Below are positions 1-64,000 of a stretch of DNA of 64,000 nucleotides, one piece after another. The stretch's first letter is position 1; every line of letters begins with the position of its first letter. A model generated the notes under the pieces. The model saw only the letters and a list, made by a program, of their open reading frames with translations. It was not told the origin of the DNA and searched no databases. The position numbers and the translations under genes are program-made. Source of the DNA: Setoptus koraiensis. Its lineage: Eukaryota > Animalia > Arthropoda. Location of the stretch: contig CM106586.1 in assembly GCA_048013815.1 (NCBI GenBank), positions 8,370,001 through 8,434,000 of the forward strand. Reading direction: 5' to 3'.

Positions 1-1277
1 GGCCTCGTTCGAGTGTGAGTGTGAGTAAGTGTGTGTGGCTGATAAATATTAAAATAAGGGACAGACAGTCAGAGAGAGAGAGAGAGAGCGAGAGCTTCTA
101 TGAATCATGAGATACATGAAGTAGCTAACGTCATCATCGTCGCTCACTTTGGCCGATATGCATGACTGTGTACAGTCGGCGGTGCAAAAACGGCAGAGGC
201 AGCGGCGGCGACAACGACGACAGCGACTAACCAACAACAGTTTGTTGCGTAACCTGGCAACTTTTGCTGTTACCTGGCGACCTCTTACTTATTCAGGCAC
301 ACACACACACACACTCTCTCTCGCTGGCTCGTTTGGAGCAGAGGTTTGCTCGCCTACAACTGCAAAACACATTAGATTAGATAAGCACACACACTGCACC
401 GCATCGTAGTGATGTGAGCTCACCTAACACATTTGTAGAATTGGATTGTGAGCTTGAGCGGGTGGTTCAAGTTGAGTGCCAGCATCACCATAATGAGCAC
501 ACGACGACAAACGTTTTGTTGTTTGTCGTGTGTCGTCATGATGATGATGCCAATTGATGATGAGGCTAAATGATAAATTAAATCTCGCGCGCTCGTTCAG
601 TGTCGCTCGCTATCCAATGACTGCTGGATAATTAGTGGCTGCCACAACTAGTGAAATTGTTGCTGTCTTGCCGTTGCCAATGCCACTGCTGCTGCTGCTG
701 CTGCTGCTTCTGACACGCTGCTGATTGTGTAATTTGGCGGTGGATTGGGTCGTACATTAGGGCCTAATGATTAGGCGGTGTCGTATAAACTGATGATGCT
801 GATGCTGGCTGGCTGGCTGGCCACTCGATAGTGGCGATAATAGTGGCAAGAGTTGTGTGTATTTGATGAGCTTGGTTTGGTGGCGCGTTGGGGAGATTGA
901 GGCACGGCATTACATTCACGAGCATGGTATGAAGTTCCTACCAGATTTCTATCAACTAAAGTACGGAACCACATACCCCGCTCATGATTGGTTTTTTAAA
1001 GCCGATTAGTTGATTGAGGTGGCGCAAGTTGTCGTTTTGTTCGCTTGATTGCTGGACGGCCGATGAAATTAAACAGATGGTACATATATTGTAACAAAAT
1101 CAACTTGACGACTGTGTGAACGTGGCTGGGCGTGATTGCGTCGAGAGACAAATGGCGAGCGTGTAAACTTGAGCTTGAACACATTGTGATATTATCTCTC
1201 ATGTTTAATATTATCATCATGTTAAATATTATGTAACAATATTACATAGACATGATAACTTGTGGCAATTTGTTGAC

Positions 1278-1283
1278 TGTGTG

Positions 1284-1351
<68 letters not shown>

Positions 1352-1368
1352 TGTGTGTGTGTGTGTGT
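1278..1368. repeat. (GT)n microsatellite
   Basis: About 90 bp of nearly pure TG dinucleotide read directly. Confidence 0.97.
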
Positions 1369-2133
1369 AAGTTGTGCTGTGAGCAATGTGATGTAACTAT
1401 GACGATTAAAACTAATAATGAGAGAGATTAGCGGAGATGTTGTGCCATCGAGAACTTAATTCCAAATGAGTAAAAATGCCAGCGAGCTCAACTATTTATA
1501 CCAAAAGTTGCACACACAACCAAATTGGGTGCACTGTGTGCCAAACGAACACCTTGTGCGCGCGCATAAAAAACTGTGTGCCAGAGCACAGCAATTCCGA
1601 GCTAAAGTCCGACACGATTACATCCATTAAAACGACTAGACTCGGCTAGACTCAACAACCACTCCGCTCCACAACGAAACGACACACACACACACACACA
1701 ATACGTAACATGGCGTCGCGCCGTCGAATTGTCGACTCAACCTGAACACATCAAAACGGAACAGGCCACTACAACGGAACGAAACGAACAAACAACATGT
1801 GTCAGGTTACAAGTGAAGGCGCAACAAGCGCCACCTATATGATTAACAAGTCAGCATTTACCTGAGCGCGTTGGCTCAGACAAGTGGCGCCGACTTTCGA
1901 ACGCACTCTCGAAATGCAAACACTTGTCGGTCAGCCAAAGAGGCTCCAGTGAGGCAAAAGATTTATCAACCAAGACGACTGCAAATAGCTGATTTTTATA
2001 CACCTGATCAACAGGTTAGGAATCAATAATGAAAATAACATTCATTTATTTACAACAACTACTCAATATGTATTTACAATTTACTTAGGCTGTGTCCGTG
2101 TGTCTGTCGCTTAAAATGACCGACCAGCGGTCG

Positions 2134-2628
2134 TCAGGAATACGGCATCCAATTACTGCCGTCCTCAGGTTGTAGATTACCCGTGACCAGAAGAATTATG
2201 TCAACGACCCACCAGATGCCAAGACCACCGAGCGTCAGTAGCTTTCCTATGGCGGTTCCAACATGTCCAAGACAAAATCTGTCGATACCAGCAAATCCTA
2301 ATAGGATGGAGTACAACAAGGTCGTCAAAAAATAATGACCAGTATATTTCACACAAGGGAATCCTTCCTTCATGAATGTCTTATTGCCAAAACACTCAAT
2401 GTCTGGTAAAACGGAGCATCTGGTCGGAGTGAATTCCACCTGATGATACTTCTGACCTCCGAACTTGACACATCCATATCCGAGCTCGTGTTTGGCCGTT
2501 AAGTTGCCCTTCAGATCCAACAATTCATCACATCTTAGAAAGTCTAGAGGCACTTGATGACAGGCAATCAATGGAGAATGTGGCGCCGCTTGAATGCTTA
2601 GAATGACTCCTCCACTCAGATCACCCAT
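2134..2628 (-). CDS. TM2D2: TM2 domain-containing protein (TM2D2/amaretto-like); 5' end uncertain
   Basis: C-terminal TM2 motif [49 protein letters not shown] preceded by a Cys-containing ectodomain. The ATG directly follows a possible acceptor (..tttctag), so an upstream signal-peptide exon may exist; I could not place it. Confidence 0.88.
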
Positions 2629-3564
2629 CTAGAAATTGGTTGATTTGGTAGTTTGAGACGAAGTGAGTCAAGGTGGGAGAGAGAGGTTGACGAGAGGTAG
2701 TTACTATTAAGTTTGTTCACATGGAGTGAGACATGTATTACTAGAGTACTGTCCGTTTCTTATCAACGTAAGAGGCACAAAATTGTTTATAGAGCCTCTC
2801 GTTAGATACTCCACGATTTTAATGTAGATTTTAGCAACTTGTCTGCTGATATGTGTAGATACAGCGACTTTCTTTAGGTGTTGTTAAAATGTCTAGGGAT
2901 CATTAAAGTGGGGGAAAGGTGTATTTGGGTATGAGGCTGCGACAAGGAACAGGTTCGGCCGGCGTTAGAGCCAGTTTGAAGATAGCGTTGAACAACTATA
3001 ACTGACTCAATAATTTGTTGCCAACTGTAGAGTAAATATCGTTTTGAATTGGTTAATTGATAGGGCGAGAAACATGGTCGCAATCATGCTCCCAACCAAA
3101 TCTGACGACGACCGAACGATGAGGGTTGAATTGTTGGGTATGTTTGGTTTGGGTTCAAGTGACCATCATCTGAATATCTTACCTTCAGTTGTCATTGACT
3201 TGATATGCCTACCTGCTTATTATTCCTGTCTTGACTATTACTAAATTGGCCATCATGGTATGCATGGTATTCTGGTATTGATGAGACTATAAGAAATTTC
3301 GTTGACCGTTGGACGATTTATACTGAACGTGTTTACAGATGAAACATTGACCCGTGTTAGAAGACTTGCTTACTTTTCATCATCCTTCAGAGCGCCTGTG
3401 CGAAAAATTGGCGCCATCTTCAAACAGGATTCTTTCTCAAAAACCATTTCTTCTCATGTTAGTGGATCAGAACTATAGGTATGATCAGTAAATGTAGCTA
3501 ATCAAATCACGTCCATGACGGTTTAGGTTAAGATACAAATTTGGATAAGGCTATCTTTGCAACC

Positions 3565-4137
3565 ATGCTTTTAAAATCTTTGTTGGTGCTTTCAATATGT
3601 ATCACAGCGATAAGCAAAAAACTACCGAAAGATCCTGGTTTCATGACAGAACTCGACCTAGAGAATCTCTATGATCAATGGGAGGAGGATGAGGAGCCAT
3701 TAGCAGATGATGAACTTCCACCACACAAAAGACCCCTGAAATCAGCACCCATCATGGACATGCCTCTTGGTGGAATCAAAAATCAGGAAGATATCCACAA
3801 ATTGGCTAAAAAAGGTAAAACTCTCATGACATTTGTTACAGTGGCAAACAATCCGGCTCGCCATGAAACAGACGAGTTAACGGCCAGATGGGAGATAGGA
3901 CTAACTAATGCTCATATCAAATGCAAAAGGTATATAATTGCCGACGATCGTGCCATATTTGTTTTCGAAGACGGTGCTCTAGCCTATGAAGCTAAGAAGT
4001 ACTTTCTCGATCAACCAGAATTGAAGGACTATAGTATCGATAATCAAGTATTTCATGGTAAGGGTCATCCTGTGGAATATCCGAATGCCAAAAAGAGTAT
4101 TAGTGAATCGAAAGAAAATGAAAGAGACGAGCTTTGA
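3565..4137 (+). CDS. MESD: LDLR/LRP chaperone MESD (boca)
   Basis: Signal peptide MLLKSLLVLSICITA; motifs LYDQWEEDEE, KKGKTLMTFVTV and DDRAIFVFEDG; C-terminal ER-retention RDEL. First ATG at 3565. Intronless. Confidence 0.92.
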   Translation: MLLKSLLVLSICITAISKKLPKDPGFMTELDLENLYDQWEEDEEPLADDELPPHKRPLKSAPIMDMPLGGIKNQEDIHKLAKKGKTLMTFVTVANNPARHETDELTARWEIGLTNAHIKCKRYIIADDRAIFVFEDGALAYEAKKYFLDQPELKDYSIDNQVFHGKGHPVEYPNAKKSISESKENERDEL

Positions 4138-4194
4138 AAATTTCGCCGAATCTCAAATAGGATTCTTATGTTATTATTGTTTTCTGTGAGTCAT

Positions 4195-7100
4195 CTAATT
4201 TTCTCTTACAAGGATCACCTCGAGTTGTGAATCTTTCAATGGCTGAGTATCTCTACCTATCTCAACAAGATCGCTGACGAATGATCCCGAGAACCTTTCG
4301 ATTGGGCTCTTGATAGTTGAATTGATAAGTGAGATATAAGAGTCAATTATGCGATACAGGTCCTCTGCCGAATTAGTGTCATCATTCCTGACTTGGTAAA
4401 AAATTCGAATTGGATCCGTGGGTGAGAGATGTGATTTTTTTCTTAGTTTTTGAACTCTGTTTATGAATTCACGAGCGAAACCTTCTTCAACCATGGACTC
4501 ATCTGGTCTAATATTGAGTAGAACAACAACCTTTCCGGCGTCCTTAGCTGCATATGTCTGAACCTTATCAGTAGGGGCTTTGACATCTCCAGATCCTGAT
4601 TCACAATCATAAACTAATCTCAGTTCACCCTCGTGTATCTTTTGACCTTTCAGAGTAAAAGTCTCAGGATTTTTTTGATATTCCTCTAGACTTAATTCAT
4701 CCATCTGCTTGATGGCTTCGACGAATCCTTTGGCTTCATTTCTGAGACGAATACCGATCAATCTGGTGTCCGGGTCTGCTTTCAGTTTCACTCCATACTT
4801 TTCTTTATTATCTGTCGTGACCAACTTCTTGACATTGAGCTCTCCCAATATAAATGATTGTAGTTCAGTAACATCATCAGCAACACCCTGATCTCTCGAA
4901 ATAACAATTACTTCTGACAAGGGGTATTTGAGTGGAAGGGTCGTTTTATCTCTGATATATCGACCTAATTCTATCACAGTCTGCATCGTGGAAACTTTTC
5001 TCTCGATGTCTGGATCGATCGCGGACTCAATAACTTCTGGAAGCTGAAGATAGTGAACACTCAGTGTAGCTTCGTTCTGATTTACATCGAGCTTGCGCAA
5101 GTTTTGATAAATTATTTCGGTTATGAATGGAGTGAATGGAGCCATGACTCTAACCATAATTAGTAGTACTTGATACAGAGTGGTGAGAGCTCGTCTACAG
5201 TCCTCAGTACCTCCTTCTCCTTTCAAGCGTCGACGATTCATTCTTACATACCAATTTGTTAAGTTATCCACAAATTTAACCAATCTAGGCACAACCGTGT
5301 AGAGATGATATTTCTTCATTTCAGAATCTACGAATTTAACAAGACTCTGGGTAAATGATATGATCCATCTATCCATTATATTGTCAGATTTAACATCCTT
5401 GGAAATTTTGAAAACTTCTTTTGTTTCCAGTTCAAACATTTGTAAGTTTTGAGTGAAGAAACGGTAAGCGTTGTACCATGGGATAATGACTTCTTTCAAT
5501 ATTTCTCGCACTCCCTCCTCTCGGAATTTCAGATTTTCTGCGCGAACAGCAGGAGATGTGATGAGATATAGACGCAATGCATCAGCTCCATACTTTCCGA
5601 TAACTTCTGATGAGTCAGGGTAATTCTTCTTTCTTTTGCTCATCTTTTGACCATCACCGGCTAGAACTAAACCGTTCACTATCAAATTCTTGAAAGGGGG
5701 TTTCTCGAACAAAGCAGTTGATATTACAAGCAATGTGTAAAACCAACCTCTAGTTTGATCTATACCTTCAGCTATGAAGTCTGCCGGAAAGTTATTTTCA
5801 AATTCTAACTGTCTTTCAAATGGATAATGCTGTTGTGCATAAGGCATTGATCCAGACTCGAACCAGCAGTCAAACACTTCGGGTACCCTTCTAAGAACTC
5901 CTTTGCCCATCTTGGAAGGTATAGTGATGCGATCTACAAACTCTCTGTGTAGGTCTGTGATCTTCACCTCACTGAGCTCTTCAAGCTCTTTAATAGAGCT
6001 GATGCAAACTACTTCTTCACCATCGTCACTAATCCAAACGGGTATCGGAGTACCCCAGTAACGGTTTCTGGAAACTGCCCAATCTCTAGCGTCTTTGAGC
6101 CAGTTAGCGAAACGTCTTTCTTTGACATAACTTGGAACCCAGTAAGTGCTCTGGTTTGTCTCTAATAATTTTGCTTTGAATTGTTCAACACGAATAAACC
6201 AAGAAGGTACTGCACGATAAATTAAAGGCGTATCAGATCGCCAACAAAAGGGGTAACTGTGATTAATTGTGGCATCTTTGAACATCCTGCCTGCTTGTTT
6301 CAAATGTTTGATTATGTTCTTATCAGCATCCTTTATGTATTGGCCGACAAAATCGACCACTGGATCGGTAAATCTGCCTTGAGCATCCAATGGACAGACG
6401 ATTTTGCCATCCTTAGTGATGACTCCATTGGCCAAACAAACACGATTGTCATCTTCACCAAAGTACGGAGCTTGATGAACTATTCCTGTACCGGCATCTG
6501 AGGTTACATAATCGTCGGCAAGAACTTTGAATGCACCAGATTGTTTGAATTCTTTGTAATAATCAAAAAGTGGCTTATACTCTAGTCCCACTAATTCGGA
6601 TCCCTTGAATTTCCTTAGAATTTTGTAATTAGTTTGATAGTTCTTTTTTAGCACAGCTTCTAATCTACTCTCCAGAAGTATGTATAGAGCTTTGGTTTTG
6701 ACATCCTCTATTTCTACATAATCAAGATTAGAATTGCAGCATAAAGCTAAATTTGAAGGTAGTGTCCATGGTGTAGTCGTCCAAGCTAACAGATGCCTAT
6801 TACTTTCGACGCCGTTTGAGATTATTGGAAATGATACAGTGACAGCTGGATCTGAAATTTCCTTATAATTTTGGCCACTCTCAAAATTTGACAACGGTGT
6901 CGCACAAGCTGTTGAGTAAGGCATAACTTTGAAACCCTTGTAGACAAGATCCTTTTTGAATAGCTGGCTGAACACCCACCAAACAGACTCCATAAATTGT
7001 GGATACATGGTCTTATAATCATTCTCAAAGTCGATCCATCTTCCCATACGTTTGACTACTTTGACCCATTCAGAGGAGTATCGCATGACAATTTTACGAC

Positions 7101-7467
7101 ATTCGTCGTTGTACGCTGCAATACCCATCTTGGCCACATCATCGGGCCCTTTGATTCCTAACTTTTGGTCTATTTCATACTCAACTGGCAAGCCGTGGCA
7201 GTCCCATCCGAAGCGTCGTTCAACATAGTAGCCAGACTGTTGTGCGTAGCGGGTGACCACATCCTTGATTGTTCCTGCCAATAAATGTCCATAATGAGGC
7301 AGGCCCGTTGCAAACGGCGGTCCATCATAAAACGTGAATCGTGGCCTATTTTTTGCTAGTTCGAGACTAGTCTTAAAAGCGTCGTTTTGGTCCCAAAGTT
7401 CTAATATTCTTTCCTCTGCCTTGGCAAATTCAATTGATTCGCTCACCGAATCCAAGCTGTGTTGCAT
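4195..7467 (-). CDS. IARS1: Isoleucine--tRNA ligase, cytoplasmic; intronless, 1090 aa
   Basis: FYDGPPFATGLPHYGH (HIGH), GWDCHGLPVE, WTTTPWTLPSN, editing-domain GTGIVH, DWAVSRNRYWGTPIP and KMSKR (KMSKS). Confidence 0.98.
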   Translation of the reverse strand: MQHSLDSVSESIEFAKAEERILELWDQNDAFKTSLELAKNRPRFTFYDGPPFATGLPHYGHLLAGTIKDVVTRYAQQSGYYVERRFGWDCHGLPVEYEIDQKLGIKGPDDVAKMGIAAYNDECRKIVMRYSSEWVKVVKRMGRWIDFENDYKTMYPQFMESVWWVFSQLFKKDLVYKGFKVMPYSTACATPLSNFESGQNYKEISDPAVTVSFPIISNGVESNRHLLAWTTTPWTLPSNLALCCNSNLDYVEIEDVKTKALYILLESRLEAVLKKNYQTNYKILRKFKGSELVGLEYKPLFDYYKEFKQSGAFKVLADDYVTSDAGTGIVHQAPYFGEDDNRVCLANGVITKDGKIVCPLDAQGRFTDPVVDFVGQYIKDADKNIIKHLKQAGRMFKDATINHSYPFCWRSDTPLIYRAVPSWFIRVEQFKAKLLETNQSTYWVPSYVKERRFANWLKDARDWAVSRNRYWGTPIPVWISDDGEEVVCISSIKELEELSEVKITDLHREFVDRITIPSKMGKGVLRRVPEVFDCWFESGSMPYAQQHYPFERQLEFENNFPADFIAEGIDQTRGWFYTLLVISTALFEKPPFKNLIVNGLVLAGDGQKMSKRKKNYPDSSEVIGKYGADALRLYLITSPAVRAENLKFREEGVREILKEVIIPWYNAYRFFTQNLQMFELETKEVFKISKDVKSDNIMDRWIISFTQSLVKFVDSEMKKYHLYTVVPRLVKFVDNLTNWYVRMNRRRLKGEGGTEDCRRALTTLYQVLLIMVRVMAPFTPFITEIIYQNLRKLDVNQNEATLSVHYLQLPEVIESAIDPDIERKVSTMQTVIELGRYIRDKTTLPLKYPLSEVIVISRDQGVADDVTELQSFILGELNVKKLVTTDNKEKYGVKLKADPDTRLIGIRLRNEAKGFVEAIKQMDELSLEEYQKNPETFTLKGQKIHEGELRLVYDCESGSGDVKAPTDKVQTYAAKDAGKVVVLLNIRPDESMVEEGFAREFINRVQKLRKKSHLSPTDPIRIFYQVRNDDTNSAEDLYRIIDSYISLINSTIKSPIERFSGSFVSDLVEIGRDTQPLKDSQLEVILVREN

Positions 7468-7768
7468 TTTCTTCTCTATTTGTCTTGGCTGTATTGTATC
7501 AAATTTATTTGACTACGGTGTATGTGTGCTCTCTGCACTTCAAGCGTGCGCCCCGAAACAAGATCTGATAATATTGTTAATTGAATATTGGTCAAAGATA
7601 AGCCGATCCAGTTATCTTATCTGCAGTGCAAAACGGTAGTGTAACGAGATACCATCAGCTGGATTAAACCGGCACGATATTGGCAGCCATGTGCTTTCGA
7701 TGGCGACGGCGGCGCCTGCGCGTGAATAGTCCGCCGGAGAATATATGTGCAAATATAATTCAACGTGC

Positions 7769-7930
7769 GAATATTCGCATTGATATTCATGAATATCACT
7801 TTGTCAGTATAGTATACTGTGCATTCAGCAGTGGCGAACCGCAGTGAATGTTGGCCGATCATTGCACTTGTCGATATTCACGGATATCGACAATCCATGG
7901 CGGGTCATGTGAATATTCGCGTGAATATTC
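7769..7930. promoter_or_regulatory. Cluster of GAATATTC palindromes between divergent IARS1 and CLIC
   Basis: Perfect GAATATTC at 7769-7776, 7911-7918 and 7923-7930 plus degenerate copies (GATATTC, GAATATC). Matches two-unit nGAAnnTTCn, but function is unproven. Confidence 0.25.
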
Positions 7931-8920
7931 AGATGAATCAGTGAATCATGCGCTGGCACTGGATCTGTCCATATTTTGCCTATGGTGTGCAGGGCTTTAG
8001 ACATGCGGCATGCCATTTGCTGTGTACAATCGAATCGTGTGTGTGTGTGTGGCAGCCCCCCTTCCGCCCCCGCGAATGATGACGCGCAATACGCACTCAC
8101 GATTCAAAATGTGAGACTCTCATCCACTGTTGAAGGTGTGCACAGTTAACAGACGACAATGGAACAGGTTGCACTAGTGGTATCATTATAGAGCAACTAC
8201 CCATAGGCAACAAGAGGTCTGGTGCCATTGCAAATTGTTGTTGTTATGGCACTACTTTAATACAAAATGCCATCTATTCGTTGTGCGTCGGCTCGCGGGC
8301 ACAGAACCATCAGTGGGACGGTGTGCGCCGCCTATGGCAATTGTGTCGAGTGTGCCCAGAATTTGTTGAGGGCGCTCCGTTGAGCGAGCGCATCGCGCAC
8401 AATCTGTGCGTCCGTTGTTCGTCAACTGAAAAATGCATTGTGGGAGGCATCGAAGCCTTTACACTGGAAACGGTTTCATGTTCGCTACACCCTTTAGTAT
8501 CTGTATCTGGTTCGGTAAATATTTGGACAGTAGAATAAAATCGACCCCCACTCTGCAGCGCAGAAGCGCAAATTGATCGTGTGCGCAGCTGAAAAGGGGG
8601 TCGATCGTTTGGCAGTGTTCGTTTATTTGCTGAACTGATCGCACTGACAAAGCGTGCACTGTGTGTGCAGCATACGAGTGCTCGAACACAACACAGCAAG
8701 TTTGCTCGTTTCATTGAGCTCTGGTTTTCTGCGTTTCATTTTATTTTATTTTGTTCACCATCGTCCATTTCGCTACGATTAGTTTACGTTCTCGACACAA
8801 TACGAGGTGCACCAACGATCAATATTATCATTTGTAGTAATATTTGTAATATTACTTGTATCATTATCATTATTATTGTTATTATTGTTACCTCAACCAC
8901 CACAAGCTTAGTTGTTCAAT

Positions 8921-9673
8921 ATGGCCAAAACGGACTACGGTGACATACCAGAAATCGAGCTTATTATCAAGGCCTCAACCATAGATGGAAGGAGGAAGGG
9001 AGCCTGTCTATTTTGTCAAGAATACTTTATGGATTTATATTTATTAGCAGAACTTAAGACTATATCTCTAAAAGTAACAACAGTAGACACATTGAAACCA
9101 CCACCAGATTTCAGATCAAATTTTGATTCTACGCCACCACCAATTCTTATTGATCGCGAGCACGCCATTTTGGAAAATGATAAAATTGAACGTTATATCA
9201 TGAAAAATATACCTGGTGGACACAATTTGTTCATATCAGACAAAGAGACTGCAGCAACAATCGAAAATTTATATAGTAAATTCAAATTGATGCTAGCGAG
9301 AAAAGATGAAACATCCAGAAAAGCTTTCCTAAATCAACTTAAAAATATCAACCAACATCTAGAGAAGAGAGCCTCTCGATTCCTTACCGGCGACACAATG
9401 TGCTGTTTTGATTGCGAACTAATGCCAAGGCTGCAACACATCAGGGTGGCCGGTGAGTATTTTGCTAATTTTGAAATACCAGACGATTTCTCTGGTATTT
9501 GGCGTTACATGTATAATATGTATCAATTAGATGCGTTCACACAATCTTGTCCAGCTGATCAAGATATTATCAACCATTACAAAAATCAGCAGAATGTTCG
9601 GATGAAGAAACACGAAGAATTAGAAATGCCAACGTTTTCCACTAATATTCCCGTCAATCTTGAGATGAAATGA
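8921..9673 (+). CDS. Clic: Chloride intracellular channel (CLIC, GST-fold), invertebrate type
   Basis: [46 protein letters not shown] and [25 protein letters not shown]. First ATG at 8921. Intronless. Confidence 0.96.
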
Positions 9674-9676
9674 ATG

Positions 9677-9700
9677 TATATATCTATATATCTATATATA

Positions 9701-9740
<40 letters not shown>

Positions 9741-9750
9741 CATAGATATA
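9677..9750. repeat. (TA)n-rich microsatellite immediately 3' of the CLIC stop
   Basis: Direct reading. Confidence 0.9.
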
Positions 9751-11184
9751 TTCGTGTATGTTTATGTAACCTAAAATCAATACATTAATAATATTAATAA
9801 TAATAATTACAACGAAATCACTACTACACGCAATCTCTTCTCGCTATCTGTATCAGTATATGAGAGATATACAGTGAGTGTATAGAGGGACAAAAATGGG
9901 CAGGGAGTTTGATTCAAGAGGAAGCTAAATTCATAATTGTTGTAGTAAAAATATGAATGCTTATGTGTACAGGTGAGTTGAGTCTTATGATAGTGAATCA
10001 TGGTAGTAATAGAGGCGACCAGTTTGTGTGGAGAGTTGAGTGTACAAACAGCAACAACAACACTGAAAACACTTGTGAGAGAGAATGGTCATCTCAACAA
10101 CAACAACTACAGCAACAGCAGCAGCAACAATTGCTGGGTGTGATACCGTCAAATTGTTGACTTGTTGTTGCATTTGTCGTTGCAGCTGTAGTCTGCTAGT
10201 CGACTAATGCTAATATTACTAGTTTGCATCATTCCTTTTTTATCTTCATCATCCACTTCTTACACAATCATCATTTCCATGTTGTATAGTGTATGTGTGT
10301 TGTATGGCAAAAGAAAGTAAGAGAGACATGGCAGGTAGAAACTGCGTGAGTTTTTGTTGTTTGTATTTTTGTTAGAAAATAGCAAAAGCAAAAACTAGTG
10401 AGGCACAGGGGGTGGTTCGATTCATCATTCATTGTCTAGGCAGGATGAGGATGACGGCGACGAATAATGGAGAAAATTTCTATTTCTATTCTTATTCCTT
10501 CTTTCTTTATGTTGTCGTTGTTGGTTGCTGCAACAACGACAACAGCGCACAGTATCCCAGCAAGAGAATTTCGTTTAATATGAGAGTGAAAGACATAGTG
10601 CACCGATGGAGTAGAATAGATGTTTGTTTAGAAAATAAACGAAAAATGATGCGCCCGACACATCTAGTTGGATGACGCGATATAAACAGGTAGATTTCAT
10701 TAGGTTGGTTGGACAACAGCAACAACAACAACAGGATGATAATAGTATGCGCCATCATTAAACCACTACGGCGTAATTACTATGCTGAGCTGCCGATTAT
10801 CACATAACGTTCACATTTGTTTGGTCTGGTCCTGTTTATCTCCTCTGACAGGTCACATCTTCGTGGTGGGCGATCTATCATCCGCACGGCGGCGCAGAGC
10901 GGTAGTCGTTGTTGTTGATTTAACTGTTATCGGTGAGTGATTGTTGACGCAATTGTGATTGTTTGCGAACAATTGAAAATGTCCCAACATCGTCGGCCCA
11001 ACGACTAACGAATTAATGGCACGCACTCGAGAAACAAACGAACGAAGAAGGCGACGATACTTTGAACAAAAGTTGGTATAATGAGTATTGCGTGTCTAGC
11101 GTGAATATGGCAAGTGTGGGCATGGACATACAATGAGTCGGCAACAAGTTGTAGGAGAGAGTTCGATTCTCGGAAGATTTTATC

Positions 11185-11205
11185 ACAACAACAACAACAG
11201 CAACG

Positions 11206-11236
<31 letters not shown>

Positions 11237-11244
11237 CGACAACA
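11185..11244. repeat. (CAA)n microsatellite
   Basis: Direct reading; one of many CAA/GTT arrays in the 10-15 kb intergenic block. Confidence 0.9.
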
Positions 11245-14200
11245 GTCTCGTATCCATTGTTATCTATTGCTCATGAAAACTAAATAATAATAACTTGCTA
11301 TATTCAGAAATGGTAAGGCCCTAACAATTATCGAATCCGTCCGCTCGACACACAGTTGCCAGACGGGCAGCTGTTTGTTGTCTATAAATGCCTACCTAAT
11401 TATCTGGTTGTTGTTGTTGATAAAGTTCATCCCAGTCAGTCGTCGAAAGAATGACAGGTGAACTTGAAACAAGATGATAGGCGCAATGATAATGAGTAAC
11501 TCGAGCACATTGCGTTGCCATTCAGGTTATCGCCATGTGTGATAGTTCAAGATTATATTCAATTAGTGCTTGCGCGTCTAGAGAAACTAAACAACAACAT
11601 TAATTAGTTTATTTAGCTATTAATTGTTAGCTGGTCGTTTGCAGCAATCAATGCTGCAAATGTTTCATTGGAGTCATTGCACCTGTCTCATGGTGCTGAC
11701 GCTTCGAGAATTGCGCAATTGATTGCTGGCAAATAGCTTGCTGACAGTGAGTTTCGTATATCAGTTTGCTATTATTGTATCAGTTAGTAAAGAAAGTTTG
11801 TATGTTGAGCGTGAAAATACAGATGGATTGCATGATGATTGCACACAGTATAAAGTACACCCACAACACATAAACAAACAAACAATCACCTGTCTCTCTG
11901 TCTCTAAATTAATTAGATCAATTTGCGAGGGATGCAACGTGAGAACTCACATATACATGGGTATAATCTTGCATCGAGCAGGCTGCTGCTGTTGTTGTTG
12001 CTGTTGCTGTTGTAGGCAGCAAAATAGAATGCAATGAGGGAGAGAGTGAATAAATTAGTTTAATTTAATTACCGACTTGATGAGAGATTCAGACTGGCGG
12101 CAACTGCCAAGGAGATTTATAATGGAATGGATGGTTTATATGCTTATGTTTATAATGGTTGGTGGCGATAAAAGTTGCCAACTCATCGACAACGAATAAG
12201 CGTTTGTTGTTGATGAGCCTATGGGAGAGTCAGTGCAGCATGCAGCCGGAGAACGCTTCGAAAATTGGTGGCCGCCAGCCGAACGAAACTGCCAACGAAT
12301 GGCTACACTCCAAAAGAACTCCCTCTGCGAGCTGTTACCATTAGACGGATCTCAGCAACACTGCAATGCACAAAGTCAGCAAATAGACCCACAACTTGTA
12401 AGTTGGCCAGTGCCATGTGTGTGTCATCATATAAATTATTAGAGAGCAAAAGGTGATGAATAAAACAAGCGGATAATATGATATGAATAATAATCATTTT
12501 TAGTATTTTTATATACTGTACGGCACAGCTCATACACAGCGAAACACAGTATGCAGTTCGGCGAGCTGTCAATAAAATCGCCATCTCGTTTATCGTTTAT
12601 AGCTAGCTGATAGCTGTAGTGTTGTTGTTGTTGTGCCACTTTCACTAACTAGCTACACAACTAACCAAATAATAACATAGCTAGCTGGCTAACAGTAGAA
12701 ACAACAACAACAGCAGCAACAAATAATGATAACAATAAGAGAGAAATTGTTTTTATAGTGATGGTATTAAGTGTATAACCTTGCATCAGCAACAATAGAT
12801 TTTTCTCTCTTTCTCTCTTGTTGCTTGTTGTTTATACACTTGTTGCTGGCTGTTGTTTACATGACTGTTTGCGTGAATAGTCGGCCGGGCCGGCATCACA
12901 GCAGCACCAGCAGCAACGTATAATAATTGCAACAAGATGATTGATCTAGATACTACCAGCTCCAAGTGTTATTATTGTTACTATAGAGACAATTCGTGTG
13001 CCCGGCTGGCACATTGTTTGTACTTTTGGTTCGCAAAAGTGTATCAATGAGCGCAATTCAATTCACCTTGGCTGCCTGGCATATCGAGCCAGCGATATCA
13101 AGCCAGCAATATCAGAGCAGCGGTGATATTGTCAAATGAGCTGCACCACTTTACTATTCAGCGGCAGCAACAAACGGCGAGTAGCAACAAGCCAACGCAA
13201 CAACAACAACAACAGCAGCAACAACGGCAATCAAACTGAATATAGTAAATCAAATCATGGCAACAACAAATCGGATAAAATCTCATAGAATGGCACGAGA
13301 TTTGTTTTGTTTGTTTGTTTATTGCTTTAGCGCACTTATCGCAGCTTGTCAATGACAACAAGAGATGCCTCCACAATGGCATCGATCAGCTCTCGCTTCC
13401 GGTTGTTGCGCACACAATTCAGCCATGGAGGCGATCGTTTGCCAACGATCCTCTCCAGTCGCTTTCTCGATCCTCTGCCGTGCCTCTAATCCGGTTTGCC
13501 TGTGATTGATTGGCAAGCTGCATGGATCGTGCTAAATTTAGACAAGTTTGCCAACCAACAATCAATCAGGAAATTGGATCAATGTTCGTCGAGCGTTTAT
13601 TGTTTGTGATTTGCAATTTCTCATTTGCTCTCTCTCTCTCTCTCCATTCGACTTTTGACCTGTGACTTTTGATCGCCAGATCGACTGTTGCGCAACCACT
13701 GCGCTGTTGCAGCACTGGCACTGTCGCGTCACTCGCACCGTCGTATCACGGTCAATCTCGGCCCGTTTGCCACCTGTCGGATTCTATTGGCTCTACCTGT
13801 TGGACGTGAGTGGGCGCGTCGAGCCCGACAGTGGCAAACAGCGGACAACAGCAGATAGATAGTTGTCAACTGTCGCCCGTCTCAAATGGGACTGTGTGCC
13901 GGCCTGGCCCAACCGAACCGGGCTTGCTCGAGCGCTCGAACGCGCCAGACAATGGCAATGGCCCGACAAACAACAGAAATCTCTGGCAATTTCTTGTTCA
14001 GCGTGATGATCGAGCATTGATTAATCGGCTTTCACGTCTGTCTTTGTGTCTTTGTTTGTTGTTGGTCGCTCACAAGTAGCGTGCAGTGGACAGTACGGAT
14101 AAACAGCGGATAAACAAGCACACATCTTACCTGTTGGAGCTCTCGTGGCCGCTCTTGTCGCTGCTGTTGCCGGATACAATGTTGTGCGCGGACATCGCCG

Positions 14201-15008
14201 TTCGAGCTACCTGTTGGCGTTGCGGCTCGGTCGATTGGTGTGCTAGACAGAGCAAGAAATGAGAAATGAAAGTATTGTTAAATGTGTGTGACTGTGTTAC
14301 GACACACACACACACACGAGATAAAATGAACAAAAAGAAAGGATTTTGGGCACGAGCAAGCGGCCAGGTGAGCGAACGCAACACAGGCAGCCAATTGGGC
14401 AAACAATCGTGGTCAACACACTTGAGTGAGGTGCCTAACATGGCCTAACATGACGTAACATATGGCTGTTGTGGGAGAGGTCAACAGCGAACGTGCGGCA
14501 ACAGGTTGTCGGTTGTTTTGGCTCATAAGTGCTACTTTTGTCAAGTTTGCTGCGAAAGTGTGTGTGTGTGTGTCTGCAAAACACTGATTGATTATTGTGA
14601 TTAGTTATTTGTTCTTTTGTTTGGCCGTGTGTTATGTGACCAAGTGGCTTAATTGTTTGTGTGCAAAATGGCAAATGTCTCTCAAAATGCACTTGTCCCA
14701 TTGTGTGTGTGTGTGTGTGTGTGTCGCTTGTCTTTGTTGGCCAACACAACACATTGCGTGTCAATATTATCGCCGACAGGTGAGCCTACGCAACCGCAAT
14801 TGGCGATCGCCAGCCTCTGTGGGCCAGCCGAGCGATTCGCTGGGCGATTTCGTGCGTCGTTTGCGGTTGCGACTCGCGATCGGCGCCGTCACTCGGTCAT
14901 TCGGAAGCAGTGCAACATTGGATGAATAATACACAAATACGACAGCAACAACAACAACCACAACGACAGTACTAGTAGCAACAATAATGATAGATAAGAT
15001 GGGCAGCG

Positions 15009-17333
15009 ATGGCTCAACTTCACGAAGAAACAACCATCATCAACAGCAACAGCAGCAGCGCCAATGAGCAGCAGTATCAGGTGTCGCTAAAAGTGGCCAT
15101 AGCCGCCATACTGACCTGTTTGTTATTGCTCAAATTAAATAAATGGATAAAACAACGCAAGCGCCTAGTGGACACCATAGAGAAAATGCCCGGCCCGCCG
15201 GTGCATCCGTGGCTGCCCTGGCTGGGCCACACCATAGTGATTTTGTATTTAGATGGACAGAGTTACGAGTTTGGCACCTATGTGCTCATATATCAGATGA
15301 TAGCCGCCACTAATGTCGTTTATCCCGACCAGGGTATTTGTCGCATGTGGCTGGGCATGAAACCGTTCGTGTTGTTGTATTCGCCCGAGAACGTCGAGTG
15401 CATATTGTCGTCGGTGAATTTGATAGACAAGGCGTCAGAGTACAGATTCTTGCAGCCGTGGCTGGGCCACGGCCTCGTGACCAGCTCGCGCACAAAGTGG
15501 CGCCAGCGGCGCAAAATTCTCACGCCCGCCTTCCATTTCCAGATATTGACCGACTTTTTGCCCATCATCAACGACGAGGCCACCAAGCTGGTGGAGAAGG
15601 TGTTCAGACTGTGCGGCGAGCCGGCACCCAACGCGACGGACCGAGATAATGCGACAAACCGAGATGATGCGACAGACCGAGATAATGCGACGAATCAACC
15701 TAGCGCGACGGATAATCGATATAATGGCAAGCGAGGCTACTCGACGGACCTGACGCCGCTGATAACAATGTGCACACTGGACACCATTTGCGAGACCGCC
15801 ATGGGCATCAAAATCAACTGTCAACAGAGCGACCGCACGCACGAGTACGTGGACTCGTTGCACGAGCTGGGCGAGCTCATCTTGGTGCGCGTCATGCGCC
15901 CCTGGCTGTGGCCGGACGCGATATTTTACATGACACCGTCGGGCCGGCGATTCACCCGATGCCTGAAACGAATGCACAAGTTCACCATGGACGTCATAGT
16001 GAACCGGAAGCAGGCCTGGCAGCGTCAGCTCAACCTGGACAAGGCCGCAAATGGCGACCGGAAGTGCGCAAACGACAGCACCCTCGACGACATCAAGCAG
16101 TCGGGCTTCTTTTCGGAGCCGGGCCAAAACAGGCGGCTGGCCTTCTTGGACCTGCTGTTGCAGCAGCATTTGCTGGCCAACACGCTCACGCTCGAGGACG
16201 TTCGCGAGGAGGTGGACACATTCATGTTTGCCGTGAGTAACCCACATCCGCTCCGAACAGCCCAACCCAATTGTGCCCATAAGTACCCAATTCTGACCCA
16301 CCCTTCCGACTCTCCGTCCCCCCGTTTCCGACTTTTTTCCGATTCTACGAATTTCCGAATTTCCGAATTTCCGAATTTCCGAATTTCCGAATTTCCGAAT
16401 TTCCGAATTTCCGAATTTTCGAATTTTCGAATTTCACAATTTCCGAATTTTCGAATTTCACAATTTCCGAATTTCCGACCGATTTATTCGAAATAAAACC
16501 CAAAATGAACGCAAACGCAGGGCCACGACACCACGGCCATGGCCATCAGCTGGACGCTGTACATGCTCGGTCTGCACGAGGACATACAAGAGCGGATACG
16601 GGCCGAGGTGGACGCAATCATGAGCTTGGACGATTATGAGGATCCGGCCGACAGGGGCGTGCTCACCAGCGATGTCACCAGCGAACATCTGAGACACATG
16701 AAATATCTCGATTGCGTCCTCAAGGAGGTGCAACGACTCTGGCCCACGGCGCCCTTCATAGCGCGCCAAATAACCGAGGATGTGTCCGTGCGTAAGTGTC
16801 TCAACCAGCAGCGGGCCTCGCCTCGTTGGCTGCCATTACGTAATGCACAAATCGTTTGATTGGCCACCGTTTGTTTGTATCAATATTCTAATTGCTCTCA
16901 TTACTCTCATTGCTGTCATTGCTATTGCCGATATCATCAAATATACAAATCAAATATTGCAGCGGAGGGCTACGTCATACCGCGCGGGTCCACTTGTGTC
17001 ATTTTCACTCACATGCTGCATCGCAATCGCAAATACTTTCCGCGGCCGGAAATGTTCAATCCGGACAGATTCTTGCCGGAGAATTCTGTTGGCCGGCACC
17101 CGTTTGCGTACGTGCCCTTCAGTGCGGGACCGCGCAATTGCATCGGGCAAAAGTTTGCCCAAATGGAACAAAAGGTTATAGTGGCGAAATTCGTCAGAAA
17201 TTTCTACATCAAGGCGCTCGATCCGAGAGACAAATTGGTTGTTGTGGGCGAAATGGTTTTGCGCACCCGCAACGGACTCAACGTGCGGCTAGTGCCCCGT
17301 TACGAGCGCACGGCCAGCTCGGCCGCCCAATGA
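15009..17333 (+). CDS. Cytochrome P450, CYP4 clan; exons 15009-16232, 16521-16791, 16963-17333
   Basis: N-terminal anchor; WLGHGLVTS..KWRQRRKILTPAFHF (helix C); I-helix EEVDTFMFA|GHDTT joined across GT(16233)..AG(16520); KEVQR (ExxR); second intron GT(16792)..AG(16962) gives EDVSVPEGYVIP; PDRF; heme motif PFSAGPRNCIG. Confidence 0.95.
15630..15719 (+). repeat. 18-bp in-frame minisatellite (5 units) inside CYP4 exon 1
   Basis: aacgcgacggaccgagat / aatgcgacaaaccgagat / gatgcgacagaccgagat / aatgcgacgaatcaacct / agcgcgacggataatcga, encoding NATDRD-like hexapeptides. Confidence 0.9.
16348..16478. repeat. (TTCCGAAT)n 8-bp tandem array, ~16 units, in CYP4 intron 1
   Basis: Period-8 array read directly; it produces the spurious NFRISEFP tail of the 15009..16496 ORF. 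Confidence 0.93.
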
Positions 17334-18230
17334 GGTATCACTGGCGTACCCATGCCAACGATCACAAGTCAGATATCTGACGACATTAGTCTAGTCGGTG
17401 CGGCCAGACTTCAGGCGAGTTGCCGCTGAAAAGAGTGGCAAAAAATGGTCGCTGCGACGAAAACGAAGCTCATATATATAGCTCACATATGCGGGAATAT
17501 TTCAATTCTGAATAGAACACTATTAACGGCAACATTTAATTGGCTAACGGCGATGGATACATTTGGCACGGCTGTCGTAGTCTGGCTAGACTCTTGTTTG
17601 GTCGCTTGTTTCAGACACGAAACAAAGAGCAAAGAAAAGATGCAAAGTTGTCTGAATTGGCTTTTTTCGGCCACTCTCCCACAACCGGTGGCGGCAGCAC
17701 AAGATTGTATCTGAGTTATCAAGTTATCGTTGTATCAATTGTAAACACACCATCAACACATACGACTGTACAGTTTTTGCATCTATTGATGATGACATTT
17801 TTGTTAGAGAGTAAATAAGCTTGCTTGAGAGGAAGAATATAAAAAACAGCCACCGACAAGAGGGGCCGAACATGATTTATATCATTCGACGGAGCGTGAC
17901 GGCATCCACTTACTTACATAATAATTCAATTAGCGTCACCATTTTATCTCGTCAGGCACACTTTTGCTTCTTGTGTTTGCTTATATATTCATCGCCGCTA
18001 ATTGCGTTTCTTCGTCGTACTTCCATCAGACGGCACCAACCGAATGGCGATGGTCGGCCCCGTATCAAATCAGTTGTATGTTGTGCTCATTACGTATACC
18101 AATCCGCACAACAGATCCGGTTGCAACAATGATTGCGGTGATACAGTCCAACACGGCTGATATCGGCGGTTGTCGTCGTGATTGCATAATGATTGTGCGG
18201 CCACCGCACAAGCGACCATTGGTCATGTAT

Positions 18231-18324
18231 CAACAACAGCAACAACAGCAACAACAGCAACAGCAACGGCAACGGCAACAACAGCAACAACGACAACAGC
18301 GACAGCAACAACGACAACAACAAC
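18231..18324. repeat. (CAA/CAG)n compound trinucleotide repeat
   Basis: Direct reading; explains the polyQ/polyT/polyN pseudo-ORFs at 17964-18417. Confidence 0.9.
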
Positions 18325-20172
18325 GAGACGGGAGCACTCACATACGAACATAGTCGCATACCGACACGGTCGCATACTGACACGGTCGCATACTACTCAC
18401 AAATGAGCCAGGTATAATCAGCAATGAAAAATGATGATGAAATTTATATAGCTGCCGTGTGTAGCCGTCTAGGCAACTTGCCTACCTGTTCACCTGTTAT
18501 TCAAACAAGAATGATTATCATGATCCGGCGCTACAGAGTTGAGAGTGAATTAAAGCAGAGCCCTGCTCAAACTGTATATTAAACTACATAATGCTGATGG
18601 TGGCGTCATTAATTGAGCCCCCTTTGCCCGTCCATTGGCTGTCTGTCGCTGTCTGGGTCACTAACTGGGTGGGTAACAACAATTGTTGCTGCTCACAACG
18701 TCACACAACAACCGATTACGCAACAACGTATCATATAAATATATATATCTATTTTCCCATGTCTGTCGGGCGGCTGTCACCCAATATCACCCAGTATGGT
18801 ACACACTACGATACTGGCAACAACAGGTACATTAAAATACTAATGTTTGTCTTGCTGGCTGGCCAGTGACTTGATAACCGGGCGGCGGGCGGGCAAGGGC
18901 GTTGTTGTTGTGCATGGTTGTTAGCTCGCAAGTCAATTGTCTCCTCTTACCTGTAGTGCGAGCATAATCATAATCACCATATAATAACATGGCTTATTAC
19001 TAATATTAACCCATGGCCCAGCGCAATGTCAGCTAATGGAATGATGATAAACTCAACAGCAAGTGAACTTGTTGCTGGTTTGTTTGTTTGTTTGTTTGTT
19101 GTTCTCGTGAACTTGGTGTTTTCAACTATTGAACCAAAATACCAAAAATAATAATACGCAAATGATAATAATTGGCCACACAACAACTAACGTGTAGTTA
19201 TCTGCATATAGTTACACAACCGTTAGTGCAAACAATAACCGAAATGATCGTCATTTTTCACCAAAGCGAACGCTAAATCAATCATCTCACAGCGCTCTCG
19301 CTGACTATCAATAAAAACTAAACTACCAAGCGAACAGCTTTAATTGACACTTTATACACACTGCACTCTGTATACGAGTTACATATGACAGAGTGATTGA
19401 GATGCATAATCAATCAGAGTTGCTAACATAGGCATTATGTGATTAAATTGCGTAATCAAGTGCCAGTGAACAGCCCGGGGCTACACTAATTCATCGCGAA
19501 AAAAAAACAGCGATACATCATATGTATTCATGAACTGGCTTGCAAGTGTAGCCTTTTCGCTCTAATGCCCAACGGAACACTCTCTCGTATACTCATTCAA
19601 TATAAAATATTCATGTATCGCATTTCCTGAATCCGTGCGAGTTCACATTGGTATTATGGTGACGTAAATATGATCTAGACAGTGACGATCACAATCCGAC
19701 CAGAGCCAGCCCATCTCACGTCTACATTCACAGATACTATGGCAAGCTTGAAAATCAAACACACCATTAGACAAATCGCCTCTTCCTGCTGATGTGGCTT
19801 CCGTATCTGCAGGACAAGTCTACAGAATCATGATAACTGCTCCATAACTGTGATTGTGGAGCAATCATGATTTTATGGATATCGACTGGCATTAAGATTG
19901 TCGAATTGACTTTGTGAATTCACAGAGCGGCAAAAACAACAGCCTTATGACGCTCTCCGCGAGTCTAAAAATAAATTTATTAGAAGGTCGCGGGACGAAT
20001 CATGGTCGCTTGTTGCCCGTCGTTGGGGGAATGATTTTTACGTTTTGTTGACACAACAAAATATAAAATAATAAAAAGTTAGTCAGTGCGTTGGTGGTAT
20101 CTTGATCAACTTTCAATCCAATTATATCTGGCAACATTATTATCTTTATCGATAAGATTGCATAATCCGAGG

Positions 20173-20697
20173 ATGTTGTTACTACCATTCTTAGCTGTCT
20201 TAGGTGGCGTATTAGTGAAGGTGGTAAATTGTGAGCCCAATTATGATCCCGAAGCGCTCGAATCCATGCTCAATGGAATAATTGACTCTTACAAAACGCA
20301 TGGAAGTATTGCTATGACGCAACTAACTGATTGGGTTCAAAATTGGAATGATCTCCAATACTACGTGAAGGAAGGCGATGAGATTGCAATGAATGTAGCC
20401 AGCAAAAATGGGGACATGAACAGAGACATCCATGAGTGTCTAGACGCAATAAAAAAGAATGAGCACCTATGGTCGCTTGACGACAAAGAATATGAGGTTA
20501 TAAAGGAAAGTTCCCGATCTCAGATATCACCGGAAATGATCAAAAAGTCAGAAATTGTGCGTTCCGCTGTCGAGAGCATAAAAGCGTCGTGCAGGATATT
20601 GGACTGGACGCCATTTACCGATCTTACTAGAGATATAAACACATTCGCGGCAACGTGTCGAGTTGCTCTTCGTTTCTTCGACGATGATGATGATTAA
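20173..20697 (+). CDS. Orphan secreted protein, copy 1 (174 aa)
   Basis: ATG followed by signal peptide MLLLPFLAVLGGVLVKVVNC|EP. The frame is conserved with the paralog despite many substitutions. TATAAAA at 20062. No family recognised. Confidence 0.82.
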   Translation: MLLLPFLAVLGGVLVKVVNCEPNYDPEALESMLNGIIDSYKTHGSIAMTQLTDWVQNWNDLQYYVKEGDEIAMNVASKNGDMNRDIHECLDAIKKNEHLWSLDDKEYEVIKESSRSQISPEMIKKSEIVRSAVESIKASCRILDWTPFTDLTRDINTFAATCRVALRFFDDDDD

Positions 20698-21411
20698 TAC
20701 ATGTGGCTCGAGGTGCTCATCTACAGGGACGCGGAATCATGGATATACGCTGCGAGATATCGATGATTGCAAGAATATAAAGAGAGACATTCGACATTTG
20801 ACTTTGATTAAACTTCCTGCCTAAAACGTAATCTATCTACTAATCTGTCTGTATTATTATTAGGAAACTTTGGCTGCAGTTGTGAATGTTGTGCAAATAG
20901 AGCCGAATGCTGTATCGCTGAATCGATGGTGACGCTAGTGCCATTGGAACTTTGATTTTATTTTCATCAGTTTTCGACACAAGTTTTGCCCGATAAAGTT
21001 CCTCTGACGTGAATAAGATATAGACAGTGAAGATTCACATCCGAATAGAGCTTTCCTCTCTATAGTCTAGATTCACATGATGTTATGACTCACTTGAGGT
21101 AGGGTGGGGGGCAGGGTAACAATTTTGGATTTTCACAATTTTTCTTTTTCTCATTCGACGCCCCCTCTCGGTCAAAATCAAACACATCATCAGACGAATC
21201 CCTACTTTCGGTTGATATGGCTTCCGTTTCTGCCGGAAAAGTCTCTAGAATCGCGATTACTCTACAACTGATTGTAGAGTAACCATGATTCTATGGATAT
21301 TGACTGGCATGATGATTGTCGAATTGACTTTTAAAAGAGCGGTAAAAATAACAACAACGTGGCGCTCTATCCAAAGAGTCTAAAACTTAACCTATTAGAA
21401 AGTTTATTTTT

Positions 21412-21509
21412 ATGCACATCAATGTCTGGTCACATTCCAGAAATTCGTAGCCAAGGGAGATATGCTACAACATGTAAAATAGTAGAATAGCTAAAATATG
21501 TTGCTAGTG
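21412..21509 (+). pseudogene. Captured, diverged VPS33B exon fragment upstream of secreted copy 2
   Basis: 21423-21467 matches 23795-23839 at 40/45 nt; after a 9-nt insertion, aaaatagtag matches again. Absent from the equivalent position of unit 1. Flanked by agtttattttt at 21401-21411 and 21510-21520. Confidence 0.8.
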
Positions 21510-21686
21510 AGTTTATTTTTGGAATGGGACGAATCACTGTCGCTTGTTGCCTGACTTTTTACGTTTTGCATAACGAAATATAAAATAACAACTAAGCTAG
21601 TGTGTTAGTGATATCTCGATCAACTTTCAATTCAATTATATACGAAAACATTATTGTTACTATCGATTAGATTGCATAATACGAAG

Positions 21687-22214
21687 ATGTTGTTATTACC
21701 ATTCTTAGCTGTTTTAGGTGGCCTGTTACTGAATGGGGCAAAATGTGAACCCGATTATGAAGCCGACACGCTCGATGATATGCTAACTGGGATAATCAAC
21801 TCTTACTATAGGCATGGAAGTCTTGCTTTGTCGCAACTGACTGATTGGGTCGAAACTTGGGACGATCTCCAATACTATGTGAATCGAGGAGATGATACTG
21901 CAATAGCTGCAGTCAATTATAGAGCGGCTAGAAATTTAAATAGAAAGATCCGAGATTGTCTCGAGGCAATGAGTTACCATCGGCACCTATGGTCGCTTAA
22001 CGACAGCGAATATGAGGTTATACAGGAAAGTTCTCGATCTAATATATCGCGGGATATGATGAGAAGAATAGAAACTGTGCGTCGCGCAGTCAATTACGTA
22101 AAAAGAGAGTGCAGCGTATTGGACTGGACACCGTTTACCAATCTTACTAGAGATATCAACAGATTTGCAGCAATGTGTAGAACTGCTATTTGTTTCTTAG
22201 ACGAGCGTGAATAA
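21687..22214 (+). CDS. Orphan secreted protein, copy 2 (175 aa)
   Basis: Signal peptide MLLLPFLAVLGGLLLNGAKC|EP. Shares QLTDWV..W.DLQYYV, HLWSL.D.EYEVI.ESSRS and LDWTPFT.LTRDIN.FAA.CR with copy 1. TATAAAA at 21579. Confidence 0.82.
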   Translation: MLLLPFLAVLGGLLLNGAKCEPDYEADTLDDMLTGIINSYYRHGSLALSQLTDWVETWDDLQYYVNRGDDTAIAAVNYRAARNLNRKIRDCLEAMSYHRHLWSLNDSEYEVIQESSRSNISRDMMRRIETVRRAVNYVKRECSVLDWTPFTNLTRDINRFAAMCRTAICFLDERE

Positions 22215-23110
22215 TGGTTATGTCTAATGGCCACATGCACTGGCGTCTCAAGCAATATATGGCTGGAGGTGCTCATCTACAGGGACGCGAATCATGGATA
22301 TACGCAGAGAGATTTCAATAATTGCAAGAATATGAAGGAAGACTTTGACATTTGATTTTGATTAAACTTCTTGCCTGAAACGCAATCTATCTACTAATCC
22401 GTCGGTATCATTATTGGGGAACCCTTGCTGCAGTGTGATTGTTGTGAAAAGAGGGGCGAATGCTCGATCGCCGAATTGAAAGCGACACAAACGTTAATGG
22501 AACCTTAAATTTATTTTCATCAGTTTCTGGCACAAGTTTTGCTCGATAAAGTTCTTCGAATTGATTCTGAATCTACCTTTCTGTTGCAGCAACTGCTTGA
22601 CAGCACGGGCCTGATGTGTCACAAAACTCCCGTACGAAGCGTCGATTTTTTTTACGAGTCCCAGTTTTGAATAGACCAGAGATCTGATCTCATTTGGGAA
22701 TGTGAGATATGGTTAATTAACAATAATTATTAATTTGAATATGCGCGAGACATTGTGATGTAAGGATCACGTTTGCAATCACGCAACAATTTTTCACAGC
22801 TGTTAGCAGATGGAATCTTTTTGTGCGCGCCCTCAAGCGTTGCCTTGCAGAATTGGACATTTTCATGGCATTCAGATGCAGCATTCAAATCCATGTTCAG
22901 CATCGGCATGAGCCCATGTTTACAATGTAACATTTAATTGCCTCATTAAATTAATATTATTATTTATATTATTATCATTGGTGATCCGATATCGTACCGG
23001 CTACGCCATCATCATGAAATGAGATCATCATCACATAAAACTAAATTTTTATTATCAATTCAAACAGCCGGTCGACTGGCATCCAGCTGTAGGCTTCAAA
23101 CAGGCACGCA

Positions 23111-25296
23111 ATGAATTTCGAGAAGTCCACTTTGGCCAATCTGTTGAAGGAGGCCGGTTGCCAAGTATTCCTAGACTGCTTATCACAGATTCCAGGCCAC
23201 AAAGATCTTATATTAAGTCTCAAGATTATAACACAATTAGACGCGTTATGCGGCATGCAAAAGCTTCGATTAAATGGCGTAGAGAAGGTGTTTAGACTGC
23301 AATCTAGTCCAGCCATATCAGACACTCAGAATAGGTGCTACGTTATCAGACCCGTGGTAGAAGAAGTCAGACTTGTAGCCGACCAAATCAACGCCTATCT
23401 CAACAAGGATGACGATGCCTACGGTCCAACAGACGCGAAATTTTGGATTATTTTCATATCGAAACTCGTGAGTTTACTTCAACTGTTTGCTAAATATATT
23501 AGTCAAGAGGTCAGAAAGAGAGATTATACAATATATCTATAATCATAATATAACATCTCTTCCTTTATTCTCAACTCTTCCATTTCCATTAACAGACTTT
23601 TATCTGCGATCAAGTTATGGAAGAGGAGGGCATTCTAGAGTACGTCAATGTGCTAGAATGTCCACTAGGACTGATTCCCTTAGAACACGATCTCTATTCT
23701 ATGGAGGATGATAAAATGTTCTATTCTCTATATCTCTCCAAAGATACTGCCCCATTGTCGAATATTGTCACCACTTTGATTCAACTGCAAACATTGTCTG
23801 GCCACATTCCAGAGATTCATGGCCAAGGCAGATATGCTAAAATAGTAGCCGATAAACTTGATCAAGCATATCTTTTATCTTCGGATACAAAGAAGACCGA
23901 CACAAAAAACCTCAACAGTCAAGAGGAACCGAGTCGTCCATCAAAAAGTACATTCACAGACATTTATCTCATCGATCGTGACACAGACTACGCATCGATA
24001 CTATTGTCTCAGTTGAATTACGAGGGTATCATTGATGAATCATTTAATATTTGTTGTTGCAAGATAGAAGTGGAAACAAAGGTTTCAAAAACATCAGATA
24101 AAACAGTTGTCAAGCATTCTCTGGCCAGCGAGAATGACCCAATCTATAGGCATATCAGGGATAATCACTTTTCTACCGTATTCTCTTGTCTCAAGAACAA
24201 AAACCACGAAATGAAAGAAAAATATAGTAAGGGTCAAGATATGAATTTGTCAAATTTGAAGAATTTCGTTGCAAACGAATTGAAGAGTCTTCAAACAGAA
24301 TTCAAATGCCTGGCATTACACATAAGTGCATGCGAGAAAATCATGAACGAGAGAAATAAATATGATTTTGGAGAGCAACTTCGTGTTGAACAAAACATTC
24401 TTGAAGGCGTGGAAACTAAAAAATGTCTCAACTATTTAGACAAGATGATCTTGCACCAACTTAATCCGTATGTACCTTTGAGACTGCTAGCATTACTATC
24501 ATTAGTACAGGGCGGACTACCAACAAGGGACTACTATCGCTATTTAATGATTTACTGTCAGAATTTTGGGCCCATCAATATGATAACTTTCCAGCATTTA
24601 AAGAAACTAGGTTTGATAACTGAATTCAATCTTTCACTCAATATGTTAACTAATAATATGAAAAATTCATCAAGTGGCAATAGTATCAATGGATTAAGTT
24701 TAAATAATAGCCAAAACAGTACTACATCAAATAGAGCATCATCCACTTTTGCCGCCACTTTGACAGGTGCCATGTCGTCTCTAACCGAAGCCGCTAGTAA
24801 CAAGGTGGCGGCTGCTGTTTCTAGTTCAGTTATGCCAAGGAGAGGAAATTTTAATAATGTGCTAAAAAAATTTCAACTAGTACCTGAAGTTGGTGAGACC
24901 GGTTATAATATCAGAGAGCCAACTGATTGTGCTTTCGTTTTTGGTGGTGCCTACATACCGTTAGTGTGCCAATTGGTGGATCGTTTTGTATTGCCAACGC
25001 GAAAGAATCAAAATCAGACAAATCTAAACTCAGTTGAACTTATGAAACTATTATCTGGTCCAAACTTTAGAAGAAAGCACCCGCTGCTCTATGAGAGCTC
25101 ACCAATTCCAAATTCAACCCCGGAAAGAGTCATATTGGTTTTTTTCATCGGTGGTGTAACATATGCTGAAATGACGGCGTTGAGGTTTTTGGCTAAGCAA
25201 CGCGGCATCAAGATAGCTGTGGCAGCAACCTCTATAATCAACGGCAATAGATTGATGACCTCTCTAGTGCCCAAGATTGCCGATCGTGTGGCGTGA
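23111..25296 (+). CDS. VPS33B: Sec1/Munc18 family VPS33B; exons 23111-23467 and 23596-25296
   Basis: IPGHKDL, CYVIRP, spliced IFISKL|TFICDQVMEEEG (GT 23468, AG 23595), LIPLEHDLYSME, IDRDTDY..LLSQLNYEGIIDE, FVFGGAYIPL and FFIGGVTYAEMTALRFL. Confidence 0.9.
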
Positions 25297-27992
25297 ATCC
25301 AAGGACTATCTGAATTTGACTCAATCGATGATGTGATATACATGTACATATATATATATATATATAAATATTATATATGGGAACCGCAATAAATATTGCT
25401 TGAACACTAATTTAAGTCGTATCAACTCATTTAACTAATACATGTACATGAAGCACCAATTTTTTCTAACCTAATGATTGGCTGATTCATAGCTCCTATA
25501 GATTTAATTGAGTCACAGCTTTATTTGGCACGCTCTTGTGTTGATGAGAGGAGTTTTGCTAGACAATGATAAAAATCTAATCAATATATCTTGAACATAG
25601 AGATCTTATTTTCCAGCCTAAACGATTATCGACTACTTGATCAATCACTGTCGGCGTTAATGGAGCCACACTTGCGGCAAAAATGACTTAATTGACCACA
25701 ATCTAGATATTATAGAGTATATATACTCCGAAAACAAAGTGGCTTTTATCTAGTCACTTTATAGATTCATTTGTGGCATGTTATCTTACATAGTGTCTGA
25801 CTCAACAAATAAAAGTCTGATGTATAGACAACGCGGTTCAATCGGTTAGTAATTGAATCTTATACATGCCACTATATATTAGTTTATGTTGCATTATAAT
25901 GGTGATTGTATGACAATGATGTTGTAAATTTAGAGAGGAATCGCGAAAAGTGTTGAGAGCTTTTTCTTTCAACTTTGGCTTTGACCTGATTGAGTCTAAC
26001 CAATACTAAGCAAGTATATTGGCGATTCAGACAAGATAATTAGATGGATAGATGTTGCGCTTGTGCGATGCTGCGGTGCACAATAAGACGGATGGGGGTG
26101 ATCTATTCCAGAAGTGGTTAGGTTGACTTACCAGTCCTTATTCGTCCACATTTGCCCAAACAGGAGACGGGAATTCCAGATGAGAAAGAAAAGTTTTCTT
26201 GGAGCGGAACAATTTTCGCAAAGAAAAAAAGTCATTCGAACAAGTCTCTGAAAACGACCACCAAGGGGAGCTAGACAGTACATCGGATACTTTACGTCTA
26301 GTTGGTTAGATAATTTTCAAGTTTGTTGGACGTCTGGCGGCGAACGTATGCAGTTGTTATCAGGCAAAAAAGACTCGATAAACGAAAAAAGTCGGCTTAT
26401 TATCGGCGAAAAATAGCAAAAAATACATATTATCCCTCTTTGATCGCTATCTCTTTCTAGCCCTTTCCTTGCACTGCTGACAAGTTGTGAGATTATGTTC
26501 CAAATCTGGGTTATGTCTTGCATCATGTTTCTCAGAACCATCTTGCTTTTCGAGCATTGCTGTTCATGATAGAAGAGATAATATTGATGGTATTGGTGTT
26601 ACGAGTAAGATCTCTGTTGTTGCAGCGCAATCAACCGAACAATTAGTTTGTATCATCATCGAGGCGACATAAACACTTTAGCCGGCCACTGTGTCGACGA
26701 CTGAAATGTAAAGTGTCTGTCAATGCTCGCCACTTTTTGAGGATAATCCAAGGGATGAGCCAATCGATTGTTTGTCAAGTATTTCTGCATAATAACGTTG
26801 ATCTAGAATGAGTTCAGTGCAACATTTGCAGCCACTCATACCAATGATAAATAGTGAATTTGGTTGAAGAAGCTCACGTGAAAAATATGCAATGAGATCA
26901 TGGTGTCCACATGGGCATCCACACTGTCGAATTCGACTCAATGATGTAAACGATGGCTCGAGTTTTTGTATCAGAAAAAGAGGCTTCACTATTGGTTTCG
27001 CCGGCAGTGAGATTGCTGTTTTCTGAAACAAACGAGCCCTTTCAGACTGTCCAGAGATGGGCCAACAATTTATTGTGTCAGCTCAAAGCGAAAACAAAAA
27101 TTTCACCCTATTTCATAGTTATGGTCGATTCAGCAGATTAGTCTTGCCGAAATTCAGCCAAACTGAATAATAATAAAAAAAAAACATCGAGTACTGACTT
27201 TGGTCGTCACGATGCACGCATCATGAAGGCTTTGTTTCTGAAGCCATTGTTGTCTCTATCTATTTGTAACAAGCTGTTGTTTAGTTTTGAGCGACGACCT
27301 TCACGAGAAAATGATGCAAGAAACAATGATTATTATTATGCAACTAAAAAGCATGAATAGTAATGAGAAAACCGTTCAATCTGTCAAGGCCTGTCTGTAA
27401 TATAGGCTGTCGGCATGATCAGCTAAATTTAATCGACACAATTTGCGCCTAACCGATAGCTAGCGTAGCTCGAGTAAGTTAAGTGTCTGCACAATTTACT
27501 TATTCGAAGTAATAATTATCAACCTCCATCATCAGTCCTATATATCCGCCACAAGTGTCACTTGTAAGCAAGCAAGATCTATATTTGTTGTTATATAACG
27601 TTTAAAGAGTATAATTGAAATCAATAATTAAAACGATTGCAGAGATTTCTTATTATCTATTACATCATTTATTATAATTGTTGTTTGTAGTTGCATGTTT
27701 AGATTCTATTTTTATCACTAATGCGACTAATTAAATTGCATTTGATTTATTTTGGTTATAGTTTACAGTATTTGCTTGTGTTGTGTTGTCGTCAATTAAT
27801 TATAATCTCATAATGAACATTTTAACTAATTAATATTTTAATTAATGTGATTTCGATGTGTGATTCATTGTGGCTAGTGGCGCCGCCTCACACAATCTGA
27901 TTAGTATCGATAGTGGTGGTGGTGATTGTTGTCAAATATAATTTGCCAACGTTTAATAGATCATACATGAGGGTATTGTCAATTAATTATAA

Positions 27993-28934
27993 TCATGATG
28001 AATTAATTAGTCGCGGCGGATGAGAATTGCTCATTCTGATCATGGTGGTCATGTCTAATGAAAATAAATTATTTTTCGTTGCGTTACTGGTGGACCTCTT
28101 CCTTCGGCGACCGTATCCCACTTGTCCGTAGCCACAGTCAATTTTCGGGCATTGTTTTATGCAAACGTTCACAGTGCCAACAAATAGCAAATGATTTGAA
28201 TCGGGGAACTTAAACGCTCTAAATTTAGCCCTCAACGATTTGTCTTCTTCATTCAATTCAAACTGACCAAATAAATAATTATCTATAGAGCAACCATTCA
28301 TAACAATAACTTCAGATCTGTTTCTCGGCGTGTTGTCTGTGACTTTCAAATATGAGGCAGTCAATCCGTATACTTTACTAGAGGCCTCATCTAAATATAT
28401 TATCATCTCTAACGGGGTGCCCGGTTGCACTTCAATAGCGCTGTCAACTATAATACCATTTTGTCGCACTGCAACATTTAATATTGGCTTAGGAGCAACG
28501 CCGGTGGCATTCTTTCCGGCGAAATCAATATCTTCCGCTTCGGTGAAATTAACTGGAAAATCTATTTCGGTGAAATTGGGAGGTAGCTCGTTATTATTAT
28601 TATTATTGTTATTGCTGTTCAATTGGAATGGCGACGATGATCTCTCGCGTTGATTAGCTAACAATGATGATTGTTGTTGCTGAGGTTGTGTTGCTGAGGA
28701 GGATAGTTGGGCCGCTTGCGAGCACGCTAGCATGAATATATTTACAATAAACAATACATATACAATAATCTGAAAGTAGCTTAGTAAATATCGACTCTGA
28801 CTATTGTAACTACGACGATGTGACAATTTTGTGCCGTTGCATAATTGTGGCAACAATTGCGCGCTTGTGATTAGTTTGTGATCTGAATGGGGGGCGGCCG
28901 CATTCGCGTCCGACCTGATGGTAAGCTGAGTCAT
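27993..28934 (-). CDS. Secreted zona pellucida (ZP)-family protein with a ZP-C-like domain only
   Basis: Hydrophobic segment YLLSYFQIIVYVLFIVNIFMLAC, Q/N-rich linker, ZP-C motifs IVMNGCSIDNYLFGQF, AKFRAFKFPDS and GTVNVCIKQCPKIDC, furin site RRRKRS; no downstream TM. Confidence 0.8.
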   Translation of the reverse strand: MTQLTIRSDANAAAPHSDHKLITSAQLLPQLCNGTKLSHRRSYNSQSRYLLSYFQIIVYVLFIVNIFMLACSQAAQLSSSATQPQQQQSSLLANQRERSSSPFQLNSNNNNNNNNELPPNFTEIDFPVNFTEAEDIDFAGKNATGVAPKPILNVAVRQNGIIVDSAIEVQPGTPLEMIIYLDEASSKVYGLTASYLKVTDNTPRNRSEVIVMNGCSIDNYLFGQFELNEEDKSLRAKFRAFKFPDSNHLLFVGTVNVCIKQCPKIDCGYGQVGYGRRRKRSTSNATKNNLFSLDMTTMIRMSNSHPPRLINSS

Positions 28935-31059
28935 GACGGCCCCAATTATTATTTAATTAAGATTGATTAGTTTAATTAGTTTTAATTGAATTAATTGATT
29001 GGCGCAACGAATGTTGTTGGCGCTGGCGATGTTGCAATTGGTGTTGGTGTTGCTGGTGTTGTTGCTGGTGTTGCTGGTGTTGCTGGTGCTGCTGTGAACA
29101 GATTGACTAACCTGTTCATAAGTGCGCTGATTAATTCAACACATCACACACTTAGACAGGCAAACATTGCAACAAGATGAAAACATCAAATTATTGCAAC
29201 AGATTGCGCTTGTTGTCGTTGGTGTTGCTGTCCAAGTCGGAGCTTGTGTGTTGTCCTATTGGACAGGTGACTTGACCAGGCAACACTGGCACTGGTCAGT
29301 TGACGCTTCTATTGTTATTGGGGTTGTCGCTCGTTGTTGCCACGTTGTCTCATTGGTTTGTCTGGCAGCTACTGTTTTGTTTGTGTTGTTACCACCAAGT
29401 TGAAGCACCTGTCTCAGTCAAAGTCTTAGTGCCGCCAGCGTCGCTTTATATTATTATTGTTATTGCTGCAGTTGTTGTTGTTGTTGTTGTCGTCGTCGTC
29501 GTTGATGATGATGATGATGACGATGATGAGAAGCGTATTAAGAAGTTAGAAGCTGGACGCTTTTGTTAAGTTGAGTCGAGTTAGCCGTCGAACGATCTCG
29601 CCGTCTGTGTCGTCTTTGTCGTCTATGTCGTGGTTGTTGTTGTTGCTACCGTTGTTGTTGCTGCTGCTGTTGGTGGCGGTGGTGTTGCTGCTAGTGGACA
29701 ACCGGACAATTGGACACAGGACACACTGCGACCAACTGTGACCACTCTGATTAGATTTGTTCAGGATAGTGTTGTTTTAGTAGGCGCGCTGACACAGATC
29801 TATTTATCGTTTCTTTTTTTGATTGTTATTGTTGTTGTCCGTCGTGTCGCTTGCCGGTGATGTTGCTTGCGACGCCGATGGTGTCTAATGTCGTTTATGG
29901 CTGCGGTTGATTCTCGTCGTCGTCGTAGTCGTCGTCGTCGTCGTCGTCGTCAATTGATCGTTGTCCAGCGACTATCTACGGCTAGCTTGTATGGCTATCT
30001 ACTCGCTTGCTGGCTATCCCACTGGATGGATGCACGGATGGATGGACAGCTGACTGTGCCCAAGTGTAACGTTACATTGACGAGTCAACAGAGTAAGCAA
30101 ATATCTAGGTGAGGAAGTAACTGTTTGTTAGATGATTGAATGAAAATTTATTAGTGGCAGTTGCTGTTGTTGTTGCAAAAAACACAGACAACAGCAGATA
30201 ACAACAAGACAGTGGGAAAAAGACAAGCGAGGGAACGTTCGAGAGAAGCGAGAAAAAGCAACAAGTTTTACGTTTCGAGAGCACGACTCAAGGACGTGAG
30301 TAAGCTGCCGCCACCACCGCAACCACCACAAACAACAGCAACAGCAACCACATCAACAGCCACAGCCACAATAACTCAACTCATCCAAGACAACAACAAG
30401 TTATTGTAAAGATTGTACCATTTTTGGGCATCAACATTTACACCTTTAATCACGTAGAGAGATTACCTTTCGAGGATGGTAGGCGTAGACGTCGAGAAAG
30501 AGAGATTTAACAATACCGTCGGCCAGATATAGATATACTTCTACTTATACTTTGTTAAACTTGAACAACAGCAACAACAACCACTGATACAACAACGACT
30601 GCCAGCAACAATCGGCTCGACGAAATTCTAGCGGCCAGAGGAGCGACAGCCGGCAAATGCTTGCAATCACGCCAGCCGTCTCGTCGATATTCAGATATTC
30701 AGCGTATTGATAGCGCAAGTATTGATGTTGTGATGCACTGGAGTGGTATTGGCCCTTTCGGAATAAAAGGGCTCATTTGGCCAGCCAGGCTGGCAGCCAA
30801 AACGACACGACAGGCCAGAAGGAAATTATTCAAATTTCCAAATATTGTTATTCAAATTATTATTATTATCTGGCTGCCTTCGCTCACACTGGCTGGCTGG
30901 CTGACATTGTTGGTGCCCATGAAGTGTGTGGGCGGCAAGCTGTTTTGCATTAGTGATACATTGACTGCGTGAAATCAAACTCTGACAGCGCCAAACTAAC
31001 AGCCATCATCTTTTATTGACTGACAATTGCTCCTATAGATTTACATAAATGTATAGGTG

Positions 31060-31062
<3 letters not shown>

Positions 31063-31103
<41 letters not shown>
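31063..31103. repeat. (CA)n microsatellite
   Basis: Direct reading. Confidence 0.92.
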
Positions 31104-31107
<4 letters not shown>

Positions 31108-33296
31108 GAGCAACAACAACAACAATATGCAAACAACAAAAGCCAGCCAATCTGTTGCACTTGTTCGCCAGCATCGTCACTGTATCGCAACAACAACAAC
31201 AGCAACAACAGTGTGTCGTTTCGCCAAGCCACCAGCCGGCCAGATTCTTGTAGGCATGCATTTTCAAGTGAGCATTTACTAGTAGTTAGTGCAGTTGTTT
31301 GTGCACTTGTCTATAAACTGTTGTTGCCGTTGTTGTTGCTGGCTCACGTCTACGAGTGATTTGTGTTGCTGTGATTTCTGCTGTGCATTCCAGTGAGTGC
31401 ACGGCAGAAATTAGACAGTGCATAGATAATTGTTACACACCGGCAAGACAGAAAAAATCAAATCGCTGACGCATCTCATGCTCGAGATAGTGACAAACAA
31501 AAATGTCTTCCACTACAATAACAATATTCAATGTTCAATACACCTAGGTGCATTGATATCAGATATGTATAAATATATATCTGTATTAATACTGACTTGT
31601 GACTAAAGAACACGATAGTGACACGATCGTGTCGTCTATAGCTTACATGGCGGCAGCGCCAACGACTATTAGCCATCAATTGCAACATAACAGTCTTGCC
31701 AGTTTCACGCTAGACAGCGCTCGCATAAGCTATGACGTTGGGGTGTATCGGGCAAATTGTTACGTATCTATTGTTACTAATTGTTTGCTATTGCGTGCGC
31801 GCTACGCTGTTAGTTTCATTACAACCAAACACAAAATCCATTGGCCATCTTGTGGCTAGCGGCGAAAACTCGTGACAGTGTCTCCAATGGCCCACAGGGC
31901 AATTAATTGTGTGTGATACATTGCGTAGTGGTTACTCAATTGCTTGCGCCAATGTTGATTTGCACTTAATTTATTTATCATGATCTCAATTTTTGTCGCT
32001 CCAGACGATTAATGGCAATCTATAGTTGTTGTATAGTTGTTGTATTGTTGTTGTTTAGTTGGTCGATTACAACAACAGATATCGTCGGCGGCCAATTCAC
32101 ACCATCCTCGCTCCTCCTCTGTCGTTATCGTTATATCTCTCTGCCTCTCCGTCTTTTTTCTCTCTACATACATTAATGTCCATATGTAATGTGACATTAA
32201 TGTCAATGCGCATACTTCTTGGGGAAGGGATGTTAAAGAAGATTAATAGTGTCTATTAATTGACTATCAGCGTTTTGTCATCTCAATCATTGATAGAACG
32301 CATGATTAGATGCATTATGCTTGATGTACAGTGTGCGTTCACGAAACAGCTATACTGCGGCACATACTGCGACTGACGCTCACTCACACTGCATATGAAA
32401 ATCTGAGTGCGCCGCCCTGGCGGCTTCTAAAAGAAATGGGAAAAAAGCCATTGGAAAAAACGCACACTGTACATGATTGTTGTCGCTACTAACTAATAAC
32501 TGGTAACAAATAATGACTAACCAACGATACCATTGAGTTCCCTGACATTGTTATCGAGCAAATTATGTATTTTGTAAATAATTCACGCCACTTGAAACTC
32601 CGCAAACTGCCCTTGATACTGTGTCTTCAAACGATAACTAGCGGCAATTAATGACATCCTCTCATATAAAAGAGGATCAAATTGCTATGTGATCGACAAA
32701 AATATAGGTGTCATGTGCATCAATAACAACAACCACAACATCAAGCCAGTGAAGTGAAATTCATGCCGGTAAGAGTCTAACCATTTCAAGCAAAGCAAAC
32801 AGCAACAACTGTTCAAAGAACTTTCACAACGCTCTACGCCATCCAACAGCAACCCTCTCAATCGTATATTATCTAGCACCCAATTATCTAATTTGGAAAT
32901 CATGGTATCATATCCAATAAATCACACGCACGAGCGTATAGCTGCCCTCATCAGAGTGATCTCTCTCATAGTGGGAACATTGTTTATGACCATAGTGGTC
33001 TCTTTCATACTCCTGTACATGAATAAACTACTTCAACCATCTTCATACCATTCCTACTTGACTTTTATTTCGTTATTCTTATCTATATTTCATATCCATT
33101 AATTCATTTCTACATTTATAATTATACTTATATATATATATATATATACATACATACATACATATATATGGCAGCTAATGTACGTGTTTCCTTTTGCTAA
33201 TGTGTCGATGTATATTTGCAATGTGTGCGTTCCTTTCCTAGTTGTTGCTATGTAATAACGAACAACAGCGCACATTTTGGCAAATTTATTATGCAA

Positions 33297-35009
33297 TCAT
33301 ACTTGAGTTATATTGGCCAACTGGGACAAACTTGGTGCGCTAGGTTTAGCGGTTAGTTTGGCCTTTTGGGATCGCTTCGGTGTGCCCGATGACGATTGTT
33401 GTGGTGTCACATTTTGAGTATAATTAAGTAACTTTCTCAATCCTTTGCTCATGTAGTACGGACGCTCAAAGCCATCGTTATTCTCGCAATCTATTAGGAA
33501 ACATATAAATAGCGTGTCTACCGCCATGTTGTAGACATTGAAGAATCCTTTGGCAATGAAATAAGTGCCCACTATTACTATCACTAATGGGAGCCATTTG
33601 TGGTGAAGTTTTGGCACCTCAATGGTGCCTGGTGGCAAAAATTCTAACATATCATCATAATTAAATAGAAAAAATATTATGCAACCCGTAAGGCAAGTTA
33701 CTAGAATTCTGCTGATTAGTAACAAGAAATCAGTTACATAATCCAAAACTAGTGCCTTTGTAGAATTATTAAGCAGTAAATTTAAAGCACGCTTAGCAGA
33801 GGCGAAGTAACCCTCATGGTACATGGACATCATAATGTAAGCGTTCCTATTGATATACTTTAAGAAGCCATCCAACAACCAAAAGAATACTCGCCAAACA
33901 CAATTAATGCTTCTCAAGGACGCATTTGCGCCATTATTGGTACCTTGATCGCGCAAACGTTTGTCGAGGACTTCTAAAATGATTCGAATGTAGCGTATTG
34001 TTGCTATCAAGAAAGACCCAAATGCTATAGATCCCAAGTGGCGCCGAATAACTTGCCACAAACTTGATGTTACGGCAAAGAAGGGCACATCTCTAGGTTT
34101 TCTGAATGTCCAATAATATGATGCAAAAGCTCCAGCCAGAGTTGTTTTAGTGACGCCAGATATGAAATGAATCAACCACAAAGCAGCAAACAGATTATAG
34201 GCGAATATTTTCCAAATGTGTTCCTTGGGTATCAGTTGACGGCGCATGCATATGGTAGGTGGATGTTTGGCAGGATTGCACAATTGAGTAGAATTGTTGA
34301 ATCTATAGGCTGGATGGTTGGCTGAGATCAATAAAAGCGCAATAAATATACCATACAGTATCACAGCTATACCTAATATTCGAGGTATTATAGGAAATAG
34401 CAGGGTGGATTTGACATCGTTGATGGCTTTAGAAGCCTCGCATATCAACGCTATGGAAAGACGTATTCTCCTCTGGAGACCGTGTAATGTAACAGTGAGA
34501 GCAATTAATGCAAATAATATGATGATAGATAATATCAACCAAAACGCGGAGTTCCTAGTGTAAGACAATATCTCTGATGTTATAATAGTTTGCAATGCCT
34601 GATCAAATGGTAGCGTTTGTTCATCCACATCGGAATCATGATTATTTTGCAACTTGTTGTTGTAATCAAAAAAGTAAATGTACTGTGATACGGATAGATA
34701 TAATGCGTAAGCAAATAATAGAGGCAATGATAGTATGGAGGTCCAGACAACAAATTTGGCATTGTATTTAAGTAATAATATCCAGAAGAAGGTTAGCGCC
34801 GCCCCAAAGGCCAGCGCCCATAAAATAAAATTGTAACATTGTCCAAGATCGCTGATGATGCTGTGGCCAAGTTGTTCGTATTGTTCTAGATCGTTCATGG
34901 CCTTTGAGGCGGTCTGATTGAATATGAGCTTAAAGTCGGATAATTGAATGACATAATTGCTCAGATAGGCATATCCGGTCATAAACGCTATAAATATTAA
35001 AAGGAACAT
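33297..35009 (-). CDS. Choline transporter-like protein (SLC44/CTL family), intronless
   Basis: RRIRLSIALICEASKAI, LAGAFASYYW, HLGSIAFGSFLIA, FLKYINRNAYIMMSMYHEGYFASAKRA and VYNMAVDTLFICFLIDCENNDG.ERPYYMS; about 10 hydrophobic segments. Confidence 0.93.
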   Translation of the reverse strand: MFLLIFIAFMTGYAYLSNYVIQLSDFKLIFNQTASKAMNDLEQYEQLGHSIISDLGQCYNFILWALAFGAALTFFWILLLKYNAKFVVWTSILSLPLLFAYALYLSVSQYIYFFDYNNKLQNNHDSDVDEQTLPFDQALQTIITSEILSYTRNSAFWLILSIIILFALIALTVTLHGLQRRIRLSIALICEASKAINDVKSTLLFPIIPRILGIAVILYGIFIALLLISANHPAYRFNNSTQLCNPAKHPPTICMRRQLIPKEHIWKIFAYNLFAALWLIHFISGVTKTTLAGAFASYYWTFRKPRDVPFFAVTSSLWQVIRRHLGSIAFGSFLIATIRYIRIILEVLDKRLRDQGTNNGANASLRSINCVWRVFFWLLDGFLKYINRNAYIMMSMYHEGYFASAKRALNLLLNNSTKALVLDYVTDFLLLISRILVTCLTGCIIFFLFNYDDMLEFLPPGTIEVPKLHHKWLPLVIVIVGTYFIAKGFFNVYNMAVDTLFICFLIDCENNDGFERPYYMSKGLRKLLNYTQNVTPQQSSSGTPKRSQKAKLTAKPSAPSLSQLANITQV

Positions 35010-36741
35010 GGTGGTGCTGTTGTTGTTGGTGGTGGTGTCGTTGTTGTTATTGCTGTTTCACTGTTGAGTTTGTTTGGACACACTCAAACGAATGAGTATG
35101 CAAGTTTTTTCGCTATTTGTTACTGTTTTTCCGTGATAGTTATATGATGGCGACACACAACTACTGGTTGGTGTTATTCGATGACCGCAAAATGTAGTTG
35201 TATATGCACCATGAACTTGATATATAAGTGATATCTGTGTGATTTATGATATGTATGCAGTGTGTATGTATATATAGGAGTGTGCAGCGGCTGGCATCTT
35301 CTTCTGTCGTGTCTGTCGGGATTGATTCGTAATCTGTGCTCAGCTAACCTTTAATGGTCGCTAACTACACTTATTACAATTACAATTACAGTGCTATTGT
35401 TGTTATCGTTAGCCAATCTAGCGCAAATTTTTTCATTAGAGTTGGTGTTTTATTTGCATTGAATGTTTGCTGTTGTTGCTGTTGTTGTTTCTAATATTAG
35501 TGTTGCTTGGTCCCGGGACAGCGGCAATACTAACAACGAATCTACGACAACAATGATACGATGAATTTTCAATCATTTTGTTCACTACTCCATTGAGCTT
35601 GATATTGTTGTTGTGATATCATTAGTGTGATTAGTGGTGCTGGTGGTGTTGTTGGTTTGATCGAGTTTGATTGGCAGTTGTGAATATTGATAGCGGTGAA
35701 TTATTGGTCGCCAGCACTCTAGCCGATGACGACATTATCAGTATAAACAGCCATTGTGTGTGTGTCTGTGTGTATTGAACAAATTGCCAGCCTGTCTGTG
35801 TGTCTGCCCGTCTGTTTGTCTCAGTGACTATTCGGGAAATACCTTGCTGTTGCCGTAACTCTATTTGTAAATGAGCAATATTTGTTTGCTGGTATAATAA
35901 TTATAATTAGAATATTATATTTTCAGCTGCTACTACTGCTGCTGCCGCCGTTGCCAGCCGACAGGTGAACGGTAAGTTGGTGGTAGACAGACAAAATGAA
36001 AATCCTATACCGACGACAAATTTGCGACAACTAATAGTATGATTGCGACAACACTTGTTGCACTTATGCGTTGTGTGTTATTTGTCAAGAAGTATTTTTT
36101 CGCCTGGCTGACTTGACCGCGGACAAACGAGCAGACAAACGAGCGCACAATGCGCAAACTAGGCTCATTTGGTAACACAATCACAGATCGCAATAACAAT
36201 TTGCTGCAAATAGCGGTCGTGCAATATTCTATTGTAACGCCTGTGGCGAAACCCCCAAAAAGCCAAAAGTTGCACTCTGTGCCGTGAGGCAATGTCGCGC
36301 ATTGCGCACACGCTGCTGATTTCAAAGTAAAATCACAAAATCTATAACTGGTATATCATATGATCGCGACCGTGTTGTTGTTTTATTATTATTCTTGAGC
36401 CACGCTATATTTAATGTATAGACAAGTTTTTTTTCTCTAATATACAAGCCACCGTAATCATTGCTATTAATTTAATTGCTTCTCGATTATACACATCCTT
36501 AGCTCACTCTTACGTTATCCGACTTATAAGTCGCTTCTCAATATCCATCACAGCGCTGCTGATATGCTGACACCAGGCAAACGCATTGTTGTTAGTGGAG
36601 CCGACAACTATTGATGGGAAAAACCTATATATTTAATCTTATTTAAACCGTTCTTTAGCTGTGTGCTGTCTCTTAGGCGAGCTTGTTGCGGGATCTCTCT
36701 GTTCAATTCCAAACAATCAATTTCAAATTGCTCGAGACAAC

Positions 36742-37323
36742 ATGATCAGGGATCTTAAATTTGCCGTTATCTGCTCTAGCAATCAAAACAGATCCATGGA
36801 GGCGCACAATATTCTCAGCAAAAAGGGCTTCAATGTTAAAAGCTTCGGCAGCGGTAATCAAGTCAAATTACCGGGTTCCTCCGCAGATAAGCCTAATGTC
36901 TATGACTTTGGCACAACATACGATTTCATGTACAAGGATCTCATTACTAAAGATAAGAATTTATACACTCAAAACGGAATAATACACATGCTAGACAGGA
37001 ATAGGCGCATCAAATCATGCCCGGAGAGATTTCAAACGTGCAAAGAAAAATTCAATGTTATTTTTACTTGCGAGGAGAGAGTCTACGATCAGGTGGTCGA
37101 ATATTTAGCTAATAGAGTTTCATCTGAGAGTCAAATATGTCATATTATCAACCTGGACATCCAAGATAACCACGAAGAGGCCACAATTGGAGCATTCTTA
37201 TTATGTGATCTAGCTCAAATGTTGGTCAATTGCGAAGATCTAGACGATGAAATAGATGAGCTTCTGCAGGACTTTGAATCTAAAACTGGGCGACCATTAT
37301 TGCATACCGTTTGTTTTCTTTAA
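36742..37323 (+). CDS. SSU72: RNA Pol II CTD phosphatase Ssu72
   Basis: Catalytic CX5R motif AVICSSNQNRSMEAH, VKLPG, FTCEERVYDQV and IQDNHEEATIGA. First ATG at 36742. Confidence 0.97.
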   Translation: MIRDLKFAVICSSNQNRSMEAHNILSKKGFNVKSFGSGNQVKLPGSSADKPNVYDFGTTYDFMYKDLITKDKNLYTQNGIIHMLDRNRRIKSCPERFQTCKEKFNVIFTCEERVYDQVVEYLANRVSSESQICHIINLDIQDNHEEATIGAFLLCDLAQMLVNCEDLDDEIDELLQDFESKTGRPLLHTVCFL

Positions 37324-37422
37324 GATACAATAATCAAAAAATCAAGCACGAGCTTACAAATCAATGACAAATAGTTATTCAATGAAATGAGCAAAAACAA
37401 TCACTTTATTAAACAAGTCGTA

Positions 37423-39066
37423 TTAGATATCTAAATGACGGTATACTCTTCTCAATTTTTCCTTCTTTTTGTGTTTTTTGTTCGCATGAGGCACATCCGT
37501 TATCGTTCCAAGGGGCTTGGTCATATTACCTATGCCAGGTAGACCTTTATAATGTACATGTGGTGGATTGAACTCAACGTTGAAATCACGATTAGCGAAC
37601 TTGCCGGAAGCTTGCGCCATTAGTCTCCCCTGGCGCTCTGTCATTCTTAAAGCTGAACTAAGATTGCTAGAAAGTTCTTTGATTCTGTCGGGAACAAAAA
37701 ATTGGTGGAATTCCTTTTGATCTACCCCAGGAGGCGCATGACAATATAAAAGTTTACCCTTAACATAGTCTTTGAGGATCCTTCTAGCAGCCCTCGCAAC
37801 ATCTGGTAAGCCGCGTTGAGTCATGTATCCTCGCATAAATCCGTATGAGTTCAGAAGGTCGTCGCTGCTAACATCCTGACTCGCGTTTTGCTCAAAGGCC
37901 AATCCATATATATCTTCAAATACATGTCTAGGTATCTGACTAACAAGAACATCCATGGCAGTCATATGATCTTTCATTTGATCGATGGGCAAAACACCAT
38001 TGACCAACATGTCCGCCTTGCTCATAACCAGATTTGGGAACACTAAACCGGGACAATCACACAATGTGAGTGTTTCGTCTATAATGAATGTCTGGAAGTG
38101 CTTGGTCTTGCCGGGTGTAGCTGAAACCCCAGTTTTCTTGGCCGATAAGAGCGCATTGATTGTTGAGGACTTTCCAACGTTTGGATATCCAACAAGACCC
38201 ACAGTGACACGATAATCTTCAGGATCAGGATCCTCCTGTATAACTTTGTCTTTTTGTTCGATTGCCATCTGTTTCCATAACTCGAGCAGCTCCTTCTTAT
38301 TGTAAAGTTTTATCTTGACATCATCATCACCAGGGCTTTGATCGATATCACTTTCTTTGAGGGGTTCTTTCTGTTGAAGAGCAGAAAAGAAGATAGCTCT
38401 AATGGATCTCTTTTCGAAGTATTCTGACCAATATTTTCGCTGTTCATCATTCAAAAAGTCAGCTTTGTTCAGAAGAATAGCATTTAATTTGGTCTTGTGC
38501 TCTTTAACATAATTAACCAAGTCTTCACAATAATACATTAGAGGATTTCTGGAGTCTACTATTTGAACAACGAGGTGACTTCTCTCTACCACTCGCCAAA
38601 GTTGTCGCCACAATTCCAGATTTTTCTCAAATGGTGTCATCATAACGTTGCTGTTCTCTTGAAGCATCGCCAGTTTCTTCCTCCATTCAAGAAAGTGTTT
38701 CTTCTCTAGTTCGCACAATTGTTCTGGTGTGGTGGTTGAGTCCCATTTAGGTCGTCTGGGTACACACAAGATAGACTTGAATTGCTCTCTATCTATGGTT
38801 GCCGCCTCATGGTGATACTTTTCTTGATCTTGATTTTTGATCAGAGAAATATCTCGTTTCTCCGCTATGAATTGTTTGCCGGCCAATTCAGCGATCTCAA
38901 AGAATTCATCAACAGTGGATTGTGCCGTCAAGCTACGCAAATTAGATTCTGGGTTTTGGTTGGCCAATTCTGTTGTATGTCTGTCGCTCTTATTGCCAAA
39001 TCCAATGGTTTTGTTTGATCTGTGTAGGGCTCGGCCGAGGCCTGCCTTTTTGTTCGGATTTACCAT
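37423..39066 (-). CDS. LSG1: Large subunit GTPase 1 homolog (circularly permuted GTPase)
   Basis: TPFEKNLELWRQLWRVVERSHLVVQIVDSRNP, G4 NKAD, G1 GYPNVGKSS, SATPGKTKHFQT, G3 DCPG and AARRILKDYVKGKL. ATG at 39066. Confidence 0.96.
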   Translation of the reverse strand: MVNPNKKAGLGRALHRSNKTIGFGNKSDRHTTELANQNPESNLRSLTAQSTVDEFFEIAELAGKQFIAEKRDISLIKNQDQEKYHHEAATIDREQFKSILCVPRRPKWDSTTTPEQLCELEKKHFLEWRKKLAMLQENSNVMMTPFEKNLELWRQLWRVVERSHLVVQIVDSRNPLMYYCEDLVNYVKEHKTKLNAILLNKADFLNDEQRKYWSEYFEKRSIRAIFFSALQQKEPLKESDIDQSPGDDDVKIKLYNKKELLELWKQMAIEQKDKVIQEDPDPEDYRVTVGLVGYPNVGKSSTINALLSAKKTGVSATPGKTKHFQTFIIDETLTLCDCPGLVFPNLVMSKADMLVNGVLPIDQMKDHMTAMDVLVSQIPRHVFEDIYGLAFEQNASQDVSSDDLLNSYGFMRGYMTQRGLPDVARAARRILKDYVKGKLLYCHAPPGVDQKEFHQFFVPDRIKELSSNLSSALRMTERQGRLMAQASGKFANRDFNVEFNPPHVHYKGLPGIGNMTKPLGTITDVPHANKKHKKKEKLRRVYRHLDI

Positions 39067-39172
39067 TATTACGTCAGTTATGGATGATATCAATATATGC
39101 TCAAACTATTTGATTCGGACAAGATTTCATTATCCCACATGCAATTCGGTTATTTTAGTTGCTTTGTTTTGA

Positions 39173-39432
39173 ACATGTTTTTCGGGGCATGCACAAATGA
39201 ATAGACTGCGGACAGGAGCACTCCCATGCTGATTCCAAAGGATATAGTTTGCAACAGAAGCACTGTATTTGATTTTATTGGGTTCATTACCCAGTCTGTT
39301 TCCCATTTTTATTTCACACCCTGTGCTGAGACATGTGCTGCCTCCCATTGACGGAAGATCGCACTCCTGACGAGCGTGAGGAGCTCTGTAAGGAGTGCGA
39401 TCTCCATCTGTGAGAGCGGTGGGCACGTGTCC
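39173..39432 (-). ncRNA. Candidate structured ncRNA (long hairpin, H/ACA-like layout)
   Basis: A 13-bp perfect inverted repeat (39356-39368/39391-39403) extends to an imperfect ~100-nt stem at 39330-39431. On the minus strand it is followed by AAATAA (39314-39309), a second pairable domain and ACA (39178-39176). Strand and class are uncertain. Confidence 0.35.
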
Positions 39433-39524
39433 TTAGATTATTGTCATCGTAGATTTTCTCGTTACATTTATTATAAGCTTATTACTAGAAATATAAGTAT
39501 GTCATCAGAGATAAAACCATATCT

Positions 39525-39962
39525 ATGATAGGATGGAACCGTCTCTCGTGTTTCATCAGGCCCATAACAACTAGCTCAGTGAACGTAGGAAACCAAAGGA
39601 GCACCAAGAGAAGGGAGGCCTTACCCCTTCTTCTGGTTGCCAGACCAGTATCGTGTCTATAATAACGAGAACATCAGACATGCAAATAAGCAATTTATCG
39701 AGGAGTTCATTAAGAACAAATATTCTTTGGAGAACAATGAGACACCGCTGAAGGTTGAAGGATGGGCAAACGATGATGCGTTTGATGATGAAACAACGAG
39801 ATGTGGCTTACTGAGCCGAAAGATCTGTGTTTATTCCATGTAGACAAAAACCGGTAAACGATTACTAACAACGCTATTGCAAGCATCCGAGAACCATGTA
39901 ATCAAATATCATGCTCTGGACGATTGGCAAAAGATTTGTAGACCGTTTGATCGCGAAAAAAG
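39525..39962 (+). pseudogene. MRPL3: Mitochondrial ribosomal protein L3 5' fragment with frameshift and nonsense codon
   Basis: Conceptual translation MIGWNRLSCFIRP..(1-nt frameshift ~39611-39618)..PYPFFWL..FIEEFIKNKY..RCGLLSRKICVYSM*TKTGKRLLTTLLQASENHVIKY resembles the uL3m motif R.GL...K.GM..MW.K.G....TLLQ..D.HV.KY; TAG at 39841-39843 replaces the Trp codon. Confidence 0.8.
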
Positions 39963-40108
39963 CAAAGAAGCTTCTATCATCCGTCTAATACAGATAGACG
40001 ATGGCAGGGTAGACTTCAACAATTCCTATGTAAACTACCAGCTTGTTTTATTAGTCGGGTATATCGTGAACGATATAAAAAACAAACATGGACCGATACT
40101 GAAACGCC
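39963..40108 (+). pseudogene. PSME4: Proteasome activator PA200/Blm10 internal fragment
   Basis: A frame not shown in the ORF track reads SFYHPSNTDRRWQGRLQQFLCKLPACFISRVYRERYKKQTW, matching the conserved PSME4 segment SFYHPSN.G.W...L..L...LP.....R...ERY. No start, no stop, abutted by other gene fragments. Confidence 0.8.
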
Positions 40109-41084
40109 TATCCTTGGTTTATTCCATTTATATGTTGCGGAGGAGGTGGGTCCCAGAATATCTTGATGGCTGTAGAGTTCAGCGCCTCAGCCACGACTCT
40201 TTGGGGAGACTTATCCGGTTTACCTTCTTTTGTTCTGACGCAGGTGCTTGAACTGAATGGACCTACACCTTTTTCGTTCGCTGCTGCAACTTGAATCTCG
40301 TAATTTTGCCATACAATCAGATCATCCAATGTGTAATGCAATTGACTTGCGATGGTCACCTCGTGATCGTACCATTGTTGTATACCCTCATAACCTGCCA
40401 ACCTATGATGTATCTTGTATCCGACCAGCTGACCATTTTGAGTATCATCTGGAGGTGGTGACCAATTTATTGTGATGGAATTTGACGATCTTGGTGCTCC
40501 CACGACATTCAAGGGCGGCGCACTGGGTGGTTGAGCAGGAATTTCTATCGGAATTTTGGTCTGTTCGCTAGGCTCACCAGTTCCAACTTTATTGGTTGCC
40601 CTCACTCTGAAGACGTACTTCTTGGCAGGTTTGAGGTTAGATATAATTACGCTAGTATGATCACCTGATATATTCAATGGGACCATTTCCCATGATGCAG
40701 CAATATCTGTATCTGGATTTTTGATGTCAGGTATGGTGCGCATTTCAATATGGTAACGTATTACTGGGCTGTTGCCATCGAAACCGGGCACCCAGTACAC
40801 TCGTATGGCTGGTCCTTCTCCATCAGAAAGCTCCGCATTTATTTGACTTGGAGGTAGAGGCAATTGTAAGATACTAAGCTCAGCCGATCTAGAATTCTGC
40901 CGTCGAACCCATCACAACTTGTTGAGGCTGTGGGTAATCTCTGAACAAGGCTCGCGAATTTTCTGTCTGTGCTGGTTCGGGGGGAACTGTCGATGTCGAT
41001 CCGATGTTAGTGGATGCTGGAATGAATTTCTCACAAATAAAACTTCTCCTCAGATTTGAATCAAACATAGGTATCAAACCAAAC
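40109..41084 (-). pseudogene. Duplicated Sidekick fragment with 185-bp internal deletion
   Basis: 40109-40895 = 50904-51690 and 40893-41084 = 51873-52064; 7 substitutions in 976 bp by manual comparison; AAT microhomology at the deletion. Confidence 0.97.
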
Positions 41085-41097
41085 CTTTGGCTAAGGT

Positions 41098-41840
41098 CTA
41101 GTTGACTAATGCAACTTTTATTTTATTTTCTTTTGTCACAGGTTCTTTCTGTTCTTTTGTTTGTTCAGGCGTATCAGGTGCAACATCTGGAAGCTGGAGC
41201 TCACTTATTCCTGCTTTCTGTTCTTTTGTCCTTTCAGGCGTGTCAGGTGCGACATTTGGAAGCTCGAGCTCACGCCTCTCTTCAAGTTCCTCCATGAGCT
41301 CTTTTTCATCATAGCTCCCTCTCAATAAGCTGGATATCTCCTTTTGTTTAGCTGCAGCCTCTTCATTCTCTTCTAATATTTTCTGAATATTTTCTACCGA
41401 CATCATGTCCTGCAGCTGTTTGAGTTGATCATTGGCCAATTTGATGCCTTCGAATACACTGATCTGATTTTGACGATCTTCAATATCCTGCACGAGTGTC
41501 TCTAATGTTAATAATTGCCCGTCAGTCCTTTTCAAAACTTCTTCCATATTTTTCTTCTTCCTAAGTATGACTAGAGCTCTCCTGAAGAAAGAAGCAAAAT
41601 ATTAGTAATTTAGTAAATATAATATCAGTAATCAATTTGAAATGTGCATGTGTATACTTACTCTTTCATATTCTTATTTAATAATTCTATAGCTAAACGT
41701 TTCTCCTCTTCCAGTTTTGACTCTATTCTGTTCTGATAAATTTTGATCCTATCCCTCAAATGCTTCACTTGCAAGATGGCACGATCCGTGGGTGTCACAG
41801 TCACCGCTGGGGCTCGTTTGAATGTAAATAGATTGCCCAT
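41098..41840 (-). CDS. CHMP6: ESCRT-III CHMP6/Vps20; exons 41840-41662 and 41581-41098 (220 aa)
   Basis: Myristoylation-type start MGNLF, TDRAILQVKHLRDRIKIYQ, spliced MKE|RALVILRKKK (GT 41661, AG 41582; 80-nt intron), QLLTLETLVQDIE and a C-terminal LPxV-P motif. Confidence 0.92.
41145..41273 (-). repeat. 69-bp in-frame tandem duplication in the CHMP6 C-terminus
   Basis: ELELPNVAPDTPERTKEQK and ELQLPDVAPDTPEQTKEQK; units start at 41145 and 41214. Confidence 0.92.
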
Positions 41841-41892
41841 ATTTGATTGTTTTGGTTGAAATAACAAATACCAAATACACAAATATCTACGA

Positions 41893-42143
41893 ATGTGAGA
41901 CAACAACATTCTTCATTCCCAATAGCAAACTCGACACACACACACACACACACACACACACGGGCACACGCACACTCACAAACAAACGACCACATCGATG
42001 GAAAGACAGACAGTACTAGCATTGTGTGTAACACTACTGTGTAATACTGTAGCAACAGTGGTTTGGGGTAGTATGTTTATTCTGTTGGTGACTTTACTAG
42101 TGTTGTGAGCTGTAGTGTAAAGATATAAGACTCACACAACGCA
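41893..42143 (+). repeat. Non-coding direct repeat A, copy 1 (contains (CA)n)
   Basis: Aligns to 45399-45674 with about 7 substitutions, a (CA)n length change, a 6-nt indel and an 11-nt deletion with AAA microhomology. Confidence 0.95.
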
Positions 42144-43144
42144 CTTTTTGATTATTATATAGAATTCAAACAATCTGGTGCATTCAAAGTTCTTGCCGAC
42201 GATTATGTAACCTCAGATGCCGGTACAGGAATTGTTCATCAAGCTCCGTACTTTGGTGAAGATGACAATCGTGTTTGTTTGGCCAATGGAGTCATCACTA
42301 AAGATGGCAAAATCGTCTGTCCATTGGATGCTCAAGGCAGATTTACCGATCCAGTGATCGATTTTGTCGGCCAATACATAAAGGATGCTAATAAGAACAT
42401 AATCAAACATTTGAAACAATCAGGCAGGATGTTCAAAGATGCCACAATTAATCACAATTACCCCTTTTGTTGGCGATCTGATACGCCTTTAATTTATCGT
42501 GCAGTGCCTTCTTGGTTTATTCGTGTTGAACAATTCAAAGCAAAATTATTAGAGACAAACCAGAGCACTTACTGGGTTCCAAGTTATGTCAAAGAAAGAC
42601 GTTTCGCTAACTGGCTCAAAGACGCTAGAGATTGGGCAGTTTCCAGAAACCGTTACTGGGGTACTCCGATACCCGTTTGGATCAGTGACGATGGTGAAGA
42701 AGTAGTTTGCATCAGCTCTATTAAAGAGCTTGAAGAGCTCAGTGAGGTGAAGATCACAGACCTACACAGAGAGTTTGTAGATCGCATCACTATACCTTCC
42801 AAGATGGGTAAAGGAGTTCTTAGAAGGGTACCCGAAGTGTTTGACTGCTGGTTCGAGTCTGGATCAATGCCTTATGCACAACAGCATTATCCATTTGAAA
42901 GACAGTTAGAATTTGAAAATAACTTTCCGGCAGACTTCATAGCTGAAGGTATAGATCAAACTAGAGGTTGGTTCTACACATTGCTTGTAATATCAACTGC
43001 TTTGTCAACCAACAGAGAAACCCCCTTTCAAGAATTTGATAGTGAACGGTTTAGTTCTAGCCGGTGACGGTCAAAAGATGAGCAAAAGGAAGAATTACCC
43101 TGACTCATCAGAAGTCATCGAAAAGTATGGAGCTGATGCATTGC
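42142..43144 (+). pseudogene. Inverted duplicate of an IleRS internal segment (editing domain to KMSK)
   Basis: Reverse complement of 5574-6572 with about 13 substitutions, a TC to CAACCAACA replacement (43006-43014, frameshift) and a 3-nt deletion in KMSKRKK; no start codon context. Confidence 0.97.
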
Positions 43145-43338
43145 TGGTTGCATAAATTGTGATTGATTTCCTCCCCGTTGGGCCTGCATGAGCTGCATGC
43201 CTCCTCCGTTCATCATTTGATTGTTTGCCTCGAGCATACCCATAAATGGTGCAATGGGTCAAATGGGCCATGGCTCATACCGCTCAGGTCTCCGAATGGC
43301 ATCATCATAGAGCGCATCATGTTATCCATGTGATCCAT
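43145..43338 (-). pseudogene. Met/Gly-rich N-terminal gene fragment, MLF (myeloid leukemia factor)-like, frameshifted and truncated
   Basis: MDHMDNMMRSMMMPFGDLSGMSHGPFDP, then after a 1-nt shift (~43252-43256) APFMGMLEANNQMMNGGGMQLMQ, ending at the IleRS fragment. The family call rests on composition and the HMxNMMxSM pattern only. Confidence 0.4.
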
Positions 43339-44482
43339 TGTAGCAAAATTTAATTTGTTGTTACAGGCTGTTGATAATTTAAAAATTGATGGCTGGCGTG
43401 ATTGAATGATAATTGAATGTGGCAGCTGGATAAATATACGACGTGATAGATTTGAGTGATAATTAATTAGGTCCAATGCGTCCGTTTAATACAATAGCGT
43501 ATTCATATGCTAGGCACGACAATAAAAATGTTGACACGAATTTTCCCGAATGCGCAGTACTGTGCATATATAACTGGCACTCGATCACGAGGAATATAGA
43601 TATCTGCAGATTGATTGAGAAAAATTGGGCTTAATAGTCGACATCCGATCAGTTGAAAACATTTGATAGTGACATGTTGTTACAGTTTTCGATTCACAAC
43701 TTGTATTCATTTGCCAATGTGATGGGATGGTTCACCTGGGCTACCCTATCGCAAATATGCGGGCCGCTTGCAGCTGCTGTTGTTGGAAATTGGACTCTAC
43801 AAATGTTTGCCTCTGTTGGTCGGATCGGGTGATTACCCTTCATCAACCAATCGCAATCGCACCAATTTGCCTCAGAGAGTTTGTTGCGTTGATCGACAAA
43901 TACAAGTTAGCAAAGACAACTATTCATTGATGACACACCACATATAAACATACTGTATTGTAAAGAAGTGTCATTCACGCTCATACTCTGTCTACACGGA
44001 ATAGAATGCCATCAACAAACAATATGCGACGAGGTTAGGTCGAAACTTTGGATTATAGGACAGGTTATTCAACTTGTATGTGCGTTTGTTTGTTTTTGTA
44101 AATGTTATTTATTCAAATGCTCTCGCTAATCAGTTTAATCACTGGCAAGGTTACTAGTCATGAATCGGCTAAAAATAAAAGGCCATCACACTTGATTTTG
44201 GCAATTTACGTCTACTTGTGGACTGACCCAGATCGTAACTTGCCTACATTGCAAGCTGCGATGCTTTGTTCTTGCGTCGGTGGCTGTTGTCGTTGGCCTC
44301 CAACAACAAAGGAAGACATCCTTATTTCGTCGCAGTTCTTACTCTATTCTGCGTTTGTTTCAAGTCCAAGGTATCAAAAAATGAAGTTGACAAAAGTTTG
44401 ACTGCCTAGAGAAGCGGTGAAAAAGTTGACACATTGAATCAATCTGATACCATCCAGTGTCTGTCTGCGATATCTCATGTTG

Positions 44483-44514
<32 letters not shown>

Positions 44515-45398
44515 AGTGCACAGAAGAAATTTCGTGCCGCCCAATATCCGGTAAGCTTAAGTAGTGGTGTGCTTAGTCATAATCTGGGATGTGGAGTAGA
44601 GAGACAGAAAGATAGAGATCATGGGACAATGATTCTCGTTGGCCATCTCTCGAGCTGGGCAGGGTTTTTACTGTGATGAGATCACCGTCATGACATCTGC
44701 TCGGCGGCGACATTTATGCCGGGCAAGGTTTTGTAGGCGGCTTCAGAGTGTATTCTGCATGCGAATGCTAACTCGGCTCAATACACGGCATGTAACGGCA
44801 TCAATTGATTGTTTGTGTGAAACTGTTAGACCGTCGCATCGACCGTCTGACTGACTCATACTACTCACACGGCCGAAATGTGTCGAAAGATGTTTTATCC
44901 ATTGTCCTCTCGACGAGGATCTCATCCGGAAAGTTGCATAGATGGCGAGAGCGCGATGATTAGGCTCTTTTATCGCACCCTATGTATGTGTATGTATATA
45001 TACACTATGTGTCCTTTGTCGATCAATAAGGATAAACAGCCTGACTTGCTGATCGAGCCACCCAATCTTAATGATGACAAATGCGCACAGAATACATTAG
45101 ATCGTAGGGAGGTTACGTACGTAGATCTTACTCAAAAGTGTGTAGATAGTAAAATAAGGTGCGCAGACAATGACACAAACAGCAAGGTTCGCAAGGTATA
45201 AGAATGATGCAAATATAATAAAAATAATAATGATAACAATTCTAGAGAAACAATGATGATAGCAATGGTGTAATGATGATATAGCCAGTATATACTTTAT
45301 ATATACCAAGGTGCAGTGATGAGATGGATTAATGACAATTATTAGTGCGTTTGGCACCATCCAGTCTGGTGTGTTTGTGCGCATGAGTAAGGTTGTGT

Positions 45399-45438
45399 AT
45401 GTGAGACAACAACATTCTTCATTCCCATTAGCGAACTC

Positions 45439-45489
<51 letters not shown>

Positions 45490-45674
45490 GCACACGCACA
45501 AACAAACGAACACATCGATGGAAACTACGCATAAAGACAGACAGTACTAGCATTGTGTGTAACACTACTGTGTAATACTGTAGCAACAGTGGTATAGGGT
45601 AGTATGTTTATTCTGTTGGTGACTTTACTAGTGTTGTGAGCTGTAGTGTAAAGATATTAGACGCACACAACGCA
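45399..45674 (+). repeat. Non-coding direct repeat A, copy 2, upstream of Lst2
   Basis: Same alignment as 41893-42143; contains the (CA)n array at 45439-45487. Confidence 0.95.
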
Positions 45675-46338
45675 GTGAGTGTGCAATAAATTCAGCTGAT
45701 AATATTTTACACACAACGTAATGCTGCTGTACCAGTAGATTGTTTCTCTTCTTCAATATTAATGGTACTCGATGAATCTGCTATACACAATATAAATTGT
45801 TGTCTAGATGATCGATTTACTATTTGCTGATATATATATTATCAATATCAACACAACAATAAAGACATTTCGACCATAAAATATTATCACAATAAAATAG
45901 ATAGAATTATTGTAAGAGAACTATTTGATTTGTTACGAAACCAACAACAATATTCAACAACAATATTTCATTTTGGCCTCTCCTCCTCATTGCACAACAA
46001 TCACGACTACAGCCAGGATATCATAATAATACTTAAATGATATACTAACGGTGACGCAAACAACGCGGTACAAACGACGACGACGACGACGATCACACAA
46101 GCCCATCACCATGATTTGTGGTCGTTTTTTTTGAGAGGCTCAAAAACAAAAATAATTATCAATCCATATACATTATTAGCATTATTATTGTTAGATCCAT
46201 TATCATCTAAAAAAACTACCATCATCGTTGCAACGATTTTTTCCCTCTATTATAACGAAAAAATACAACAACATATAACACAACCTTAGCATCTTTATCA
46301 GACAAGAAACAACAATATAACTAGTATAGGACGCAACC

Positions 46339-47973
46339 ATGCTTAGGCGATCATCAAGACCAAGAAATTTGACATTATCAAAAGTAAATCACTGCAGTAG
46401 CGATTCGCTAGTTCGTCTCTACCATGCTGACGCGGAACTCAAAGCCATATCCAACGAATTGGACTCTTTCGATGGTAAAAAAGATCCCGTCCGATGCAAT
46501 CTTCTTGTGAACCAATTGAGGACGGCCCAAGATAAAGTTATTAGCCTACTGTTTCAACTGATGGACGAATGTGGATGTGAGCGGGCCTCGCGCGACTACA
46601 GAATGAAATTCCCTGATGAGATACTGCTGACCGAAGGCTCAGAATCACTCAATGGACAAATCTGGTTTGGTGCCGAGTGCCTATCTGCTGGATCTAACAT
46701 TCTTAACCACCACAAAGAGTCCACCATGCTTAGACCAATGGCAAAAACACTGACCACTCATTTGGACTCTTTGCGAACAGAACTGAGAGAGTTAGTCACC
46801 GATGGATGCAGCATCGCTCGAATAGGCAATAGTTTAATCAAAAAGATGGTCTCTTTTGACCACATATTCGCGACATTCGAATATGAATACGTTCGTACAA
46901 TGCTACCCATAAGAACAGTCGAGGAGATAGAAAAACTGCAAGAGGTCGCTGTTCTATTCAGTGAAACTCTCATTGAATGTGTAAAACGAAAGCTTATCAA
47001 AGAAGAAGACATAGCGGAATTTGAGCCCATAGTTATGATTGCTATACCAAGATTAGCTATTGTTCGAGGACTTCTATACGAAAATGAAAATCCAATTTAT
47101 ATGACAAATAAGAGCAAGATGTCTACTCTTTTCCAACCTTTTCATGGACCTCTTAAATCAATAAGGAAACTACTCAAAGATTTACAGCCAAACGAACTAT
47201 TCATGCTGGAGAAGATGCTAGCAAATGATGAGACTGCTGATGAAAGCAATTCAGTTGCTACAGTAAAAACTGGCCAACAATTAAACGAAAACAATATAAT
47301 GCAGCAACAAGAATTGAATGAATCACTGATGAACGAAATGTTACCTGAAACACCCGAGGATGCTGCCTTCAAGGACTTGTTGTTTAGACAATCTCAGCAA
47401 TTATTACATAGGCTCTTTGTTGCCATTTCTGGTGTTGCTGATCAGCTACAATCCAATTTCGCTAGTGACCTCAGATTTATTCTAAAACACATATTTAGCT
47501 CTGAGTTAAATGGAAAAAATGAAGACGAAGATATCAACTCTCAATCACCCGATAGTCAACCACCAATTGAAGAGGCAGTGGAGGTTCAAGAAATCCCTAT
47601 TGCCACTAATGAAACTAGAGACTTAAATGGCGCATCTAGCTCACCTGACGAACATCAACGTAATTTGAATCATAGCGTTTATAGTGAAGCCCTTGATCGA
47701 CAATCGTCTAGAAGACGTTCTAGAAATTCTTCTAATCGCAATAGAGGAATATTGCACGGACCTCCGATATGGGTACCGGATCAGTTGGCTCAGACCTGTA
47801 GTTGTTGTGATATTGGTTTTAATATATTCAGGCGTCGTCATCATTGTCGAAATTGTGGTCAAATATTCTGCGGCGATTGCTCTAAATATACCATGATTAT
47901 CCCCAGATGGGGCTACAATGGTCCAGTGAGAGTTTGTGAGTCGTGCTACTCCTCGAGAGCCATCGATATGTAA
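46339..47973 (+). CDS. ZFYVE28: Lateral signaling target protein 2 homolog, intronless
   Basis: ELDSFDGKKDPVRC..LVNQLR.AQDKV, RASRDYRMKFPDEI and QIWFGAECLSAGS; C-terminal FYVE WVPD..C..C...F...RRRHHCRNCGQIFC..CS...RVC..CY. Confidence 0.95.
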   Translation: MLRRSSRPRNLTLSKVNHCSSDSLVRLYHADAELKAISNELDSFDGKKDPVRCNLLVNQLRTAQDKVISLLFQLMDECGCERASRDYRMKFPDEILLTEGSESLNGQIWFGAECLSAGSNILNHHKESTMLRPMAKTLTTHLDSLRTELRELVTDGCSIARIGNSLIKKMVSFDHIFATFEYEYVRTMLPIRTVEEIEKLQEVAVLFSETLIECVKRKLIKEEDIAEFEPIVMIAIPRLAIVRGLLYENENPIYMTNKSKMSTLFQPFHGPLKSIRKLLKDLQPNELFMLEKMLANDETADESNSVATVKTGQQLNENNIMQQQELNESLMNEMLPETPEDAAFKDLLFRQSQQLLHRLFVAISGVADQLQSNFASDLRFILKHIFSSELNGKNEDEDINSQSPDSQPPIEEAVEVQEIPIATNETRDLNGASSSPDEHQRNLNHSVYSEALDRQSSRRRSRNSSNRNRGILHGPPIWVPDQLAQTCSCCDIGFNIFRRRHHCRNCGQIFCGDCSKYTMIIPRWGYNGPVRVCESCYSSRAIDM

Positions 47974-48283
47974 TTTTGTAGATAGTACCGAACACAAGTC
48001 TTTACACCTCAAGTAGACTATGATAAATTCCGACACTTTTTCTAATGAAAGATACCTGTATCAAATATTGTTTAGAGTTATGCAACGTTTATGTTGTCTT
48101 ATTCAAGAACATCTACTTCGCCGTATCACCAACAGAATCGACTGTTCTAGATGCTAGATAAAGTATTGTTTGCGCTCCATCACATCTGTTTTGCTAGTAC
48201 GCGGTTTAAGGCAGAAATGTTTTTAATAAATGAATTCAAAACAAGAGATGTATGTAAAATAAAATTCATTTTAAGTTTCTCAT

Positions 48284-51200
48284 TTATACAAATGACGTGA
48301 ATCCGGGCAATGGAGCGCGACTTCCAGCCATATTATCTACAATAATTCTTCCACCGTTAAGATTAACGATTGGACTTTCTAATGCGTCTTTTTGACCTTC
48401 ATCCTCAGTTGTTGTTTTGGCGTTCGATCTATCGGTTGAGTCATAGTCCGCCATTTGTCCCGAAGTGTTTCCGTTAGTTAATGCATTGCTTGATGAGGTC
48501 CCCGGCATGTTCGGAACAAGAGGTATTGATGGAGCTGAGCGTTGGGGCAATTTTGGTTTAGTCTTTCCGCCAACCACGTACGATTTAGCATTCTTCTTCC
48601 AGCCAGCAGTTTGCTGACCACCTCTCAAGGTTCCGTTTACATTGGCATAGTGATTGACAAAATGCTTATTTGCCATATTTACATACTCATCATCCTGTTC
48701 AGAATCAGATTCATCCTCAGGACCAGTACTACTAATCTCACTAGGTTTTTCGGTTAGACTCTCTCCGCTGCTGTCATAATTGGATAAAGCATTTGTCATA
48801 CCTTTGGGGGCAGGCGAGTCCTCGAAAACATCGTCATCCCCTTCTTCATCCGAGTAAGCAACGGACCCGGGATGAGGCCGAGGCGGTGATTTCAAGGTAC
48901 CTAGTCCGTTGACATTCGAAGAGAGAGTAGCATTACTACGACGATGTGATTGTGCAGAATTTTGTGCTAGAAGACCAAAGCCAGGATTGTAATTGTTATC
49001 ATGGTCGTCTATGGTGAATCCAGCATCACCAAGTCTATCTTGGCTTGAACATGATTTAATTGCTTCTTGTTGATATTTGTAACTCTTATTCTGAATGAAA
49101 AGTATCGCTGTTATAATGATGGTGATAACAATACTGAGACACGCGCATAATATCACGAACCAACTCTCACGATAAAATGGCAATGTAACTCTCAGCTCTA
49201 AGTCGGTTGTATAGACTGCAATTGTTGCTGGTGCTCCCCATCCTTCTTTAGTTTTAGCCATTACATTGAATAAGTAATGCTTGTATGGTTCTAAATTGGA
49301 CACTTTCAAAGATCTTTCACCACTTGATAGTTCTTGGGCTGCTAGCTCTTTACTGTTTGGTGCATAGAGTCTATAAGAGACAAGATAGTTTAATATCTCG
49401 CCGTTGGGATTATCTGGTACATCCCATAATATCCTAGCACTAGTCTTAGTCACGGTAGGGTAGGATAGATTCGTTGGAGGGCCTGGCGTTCCCTCTAGTG
49501 TTTGAATATTCAGTACACTACTATAAATTCCGTCCCCGACTGAAGTAACGGCACATATTGCTAAATTGTACATCGTATAGGGTGTGAGGTCACTCAGAGT
49601 TGTTCGTTGCTGCTCAGTTGCATTCGATGAAATAAATTTTTGCTTGGACTCTGACAAAGAAGAATGATGATACCTAATCCTGTATCCTTGAATGACACCG
49701 TTCCTATGAATTTCGGGAACTGGTTCCCAATCTAATTGAATGGAAGTTGGTGTCAGAGAAACGCCGTTAAAGTTTGTGGGGCTTGCTGATGGTACATCCT
49801 CTAAAGTCTTTTCCGTGACCCTGCTAACTGAGCTAGGTCCGACGTCATTCAATGCACATATTTTTATAACATATTCAGTGAACTCCTCTAGATTTTGAAT
49901 TACAAAATCTTCAGCAGATGCATCGATAATGATGGACGAATTTGTTGTTGCGGCCAAGTGTTCAACTGGAGACCAAGTGATATTGTAACCTCGTGGATGG
50001 CCCCTCCAAGCAACTAGTGGAAGAGGAACCCACTGCAGTCTTATAGAGGTAGAGGAGGAACTCTTCGCTTTGAATGCCTCGGGTGGTCTTTCGGGTTGCA
50101 TCTGTAATGTTTGGAAGTCAGGCGATGGACTCGATGGGTTTATACTTCTGCCTACAACATTGGCTGGAATTAAACGAATCCGATATTTGGTAAATGGAAG
50201 AAGATTTCTGACGACGACTGCATCGGCCTGGGTATGATTTGTCGAGACGTAAACTTGTTCCCAAACATTGCTCTGATCTACAATTTGAGCTTCTGCTATC
50301 CATTTTTCTATCGATGCATTCCCATCGAATCCGGGTTTGAATTGGATCATCACCGAAGTTGGGCCGATATTTGAGTACGCTAGGTTGCTGGGTGGTAGTG
50401 GGAGAACAGGTGGTATACTGGTCTGAGTTTGATTTATTTTTACCGGACCCTGACCCATGGCAGTGTGTGCATAGATCCTAAACACATACGGTGTCTGTGG
50501 AGTTAGATCCACAATCTTGGTCTCTAAAACATCGGCAGGAAACTCCCTTGAAATCTTGTTATCCGTGGCTGATGCTTCATAGTATTCTAAAGTATAGTGA
50601 TCCAATAAACCATTAGCCTGTTTCGGAGGTTTCCACAAAATTTTTAGGCTTTTATCAAGAACCTCAGCAAACTCCAGAGATTGAACAGCCTCTGGTATAT
50701 CCTGCTTAGTCTTCACTATAACTACGTTGTCATTTGTAGGACCGTCACCGGCACTGGTAAAACAAGAGACAGATATGTAATAATCCGTGAATGGTGTTAG
50801 ATTATCCATCACATAAGAATGTGTTGATGGAACCGGATTGGGTGTTACAGTGTGCTCTCTCGCTAGCTTAGTTCGAGATGAGTCGTACCATGCTTGCACG
50901 TTATATCCTTGGTTTATTCCATTTATATGTTGCGGAGGAGGTGGGTCCCAGAATATCTTGATGGCTGTAGAGTTCAGCGCCTCAGCCACGACTCTCTGGG
51001 GAGACTTATCCGGTTTACCTTCTTTTGTTCTGACGTAAGTACTTGAACTGAATGGACCTACACCTTTTTCGTTCGCTGCTGCAACTTGAATCTCATAATT
51101 TTGCCATACAATCAGATCATCCAATGTGTAATGCAATTGACTTGCGATGGTCACCTCGTGATCGTACCATTGTTGTATACCCTCATAACCTGCCAACCTA

Positions 51201-52885
51201 TGATGTATCTTGTATCCGACCAGCTGACCATTTTGAGTATCATCTGGAGGTGGTGACCAATTTATTGTGATGGAATTTGACGATCTTGGTGCTCCCACGA
51301 CATTCAAGGGCGGCGCACTGGGTGGTTGAGCAGGAATTTCTATCGGAATTTTGGTCTGTTCGCTAGGCTCACCAGTTCCAACTTTATTGGTTGCCCTCAC
51401 TCTGAAGACGTACTTCTTGGCAGGTTTGAGGTTAGATATAATTACGCTAGTATGATCACCTGATATATTCAATGGGACCATTTCCCATGATGCAGCAATA
51501 TCTGTATCTGGATTTTTGATGTCAGGTATGGTGCGCATTTCAATATGGTAACGTATTACTGGGCTGTTGCCATCGAAACCGGGCACCCAGTACACTCGTA
51601 TGGCTGGTCCTTCTCCATCAGAAAGCTCCGCATTTATTTGACTTGGAGGTAGAGGCAATTGTAAGATACTAAGCTCAGCCGATCTAGAATCGCGTCCTTG
51701 CGAAGGCGAGTGAATCGTACAGGTATAATTTCCAACATCTCCATTTCGAACCTGCTCTATTCTAAGTGTTCCATCCACCATCTTGATTCTACCAGAGTTA
51801 GTAGGCAATGTAAGATTTTTTCCGTTGAACAACCAATTGACTGCACTATCATCGAAAAGAGGTTTACATTTAAATTCTGCCGTCGAACCCATCACAACTT
51901 GTTGAGGCTGTGGGTAATCTCTGAACAAGGCTCGCGAATTTTCTGTCTGTGCTGGTTCGGGGGGAACTGTCGATATCGATCCGATGTTAGTGGATGCTGG
52001 AATGAATTTCTCACAAATAAAACTTCTCCTCAGATTTGAATCAAATATAGGTATCAAACCAAACTTTTTTCTTGATTGAGATTGAGAATAAGCAAAAGTT
52101 GAGGGCCTCGATGTGTTATTGGTGCTGTAATCCTCCAGCCAAAAATCAGAAAATGAGTCTGAATCTACATTAGGCTCATTTCTATCTACTCTACTCAAAT
52201 ACGATGCCATCAGTTCTTTGCTCGGCATAATATACCAAACTTTGTTGGCTGTTGAGTTCTTCTCTAACCATCTTGTTACAAACTCATGCTTTTCTTCACC
52301 ATCGAGAGCTATCAGATGAGAGTCCCATTCTTCGCATTTTGTCTTGGCACTCTCAAATGATTTTGGGTTTGATTGAAACTTATAGCAGCCTGAGTGATAT
52401 GGCATCCAGGAAGGTTTGCAATCAGAATGTTGCTCTTGTGCATATGAAACCACAGTGCCTAAAGCAAAGAGAATCAAAACAATTGTGCTAATGTTTAACG
52501 ATAGATTCCTAAATTGGTTTATCACAGAATCCTTAAGAGTAGCCCCACGAGCTCTCTTGCCATAGGAAAAAACTAACGCAGATACAGGCCCATGTGGCAG
52601 ATGTCGCCCTGGATGATGTTGAGCATTGTATGCATTGGTAGTGGTTGGAATGAGATCTGAGTTGAACGAAAGAGGTATCATGTCATCAGTATTTGATGTA
52701 TATGAACAGAATTGATGATTATCATAATAGCTATCTCTGTGAGTTGGGGTATTGATCAGCGGCCTTATCTCGCCAAGATTGCATGGAGTGCTTGAGATCA
52801 GTGTAAGTTTATCCGGATCAATGAGAGTATTGTTTCTATTCCTGGGGATCATCATGTTGCTTGTTCCACGAGTCATGATGGCCAT
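48284..52885 (-). CDS. sdk: Sidekick-derived adhesion molecule: C-type lectin + 1 Ig + 8 FN3 + TM + Sdk tail; intronless, 1533 aa
   Basis: The FN3 series matches Sdk FN1-8 (PGFDGNSP, QPPSAPP..RSS, INGINQGY, PGFDGNASI, RNGVIQGY); TM LPFYRESWFVIL; PDZ-binding end APLPGFTSFV. N-terminal CTL CKPSW..YHSGCYKF...F..A...C...DSHL...SFICE. Confidence 0.9.
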   Translation of the reverse strand: MAIMTRGTSNMMIPRNRNNTLIDPDKLTLISSTPCNLGEIRPLINTPTHRDSYYDNHQFCSYTSNTDDMIPLSFNSDLIPTTTNAYNAQHHPGRHLPHGPVSALVFSYGKRARGATLKDSVINQFRNLSLNISTIVLILFALGTVVSYAQEQHSDCKPSWMPYHSGCYKFQSNPKSFESAKTKCEEWDSHLIALDGEEKHEFVTRWLEKNSTANKVWYIMPSKELMASYLSRVDRNEPNVDSDSFSDFWLEDYSTNNTSRPSTFAYSQSQSRKKFGLIPIFDSNLRRSFICEKFIPASTNIGSISTVPPEPAQTENSRALFRDYPQPQQVVMGSTAEFKCKPLFDDSAVNWLFNGKNLTLPTNSGRIKMVDGTLRIEQVRNGDVGNYTCTIHSPSQGRDSRSAELSILQLPLPPSQINAELSDGEGPAIRVYWVPGFDGNSPVIRYHIEMRTIPDIKNPDTDIAASWEMVPLNISGDHTSVIISNLKPAKKYVFRVRATNKVGTGEPSEQTKIPIEIPAQPPSAPPLNVVGAPRSSNSITINWSPPPDDTQNGQLVGYKIHHRLAGYEGIQQWYDHEVTIASQLHYTLDDLIVWQNYEIQVAAANEKGVGPFSSSTYVRTKEGKPDKSPQRVVAEALNSTAIKIFWDPPPPQHINGINQGYNVQAWYDSSRTKLAREHTVTPNPVPSTHSYVMDNLTPFTDYYISVSCFTSAGDGPTNDNVVIVKTKQDIPEAVQSLEFAEVLDKSLKILWKPPKQANGLLDHYTLEYYEASATDNKISREFPADVLETKIVDLTPQTPYVFRIYAHTAMGQGPVKINQTQTSIPPVLPLPPSNLAYSNIGPTSVMIQFKPGFDGNASIEKWIAEAQIVDQSNVWEQVYVSTNHTQADAVVVRNLLPFTKYRIRLIPANVVGRSINPSSPSPDFQTLQMQPERPPEAFKAKSSSSTSIRLQWVPLPLVAWRGHPRGYNITWSPVEHLAATTNSSIIIDASAEDFVIQNLEEFTEYVIKICALNDVGPSSVSRVTEKTLEDVPSASPTNFNGVSLTPTSIQLDWEPVPEIHRNGVIQGYRIRYHHSSLSESKQKFISSNATEQQRTTLSDLTPYTMYNLAICAVTSVGDGIYSSVLNIQTLEGTPGPPTNLSYPTVTKTSARILWDVPDNPNGEILNYLVSYRLYAPNSKELAAQELSSGERSLKVSNLEPYKHYLFNVMAKTKEGWGAPATIAVYTTDLELRVTLPFYRESWFVILCACLSIVITIIITAILFIQNKSYKYQQEAIKSCSSQDRLGDAGFTIDDHDNNYNPGFGLLAQNSAQSHRRSNATLSSNVNGLGTLKSPPRPHPGSVAYSDEEGDDDVFEDSPAPKGMTNALSNYDSSGESLTEKPSEISSTGPEDESDSEQDDEYVNMANKHFVNHYANVNGTLRGGQQTAGWKKNAKSYVVGGKTKPKLPQRSAPSIPLVPNMPGTSSSNALTNGNTSGQMADYDSTDRSNAKTTTEDEGQKDALESPIVNLNGGRIIVDNMAGSRAPLPGFTSFV

Positions 52886-54050
52886 GTAGAGTTGAGTAAA
52901 TGTGTAATTGGATGAATATCCTTTAGCAACTTGCCAATGTTGCTCTTCTAATGAAATGTTTCAACAAGAAAAACATTTGTGAGTATGGAATCAATCAAAT
53001 CTCTTGATGTTTATTTATAGATGATGCTGCTAATCAGATTGAGTATGATGTTTCTATATAAATGTTTATATAATAATGAATGAAGTGTGTTTTAATAATT
53101 TCGTTTCGAGTAATTCAGACCATGTAGCGATGAAATGTGTTTTAATAAATGCCGAAATTCAATATGATTTCTTGTCACCGAACATAATACTCGCTTTTTA
53201 ACGCGAATCTCTCCTAGCGATGATGTAATATAATGAGTAGCAATTAAGTTGTGGCGCTGAAAGGAACGGTATTCGAAGTTGCTTCGTGCGATGGCAATAG
53301 CATTAGTTCGAATTTGTTATTTTTATCTGATGGGAATGGTCCAACGTTAAACTGTTGCTGATCCTTTTGGCTCAACAAGTGAAGTATATTTAGGGGATGA
53401 GCTGTTATATGAGCTTGATGGTTAATGGTGGACTAATGATGATGCCAAGTGTTTCGTCTAAGTGAGCGTGTGTGTGTGTGTGTGTTAGTGTGTGTTGGAT
53501 TATGAAACTGGCTGAGCTAACAAGTGGAATGGTGTATCACTCAAGCAGGTTTTCTATTCTTCATAGATGATGTTGTCTAAAGCAAGTGGTGATCGTAGTA
53601 TTATGTAATGATCGAATAGATACTAACTGCAGTGTGGACACACAAGATTTGGTGGTGTCAGAATATAACTAGTGTTGCTGTTGCTGATGCTATCAGTTGT
53701 TGTATCAGCAGCGTGGAATTAAGTTAGTGGCTGTCCAGTTTTGTTTTAGGTAGTAGAGTCAATAGTATTGTTGGGAGTTGCAGATAACAAAATAACAAAA
53801 CGCTATAAAATGACGGTATAATAAAAATAATAATAGAAAGATTTTAGTAAGAATAACCTGGCAGATTCTTTTGTTTGAGAGAATGGCTGCACTGTGGCAC
53901 TGCTAGTGGCGATAGTGGCAGCAGTGTGAGTAATGGAACGAGGCTTCTGGTGAAATGTGGACAAGAGCAACAGTTCTACCATAGAACTTCTACGGGTTCC
54001 ATTCCATCATTCCACCTCTGTGTGTGCACAGTGTTGACGTGCCCAAACAA

Positions 54051-54081
<31 letters not shown>

Positions 54082-54666
54082 ACAGTTGACGAACCTGTGA
54101 GTTCTTTGTGTCCACCACTGTTGATGGCTGGTTCAGAAGAACAGTTGAACTTGCGCTCAACTCATTGGCGTGCTCGCTCAGTTCCATCTTCCGCCACCAG
54201 AGCGACCGCTGGTGGGTCGATGCACGGGGGCTGAACTGTCGAACCTAATCGTGCGAGATCAACCAAAAGCACACTCACACATGGGCAAGATTCGATTTAT
54301 ACCCGCTGTGTGTGTGTCTCACTCGAACAAATCAAAACAATATAGGCCAAACGGTCATCATTATTATCGGGCATGAGAACCAACTAATTAAATTCTATTT
54401 TGTCTATCTGTGTTTATTAGAACAAAAGGAACAATAGAAATAGTTTATAGAAACTTCTCAAAAATTATACTGTCACAATTAATTATTTACACACGCGCCA
54501 TTCGTAGCCCTTAGATAACAGTTACAGTTGGATTGCAAATCTTGGGTGTCTATGCGAATATATATGTATATCTATATCTATGCGTATATGTATGCCTATA
54601 TGTATAATTATTACAAAACTATTTGCCAATAGCTATACTGCGTGCACATATTAAACCATGTCCAAT

Positions 54667-57600
54667 CTATAGTCTTATCCTAATGGAAAACTGGACGGCA
54701 TAATATAGGAGTATTTTCATAATGACCAACATGATTATTAAATGCCAGATCCTTGCCACAAGCCAATTATCACCCAAATTAATTGCACGAATTCTATCCG
54801 GAGCAACATCATCACAAGAGGTTATGTTGACACCATAACTGTTGGCGTAAGACAATTGTGTTGCCAAATGTTGGAATATGTCATTCTTGTTGCCCACTAA
54901 CGCCGGCGCTTGTGTTGTTGTCAATGATGTACTAGCAACAGTTGTTGTTAATTCAGTTGAATTAGTACCATCGCCACCATTCTTACTTGCCTCTAATGAG
55001 TCAATCCAGTATTGGGCTAGTGTTCTCATTTGATCGGGTATTCCTACCAATTTTACTGGTTCGCCTGTAATCTCTTGCGGATCACATGGACATATACCAA
55101 ACCCATAACGTGTCAGAGTGATGGCCTCGCAACCAAGCCGATAGAATGACGTTAGACTGATCAATTTCAGTGGCTCAGACAGACGTTTTATGCGTATGGT
55201 AAAACCAGCCAGAATAACCCATGGCAATTGCGATGCTTGTGACACAAATACGGCCGTCTGAATGCTGTTCATTACCAATGCTCCCAAAATTAATGCTTGA
55301 GTTTGTGCTATCAACGAACACAATGTCATAATCAAGCATATGGTCATCATTCTCCATTGTAAATAAGAACTGGGTTGACCAGTCAGCGGATATACCAGAG
55401 CCATTGTTAATGTAGGCATGGTTAGTTCTAATGGCAGATCTGCAATAGTTTTAGCCACGACAAAACTCGACATCGAGTACCATCCATTCCTAGTCTCCTT
55501 CAATAGAACCTGCATATTCAATGGGAAAGATAACGCATTCAAGGCCAGCACTGCGGCCGCAAATGCATACATTATTATAAAGAACATGGATACATTCTCT
55601 ATAGACATGTGGAGCTCCTCTAACATAGATTCAATTCTTTTAGATCCAACAAGTGATGGTATCTGTGTAATATCGATCTCGGGCTCATAATGAGGACAGG
55701 CATTGGCTGCACCTGTCGCTTTACCATAGACGTGAGCCATCAATATGGGTATCATGAGATGGAACAGAACTCTGGATGTCATCAATAATGGATCACGGCG
55801 TATGGTTAATAGTGTTCTATGGGTCAATGTTGCAGTATGAGACCAAAATTTTCCTTTGTGATTTGCCTCGTTGGTAAATTGTAATTGTTCACTAACATAG
55901 AGATTATTGTGTATGTAATTAGTTTTGTTATCTGCCTGATTTTGCGCTCGGCTGTTGAATGCATAATTCTTATGTCCATCCGAGACTTTCTCATACGGCA
56001 AATTAGGTGAATTCATAATAAGTTGGGTGTTGTGCAGATGGTTTTGATGTGTTTGTCCATCGATGGACATAGTAGACAAGCCTCTTGATTTCAAATTTAA
56101 AGAATGATCGAATTCTGGAGAAAACAGGGCTTTTGGTCCGCTTTTCGCGGTCGACTTGGACCCATTGTCACTATGATGATATAAATGATTTTTCAAAATG
56201 ATACCACTGTCCCTCTCTTGGTGCTGTACATAGGGTATACTACGTCTATATTGTTGGTATTGATCGTTCGCCATGAATACTCGGCGCTGATGGTCACTGA
56301 GCGCCTCAATAGGCTCGATTCCGTATTCCTCTGACGCGATCTCAATAAGAAATGAGGCCGGATCAACTGCGGCAATTCCCGAGGATAAACTTGGACCACC
56401 GCTAGAGCTTATTGCGTTCGGTTGAATACCGCTAATATTGGTGATAGTTTCTAAAGCTGTTTCTGGTCCGCCTTCAAATATAACACGGCCTCCATTGGCT
56501 AATATATACACATGGTGAAATAAATTAAATACCTTAGGTTGTGGCTGATGTATAGTAACTATTATGGCCATCGGTTTGATATAATCGTTGTTTGCCGACA
56601 ATTCAACCAAATCTCTTAGCATGGATACAGTCTTAAAGCAAGTTAACGAATCCAATCCCGAGGTAGGCTCATCTAAAACCAAAATATCCGGATTTGACAG
56701 TAGTTCTTGAGCAATAGACACACGCTTGTGCTGGCCACCGGAAATCTTCTTTATTTTGGCACCGCGGCAACGTTTCAAGCCCAACAAATTCACCACCTAA
56801 TGAAAGCAGACAAAAAGAGTTAAAACTTTAGCTTAGCAACAACAACAACAACAAAAAACATTCAGAATACAGACTCTATATGCCGTAGGGACACTTTACC
56901 TTTTCGATGTTCTTGGCGTGATCGAAACCTCGTTCAGGATTCTTGATTTTGGACGCAAACCAGAGATTCTCTTCTACAGTCAAAAGATCCAGCAAGTGGT
57001 CTGACAATGGAAATAGACAAATTTGAAGATAGAGTTATTTCAATCGCTACAACAAACACAAAACAGCTAGACAATTAAAATATAAATCTCTACCTTTCTG
57101 TGGAATTGTACACATTTTCAATTTTTTCCCATTTGCTCCAATGAGATTGATGTGACCAGTCACGCCATTCCTAAATTTACCTGTCAAACAATTTAATAGG
57201 GTAGTTTTGCCAGCACCTTTCGATACAGAAACATAGTAATTAGTATGGATTAAAACGAGAATATAACTGTACATAACAGTAATTGTATGTAGTATTGAAC
57301 TTGATGAAACTTGCCAACTCCAGCAACACTTTCAAGGCTTGTTATCATTATACGCTATAGTAGCCTAAAAAGAGAGAAAGAGAAAACTTACTAACCACTA
57401 TCATTAGTGGCAATCTCTATCTGTCTGTATCATGATTGAATCTAGTTTTTGTTTGCATTTGACTAGATAGATATATATATATATATATATATATGTCAGA
57501 ATGTATCTCTTCGAATCGATGATCGCGCAAATTGATCAGCGAGTATCAATGAGAAAAACAAATAAATAAATAAATAATAATAAATGGATTTAAATCCTTG

Positions 57601-59945
57601 AAGTGAAACCGTCACCGAATACATGAATGTATCAAATGTGAAAGGTTAAATAGTATCACTTGTGTGTGTAGTTGTTGTTGTCTTTCTCAACAATGAAGCT
57701 GGTGAGCATCCAAACGTGTACTTCCTAAAAAATTGATACTACTACATGAGTCATTGTCAAAGTAGTAATTTGTTTGTTGTTGGTGTCGTTTTTATTGTTG
57801 CTGTCTCAAATTATGTCTTGCCTTTCAAACATATTGAAGAGTTGAAGAAAGAGAGATAATCTTGGAGATGTTTTCGGTCACAACAAACAGGAAAGGGAAT
57901 ATAGAATTGGAATAGTCCTAGAGCAACAAGTGCATACGATTGATAGAACTACTTTGGGTGGTTATTATTAACAATGTTAATACATCAAGACTGGAAATAG
58001 TCTTGTTGTTTGTTGAAATTATAGCAGTAAGTGCAGCAGCAGTAACAGCCAAAAGTAACGGCAAACGAAAAGAATAATAACATTTCGAAACCATTTGTAG
58101 CGACCTTGATATTGGAACCAGCAACTAAACCACGTTCGTTCTTTAATTTCATTTCTAATCTTCTAATTATATCGCCCTCTACCGCTGCACTAGTTATTAG
58201 TCACCGCCGAATGGTTGTATATCTTGTATATTTAGTCAGACAAATGAATTTTTGTTGCCGCTGTTGTTGTTGCGGTTGATGCAAGCTAATTTGATCTACT
58301 AACTGACTGATAGGTGACTGCAATTGAGATCTCAACTGAGTTATGATTGGCTCGCTTCAGACCAACTGATAAGACAATGAGAAGAAAGAAAAAAATGAAT
58401 CAAATACTTACCACTTGGCCCTAAAACTGCCGTCAATTGACCGGATCTGATGGTTCCGTTGAGATTGGAAAATATCTCTATTGCATCTAATGGGGAACGT
58501 GTTGGCGGTGGAATTTTAAGATTTTCATCACTTGATTGTCGTGTTGCGTTTGAATTGTTGTTTTCGGGCGATGTTGAACTGGCTGAACTCGATGCAGATG
58601 ACACAATTTGTTGTTGTGGAAATAATCTATCAAACAAATTGAATTTTTTGTACCATTTAGGTTCAATTCTGTAGCTGAGATTTGACCAATTTATCTCAAA
58701 ATGATCACTAGATGAGCTTATGTCACTGTTGGAGAATTGGCCCAACGATCTTCGTCTAGCGTGACCATTTTGGTCATGGCCAGCACCGTCTGAAGTTGAT
58801 TCTTTGGTCAGGTGATCCTCGTTCAAGTTTATTCTGTACGAAGATGACGAAGAAGAAGCTGTCGAGTGATAAAAAGATTGAAGCTGATGTGGGCCCTTCT
58901 TGAAGGAGGCCGCCGACTCATTTGGCGTTGCATGCTCTTGGCGATTGTTGATATTTGCGGCGTCGATACTGGCCTCATTATGCCCGTTATTAACGTTATT
59001 GTCGTTGTTGTTTGCGTTGACGCTGTTCTTCTTTTTCTTTTGTTTTTTGTTCTGTTTTTTATCCTCAATAATCATGGCCTCCTGATGATGATGATGATCT
59101 ATAATTGACGATGACGTTATGGACGATGATGCAGTTTGTTGACCGGCGGTGCTACTGCTACCCAATTCAGTGCTCTCACTATTGTTATCCTCTTCTATCT
59201 CACTACTGCTATTGCTATTCAAAATATAATTTTCATTGTCACTAGCATAACCATGATTGACATGACCAATAATTTGTTGATGATGATCATTGCTGCTCTG
59301 ATAATCTTTACCGTTATGATTATTATTACGATTATTATTGTTGTTATTATTATTGTTATTGTTGTTGTGATTGTTGATGTTGTTGTGGTTGTTTTTGTTG
59401 CCAACAACAACCACCGATATTGCCTGCACCGACGATGTTCCGTCGTTGCCTGTGGTCACAATATCAAGCTTGTTACGCTGGTCGGCAAGCATGTTCTTGT
59501 TGTTGCCCAGCACTTCAATAGTTGTGATAGTTGCACCAGTTTGTTCTGTCTGGTGACCGGATGCATTATAGATCAAATTGTTGCTGTCATTGTTGCTTGT
59601 CAGAGGTATTCTCTGGCGATTTTTCATCATCACTTTAGTTGTTGGTGAGCTGTGACGCGCAAGCAAATTATCATTGGTCTCTTGACCATTGATCACCGTT
59701 GGCATCATACTGTTGTCGTCTCGAGACACTTGTTGCTGCTGCTGCAAATCTCGATCACTGATATAGTCACCATGGGGTACAAATTGGCCTCTTAAATGTG
59801 TTTGTTGTTGTTGTTGTCCACTGCTATTCAACTGGTCGAACGTTCCCCTTGAAAGATTGTTGCTAGAATGCTGGCGTTGTTGCTGTTGTTGCTGCTGGAG
59901 CTGTTCCTCGTCACTTATTGGCTTGTATGATCGTAACGAGATCAT
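54667..59945 (-). CDS. ABCG (white/ABCG1-like) half transporter; exons 59945-58412, 57216-57094, 57000-56900, 56796-54667
   Basis: Walker A GPSG|AGKTT joined across GT..AG; signature ISGGQHKRVSIA; Walker B ILVLDEPTSGLD; H-loop TIHQP; C-terminal ABC2 membrane domain (LKETRNGWYSM, DLP). All three introns are GT-AG and keep the frame. Confidence 0.92.
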
Positions 59946-60637
59946 TGCTTCGTTTGTTGTCAGCTGTAACACTGAATAACTGAACTTTATTTGTTGTTTT
60001 TCTTGTTGTGTTTTATGACTAATGATAATAATGACTAATGAAGTTTTGCTCACTTGCAATTGGTCGCGCTCTTGCTAATCAGTGTGCCGCTTTGGCTTCA
60101 CTTGGACAAACAAAGGATGCAAACGACTTTGCACAATTATTGATGTTGTCTATTTAGAGTCATGTCACTGGTACCTGTTGTGTGTTATCTTGATAATTTG
60201 TTGAATTGCCAATTTACAACTTTTTGTCTTTGCAATAAATTCTCTGACTATATCTTTTGGTGTTGGTTTGCTCGAGAGTTTGCTAACTCGTTTAGTGTTG
60301 CCATAGTTTAAGATGTGTGTGTGTCGTATGTTTATTGTTTATGCTTATGTGTGTATTATTATTGTTCTTATGTAACGTTATGTTGTTGTTGTTTAGATGA
60401 TTCCAAGCTCAAGTGGAATGAGCGGATGAAGTGCTGTTTGAGTCATTGAGAGAAAGGGGCAAACACAGAGAGCGAGAGATAAAAAAAACTTAAGACAGTT
60501 CTTTTTTCGTTGCCATAACTTTATTTAACTCTCTCTGCTGACAATTCGCTTCTCGCTTGCCAAATCTCTCATCATCTTTGACTTTCACTCTCACTTTCAC
60601 TTTCACTATCGTTCAACACTGACACTGACACTTGATC

Positions 60638-60638
<1 letters not shown>

Positions 60639-60667
<29 letters not shown>
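60639..60667. repeat. (GA)n microsatellite upstream of ABCG
   Basis: Direct reading. Confidence 0.9.
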
Positions 60668-60673
<6 letters not shown>

Positions 60674-61584
60674 TACGAAGCAGAAAGGAAAGTGTGAACT
60701 CCCTATCTGACTGTCTTGCCAAACACAAAGATTATGCTTTACAGATTTCGCTTTCACACAGGACAGGTATAATCTGAGCGCAGTGGAGTTATCTCTAAAA
60801 ACCTCATCACCTAACAGTGCCGATCATCGCTATCAATGCCGATAACACGGCCGGCCGCATTGATCGGGCAGGCAGGCTGGCTGGCGAGTATGAAATGAGG
60901 TCGCTGGTACCGCTATTGTGACTAATCATCTCTGGCCGACCACTAGCACTACCTGTAACCGTTAGCTCGGTTGACTCAGTTGGCTTGGTTAGCTAGCGGA
61001 GTCAATCGAGCCAACGGTTGTGTGAGTCACAGTGAGTTGAGGGCGGCGCTCATTGTTCGATCCTGTGCTGTTGTTGTTCTTTACCTGTCGTCGTAACAGA
61101 AAATTCTCAGAGTTCTTTAACACTCAAGGGGAAGGAAGTGAACCGGCTGTGGTGTTGTTGTTGTTGTTCGCCGTCATTATTGGATCAGTGCAGCCGTCTT
61201 GCCGGTTCACCGCTGAGCCGTGAGTGTGAGTAGGGCCAGCCGAGACAGAGCGAGAGAGCGATCATTAATACGAGTTGCCGGCACTGCGCTGCTGGCATCA
61301 ATGGAAACTTGTCGTCGTTGTTGCAAGCCCAAATTTAATATCAGCTTGCGGCCGTCCATCCGTTCGGGCTCGAATCGATCGCTGGCCGTGCCGCTCGTTC
61401 ACGTGCCCTTGCCCGGGCTTCGTTCGTTGCATTGACTTGCCGCTCGCTTAACAAGTCGATCGTCGATCGGGCAGATAATTTACATTTATTTGCAATATGG
61501 GCGAACGAGGCGCCCCCTAATCGACTGACTAGTTGCACACTGACCATAAACTGAGCACCGAATTCCGCTGCTCAGTTGGGCCAA

Positions 61585-61649
61585 TGGCATTGGTCAGTTT
61601 GTGACGGCGCTGGCATTGGTCAGTTTGTGACGGCGCTGGCGTTGGTCAG
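61585..61649. repeat. 26-bp tandem repeat, 2.5 units
   Basis: tggcattggtcagtttgtgacggcgc at 61585 and 61611, partial copy at 61637. Confidence 0.9.
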
Positions 61650-61904
61650 AGCGAGCGAGCGCTGGCCATCTCAAAAGAGTTGTAAGATGACGCACTTAGT
61701 GTGTTAGCTGTCCATTACGGTCGACAGAACTCGGTACGATCATTTGGGCTATCGTTCGGTCTATCATTTAGCCTATCATTTGGTCTATAAGGCGAGCGAG
61801 CGAGCCCGGCTGACTAAATTACAGCAACAACACACATATAATCGCTGTTGTAAATCATTTATCGACACTGTCGGCGGCAAGTGCTGCACGTCGGCTGGAT
61901 GTGC

Positions 61905-61975
61905 AGCCGAACATGCGGCCGAATATCCGACTGAATACGAATGTCCGGCTGAATACGCAGCCGAATACGCGGCCG
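61905..61975. repeat. Degenerate 12-bp repeat with a CCGAATA core
   Basis: gccgaacatgcg / gccgaatatccg / actgaatacgaa.. / gctgaatacgca / gccgaatacgcg. Confidence 0.7.
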
Positions 61976-63451
61976 GACAAGCGAACGGGCACTACCTGTA
62001 CCTCTCTGTTTTGTTGTGCGAATTGGCGATAATAAGCGACGGAATGTTGCGCAAAGTTGGCTTCGTTTTGTGCGTTCTCTGGCCGCTCGCGAGCGCCAAC
62101 AAACGACTTGGCTCTCTGGCCAATGTCGTGGCCACCGACACGATGGCTCGGAGGCCCGTCGCCGGCCGTCGTGTAACTGTTGCTGTTGCCGTTATGTAAC
62201 TGTTGCTGTTGCCGTCATAACGGCATAATCCCTCGAGCTAATGCTCGTTGGCTCGTCGCATGCACAGCTAGCTGTTTTTGTTGGAATCCGGCGAGAAGAA
62301 AAGGCTTAACGGCGGCCGTCACTGGCCGGCTATTTGCTGGTCTTGGTCAGTTGCTGGCCAGTTGCGCGCAAGCCCGAGAAACAAAGCAACGCACTAGCCA
62401 TGACCATCAAATCTGGCCACCACTTTCGCTTTCGCTCGCCTTCCTCTCGCTCGCTTTATTATTTCGCCTGACAATTGGCAACTAACAGCCAGCAGCCAGC
62501 AGCCCACGGCCGGCAACTGCGACCAACAACCACCACAACAGCTTGCAACAAATTGCCACAGCCAAGCCGGCGAGCGCGCAACAAAACGCCAAGCCAAACA
62601 ACCGCCGGCACAACAAGCGCCAACTGGACAGGTGAGTAGCGGCCATCCAACGCTTGACCGGCGCCAGCGTACCCGCCAGCGATCAGCTGTGACTGCAAGC
62701 CAGCGCAGCGACAGTTGATCGTATAGCATAATATTATATAACATAACATATATTATATAACGTAATATCATGATATAATATAATGAATCTCGATTGACCA
62801 TCGACACACACACTAATGCGAGCTGACCAGTGGCTTGCTTCTCGGGATCAGTGGAAACGGACACAGCTGACTGCCGACATTGGCGGCTACGGCCGGCCGT
62901 ACAGCCAGAACAGGTTTGGCCGGGCTCGGCGCTGGTCATCGTGGTCCGTTTCAAGTTTGGCTGCCGCTGACCAGTGACAGTTATGCGAACCACATGTGTG
63001 TGTATATGTGGATGGCCAATTATTGAGCGTGATACAAACAGTCGTCGTCCAGTTTTGCTTGCATGCCAAACAGGCAGCGGGCACATTACACACATGGATA
63101 CACCTTGGCATCGCTGGCTTGATAATTCCAATGACGCTTATGGACGAGCCTGTATTTTGCAATGCACACTGGCTTGGCGCGTATGTCAAGCTCGAGAAGG
63201 ACAATGTTATAAATGGCACTATCGCTGGCGGGCTAAAAATAAAGAGAACGGCTGACAAAAATTGCCAGCCACTTGTTGTTTGATGCTTATTGTCGCTTGT
63301 TATTATTACCATTACTATTATTGTTGTTATTATTGCCTATTGGGCAATAATAAATAATTTTTAGGCCTGGCCGGCGCTCACTTGCACTTGTTGGGCGCGC
63401 CTTGCGGTGTATAAATAAATGATTGCGCTCGCCAGACCAACAACGCCTTGC

Positions 63452-63545
63452 AACAACCACAGCAGCCACAGCAACCACAGCAACCGCAACAACGACAGCA
63501 ACGACAGCAGCCACAGCAACCGCAACAACCACAACAACGACAGCA
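63452..63545. repeat. Compound (CAA/CAG/CAC)n repeat
   Basis: Direct reading; explains the polyT/QQP pseudo-ORFs. Confidence 0.85.
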
Positions 63546-64000
63546 TCGACGGCAGCGAGTTTGTGTCATGTACTTGATGTCAATGATACTCGATGTGCAC
63601 AATCAATGTCGCAATGCCAAACGAAGCCAGCGACAAGTGACAGCGAGACAGACAGCCTGCCAAAGTCAATGGCAAACCGATGGCCACTTGTGGCTGCCAG
63701 TGGCTGCCAGCGGCTCAAAGTGGCTCAAAGTGGCTCAAAGTGGCGCCCCTGTGCAAGTTGCTAAAAAAAGGCTCGCTCGCCAAGGTGTCGCAAGTGTCAG
63801 TGTGGCACTGACAGCGGCACAACTCAGCTGAGTTGGTCGCGAGTTGCCGCAACAGAGTGGCTACAACAACCCGACAAACAATCATAAGTCACACATGTGG
63901 CCAGGTAATGCGCCATTGGGACAGTTATGGCGTGCATGATGTATGTGTCGATATATTGTCGTGTTGCCGGTGCCGTTATCATCATCACAGTCGCTTATTA

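Follow-up and report, generated by a model that had tools for sequence, protein, structure and literature searches.

In the present study, we analysed a 64-kb stretch of the genome of Setoptus koraiensis (the window), an eriophyoid mite with a streamlined genome of 32 Mb. The transposable-element content of eriophyoid genomes is about 1.5% (PMC7738191). Between positions 39498 and 43701 of the window, copied segments of 141-1003 bp, placed in both orientations, flank an intact CHMP6-like gene on both sides. The copied DNA adds up to about 3.4 kb and comes from at least six other genes or loci. Three donors, one of them copied inverted, lie inside the window at distances of 3.5, 11 and 36 kb, and at least three further source loci, the parents of the MRPL3, PSME4 and MLF-like pieces, lie beyond its 64 kb. 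The features of the locus and of its donors are as follows:

5574..6572, minus strand: IleRS donor stretch, within an intact 1090-aa IleRS gene (4195-7467)
37423..39093, minus strand: LSG1 (large-subunit GTPase 1), single exon, native left flank; Pfam MMR_HSR1, homologues named LSG1
39151..39464, no strand: native LSG1 upstream/promoter stretch, homologous to 3959-4202 of relative L001, directly upstream of LSG1
39465..39497, no strand: 33 unattributed bases that separate the MRPL3 piece from the native promoter; the match to the paralogue contig ends at 39464
39498..39967, plus strand: MRPL3 (uL3m) pseudo-fragment that comprises roughly the first 147 codons, preceded by about 27 nt of 5' leader
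39968..40108, plus strand: PSME4/PA200 internal fragment, equivalent of human residues about 339-385; parent outside the window
40038..41097, minus strand: probable CHMP6 3' UTR, formed by both Sidekick pieces in sense orientation and by 71 nt of the PSME4 piece in antisense
40109..40895, minus strand: Sidekick-like piece A (end of an Ig domain and FN3 1-3), copy of 50904-51690; Pfam fn3
40893..41088, minus strand: Sidekick-like piece B (lectin-like/Ig linker by the donor domain map), copy of 51873-52068
41098..41840, minus strand: intact CHMP6-like gene of the Snf7 (ESCRT-III) family, 220 aa, two exons; Pfam Snf7, spliced ORF
41893..42143, plus strand: copy of non-coding repeat A; native copy at 45399-45674
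42142..43144, plus strand: internal IleRS fragment, inverted copy of 5574-6572; Pfam tRNA-synt_1
43141..43701, minus strand: MLF-like 5' gene part, identity putative; Met/Gly/Gln-rich N-terminus and about 360 nt of upstream DNA
45399..45674, plus strand: native repeat A, situated upstream of LST2 and donor of the copy at 41893-42143
50904..52068, minus strand: Sidekick-like donor stretch, within an intact 1533-aa gene (48284-52885)

The earlier note had described at least six captured pieces around an intact gene, and this patchwork was confirmed by self-BLAST, homology matches and read contigs; its extent (39525-43338) had to be corrected to about 39498 on the left and about 43701 on the right. 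At the left end, the MRPL3 copy is collinear over 39637-39840 and 39844-39966 with residues 62-128 and 132-170 of protein P0001, a uL3m with an E-value of 1e-47 against solved mitoribosomes. The identification as an MRPL3 5' part therefore stands, with the start moved to about 39498 and the end to 39967. The copy is disabled by a TAG stop at 39841-39843 and by a 1-nt frameshift near 39615 relative to the parent contig (record 19 of data set X3), whose match begins at about 39499. It has diverged from this parent, which lies outside the window, by about 7-10%, as against 0.6-3% for the remaining pieces. The PSME4 assignment also holds, since 39960-40115 matches human PA200 residues 339-379 (PDB phmmer, E 4.8e-8), but the piece measures 141 bp and not 146 bp; its parent contig has a loose end just before 39968. 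A donor for 39465-39497 was sought within the window and none was found.

The two Sidekick-like pieces come from a single donor with order and orientation kept. Piece A shows 5 differences in 787 nt (99.4% by self-BLAST) and piece B is 98.5% identical to 51873-52068. The 182 donor bases between the two stretches are missing from the copy, and they are not an intron because they lie inside the continuous 1533-aa ORF. In the right cluster, the IleRS copy is 97.3% identical to its donor (15 substitutions, an 8-nt insertion and a 3-nt deletion), and the repeat A copy differs from 45399-45674 by 9 substitutions, a CA-repeat length difference and an 11-nt indel. These values agree with the three in-window donors of about 97-99% identity reported earlier. 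The 45.4-kb repeat A is the native copy, since its position is conserved in relative L002, where 348-1124 aligns to 45327-46142; its native status was absent from the earlier note. Both in-window donor genes, IleRS (1090 aa) and Sidekick-like (1533 aa), have kept full reading frames. The MLF-like piece carries a 1-nt deletion frameshift near 43252. A parental locus outside the window is confirmed by read contigs (X6 record 31 and X3 record 23, with loose ends at 43141 and 43701), so the piece ends at about 43701 and not at 43338. The MLF identity itself could not be confirmed: there was no Pfam match at E up to 0.1 and no related Atlas cluster, although this is a weak test with queries of 26-46 aa of low complexity.

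The gene between the two clusters is complete. It encodes a 220-aa protein with the N-terminus MGNLF and a Snf7 domain (E 2e-13), and its Atlas matches are exclusively Snf7 clusters. The 80-nt intron at 41581-41660 was confirmed by a spliced RNA contig, and the gene is expressed and single-copy (1x DNA depth). The claim of an intact CHMP6 amid fragments is thus upheld at the level of the Snf7 family, and we take the gene to belong to the CHMP6/Vps20 subfamily from the N-terminal MGN myristoylation motif only. Foreign DNA begins about 10 nt past its stop codon and 52 nt ahead of its ATG, and the repeat A copy sits where the CHMP6 promoter would be expected. The CHMP6-like gene may be native at this site or may itself be a relocated piece.

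Throughout this study, the read evidence consists of contigs of 31-mers from public short-read runs. Every junction is carried by such contigs in up to four public data sets from different studies, one RNA run among them. With 0-1 mismatches, contigs of X6 bridge junctions over 40038-40895 and 40866-40992, those of X1 and X2 over 41036-41925 and 39747-39997, and those of X3 over 40893-41925 and 42097-43222. The depth in X1 was about 220-260 across the pieces, compared with about 110-130 over CHMP6 and on either flank. This twofold depth against single-copy flanks indicates that each piece occurs twice in the genome and that the mosaic is homozygous, which is the outcome of the donor-versus-copy depth check proposed earlier, with unique parts at single-copy level. 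The MLF-like piece has a depth of 2-3x, rising to about 3x at 43500-43683 in X1.

The X6 RNA contigs at 40038-40895 and 40866-40992 have 0 mismatches and a depth resembling that of the CHMP6 exons, and a minus-strand AATAAA was read from the sequence at 40047-40052. The Sidekick pieces are probably the CHMP6 3' UTR, in sense to Sidekick, and we infer one continuous transcript from these contigs. In the one RNA data set, the portion of the MRPL3 piece beside the LSG1 promoter (39636-40003) had a depth of 0, and nothing in the RNA contigs pointed to transcription entering the mosaic from the LSG1 side. IleRS and MLF-like sequences appeared in the same RNA as donor or parent variants only. The proposal of a multi-target antisense or siRNA source driven from the LSG1 side is not supported by these results or by the sense orientation of the Sidekick pieces. 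The gene pieces are dead fragments and the mosaic is mostly inert.

The left cluster lies at a lineage-specific synteny breakpoint, because two relatives carry a DRG GTPase gene beside LSG1 and the window does not. This gene is 0.8-2.5 kb from LSG1 in L001 (87% nucleotide identity) and in L003/L004 (about 50% amino-acid identity), and no DRG gene was found in the 64-kb window. LSG1 itself is 87% identical to that of L001 at the nucleotide level, and the opposite side of LSG1 is conserved, with Ssu72, a choline transporter and p450. The breakpoint, too, had not figured in the earlier note. The LSG1 promoter stretch, which holds a CACGTG box and a 110-nt hairpin at 39326-39436 (fold z-score -6.0), has a second genomic copy, as seen from about 2x depth, a diverged paralogue contig and, in three runs, a loose contig end at 39464.

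Four of the eight junctions were resolvable, with 0, 3, 2 and 4 shared bases. The MRPL3/PSME4 junction is blunt (0 nt), and microhomology was found at Sidekick A/B (AAT), repeat A/IleRS (CA) and IleRS/MLF-like parent (TTGC). By our own calculation, the chance that at least three of four random joins reach at least 2 nt is about 0.013. Classical NHEJ can also leave overlaps of 0-4 nt, and replication-based and end-joining routes look alike. Compared with what had been noted before, AAT and CA were recovered, TTGC was added, and neither the AAA microhomology nor the small templated insertions could be reproduced. An MMBIR/FoSTeS or end-joining origin, as first suggested, therefore keeps the support of copying, intact donors and 2-4 shared bases at three of the four junctions, and loses that of the templated insertions.

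Several observations point to copying at the DNA level. The CHMP6 gene has kept its intron, the MLF-like piece continues for about 200 nt past the stretch of its parent that is covered by RNA, repeat A does not code for protein, and poly(A) tracts are absent. A processed retrocopy was rejected on the same grounds. We consider it probable that the mosaic is the scar of a transposon-independent copy-and-paste repair in the germline, by MMBIR-like switching or by multi-fragment end joining. After the lineage had split from the sampled relative, the old LSG1-DRG neighbourhood would have been broken inside the shared promoter, and about 310 bp of the LSG1 promoter would have come to exist a second time at another place. 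A copied chain of MRPL3, PSME4 and Sidekick twice may then have linked the broken LSG1-side end with the 3' end of the CHMP6-like gene, and a second chain of repeat A, inverted IleRS and MLF-like DNA would have been placed 52 bp upstream of its start codon. Serial template switching in break-induced or stalled replication (MMBIR/FoSTeS) would yield such a chain, and the same picture would arise if several copied fragments were end-joined at a single break. The Sidekick pieces were then apparently recruited as the 3' UTR of the sole CHMP6 gene. The repair pathway and the number of events are inferred, and a single event is not established, because the divergence is uneven (MRPL3 about 7-10%, the others 0.6-3%); MRPL3 is perhaps an older insertion or a product of error-prone synthesis.

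Among the other explanations, the one that survives best is a fragile or tolerant intergenic site at which several separate break-repair captures (NHEJ or alternative end joining) took place over time. The greater divergence of the MRPL3 piece, with its stop and frameshift, against 0.6-3% in the Sidekick, IleRS, repeat A and MLF-like pieces would fit such a history, as would the working gene that separates the two clusters, the one blunt junction and the strong hairpin (z -6) 30-140 bp left of the mosaic, which is possibly break-prone. However, five pieces share a compatible low divergence, fitting one or two events, and independent captures free of spacers under strong deletion pressure are less economical than a chain. 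Moreover, Sidekick A and B from one donor, with order and orientation kept, point to one synthesis tract with a jump. We regard stepwise capture as unlikely on balance, although given the divergence of MRPL3 a standing scrapyard that is still collecting pieces is possible.

The capture of cDNA fragments at breaks, or an RNA-templated repair product, linked to reverse-transcriptase-mediated intron loss, is a weaker candidate. Transcribed genes account for five of the six donors, the start of the MRPL3 piece about 27 nt before its ATG is roughly that expected of an mRNA, and intron loss of this kind has been proposed for eriophyoid mites (PMC7738191). However, no piece end carries a poly(A) tract, repeat A is barely covered by RNA, the MLF-like piece goes past the RNA coverage of its parent, and CHMP6, if it is a piece, retains its intron. 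The in-window donor genes IleRS and Sidekick-like are intronless, so the intron-loss test cannot discriminate here, and about half of the genome is exonic, hence mostly exonic pieces are unsurprising. Taken together, this route appears improbable.

Alternatively, a non-autonomous transposon that captures genes (Pack-hAT/Pack-MULE or Helitron) could have carried the mosaic as its cargo, with ends that have decayed or escaped notice. Such elements yield similar multi-gene mosaics, Helitron-like sequences have been reported in an eriophyoid genome (PMC7738191), and the threefold depth at 43500-43683 hints at a short repeated stretch. Nevertheless, the scans for terminal inverted repeats (TIRs) were empty at the outer, left-cluster and single-piece boundaries. 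With 12 nt and up to 2 mismatches, no match was found between 39440-39530 and 43640-43780 (shuffles average 0.17), and a wider scan gave one chance-level 12-mer without a target site duplication (TSD). With 9 nt and up to 1 mismatch, the left-cluster and single-piece boundaries gave none, and the right cluster gave two overlapping matches (41901/43682) inside repeat A and the MLF-like piece, which we read as chance; they are set back from the piece ends by about 9 and 20 nt and have no flanking TSD. The only flanking direct repeat of at least 7 nt was AATGTGA at 41892 and 43716, adjoining no TIR. No Helitron ends were found by eye and by an inverted-repeat scan, which is a weak test as the motif is degenerate; no hairpin adjoins the CTAG at 39485, and neither boundary has a short GC-rich palindrome or a GC-rich hairpin beside CTRR. 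The ORFs scanned held no transposase or reverse-transcriptase domain, and the piece ends had no A/T tracts. The element-independence first proposed thus holds at outer and inner boundaries. Furthermore, three donors within 36 kb are typical of template switching instead, and the block stands at single-copy depth, the same as its flanks, which makes a transposon origin very improbable. Finally, although near-identity to other loci is the situation in which assemblers err, and the support here is short-read contigs, an assembly artefact joining reads of alleles, paralogues or contaminants is largely refuted and hardly credible, as the junctions recur in contigs built independently from up to four runs of four studies, with twofold depth over the pieces and flank-like depth in the unique parts.

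The mosaic therefore looks like an error-prone break-repair scar and not like a mobile element or a new regulatory device. Gene order is very poorly conserved among eriophyoids (bioRxiv 10.64898/2026.08.24.746826). A tentative extension, which we hold possible but doubtful, is that this scrambling arises mainly through replication-based or alternative end-joining repair that habitually pastes fragment chains into breakpoints, with the fillers recruited as UTRs, promoters or chimeric exons, as would apply here to the 3' UTR and the upstream region of the sole CHMP6 gene. If this is true, the locus would exemplify a mutational signature shared across the lineage, which may be linked to an altered set of DNA-repair genes.

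Several known systems resemble this locus. Pack-MULE, Pack-hAT and Helitron mosaics share the mixed-orientation fragments of several genes with little spacer, but here no TIR and TSD or 5'-TC/3'-hairpin-CTRR ends were found, the block is single-copy and donors are local. Staggered breaks leave duplications at inversion or translocation breakpoints, as in Drosophila inversions, and the classical cases are without multi-gene filler. The LSG1 promoter of about 310 bp in two copies, one per new junction as reads indicate, is alike; the multi-gene filler is different, and the second copy is known from reads alone. Capture of fragments at double-strand breaks by end joining is known from the large insertions of Dna2-deficient yeast and from templated-sequence insertions in humans, where 0.1-1.5 kb of distant genes are inserted, sometimes serially, with blunt or microhomology joins and intact donors. 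The segment sizes, serial pieces, joins and intact donors of our locus are similar; those cases, however, are single experimental or polymorphic events, whereas the present mosaic drew on three donors of the same chromosome, all within 36 kb. Since the donors are local and one of them was reused in register, template switching is favoured over such capture. The closest likeness is to the templated-insertion chains of MMBIR/FoSTeS type in human germline CGRs, chromoanasynthesis and cancer genomes (PMC5120786, PMC8421209, PMC13065848), which also bring copies from near and far loci in both orientations to one site, with 0-4 nt of microhomology, no element ends and, as for the in-window donors here, intact sources. 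The present segments are small (0.14-1 kb), one piece is far more diverged and the pathway is inferred, and in contrast to those chains the mosaic has become fixed in an arthropod lineage in nature, at a point where synteny was broken in the course of evolution. It is thus a fresh example of an already known type of rearrangement.

The observation of a gene-fragment mosaic made in the earlier note was right, and the mosaic (about 39498-43701) extends somewhat further than had been given there. Donor-copy pairs in the window were obtained by self-alignment, which confirms three donors inside it, and the parents of the MRPL3, PSME4 and MLF-like pieces are present as separate contigs in the reads.

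Pieces of the mosaic, with their donors or parents
39498-39967, MRPL3 piece; its parent (record 19 of the public sequencing run X3) differs by 29 mismatches and 10 gap letters over 39513-39967 and continues past 39967; divergence about 7-10%, the differences often tightly clustered
39968-40108 (141 bp), PSME4 piece; the match to the parent contig begins at 39968
40109-40895, Sidekick-like piece A, donor 50904-51690; 99.4% identity, 5 differences in 787 nt, all within 100 nt
40893-41088, Sidekick-like piece B, donor 51873-52068; 98.5% identity, 3 differences in 196 nt
41893-42143, non-coding repeat A, original 45399-45674; 9 substitutions and indels in about 250 nt
42142-43144, IleRS piece, inverted, donor 5574-6572; 97.3% identity, 15 substitutions (9 synonymous, 6 not) and two indels in 1003 nt
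43141 to about 43701, MLF-like piece; the parent contig has one extra base near 43252, divergence about 1-2%

In translation, the PSME4 piece clearly matched residues 339-379 of human PA200/PSME4 (E 4.8e-8). The identity of the MRPL3 piece was reached via a search of 1.84 billion proteins, in which 39637-39966 formed two collinear blocks on residues 62-170 of the match P0001, with an in-frame TAG between the blocks. By comparison with solved mitoribosomes (E 1e-47), P0001 is mitochondrial uL3; direct search of the MRPL3 pieces against PDB gave no matches, and the parent has G at 39842, the position of the copy's stop codon. The rightmost piece is a copy of another locus; its earlier assignment to MLF was not borne out, as Pfam and the ESM Atlas returned no matches. 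Between the two Sidekick pieces 182 donor bases are absent, and the skip occurs at an AAT microhomology. Since these bases lie inside a continuous 1533-aa ORF, the skip is a jump or deletion and not a removed intron. The donor Sidekick-like gene (48284-52885) has just one exon, of 1533 aa, and its domains by Pfam are a C-type-lectin-like region, an Ig domain and eight FN3 stretches. The (CA)n microsatellite of repeat A differs in length between copy (41934-41990) and original (45440-45510), and short-read contigs break there. Elsewhere in the window, 51 bp copied from part of the neighbouring Sec1/VPS33-like gene (86%; 21420-21470 versus 23792-23842) lie between two tandem orphan genes, a second case of a small fragment inserted locally.

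The left edge of the mosaic was compared with the contigs of relatives. L001, the LSG1-side contig of a close relative, has 87% nucleotide identity to the window across Ssu72-LSG1, and upstream of LSG1 it carries a conserved promoter stretch matching 39215-39461, followed by a divergently transcribed DRG GTPase gene. In a distant eriophyoid metagenome contig (L003/L004) the order is p450, choline transporter, Ssu72, LSG1, presenilin and DRG; the window has the first four of these in common with it, and DRG and presenilin are absent from the whole 64 kb. The LSG1-DRG neighbourhood is ancestral because it is found in both relatives, and the window's lineage has a break in it at about 39465-39497, exactly where the mosaic starts on the left. 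The last 310 bp or so before the break (39151-39464) have double depth (about 2x), with a diverged paralogue contig departing at 39464, and this fits the trace expected of a duplicative or staggered breakpoint. The sequence that follows the second promoter copy bears a loose resemblance to the DRG-side sequence of L001. A look-up with the relative's DRG protein gave only the same relative contig, and the DRG side in S. koraiensis was not recovered. On the LST2 side, the relative's contig L002 aligns to 45010-49589 with repeat A at its 45.4-kb place, so the copy at 41.9 kb is the derived one; L002 ends at about 44955. The native upstream region of LSG1 also holds a strong 110-nt hairpin (39326-39436, MFE -61.6 kcal/mol, z -6.0) with a CACGTG box, situated 30-140 bp from the breakpoint. 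Its outer arms are partly conserved in L001 and its inner stem is not. An Rfam scan of 36-47 kb found no ribozyme or known RNA at the hairpin and gave sub-threshold miRNA-like matches on a CA repeat only. Possible readings of the hairpin are a promoter element, a precursor of small RNA or a palindrome prone to breakage.

The homologues of two flanking genes place the source of the window among the eriophyoid mites. The best named homologue of the LST2/FYVE gene is from Fragariocoptes setiger, with about 30 further homologues in metagenome and Logan proteins at 70-83% identity, and LSG1 matched mites and other arthropods at 44-46%. CHMP6 exon 2 gave no homologues at E 1e-10, and neither LSG1 nor the CHMP6 exon-2 ORF has an exact match on record in public assemblies. 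The smallest known arthropod genomes are those of eriophyoid mites. The genes of the window are compact and poor in introns; published eriophyoid genomes are about 32 Mb, with transposable elements at about 1.5% and introns absent from more than 80% of the genes (PMC7738191). Very little gene order is conserved in the group (bioRxiv 10.64898/2026.08.24.746826), and despite this the order p450-choline transporter-Ssu72-LSG1 (15009-39093) is kept against L003 at about 50% protein identity. Non-coding identity to the species of L001 is about 70%, and all pieces are far younger than the split from it. The higher divergence of MRPL3 would reflect either an earlier arrival or especially error-prone synthesis.

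The central gene encodes a complete 220-aa Snf7-family protein with the N-terminus MGNLF. A contig of X6, an RNA run, skips 41581-41660 (GT..AG, minus strand); this contig therefore derives from RNA and shows splicing and expression of the CHMP6-like gene. Its coding region contains a 69-bp tandem duplication (41145-41273, 88% identity), by which the motif EL.LP.VAPDTPE.TKEQK at the C-terminus is repeated. In X6, coverage in the copy's own letters also extends over 40038-40895 and 40866-40992, about as deep as over the CHMP6 exons; it ends 9 nt past a minus-strand AATAAA at 40047-40052, and depth is 0 over 39636-40003. Most economically, this coverage would represent a CHMP6 mRNA with a 3' UTR of about 1.06 kb, made up of the two Sidekick pieces in sense and 71 nt of the PSME4 piece in antisense; the reading is drawn from strandless contigs that leave a gap at 40993-41123. 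This reading contradicts the earlier suggestion of a multi-target antisense/siRNA transcript from the LSG1 side. A scan for bacterial-type promoters and terminators around the putative 3' end gave nothing, and is of an irrelevant type for a eukaryote. Over the IleRS and MLF-like pieces, X6 has donor or parent variants alone. An RNA intermediate as the source of the pieces is disfavoured: the start of the MRPL3 piece near its mRNA 5' end speaks for it in that piece only, whereas the CHMP6 intron is kept, repeat A is non-coding and the MLF-like piece holds upstream DNA without RNA coverage.

For the junctions, Logan contigs from four public runs of four studies were aligned to 38900-44400, and overlaps were scored only at the four junctions where both partners are known.

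Junctions, with shared bases and supporting contigs
39967/8, MRPL3/PSME4; no shared bases; X1 and X2, 39747-39997, only as a spanning k-mer with 30 nt to the right, under the 31-letter bridging rule
40108/9; X6, 40038-40895, 0 mismatches
40895, Sidekick A/Sidekick B; AAT, 3 nt; X6, 40866-40992, only as a spanning k-mer with 30 nt to the left
41088 and 41892/3; X1 and X2, 41036-41925; X3, 40893-41925
42142/3, repeat A/IleRS; CA, 2 nt; and 43144, IleRS/MLF-like parent; TTGC, 4 nt; X3, 42097-43222 for both

By our own calculation, overlaps of at least 2 nt at three of four junctions have about a 1% chance for random joins. Small templated insertions, also claimed earlier, were not found, since 11-mers of the unassigned stretches matched the window at chance level only. 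Scans for TIRs and TSDs were negative at the outer boundaries, the left cluster (MRPL3 to Sidekick B) and single pieces; in the right cluster (repeat A to MLF-like) the TIR scan gave just two overlapping 9-nt matches inside pieces, which we read as chance. Neither a poly(A) tract nor a Helitron-like hairpin-CTRR end was found. A transposon as carrier of the mosaic thus has no support, and its description as element-independent and joined by microhomology stands. The sole flanking direct repeat, AATGTGA at 41892 and 43716, is suggestive of a possible mark of the right cluster's entry into the CHMP6 upstream region; with this cluster removed, the proposed insertion site would read ...CTACGAATGTGATGGG... 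In X1, LSG1, CHMP6 and the right flank have a depth of about 110-130 and the pieces one of about 220-260; therefore two copies of each piece exist in the genome and the mosaic is at full dosage, which rules out a chimera of alleles or contaminants. The MLF-like upstream stretch 43500-43683 has about 3x depth in X1 and may have more than two genomic copies, and a contig form without 17 nt (43557-43573) occurs in X1 and X2.

Taken together, the sequence evidence points to error-prone copy-and-paste repair, not mobile elements, behind this breakpoint, in which a chromosomal break would have been repaired by serial template switching or multi-fragment joining. Several points fit such a repair origin: the donors are intact and lie partly within 36 kb, the orientation is mixed, one donor was used twice in register with a jump, the overlaps are 0-4 nt, element ends are absent and the synteny break is derived with a duplicated edge. 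To the question of how eriophyoid chromosomes are reshuffled with few transposons, this locus contributes a dated, base-resolved and lineage-specific breakpoint. The Sidekick scraps in the inferred CHMP6 3' UTR further suggest that breakpoint filler can become part of an essential gene's transcript. The mosaic may be one instance of a genome-wide habit, which if true is a more interesting claim than the single locus, and a junction census across the genome could yield a mutational signature for streamlining and scrambling. New here are the taxon, the breakpoint in synteny, the direction in which repeat A was copied, and the Sidekick scraps as probable 3' UTR of the single CHMP6 gene. The locus alone is a good natural example of a known rearrangement process and no new mechanism, and the mosaic falls in the class of MMBIR/FoSTeS complex rearrangements, that is, templated-insertion chains.

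What the first reader, a model, noticed from the sequence alone, without database searches (positions are those of the whole stretch)
48284..52885. Re-engineered Sidekick: lectin head replaces Ig1-5, and FN9-13 are missing
Seen in one uninterrupted ORF: hydrophobic leader (~52495-52440), C-type-lectin-like domain (~52425-52010), a single Ig resembling Sdk Ig6, eight FN3 repeats resembling Sdk FN1-8, TM, and the Sdk tail ending GFTSFV. Established: canonical Sidekick has 6 Ig + 13 FN3 and adheres homophilically through the Ig1-4 horseshoe; an N-terminal C-type lectin on an Ig/FN3 protein is a feature of arthropod Contactin. Inference: a natural chimera (possibly Contactin head + Sdk body) that cannot use the canonical homophilic interface and may signal to Sdk's PDZ partners through a new ligand. 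It could be a fixed, functional product of the same fragment-shuffling seen 10 kb away.
Basis: partly seen in the sequence, partly recalled or inferred. Interest (0 to 1): 0.8.

Follow-up and report, generated by a model that had tools for sequence, protein, structure and literature searches.

The report
Gall-mite Sidekick with lectin head
This gall mite's version of the cell-adhesion protein Sidekick has lost the part that normally sticks cells together and five of its stalk units. It has gained a lectin-like cap instead, and nearly all gall mites sampled share this rebuilt form, so it is an old, working redesign and not a recent accident.

Summary
One uninterrupted 1533-aa ORF (48284-52885, minus strand) encodes a hydrophobic leader, a C-type-lectin-like domain (CTLD), one Ig domain, eight FN3 domains, a TM segment and a tail ending GFTSFV. 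Ig plus FN3 align collinearly with Ig6+FN1-8 of spider Sidekick (45% identity). FN9-13 are removed exactly at domain borders. The CTLD fold is supported by an AlphaFold model (pLDDT 88) whose top Foldseek matches are all CTLDs, but it lacks the calcium/sugar motifs and the C2-C3 disulfide.

This is not a one-off chimera from local fragment shuffling. At least 22 orthologues, including Aceria tosichella, share the architecture and form one clade (100/100). The remodelling came in steps:
- Ig1-5 are also absent in Tetranychus and Brevipalpus; the annotated Dermatophagoides model has two FN3 before Ig5-6.
- FN9-13 are missing in all gall mites sampled.
- The CTLD is absent in early-branching Fragariocoptes.

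The FN3 fragment about 10 kb away is a dead, frameshifted 99% copy of this gene, not its source. A Contactin origin has no support and could not be tested. No RNA data were available. No paper found describes this, and a review Ig + 13 FN3 universal. The scan has no other note naming sidekick in this genome. New variant of a known kind; moderate interest.

The parts
48284..52885 (-). Complete intronless ORF of the remodelled Sidekick orthologue (1533 aa from Met1; the stop codon is 48284-48286)
   Evidence: The ORF is listed. It aligns collinearly with Aceria 'Protein sidekick' (54% identity over 1202 columns) and with spider Sidekick.
52679..52681 (-). Probable true start codon (Met69, 'MIP...'), giving a protein of about 1465 aa
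   Evidence: Many orthologues start MIS/MIP 20-60 aa before the hydrophobic segment. Residues upstream are not conserved (3% identity). Not confirmed by RNA.
52436..52504 (-). Hydrophobic leader / signal sequence (aa 128-150, ...STIVLILFALGTVVSYA|QEQ)
   Evidence: Read directly from the sequence. An equivalent hydrophobic segment precedes the lectin module in all orthologues. Cleavage is inferred.
51992..52432 (-). C-type-lectin-like domain (aa 152-298). It has four Cys (C0, C0', C1, C4), no C2-C3 pair and no conserved EPN/QPD+WND motif.
   Evidence: Pfam Lectin_C scores 23.7 bits against the 22.6 cut-off when the module is scanned alone. The profile matches only CTLDs in the PDB. The AF2 model has pLDDT 88 and its Foldseek matches are CTLDs. 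Motifs and Cys were counted.
51926..51991 (-). Short linker between the lectin module and Ig (aa 299-320). It is much longer and of low complexity in most orthologues.
   Evidence: Alignment; 19% mean identity.
51665..51925 (-). Single Ig domain, orthologous to Sidekick Ig6 (aa 321-407)
   Evidence: Pfam I-set, E 4.7e-11. It aligns to spider Sdk residues 573-660.
49202..51658 (-). Eight FN3 domains orthologous to Sidekick FN1-FN8 (aa 410-1228)
   Evidence: Pfam fn3 finds 8 stretches, E 4.7e-102. They align collinearly to spider Sdk up to residue 1481, the end of FN8.
49094..49201 (-). Post-FN linker 'LELRVT', the juxtamembrane motif LPFYRESW and the TM helix (about aa 1242-1264). This is the junction where FN9-13 are missing.
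   Evidence: The motif was compared with Tetranychus, Dermatophagoides, spider, tick and scorpion Sidekicks. Mean identity among orthologues is 77%.
48287..49093 (-). Cytoplasmic domain (about 269 aa) ending in the PDZ-type motif GFTSFV (48287-48304)
   Evidence: The last 27 residues are identical to Aceria. The last 33 aa are 82% identical on average across orthologues. The tail has the class I S-x-V form defined in PMC7479261.
40109..41088 (-). Dead partial copy of this gene. It matches gene 50904-51690 and 51873-52068, i.e. the end of the CTLD, linker, start of Ig, and FN1-2 with the start of FN3. About 182 bp of the Ig core are deleted, causing a frameshift.
   Evidence: blastn gives 99.4% and 98.5% identity. 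The protein match is 249/251 aa. The frames were read. Read depth is doubled and unitigs break at exactly these borders.

Best explanation
This is the gall-mite (Eriophyoidea) orthologue of the adhesion receptor Sidekick, in a remodelled form fixed across the clade. It is a type I membrane protein with a flexibly tethered C-type-lectin-like head, then Ig6, a stalk of FN1-8, the conserved Sidekick juxtamembrane and TM segment, and a cytoplasmic tail ending in the class I PDZ ligand GFTSFV.

Shown:
- The architecture, and orthology to Sidekick.
- The CTLD fold.
- An in-frame loss of FN9-13 exactly at domain borders.
- Stepwise history. Ig1-5 are also absent in spider mites. FN9-13 are absent in all gall mites sampled. 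The CTLD is present in every sampled gall mite except Fragariocoptes, the earliest branch in a midpoint-rooted tree (the root is not fixed by an outgroup).
- The strongest conservation lies in the TM-proximal region and the C-terminus.

Inferred:
- The protein still anchors to PDZ scaffolds (the Polychaetoid/ZO-1, MAGI and Canoe class) at cell contacts.
- It cannot make the canonical Ig1-4 back-to-back dimer.
- The CTLD lacks the calcium/sugar motifs and the C2-C3 disulfide but keeps an invariant core. It probably acts as a sugar-independent protein-binding cap that gives the shortened ectodomain a new recognition surface, homophilic or heterophilic.
- The intronless state fits the reverse-transcriptase-mediated intron loss described for eriophyoid genomes.
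For: - ORF and domains.
- Ig6+FN1-8 collinearity at 45% identity.
- Same architecture in Aceria, with an identical 27-aa C-terminus.
- At least 22 orthologues of 1458-1639 aa all align from Ig6 to FN8 only.
- All 24 short forms make one clade with 100/100 support, and the CTLD tree is congruent.
- CTLD fold.
- Across 23 sequences, 7 columns are invariant (C, W, C, C, G, C, E), all have exactly four Cys, and none has a conserved EPN/QPD+WND.
- Precise junction after FN8.
- Per-domain conservation is CTLD 25%, Ig/FN 39-60%, juxtamembrane+TM 77%, last 33 aa 82%.
- Tetranychus and Brevipalpus have signal+Ig6+FN1-13, and Dermatophagoides has 2 FN3+Ig5-6+FN1-13.
- The Fragariocoptes locus has signal+Ig6+FN1-8+TM+GFTSFV, with no CTLD in 18.7 kb in any frame.
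- Canonical biology comes from PMC5045292 (Ig1-4 dimer) and PMC7479261 (PDZ tail, MAGI, Polychaetoid). Intron loss comes from PMC7738191.
Against: - There is no expression evidence for this species: no holder run is recorded as RNA. The start codon is therefore inferred.
- No function of the CTLD has been tested. It is the fastest-evolving folded part (25% identity), and Fragariocoptes does without it, so it may be dispensable or only modulatory.
- A second, canonical sdk elsewhere in this genome could not be excluded, because only this 64-kb window could be searched (one search covers the window only).
- The Tetranychus, Brevipalpus and Dermatophagoides N-termini rest on automated gene models or ORF calls.
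- The Logan unitigs listed do not individually bridge 51974-52016, although depth is continuous there.
Confidence: 0.75

Rival explanations
1. This is a recent, lineage-private natural chimera made by the same local fragment shuffling seen about 10 kb away, with its lectin head taken from arthropod Contactin.
For: A patchwork of copied gene pieces lies at 39.5-43.3 kb and includes Sidekick-derived sequence. Drosophila Contactin has an N-terminal C-type lectin-like domain (PMC8006247).
Against: - The architecture is shared by at least 22 deeply diverged orthologues in one clade, with congruent CTLD and Ig-FN trees, so the fusion is ancient.
- The nearby fragment is a 98.5-99.4% identical, frameshifted copy that spans the lectin-Ig junction. 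It was copied from the finished gene.
- No search tied the CTLD to Contactin.
- The loss of Ig1-5 and the loss of FN9-13 predate the CTLD.
Confidence: 0.05
2. This is a paralogue. Gall mites also keep a canonical Sidekick, and this gene is a derived duplicate with a new role.
For: The whole genome could not be searched. One species carries a tandem extra copy of the signal+CTLD cassette (P0130), so duplications do occur at this locus.
Against: - Among the 120 best hits, the only named eriophyoid proteins are the short forms of Aceria and Fragariocoptes. No canonical-length eriophyoid Sdk appears, although it would score about 1000 bits.
- The short forms keep the Sidekick-specific juxtamembrane and C-terminal sequences almost unchanged.
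- Spider mites likewise show only the Ig6-start form.
- The scan has no other note naming sidekick in this genome.
Confidence: 0.1
3. The lectin head is a true calcium-dependent carbohydrate-recognition domain, making this Sidekick a glycan receptor.
For: The fold is a CTLD, and its closest structural matches are sugar-binding CRDs (DCIR, dectin-2, mincle, DC-SIGNR). The window's copy happens to contain an EPN tripeptide.
Against: That EPN is not shared by any of the 22 orthologues. No WND or QPD motif is conserved. The C2-C3 disulfide that braces the sugar-binding loop is absent from all 23. The long-loop region is the least confident part of the model (pLDDT 70-78), and only the first 50 or so profile positions match other CTLDs.
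Confidence: 0.1
4. This is an assembly or annotation artefact, or a decaying pseudogene.
For: The Logan unitigs break inside the gene, and a dead copy exists nearby.
Against: The 4.6-kb frame is open and collinear with orthologues from independent assemblies. The unitig breaks coincide exactly with the borders of the duplicated segment, where depth doubles. Three or four independent studies hold the sequence with no differences outside the duplicate, apart from one site. The core residues are conserved.
Confidence: 0.02

Closest known systems
Canonical Sidekick (Drosophila Sdk, vertebrate Sdk1/Sdk2, spider and tick Sdk)
   Same: It is orthologous over Ig6+FN1-8 (41-46% identity to spider Sdk across the short forms). 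It shares the juxtamembrane motif LPFYRExWF, the single TM helix, the conserved cytoplasmic blocks and a C-terminal ...SRAPLPGF(S/T)SFV class I PDZ ligand.
   Different: It lacks Ig1-5, and so lacks the Ig1-4 horseshoe that mediates cis and trans homodimers (PMC5045292). It lacks FN9-13. It carries an N-terminal CTLD. Its tail is GFTSFV, not the GFSSFV said to be present in all bilaterian Sdks (PMC7479261). The ectodomain has 10 domains where canonical Sdk has 19.
Spider-mite Sidekick (Tetranychus urticae XP_015796004, Brevipalpus obovatus XP_074594356)
   Same: It also starts at Ig6 directly after the leader, so it also lacks the horseshoe. It has the same post-stalk LEL linker.
   Different: It keeps all 13 FN3 domains and has no CTLD. 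Pfam finds nothing in its N-terminal 110-125 aa.
Fragariocoptes setiger Sidekick (true gene in GCA_019968535.1 contig JAIFTH010000082; the public model is mis-fused to an ankyrin gene)
   Same: It has signal, Ig6, FN1-8, TM and a GFTSFV tail, and is the first branch of the short-form clade.
   Different: It has no lectin head: the signal peptide runs straight into Ig6, and the lectin profile finds nothing in the 18.7-kb locus. It keeps one intron in FN1.
Arthropod Contactin
   Same: It has an N-terminal C-type lectin-like domain ahead of Ig and FN3 domains on a cell-surface adhesion protein (PMC8006247, Table 1).
   Different: Contactin is GPI-anchored, with 6 Ig + 4 FN3 (the Ig/FN3 count is as given for the contactin family in PMC5045292), and has no PDZ tail. 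No specific sequence relationship between the two lectin domains was found or could be tested.
Non-sugar-binding C-type lectin-like domains (NK-receptor type CTLDs such as CD69, NKG2D, LOX-1)
   Same: It has the CTLD fold with the long-form N-terminal Cys pair, lacks the calcium/sugar motifs, and scores well against the profile (CD69, NKG2D and LOX-1 are among the hits). The likely role is protein recognition.
   Different: The mite domain also lacks the C2-C3 disulfide, and the second half of its sequence is specific to this family. The resemblance is one of kind, not of ancestry.

Membership tests
Sidekick (Sdk) | Sequence orthology to Sdk over a long collinear stretch, and placement with Sdk in a tree | tested here: met
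   45% identity over 921 columns to spider Sdk Ig6-FN8. All of the top 120 database hits that carry a name are sidekick or uncharacterised/hypothetical proteins. The short forms branch as one clade next to mite and other chelicerate Sdks.
Sidekick (Sdk) | Six N-terminal Ig domains, with Ig1-4 forming the homophilic horseshoe | tested here: not met
   There is only one Ig (aa 321-407), aligned to Ig6. No Ig1-5 remnant exists elsewhere in the window.
Sidekick (Sdk) | Thirteen FN3 domains | tested here: not met
   There are eight FN3 domains, aligned to FN1-8. FN8 is followed directly by the post-FN13 linker.
Sidekick (Sdk) | Single-pass TM with the conserved juxtamembrane motif and a cytoplasmic domain of about 200-400 aa | tested here: met
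   The sequence LPFYRESWFVILCACLS... matches Dermatophagoides, spider, tick and scorpion Sdks. The cytoplasmic part is about 269 aa.
Sidekick (Sdk) | C-terminal hexapeptide GFSSFV | tested here: not met
   The tail is GFTSFV here and in all short forms with an intact end, while canonical Sdks in the same search end GFSSFV.
Sidekick (Sdk) | Class I PDZ-binding end (-S/T-X-V) | tested here: met
   The protein ends -S-F-V. The motif definition is from PMC7479261. Actual binding was not tested.
C-type lectin-like domain (CTLD) superfamily | CTLD fold | tested here: met
   The AF2 model has pLDDT 88.2 and pTM 0.82. Its Foldseek PDB matches are all CTLDs at probability 1.00. ESM Atlas shape matches have TM 0.68-0.71 to Lectin_C clusters.
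C-type lectin-like domain (CTLD) superfamily | Pfam Lectin_C above the gathering score | tested here: met
   23.7 bits against the 22.6 cut-off for the isolated module, covering profile positions 2-107/107. The score is only 18.1 bits when the whole protein is scanned. Of the 23 orthologues, 16 match the related UL45 family.
C-type lectin-like domain (CTLD) superfamily | Two core disulfides (C1-C4 and C2-C3) | tested here: not met
   All 23 members have exactly four Cys, at the positions of C0, C0', C1 and C4. The C2-C3 pair is absent.
Calcium-dependent carbohydrate-recognition domain (true C-type lectin) | EPN or QPD motif plus WND motif in the long-loop region | tested here: not met
   No such motif is conserved. 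A lone EPN occurs only in the window's copy, and WND is absent.
Arthropod Contactin | CTLD + 6 Ig + 4 FN3 with a GPI anchor | tested here: not met
   This protein has 1 Ig, 8 FN3, a TM helix and a PDZ tail.
Arthropod Contactin | A lectin domain specifically related to the Contactin lectin domain (donor relationship) | not tested
   No arthropod Contactin sequence was available from the tools. The profile, feature and word searches gave no Contactin lead, but none of them was a direct comparison.

The most novel reading that the evidence does not exclude
Acariform mites have dismantled the Sidekick adhesive head, which is otherwise conserved from placozoans to humans. They then rebuilt it differently in separate lineages: two FN3 domains in the annotated Dermatophagoides pteronyssinus model, nothing in spider mites, and a sugar-independent lectin-like cap in most gall mites, on a stalk cut from 13 to 8 FN3 domains.

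If so, Sidekick's essential job in these animals does not need the Ig1-4 homophilic dimer. The job would reside in the membrane-proximal stalk, the TM segment and the PDZ tail. The gall-mite CTLD would be a newly evolved recognition interface with its own ligand.
Probability: 0.35. Interest if true: 0.7.

Novelty: new variant of a known kind. Interest (0 to 1): 0.55.

Why it matters
Sidekick is a textbook example of an adhesion receptor whose 6 Ig + 13 FN3 layout and GFSSFV tail are described as invariant from placozoans or bilaterians to humans (PMC7479261). Its adhesion and specificity are attributed to the Ig1-4 horseshoe (PMC5045292).

A whole, ancient mite clade keeps the gene under clear constraint without that horseshoe. 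It has half the ectodomain and a different head. This is a natural deletion and replacement experiment that:
- separates what the stalk, TM segment and PDZ tail do from what the homophilic head does;
- offers a defined candidate for a new recognition module, the CTLD;
- gives a stepwise series (spider mites, then Fragariocoptes, then other gall mites) for studying how large multi-domain receptors are remodelled during extreme miniaturisation and genome streamlining.

It also corrects one public gene model: the Fragariocoptes 'Protein sidekick, partial' is fused to an ankyrin-repeat gene.

Tried and rejected
1. **Donor of the lectin head.**
   - A profile search of 1.84 billion representatives found only family members over the full length. 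All other hits were multi-CTLD proteins matching only profile positions of about 2-50.
   - ESM Atlas feature and shape searches gave generic Lectin_C clusters.
   - A word search restricted to aa 152-298 gave nothing, not even the family, so it says nothing either way.
   - The origin stays open.
2. **P0130 as a possible ancestral stand-alone donor.** Rejected. It groups with the head of its own neighbouring Sdk gene (100/98 support, 48% identity), so it is a lineage-specific tandem duplicate.
3. **Expression.** No run holding the stretch is recorded as RNA. The reads call showed only Logan contigs, which cannot show transcription.
4. **Apparent strain variants in run X4.** Rejected. The five differences at 50996-51095 are exactly the sequence of the dead copy at 40 kb. 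Only 51710 G>C (His392Gln) lies outside the duplicate.
5. **Remnants of Ig1-5 or FN9-13 as separate genes in the window.** None were found. All hits are cross-matches to the gene's own domains or to its dead copy. The upstream neighbours are an ABC transporter and an ORF with no Pfam match.
6. **Literature.** No paper in the searched library combines sidekick with Eriophyoidea, Tetranychus or mite. The Aculops genome paper does not mention sidekick, adhesion, immunoglobulin or Dscam.
7. **Species identity.** Not established. A 47-Mb, two-chromosome genome such as Setoptus koraiensis (PMC11920263) would fit the scan's description and the basal tree position, but this is only an inference.

Full report

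Yes. The minus strand of 48284-52885 is one open frame of 1533 codons.

- Pfam finds one I-set Ig domain (aa 321-407) and eight FN3 domains. It gives a sub-threshold Lectin_C match of 18.1 bits when the whole protein is scanned.
- The protein ends GFTSFV.
- A hydrophobic segment (aa 128-150, ending VSYA|QEQ) precedes the lectin-like region.
- BLASTP against Parasteatoda Sidekick aligns aa 325-1228 with residues 573-1481 of the 2209-aa spider protein, at 45% identity, with no rearrangement. Pfam parsing of the spider protein shows that stretch is Ig6 plus FN1-8.
- Directly after FN8 (…IAVYTTD) comes LELRVTLPFYRESWFVILCACLS. This is the linker, juxtamembrane motif and TM helix that follow FN13 in Dermatophagoides (…TPSHLELRARMPYYRETWFVILCACLS), Tetranychus, spider, tick and scorpion. 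FN9-13 are therefore missing through a clean in-frame deletion at domain borders, not through a hybrid repeat.

**2. Is the N-terminal module a C-type lectin fold?**

Yes, as a fold; no, as a classical sugar-binding lectin.

- Scanned alone, aa 152-298 reaches the Lectin_C gathering score (23.7 against 22.6) across the entire profile. Of the 23 orthologous modules, 16 match the CTLD-like UL45 family.
- A profile of the 23 modules (alignment A1) matches only C-type lectin domains among solved structures: mannose-receptor family, DEC-205, CD72, NKG2D, CD69, DC-SIGN and LOX-1.
- An AlphaFold2 model built on A1 has mean pLDDT 88.2 and pTM 0.82. Its top 50 listed Foldseek PDB matches are all CTLDs at probability 1.00. 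ESM Atlas shape matches are Lectin_C clusters with TM 0.68-0.71.
- All 23 modules have exactly four Cys, at the positions of C0, C0', C1 and C4. The C2-C3 pair is absent, and no EPN/QPD plus WND motif is conserved. The window's lone EPN is not shared by any orthologue.
- The long-loop region is the least confident part of the model. Only the first 50 or so profile positions resemble other CTLDs.

**3. Is it a one-off chimera?**

No. The word-based protein search returned a block of proteins of 1458-1639 aa covering 72-93% of the query (one further short-form hit, the mis-fused 1782-aa Fragariocoptes model, is longer). The block includes 'Protein sidekick' of Aceria tosichella, and canonical Sidekicks of about 2100-2400 aa covered only 59%.

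- Mapped on the spider protein, all 24 short forms (the window plus 23 database proteins) align from about residue 573 to 1479-1481, with two starting slightly earlier (518, 560). That is Ig6 to FN8.
- All of them with an intact end finish GFTSFV, while canonical proteins finish GFSSFV.
- A maximum-likelihood tree of the shared Ig6-FN8 region puts the 24 short forms in one clade with 100/100 support. Fragariocoptes branches first and the window's gene second, on a long branch. The tree is midpoint-rooted, so the branching order depends on that root.
- A tree of the lectin modules alone recovers the same sister pairs and the same early-branching trio of the window, P0021 and P0022. The head has therefore travelled with the gene since a single acquisition.
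- The lectin profile hits 25 of the 129 Sidekick sequences collected. All 25 are short forms, and none is a canonical or other-mite protein.

**4. The remodelling was stepwise.**

- Cluster look-up names the intermediate-length hits. P0026 is Tetranychus urticae 'sidekick-like' (1827 aa), and P0030 clusters with Brevipalpus obovatus sidekick.
- Both start their match to spider Sdk at Ig6 and run to the C-terminus with FN1-13. In both, a hydrophobic leader is followed directly by Ig6, and Pfam finds nothing before it.
- The annotated Dermatophagoides pteronyssinus Sdk begins its match at Ig5 and has two FN3 domains ahead of it.
- The public Fragariocoptes model is fused to an ankyrin-repeat gene. 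In the DNA (locus L001), an ORF starts MHPFAIKFDAVVVILIVCCSRHVSA and runs straight into REYPQDQRVILSSTAEMKC, which is Ig6. After one short interruption in FN1, a 1082-aa ORF carries the rest of FN1 through FN8, the TM segment and GFTSFV.
- The lectin profile finds nothing in any frame of that 18.7-kb locus, while it finds the window's module at E 6.5e-33.
- The most parsimonious order, given the midpoint root, has three steps. Ig1-5 were lost early in acariform mites, or at least in the lines leading to spider mites and gall mites. FN9-13 were lost in the gall-mite stem. The CTLD was gained after Fragariocoptes split off. Gain in the stem followed by loss in Fragariocoptes needs one more event and is not excluded.
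- The window's module is the most compact (147 aa against 153-195). It lacks the acidic insertion and the long low-complexity linker of crown-group species, consistent with its early branch.

**5. Relation to the 'fragment shuffling' 10 kb away.**

- The ORF at 40108-40863 is 249/251 identical to aa 410-660 of this gene.
- At the DNA level, 40109-40895 matches 50904-51690 at 99.4%, and 40893-41088 matches 51873-52068 at 98.5%. About 182 bp of the Ig core are missing between the two pieces.
- The two pieces are in different frames, so the copy is dead.
- It includes the end of the lectin module, the linker and the start of Ig6. It was therefore copied from the already fused gene, and it is itself a second genomic record of the lectin-Ig junction.
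- In the reads call, unitigs of four runs break at exactly these borders, depth doubles between them, and a 57-nt unitig carries the deletion joint. The five 'differences' seen in run X4 are the copy's own sequence.
- The patchwork is thus a sink for a piece of this gene, not its source. An earlier follow-up on this window reads that region as a scar of break repair; I did not re-examine that.

**6. Junction and expression evidence.**

- No holder run is recorded as RNA, so expression in this species is untested.
- Three or four independent studies hold the stretch. Outside the duplicate there is one difference, 51710 G>C (His392Gln). Depth is continuous across the lectin-Ig junction in the deepest run, although the listed unitigs stop at 51974 and resume at 52016.
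- The stronger evidence for the junction is comparative: 22 independent assemblies encode leader, CTLD and Ig6 in one ORF.

**7. What constrains the protein?**

Mean identity of the window's protein to its 22 orthologues, by region:

| Region | Identity |
|---|---|
| Before Met69 | 3% |
| CTLD | 25% |
| Linker | 19% |
| Ig6 and FN1-8 | 39-60% |
| Juxtamembrane + TM | 77% |
| Proximal cytoplasmic block | 69% |
| Last 33 residues | 82% |

The last 27 residues are identical to Aceria. The lectin module keeps seven invariant columns (C, W, C, C, G, C, E) across very long branches.

**8. How it most likely works.**

Established for canonical Sidekick:
- The Ig1-4 horseshoe forms the back-to-back dimer required for both trans adhesion and cis clustering (PMC5045292).
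- The C-terminal S-x-V motif binds PDZ scaffolds: MAGI in vertebrates and Polychaetoid in flies. The fly protein sits at tricellular adherens junctions (PMC7479261).

Shown here: the horseshoe is absent, the tail and TM-proximal parts are the most conserved, and a folded CTLD without sugar-binding signatures caps a shortened stalk.

Inferred:
- The protein remains a PDZ-anchored surface receptor.
- Its outward-facing recognition can no longer be the canonical one.
- The CTLD, on a linker whose length varies from about 25 to about 100 residues, is a flexibly tethered protein-binding cap.
- Whether it binds itself or another ligand is unknown. Fragariocoptes and spider mites manage without any head, so the head may add or sharpen a function and need not carry the essential one.
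- The intronless state fits the massive, largely precise intron loss reported for eriophyoids (PMC7738191).

**9. Contactin as donor.**

Drosophila Contactin does carry a C-type lectin-like domain (PMC8006247). None of my searches connected the two lectin domains, and I had no arthropod Contactin sequence for a direct comparison. The one stand-alone signal+CTLD gene found (P0130, 1.1 kb upstream of the Sdk gene of an unnamed species, locus L002) is a duplicate of that species' own Sidekick head, not an ancestor. The donor is unresolved.

**10. Novelty.**

The proteins exist in public databases under the name 'sidekick', so the gene itself is not new. I found no paper in the searched library that combines sidekick with mites, and the Aculops genome paper does not mention it. 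The field's review states that 6 Ig + 13 FN3 holds even in cnidarians and placozoans, and that GFSSFV is present in all bilaterian Sdks (PMC7479261).

The mite forms break both statements. This is a new variant of a known kind, of moderate interest.

**11. Limits.**

- Only this window, not the genome, could be searched for a canonical paralogue.
- The start codon (Met69) and signal cleavage are inferred.
- The N-termini of other mites rest on automated models or ORF calls.
- The tree root is not fixed, so 'early' losses are stated by parsimony only.

Noticed in passing
window 40109-41088 (-): A dead, frameshifted partial copy of the Sidekick gene lies here. It covers aa 273-338 and 399-661 at 98.5-99.4% identity, with about 182 bp of the Ig core deleted. 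It directly abuts the 3' side of an Snf7/ESCRT-III gene at about 41314-41879 (-).
   Followed up: partly
L002:263-1249 and L002:2401-6777 (Logan SRR23513771 contig 26507): In an unnamed gall-mite species, a stand-alone gene (P0130, 328 aa) encodes a leader, the lectin module and a Q-rich tail. It sits 1.1 kb upstream of a complete short-form Sidekick (P0023). It is a tandem duplicate of that gene's own head (48% identity). Whether it is expressed as a secreted decoy is unknown.
   Followed up: partly
L002:6774-7610 (-) versus window about 41314-41879 (-): In L002 the Sidekick gene lies tail-to-tail with an Snf7 gene, overlapping it by 4 bp. In the window the intact Sidekick is about 6.4 kb from Snf7 and in a different relative orientation, with a FYVE-domain gene in between. 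This is consistent with a broken ancestral neighbourhood.
   Followed up: no
L001:6001-12671 (Fragariocoptes setiger, GCA_019968535.1 JAIFTH010000082): The public protein 'Protein sidekick, partial' (1782 aa) is a mis-fusion of an upstream ankyrin-repeat gene with Sidekick. The real Sidekick starts at the ATG at L001:8792, with its own signal peptide.
   Followed up: yes
P0025 (Dermatophagoides pteronyssinus sidekick, 2340 aa), residues 70-300: The annotated D. pteronyssinus Sidekick model has two FN3 domains between the signal sequence and Ig5, where Ig1-4 would be. This is a second, independent replacement of the adhesive head within mites.
   Followed up: partly
window 51710: A G>C difference (His392Gln, in the Ig domain) appears in three of the four public runs that hold the gene. 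It is the only difference outside the duplicated segment.
   Followed up: no
window 58341-60059 (-): A 572-aa ORF two genes upstream of Sidekick has no Pfam match at E<=0.001.
   Followed up: no
P0005, P0010, P0023 C-termini: Three orthologues end ...PGFTSCMNGLLM, ...PGFTSSMNGLLM and ...PLPGFTSLNFPN, not ...GFTSFV. This could be an ORF call running into a terminal intron, or a real change to the PDZ ligand.
   Followed up: no
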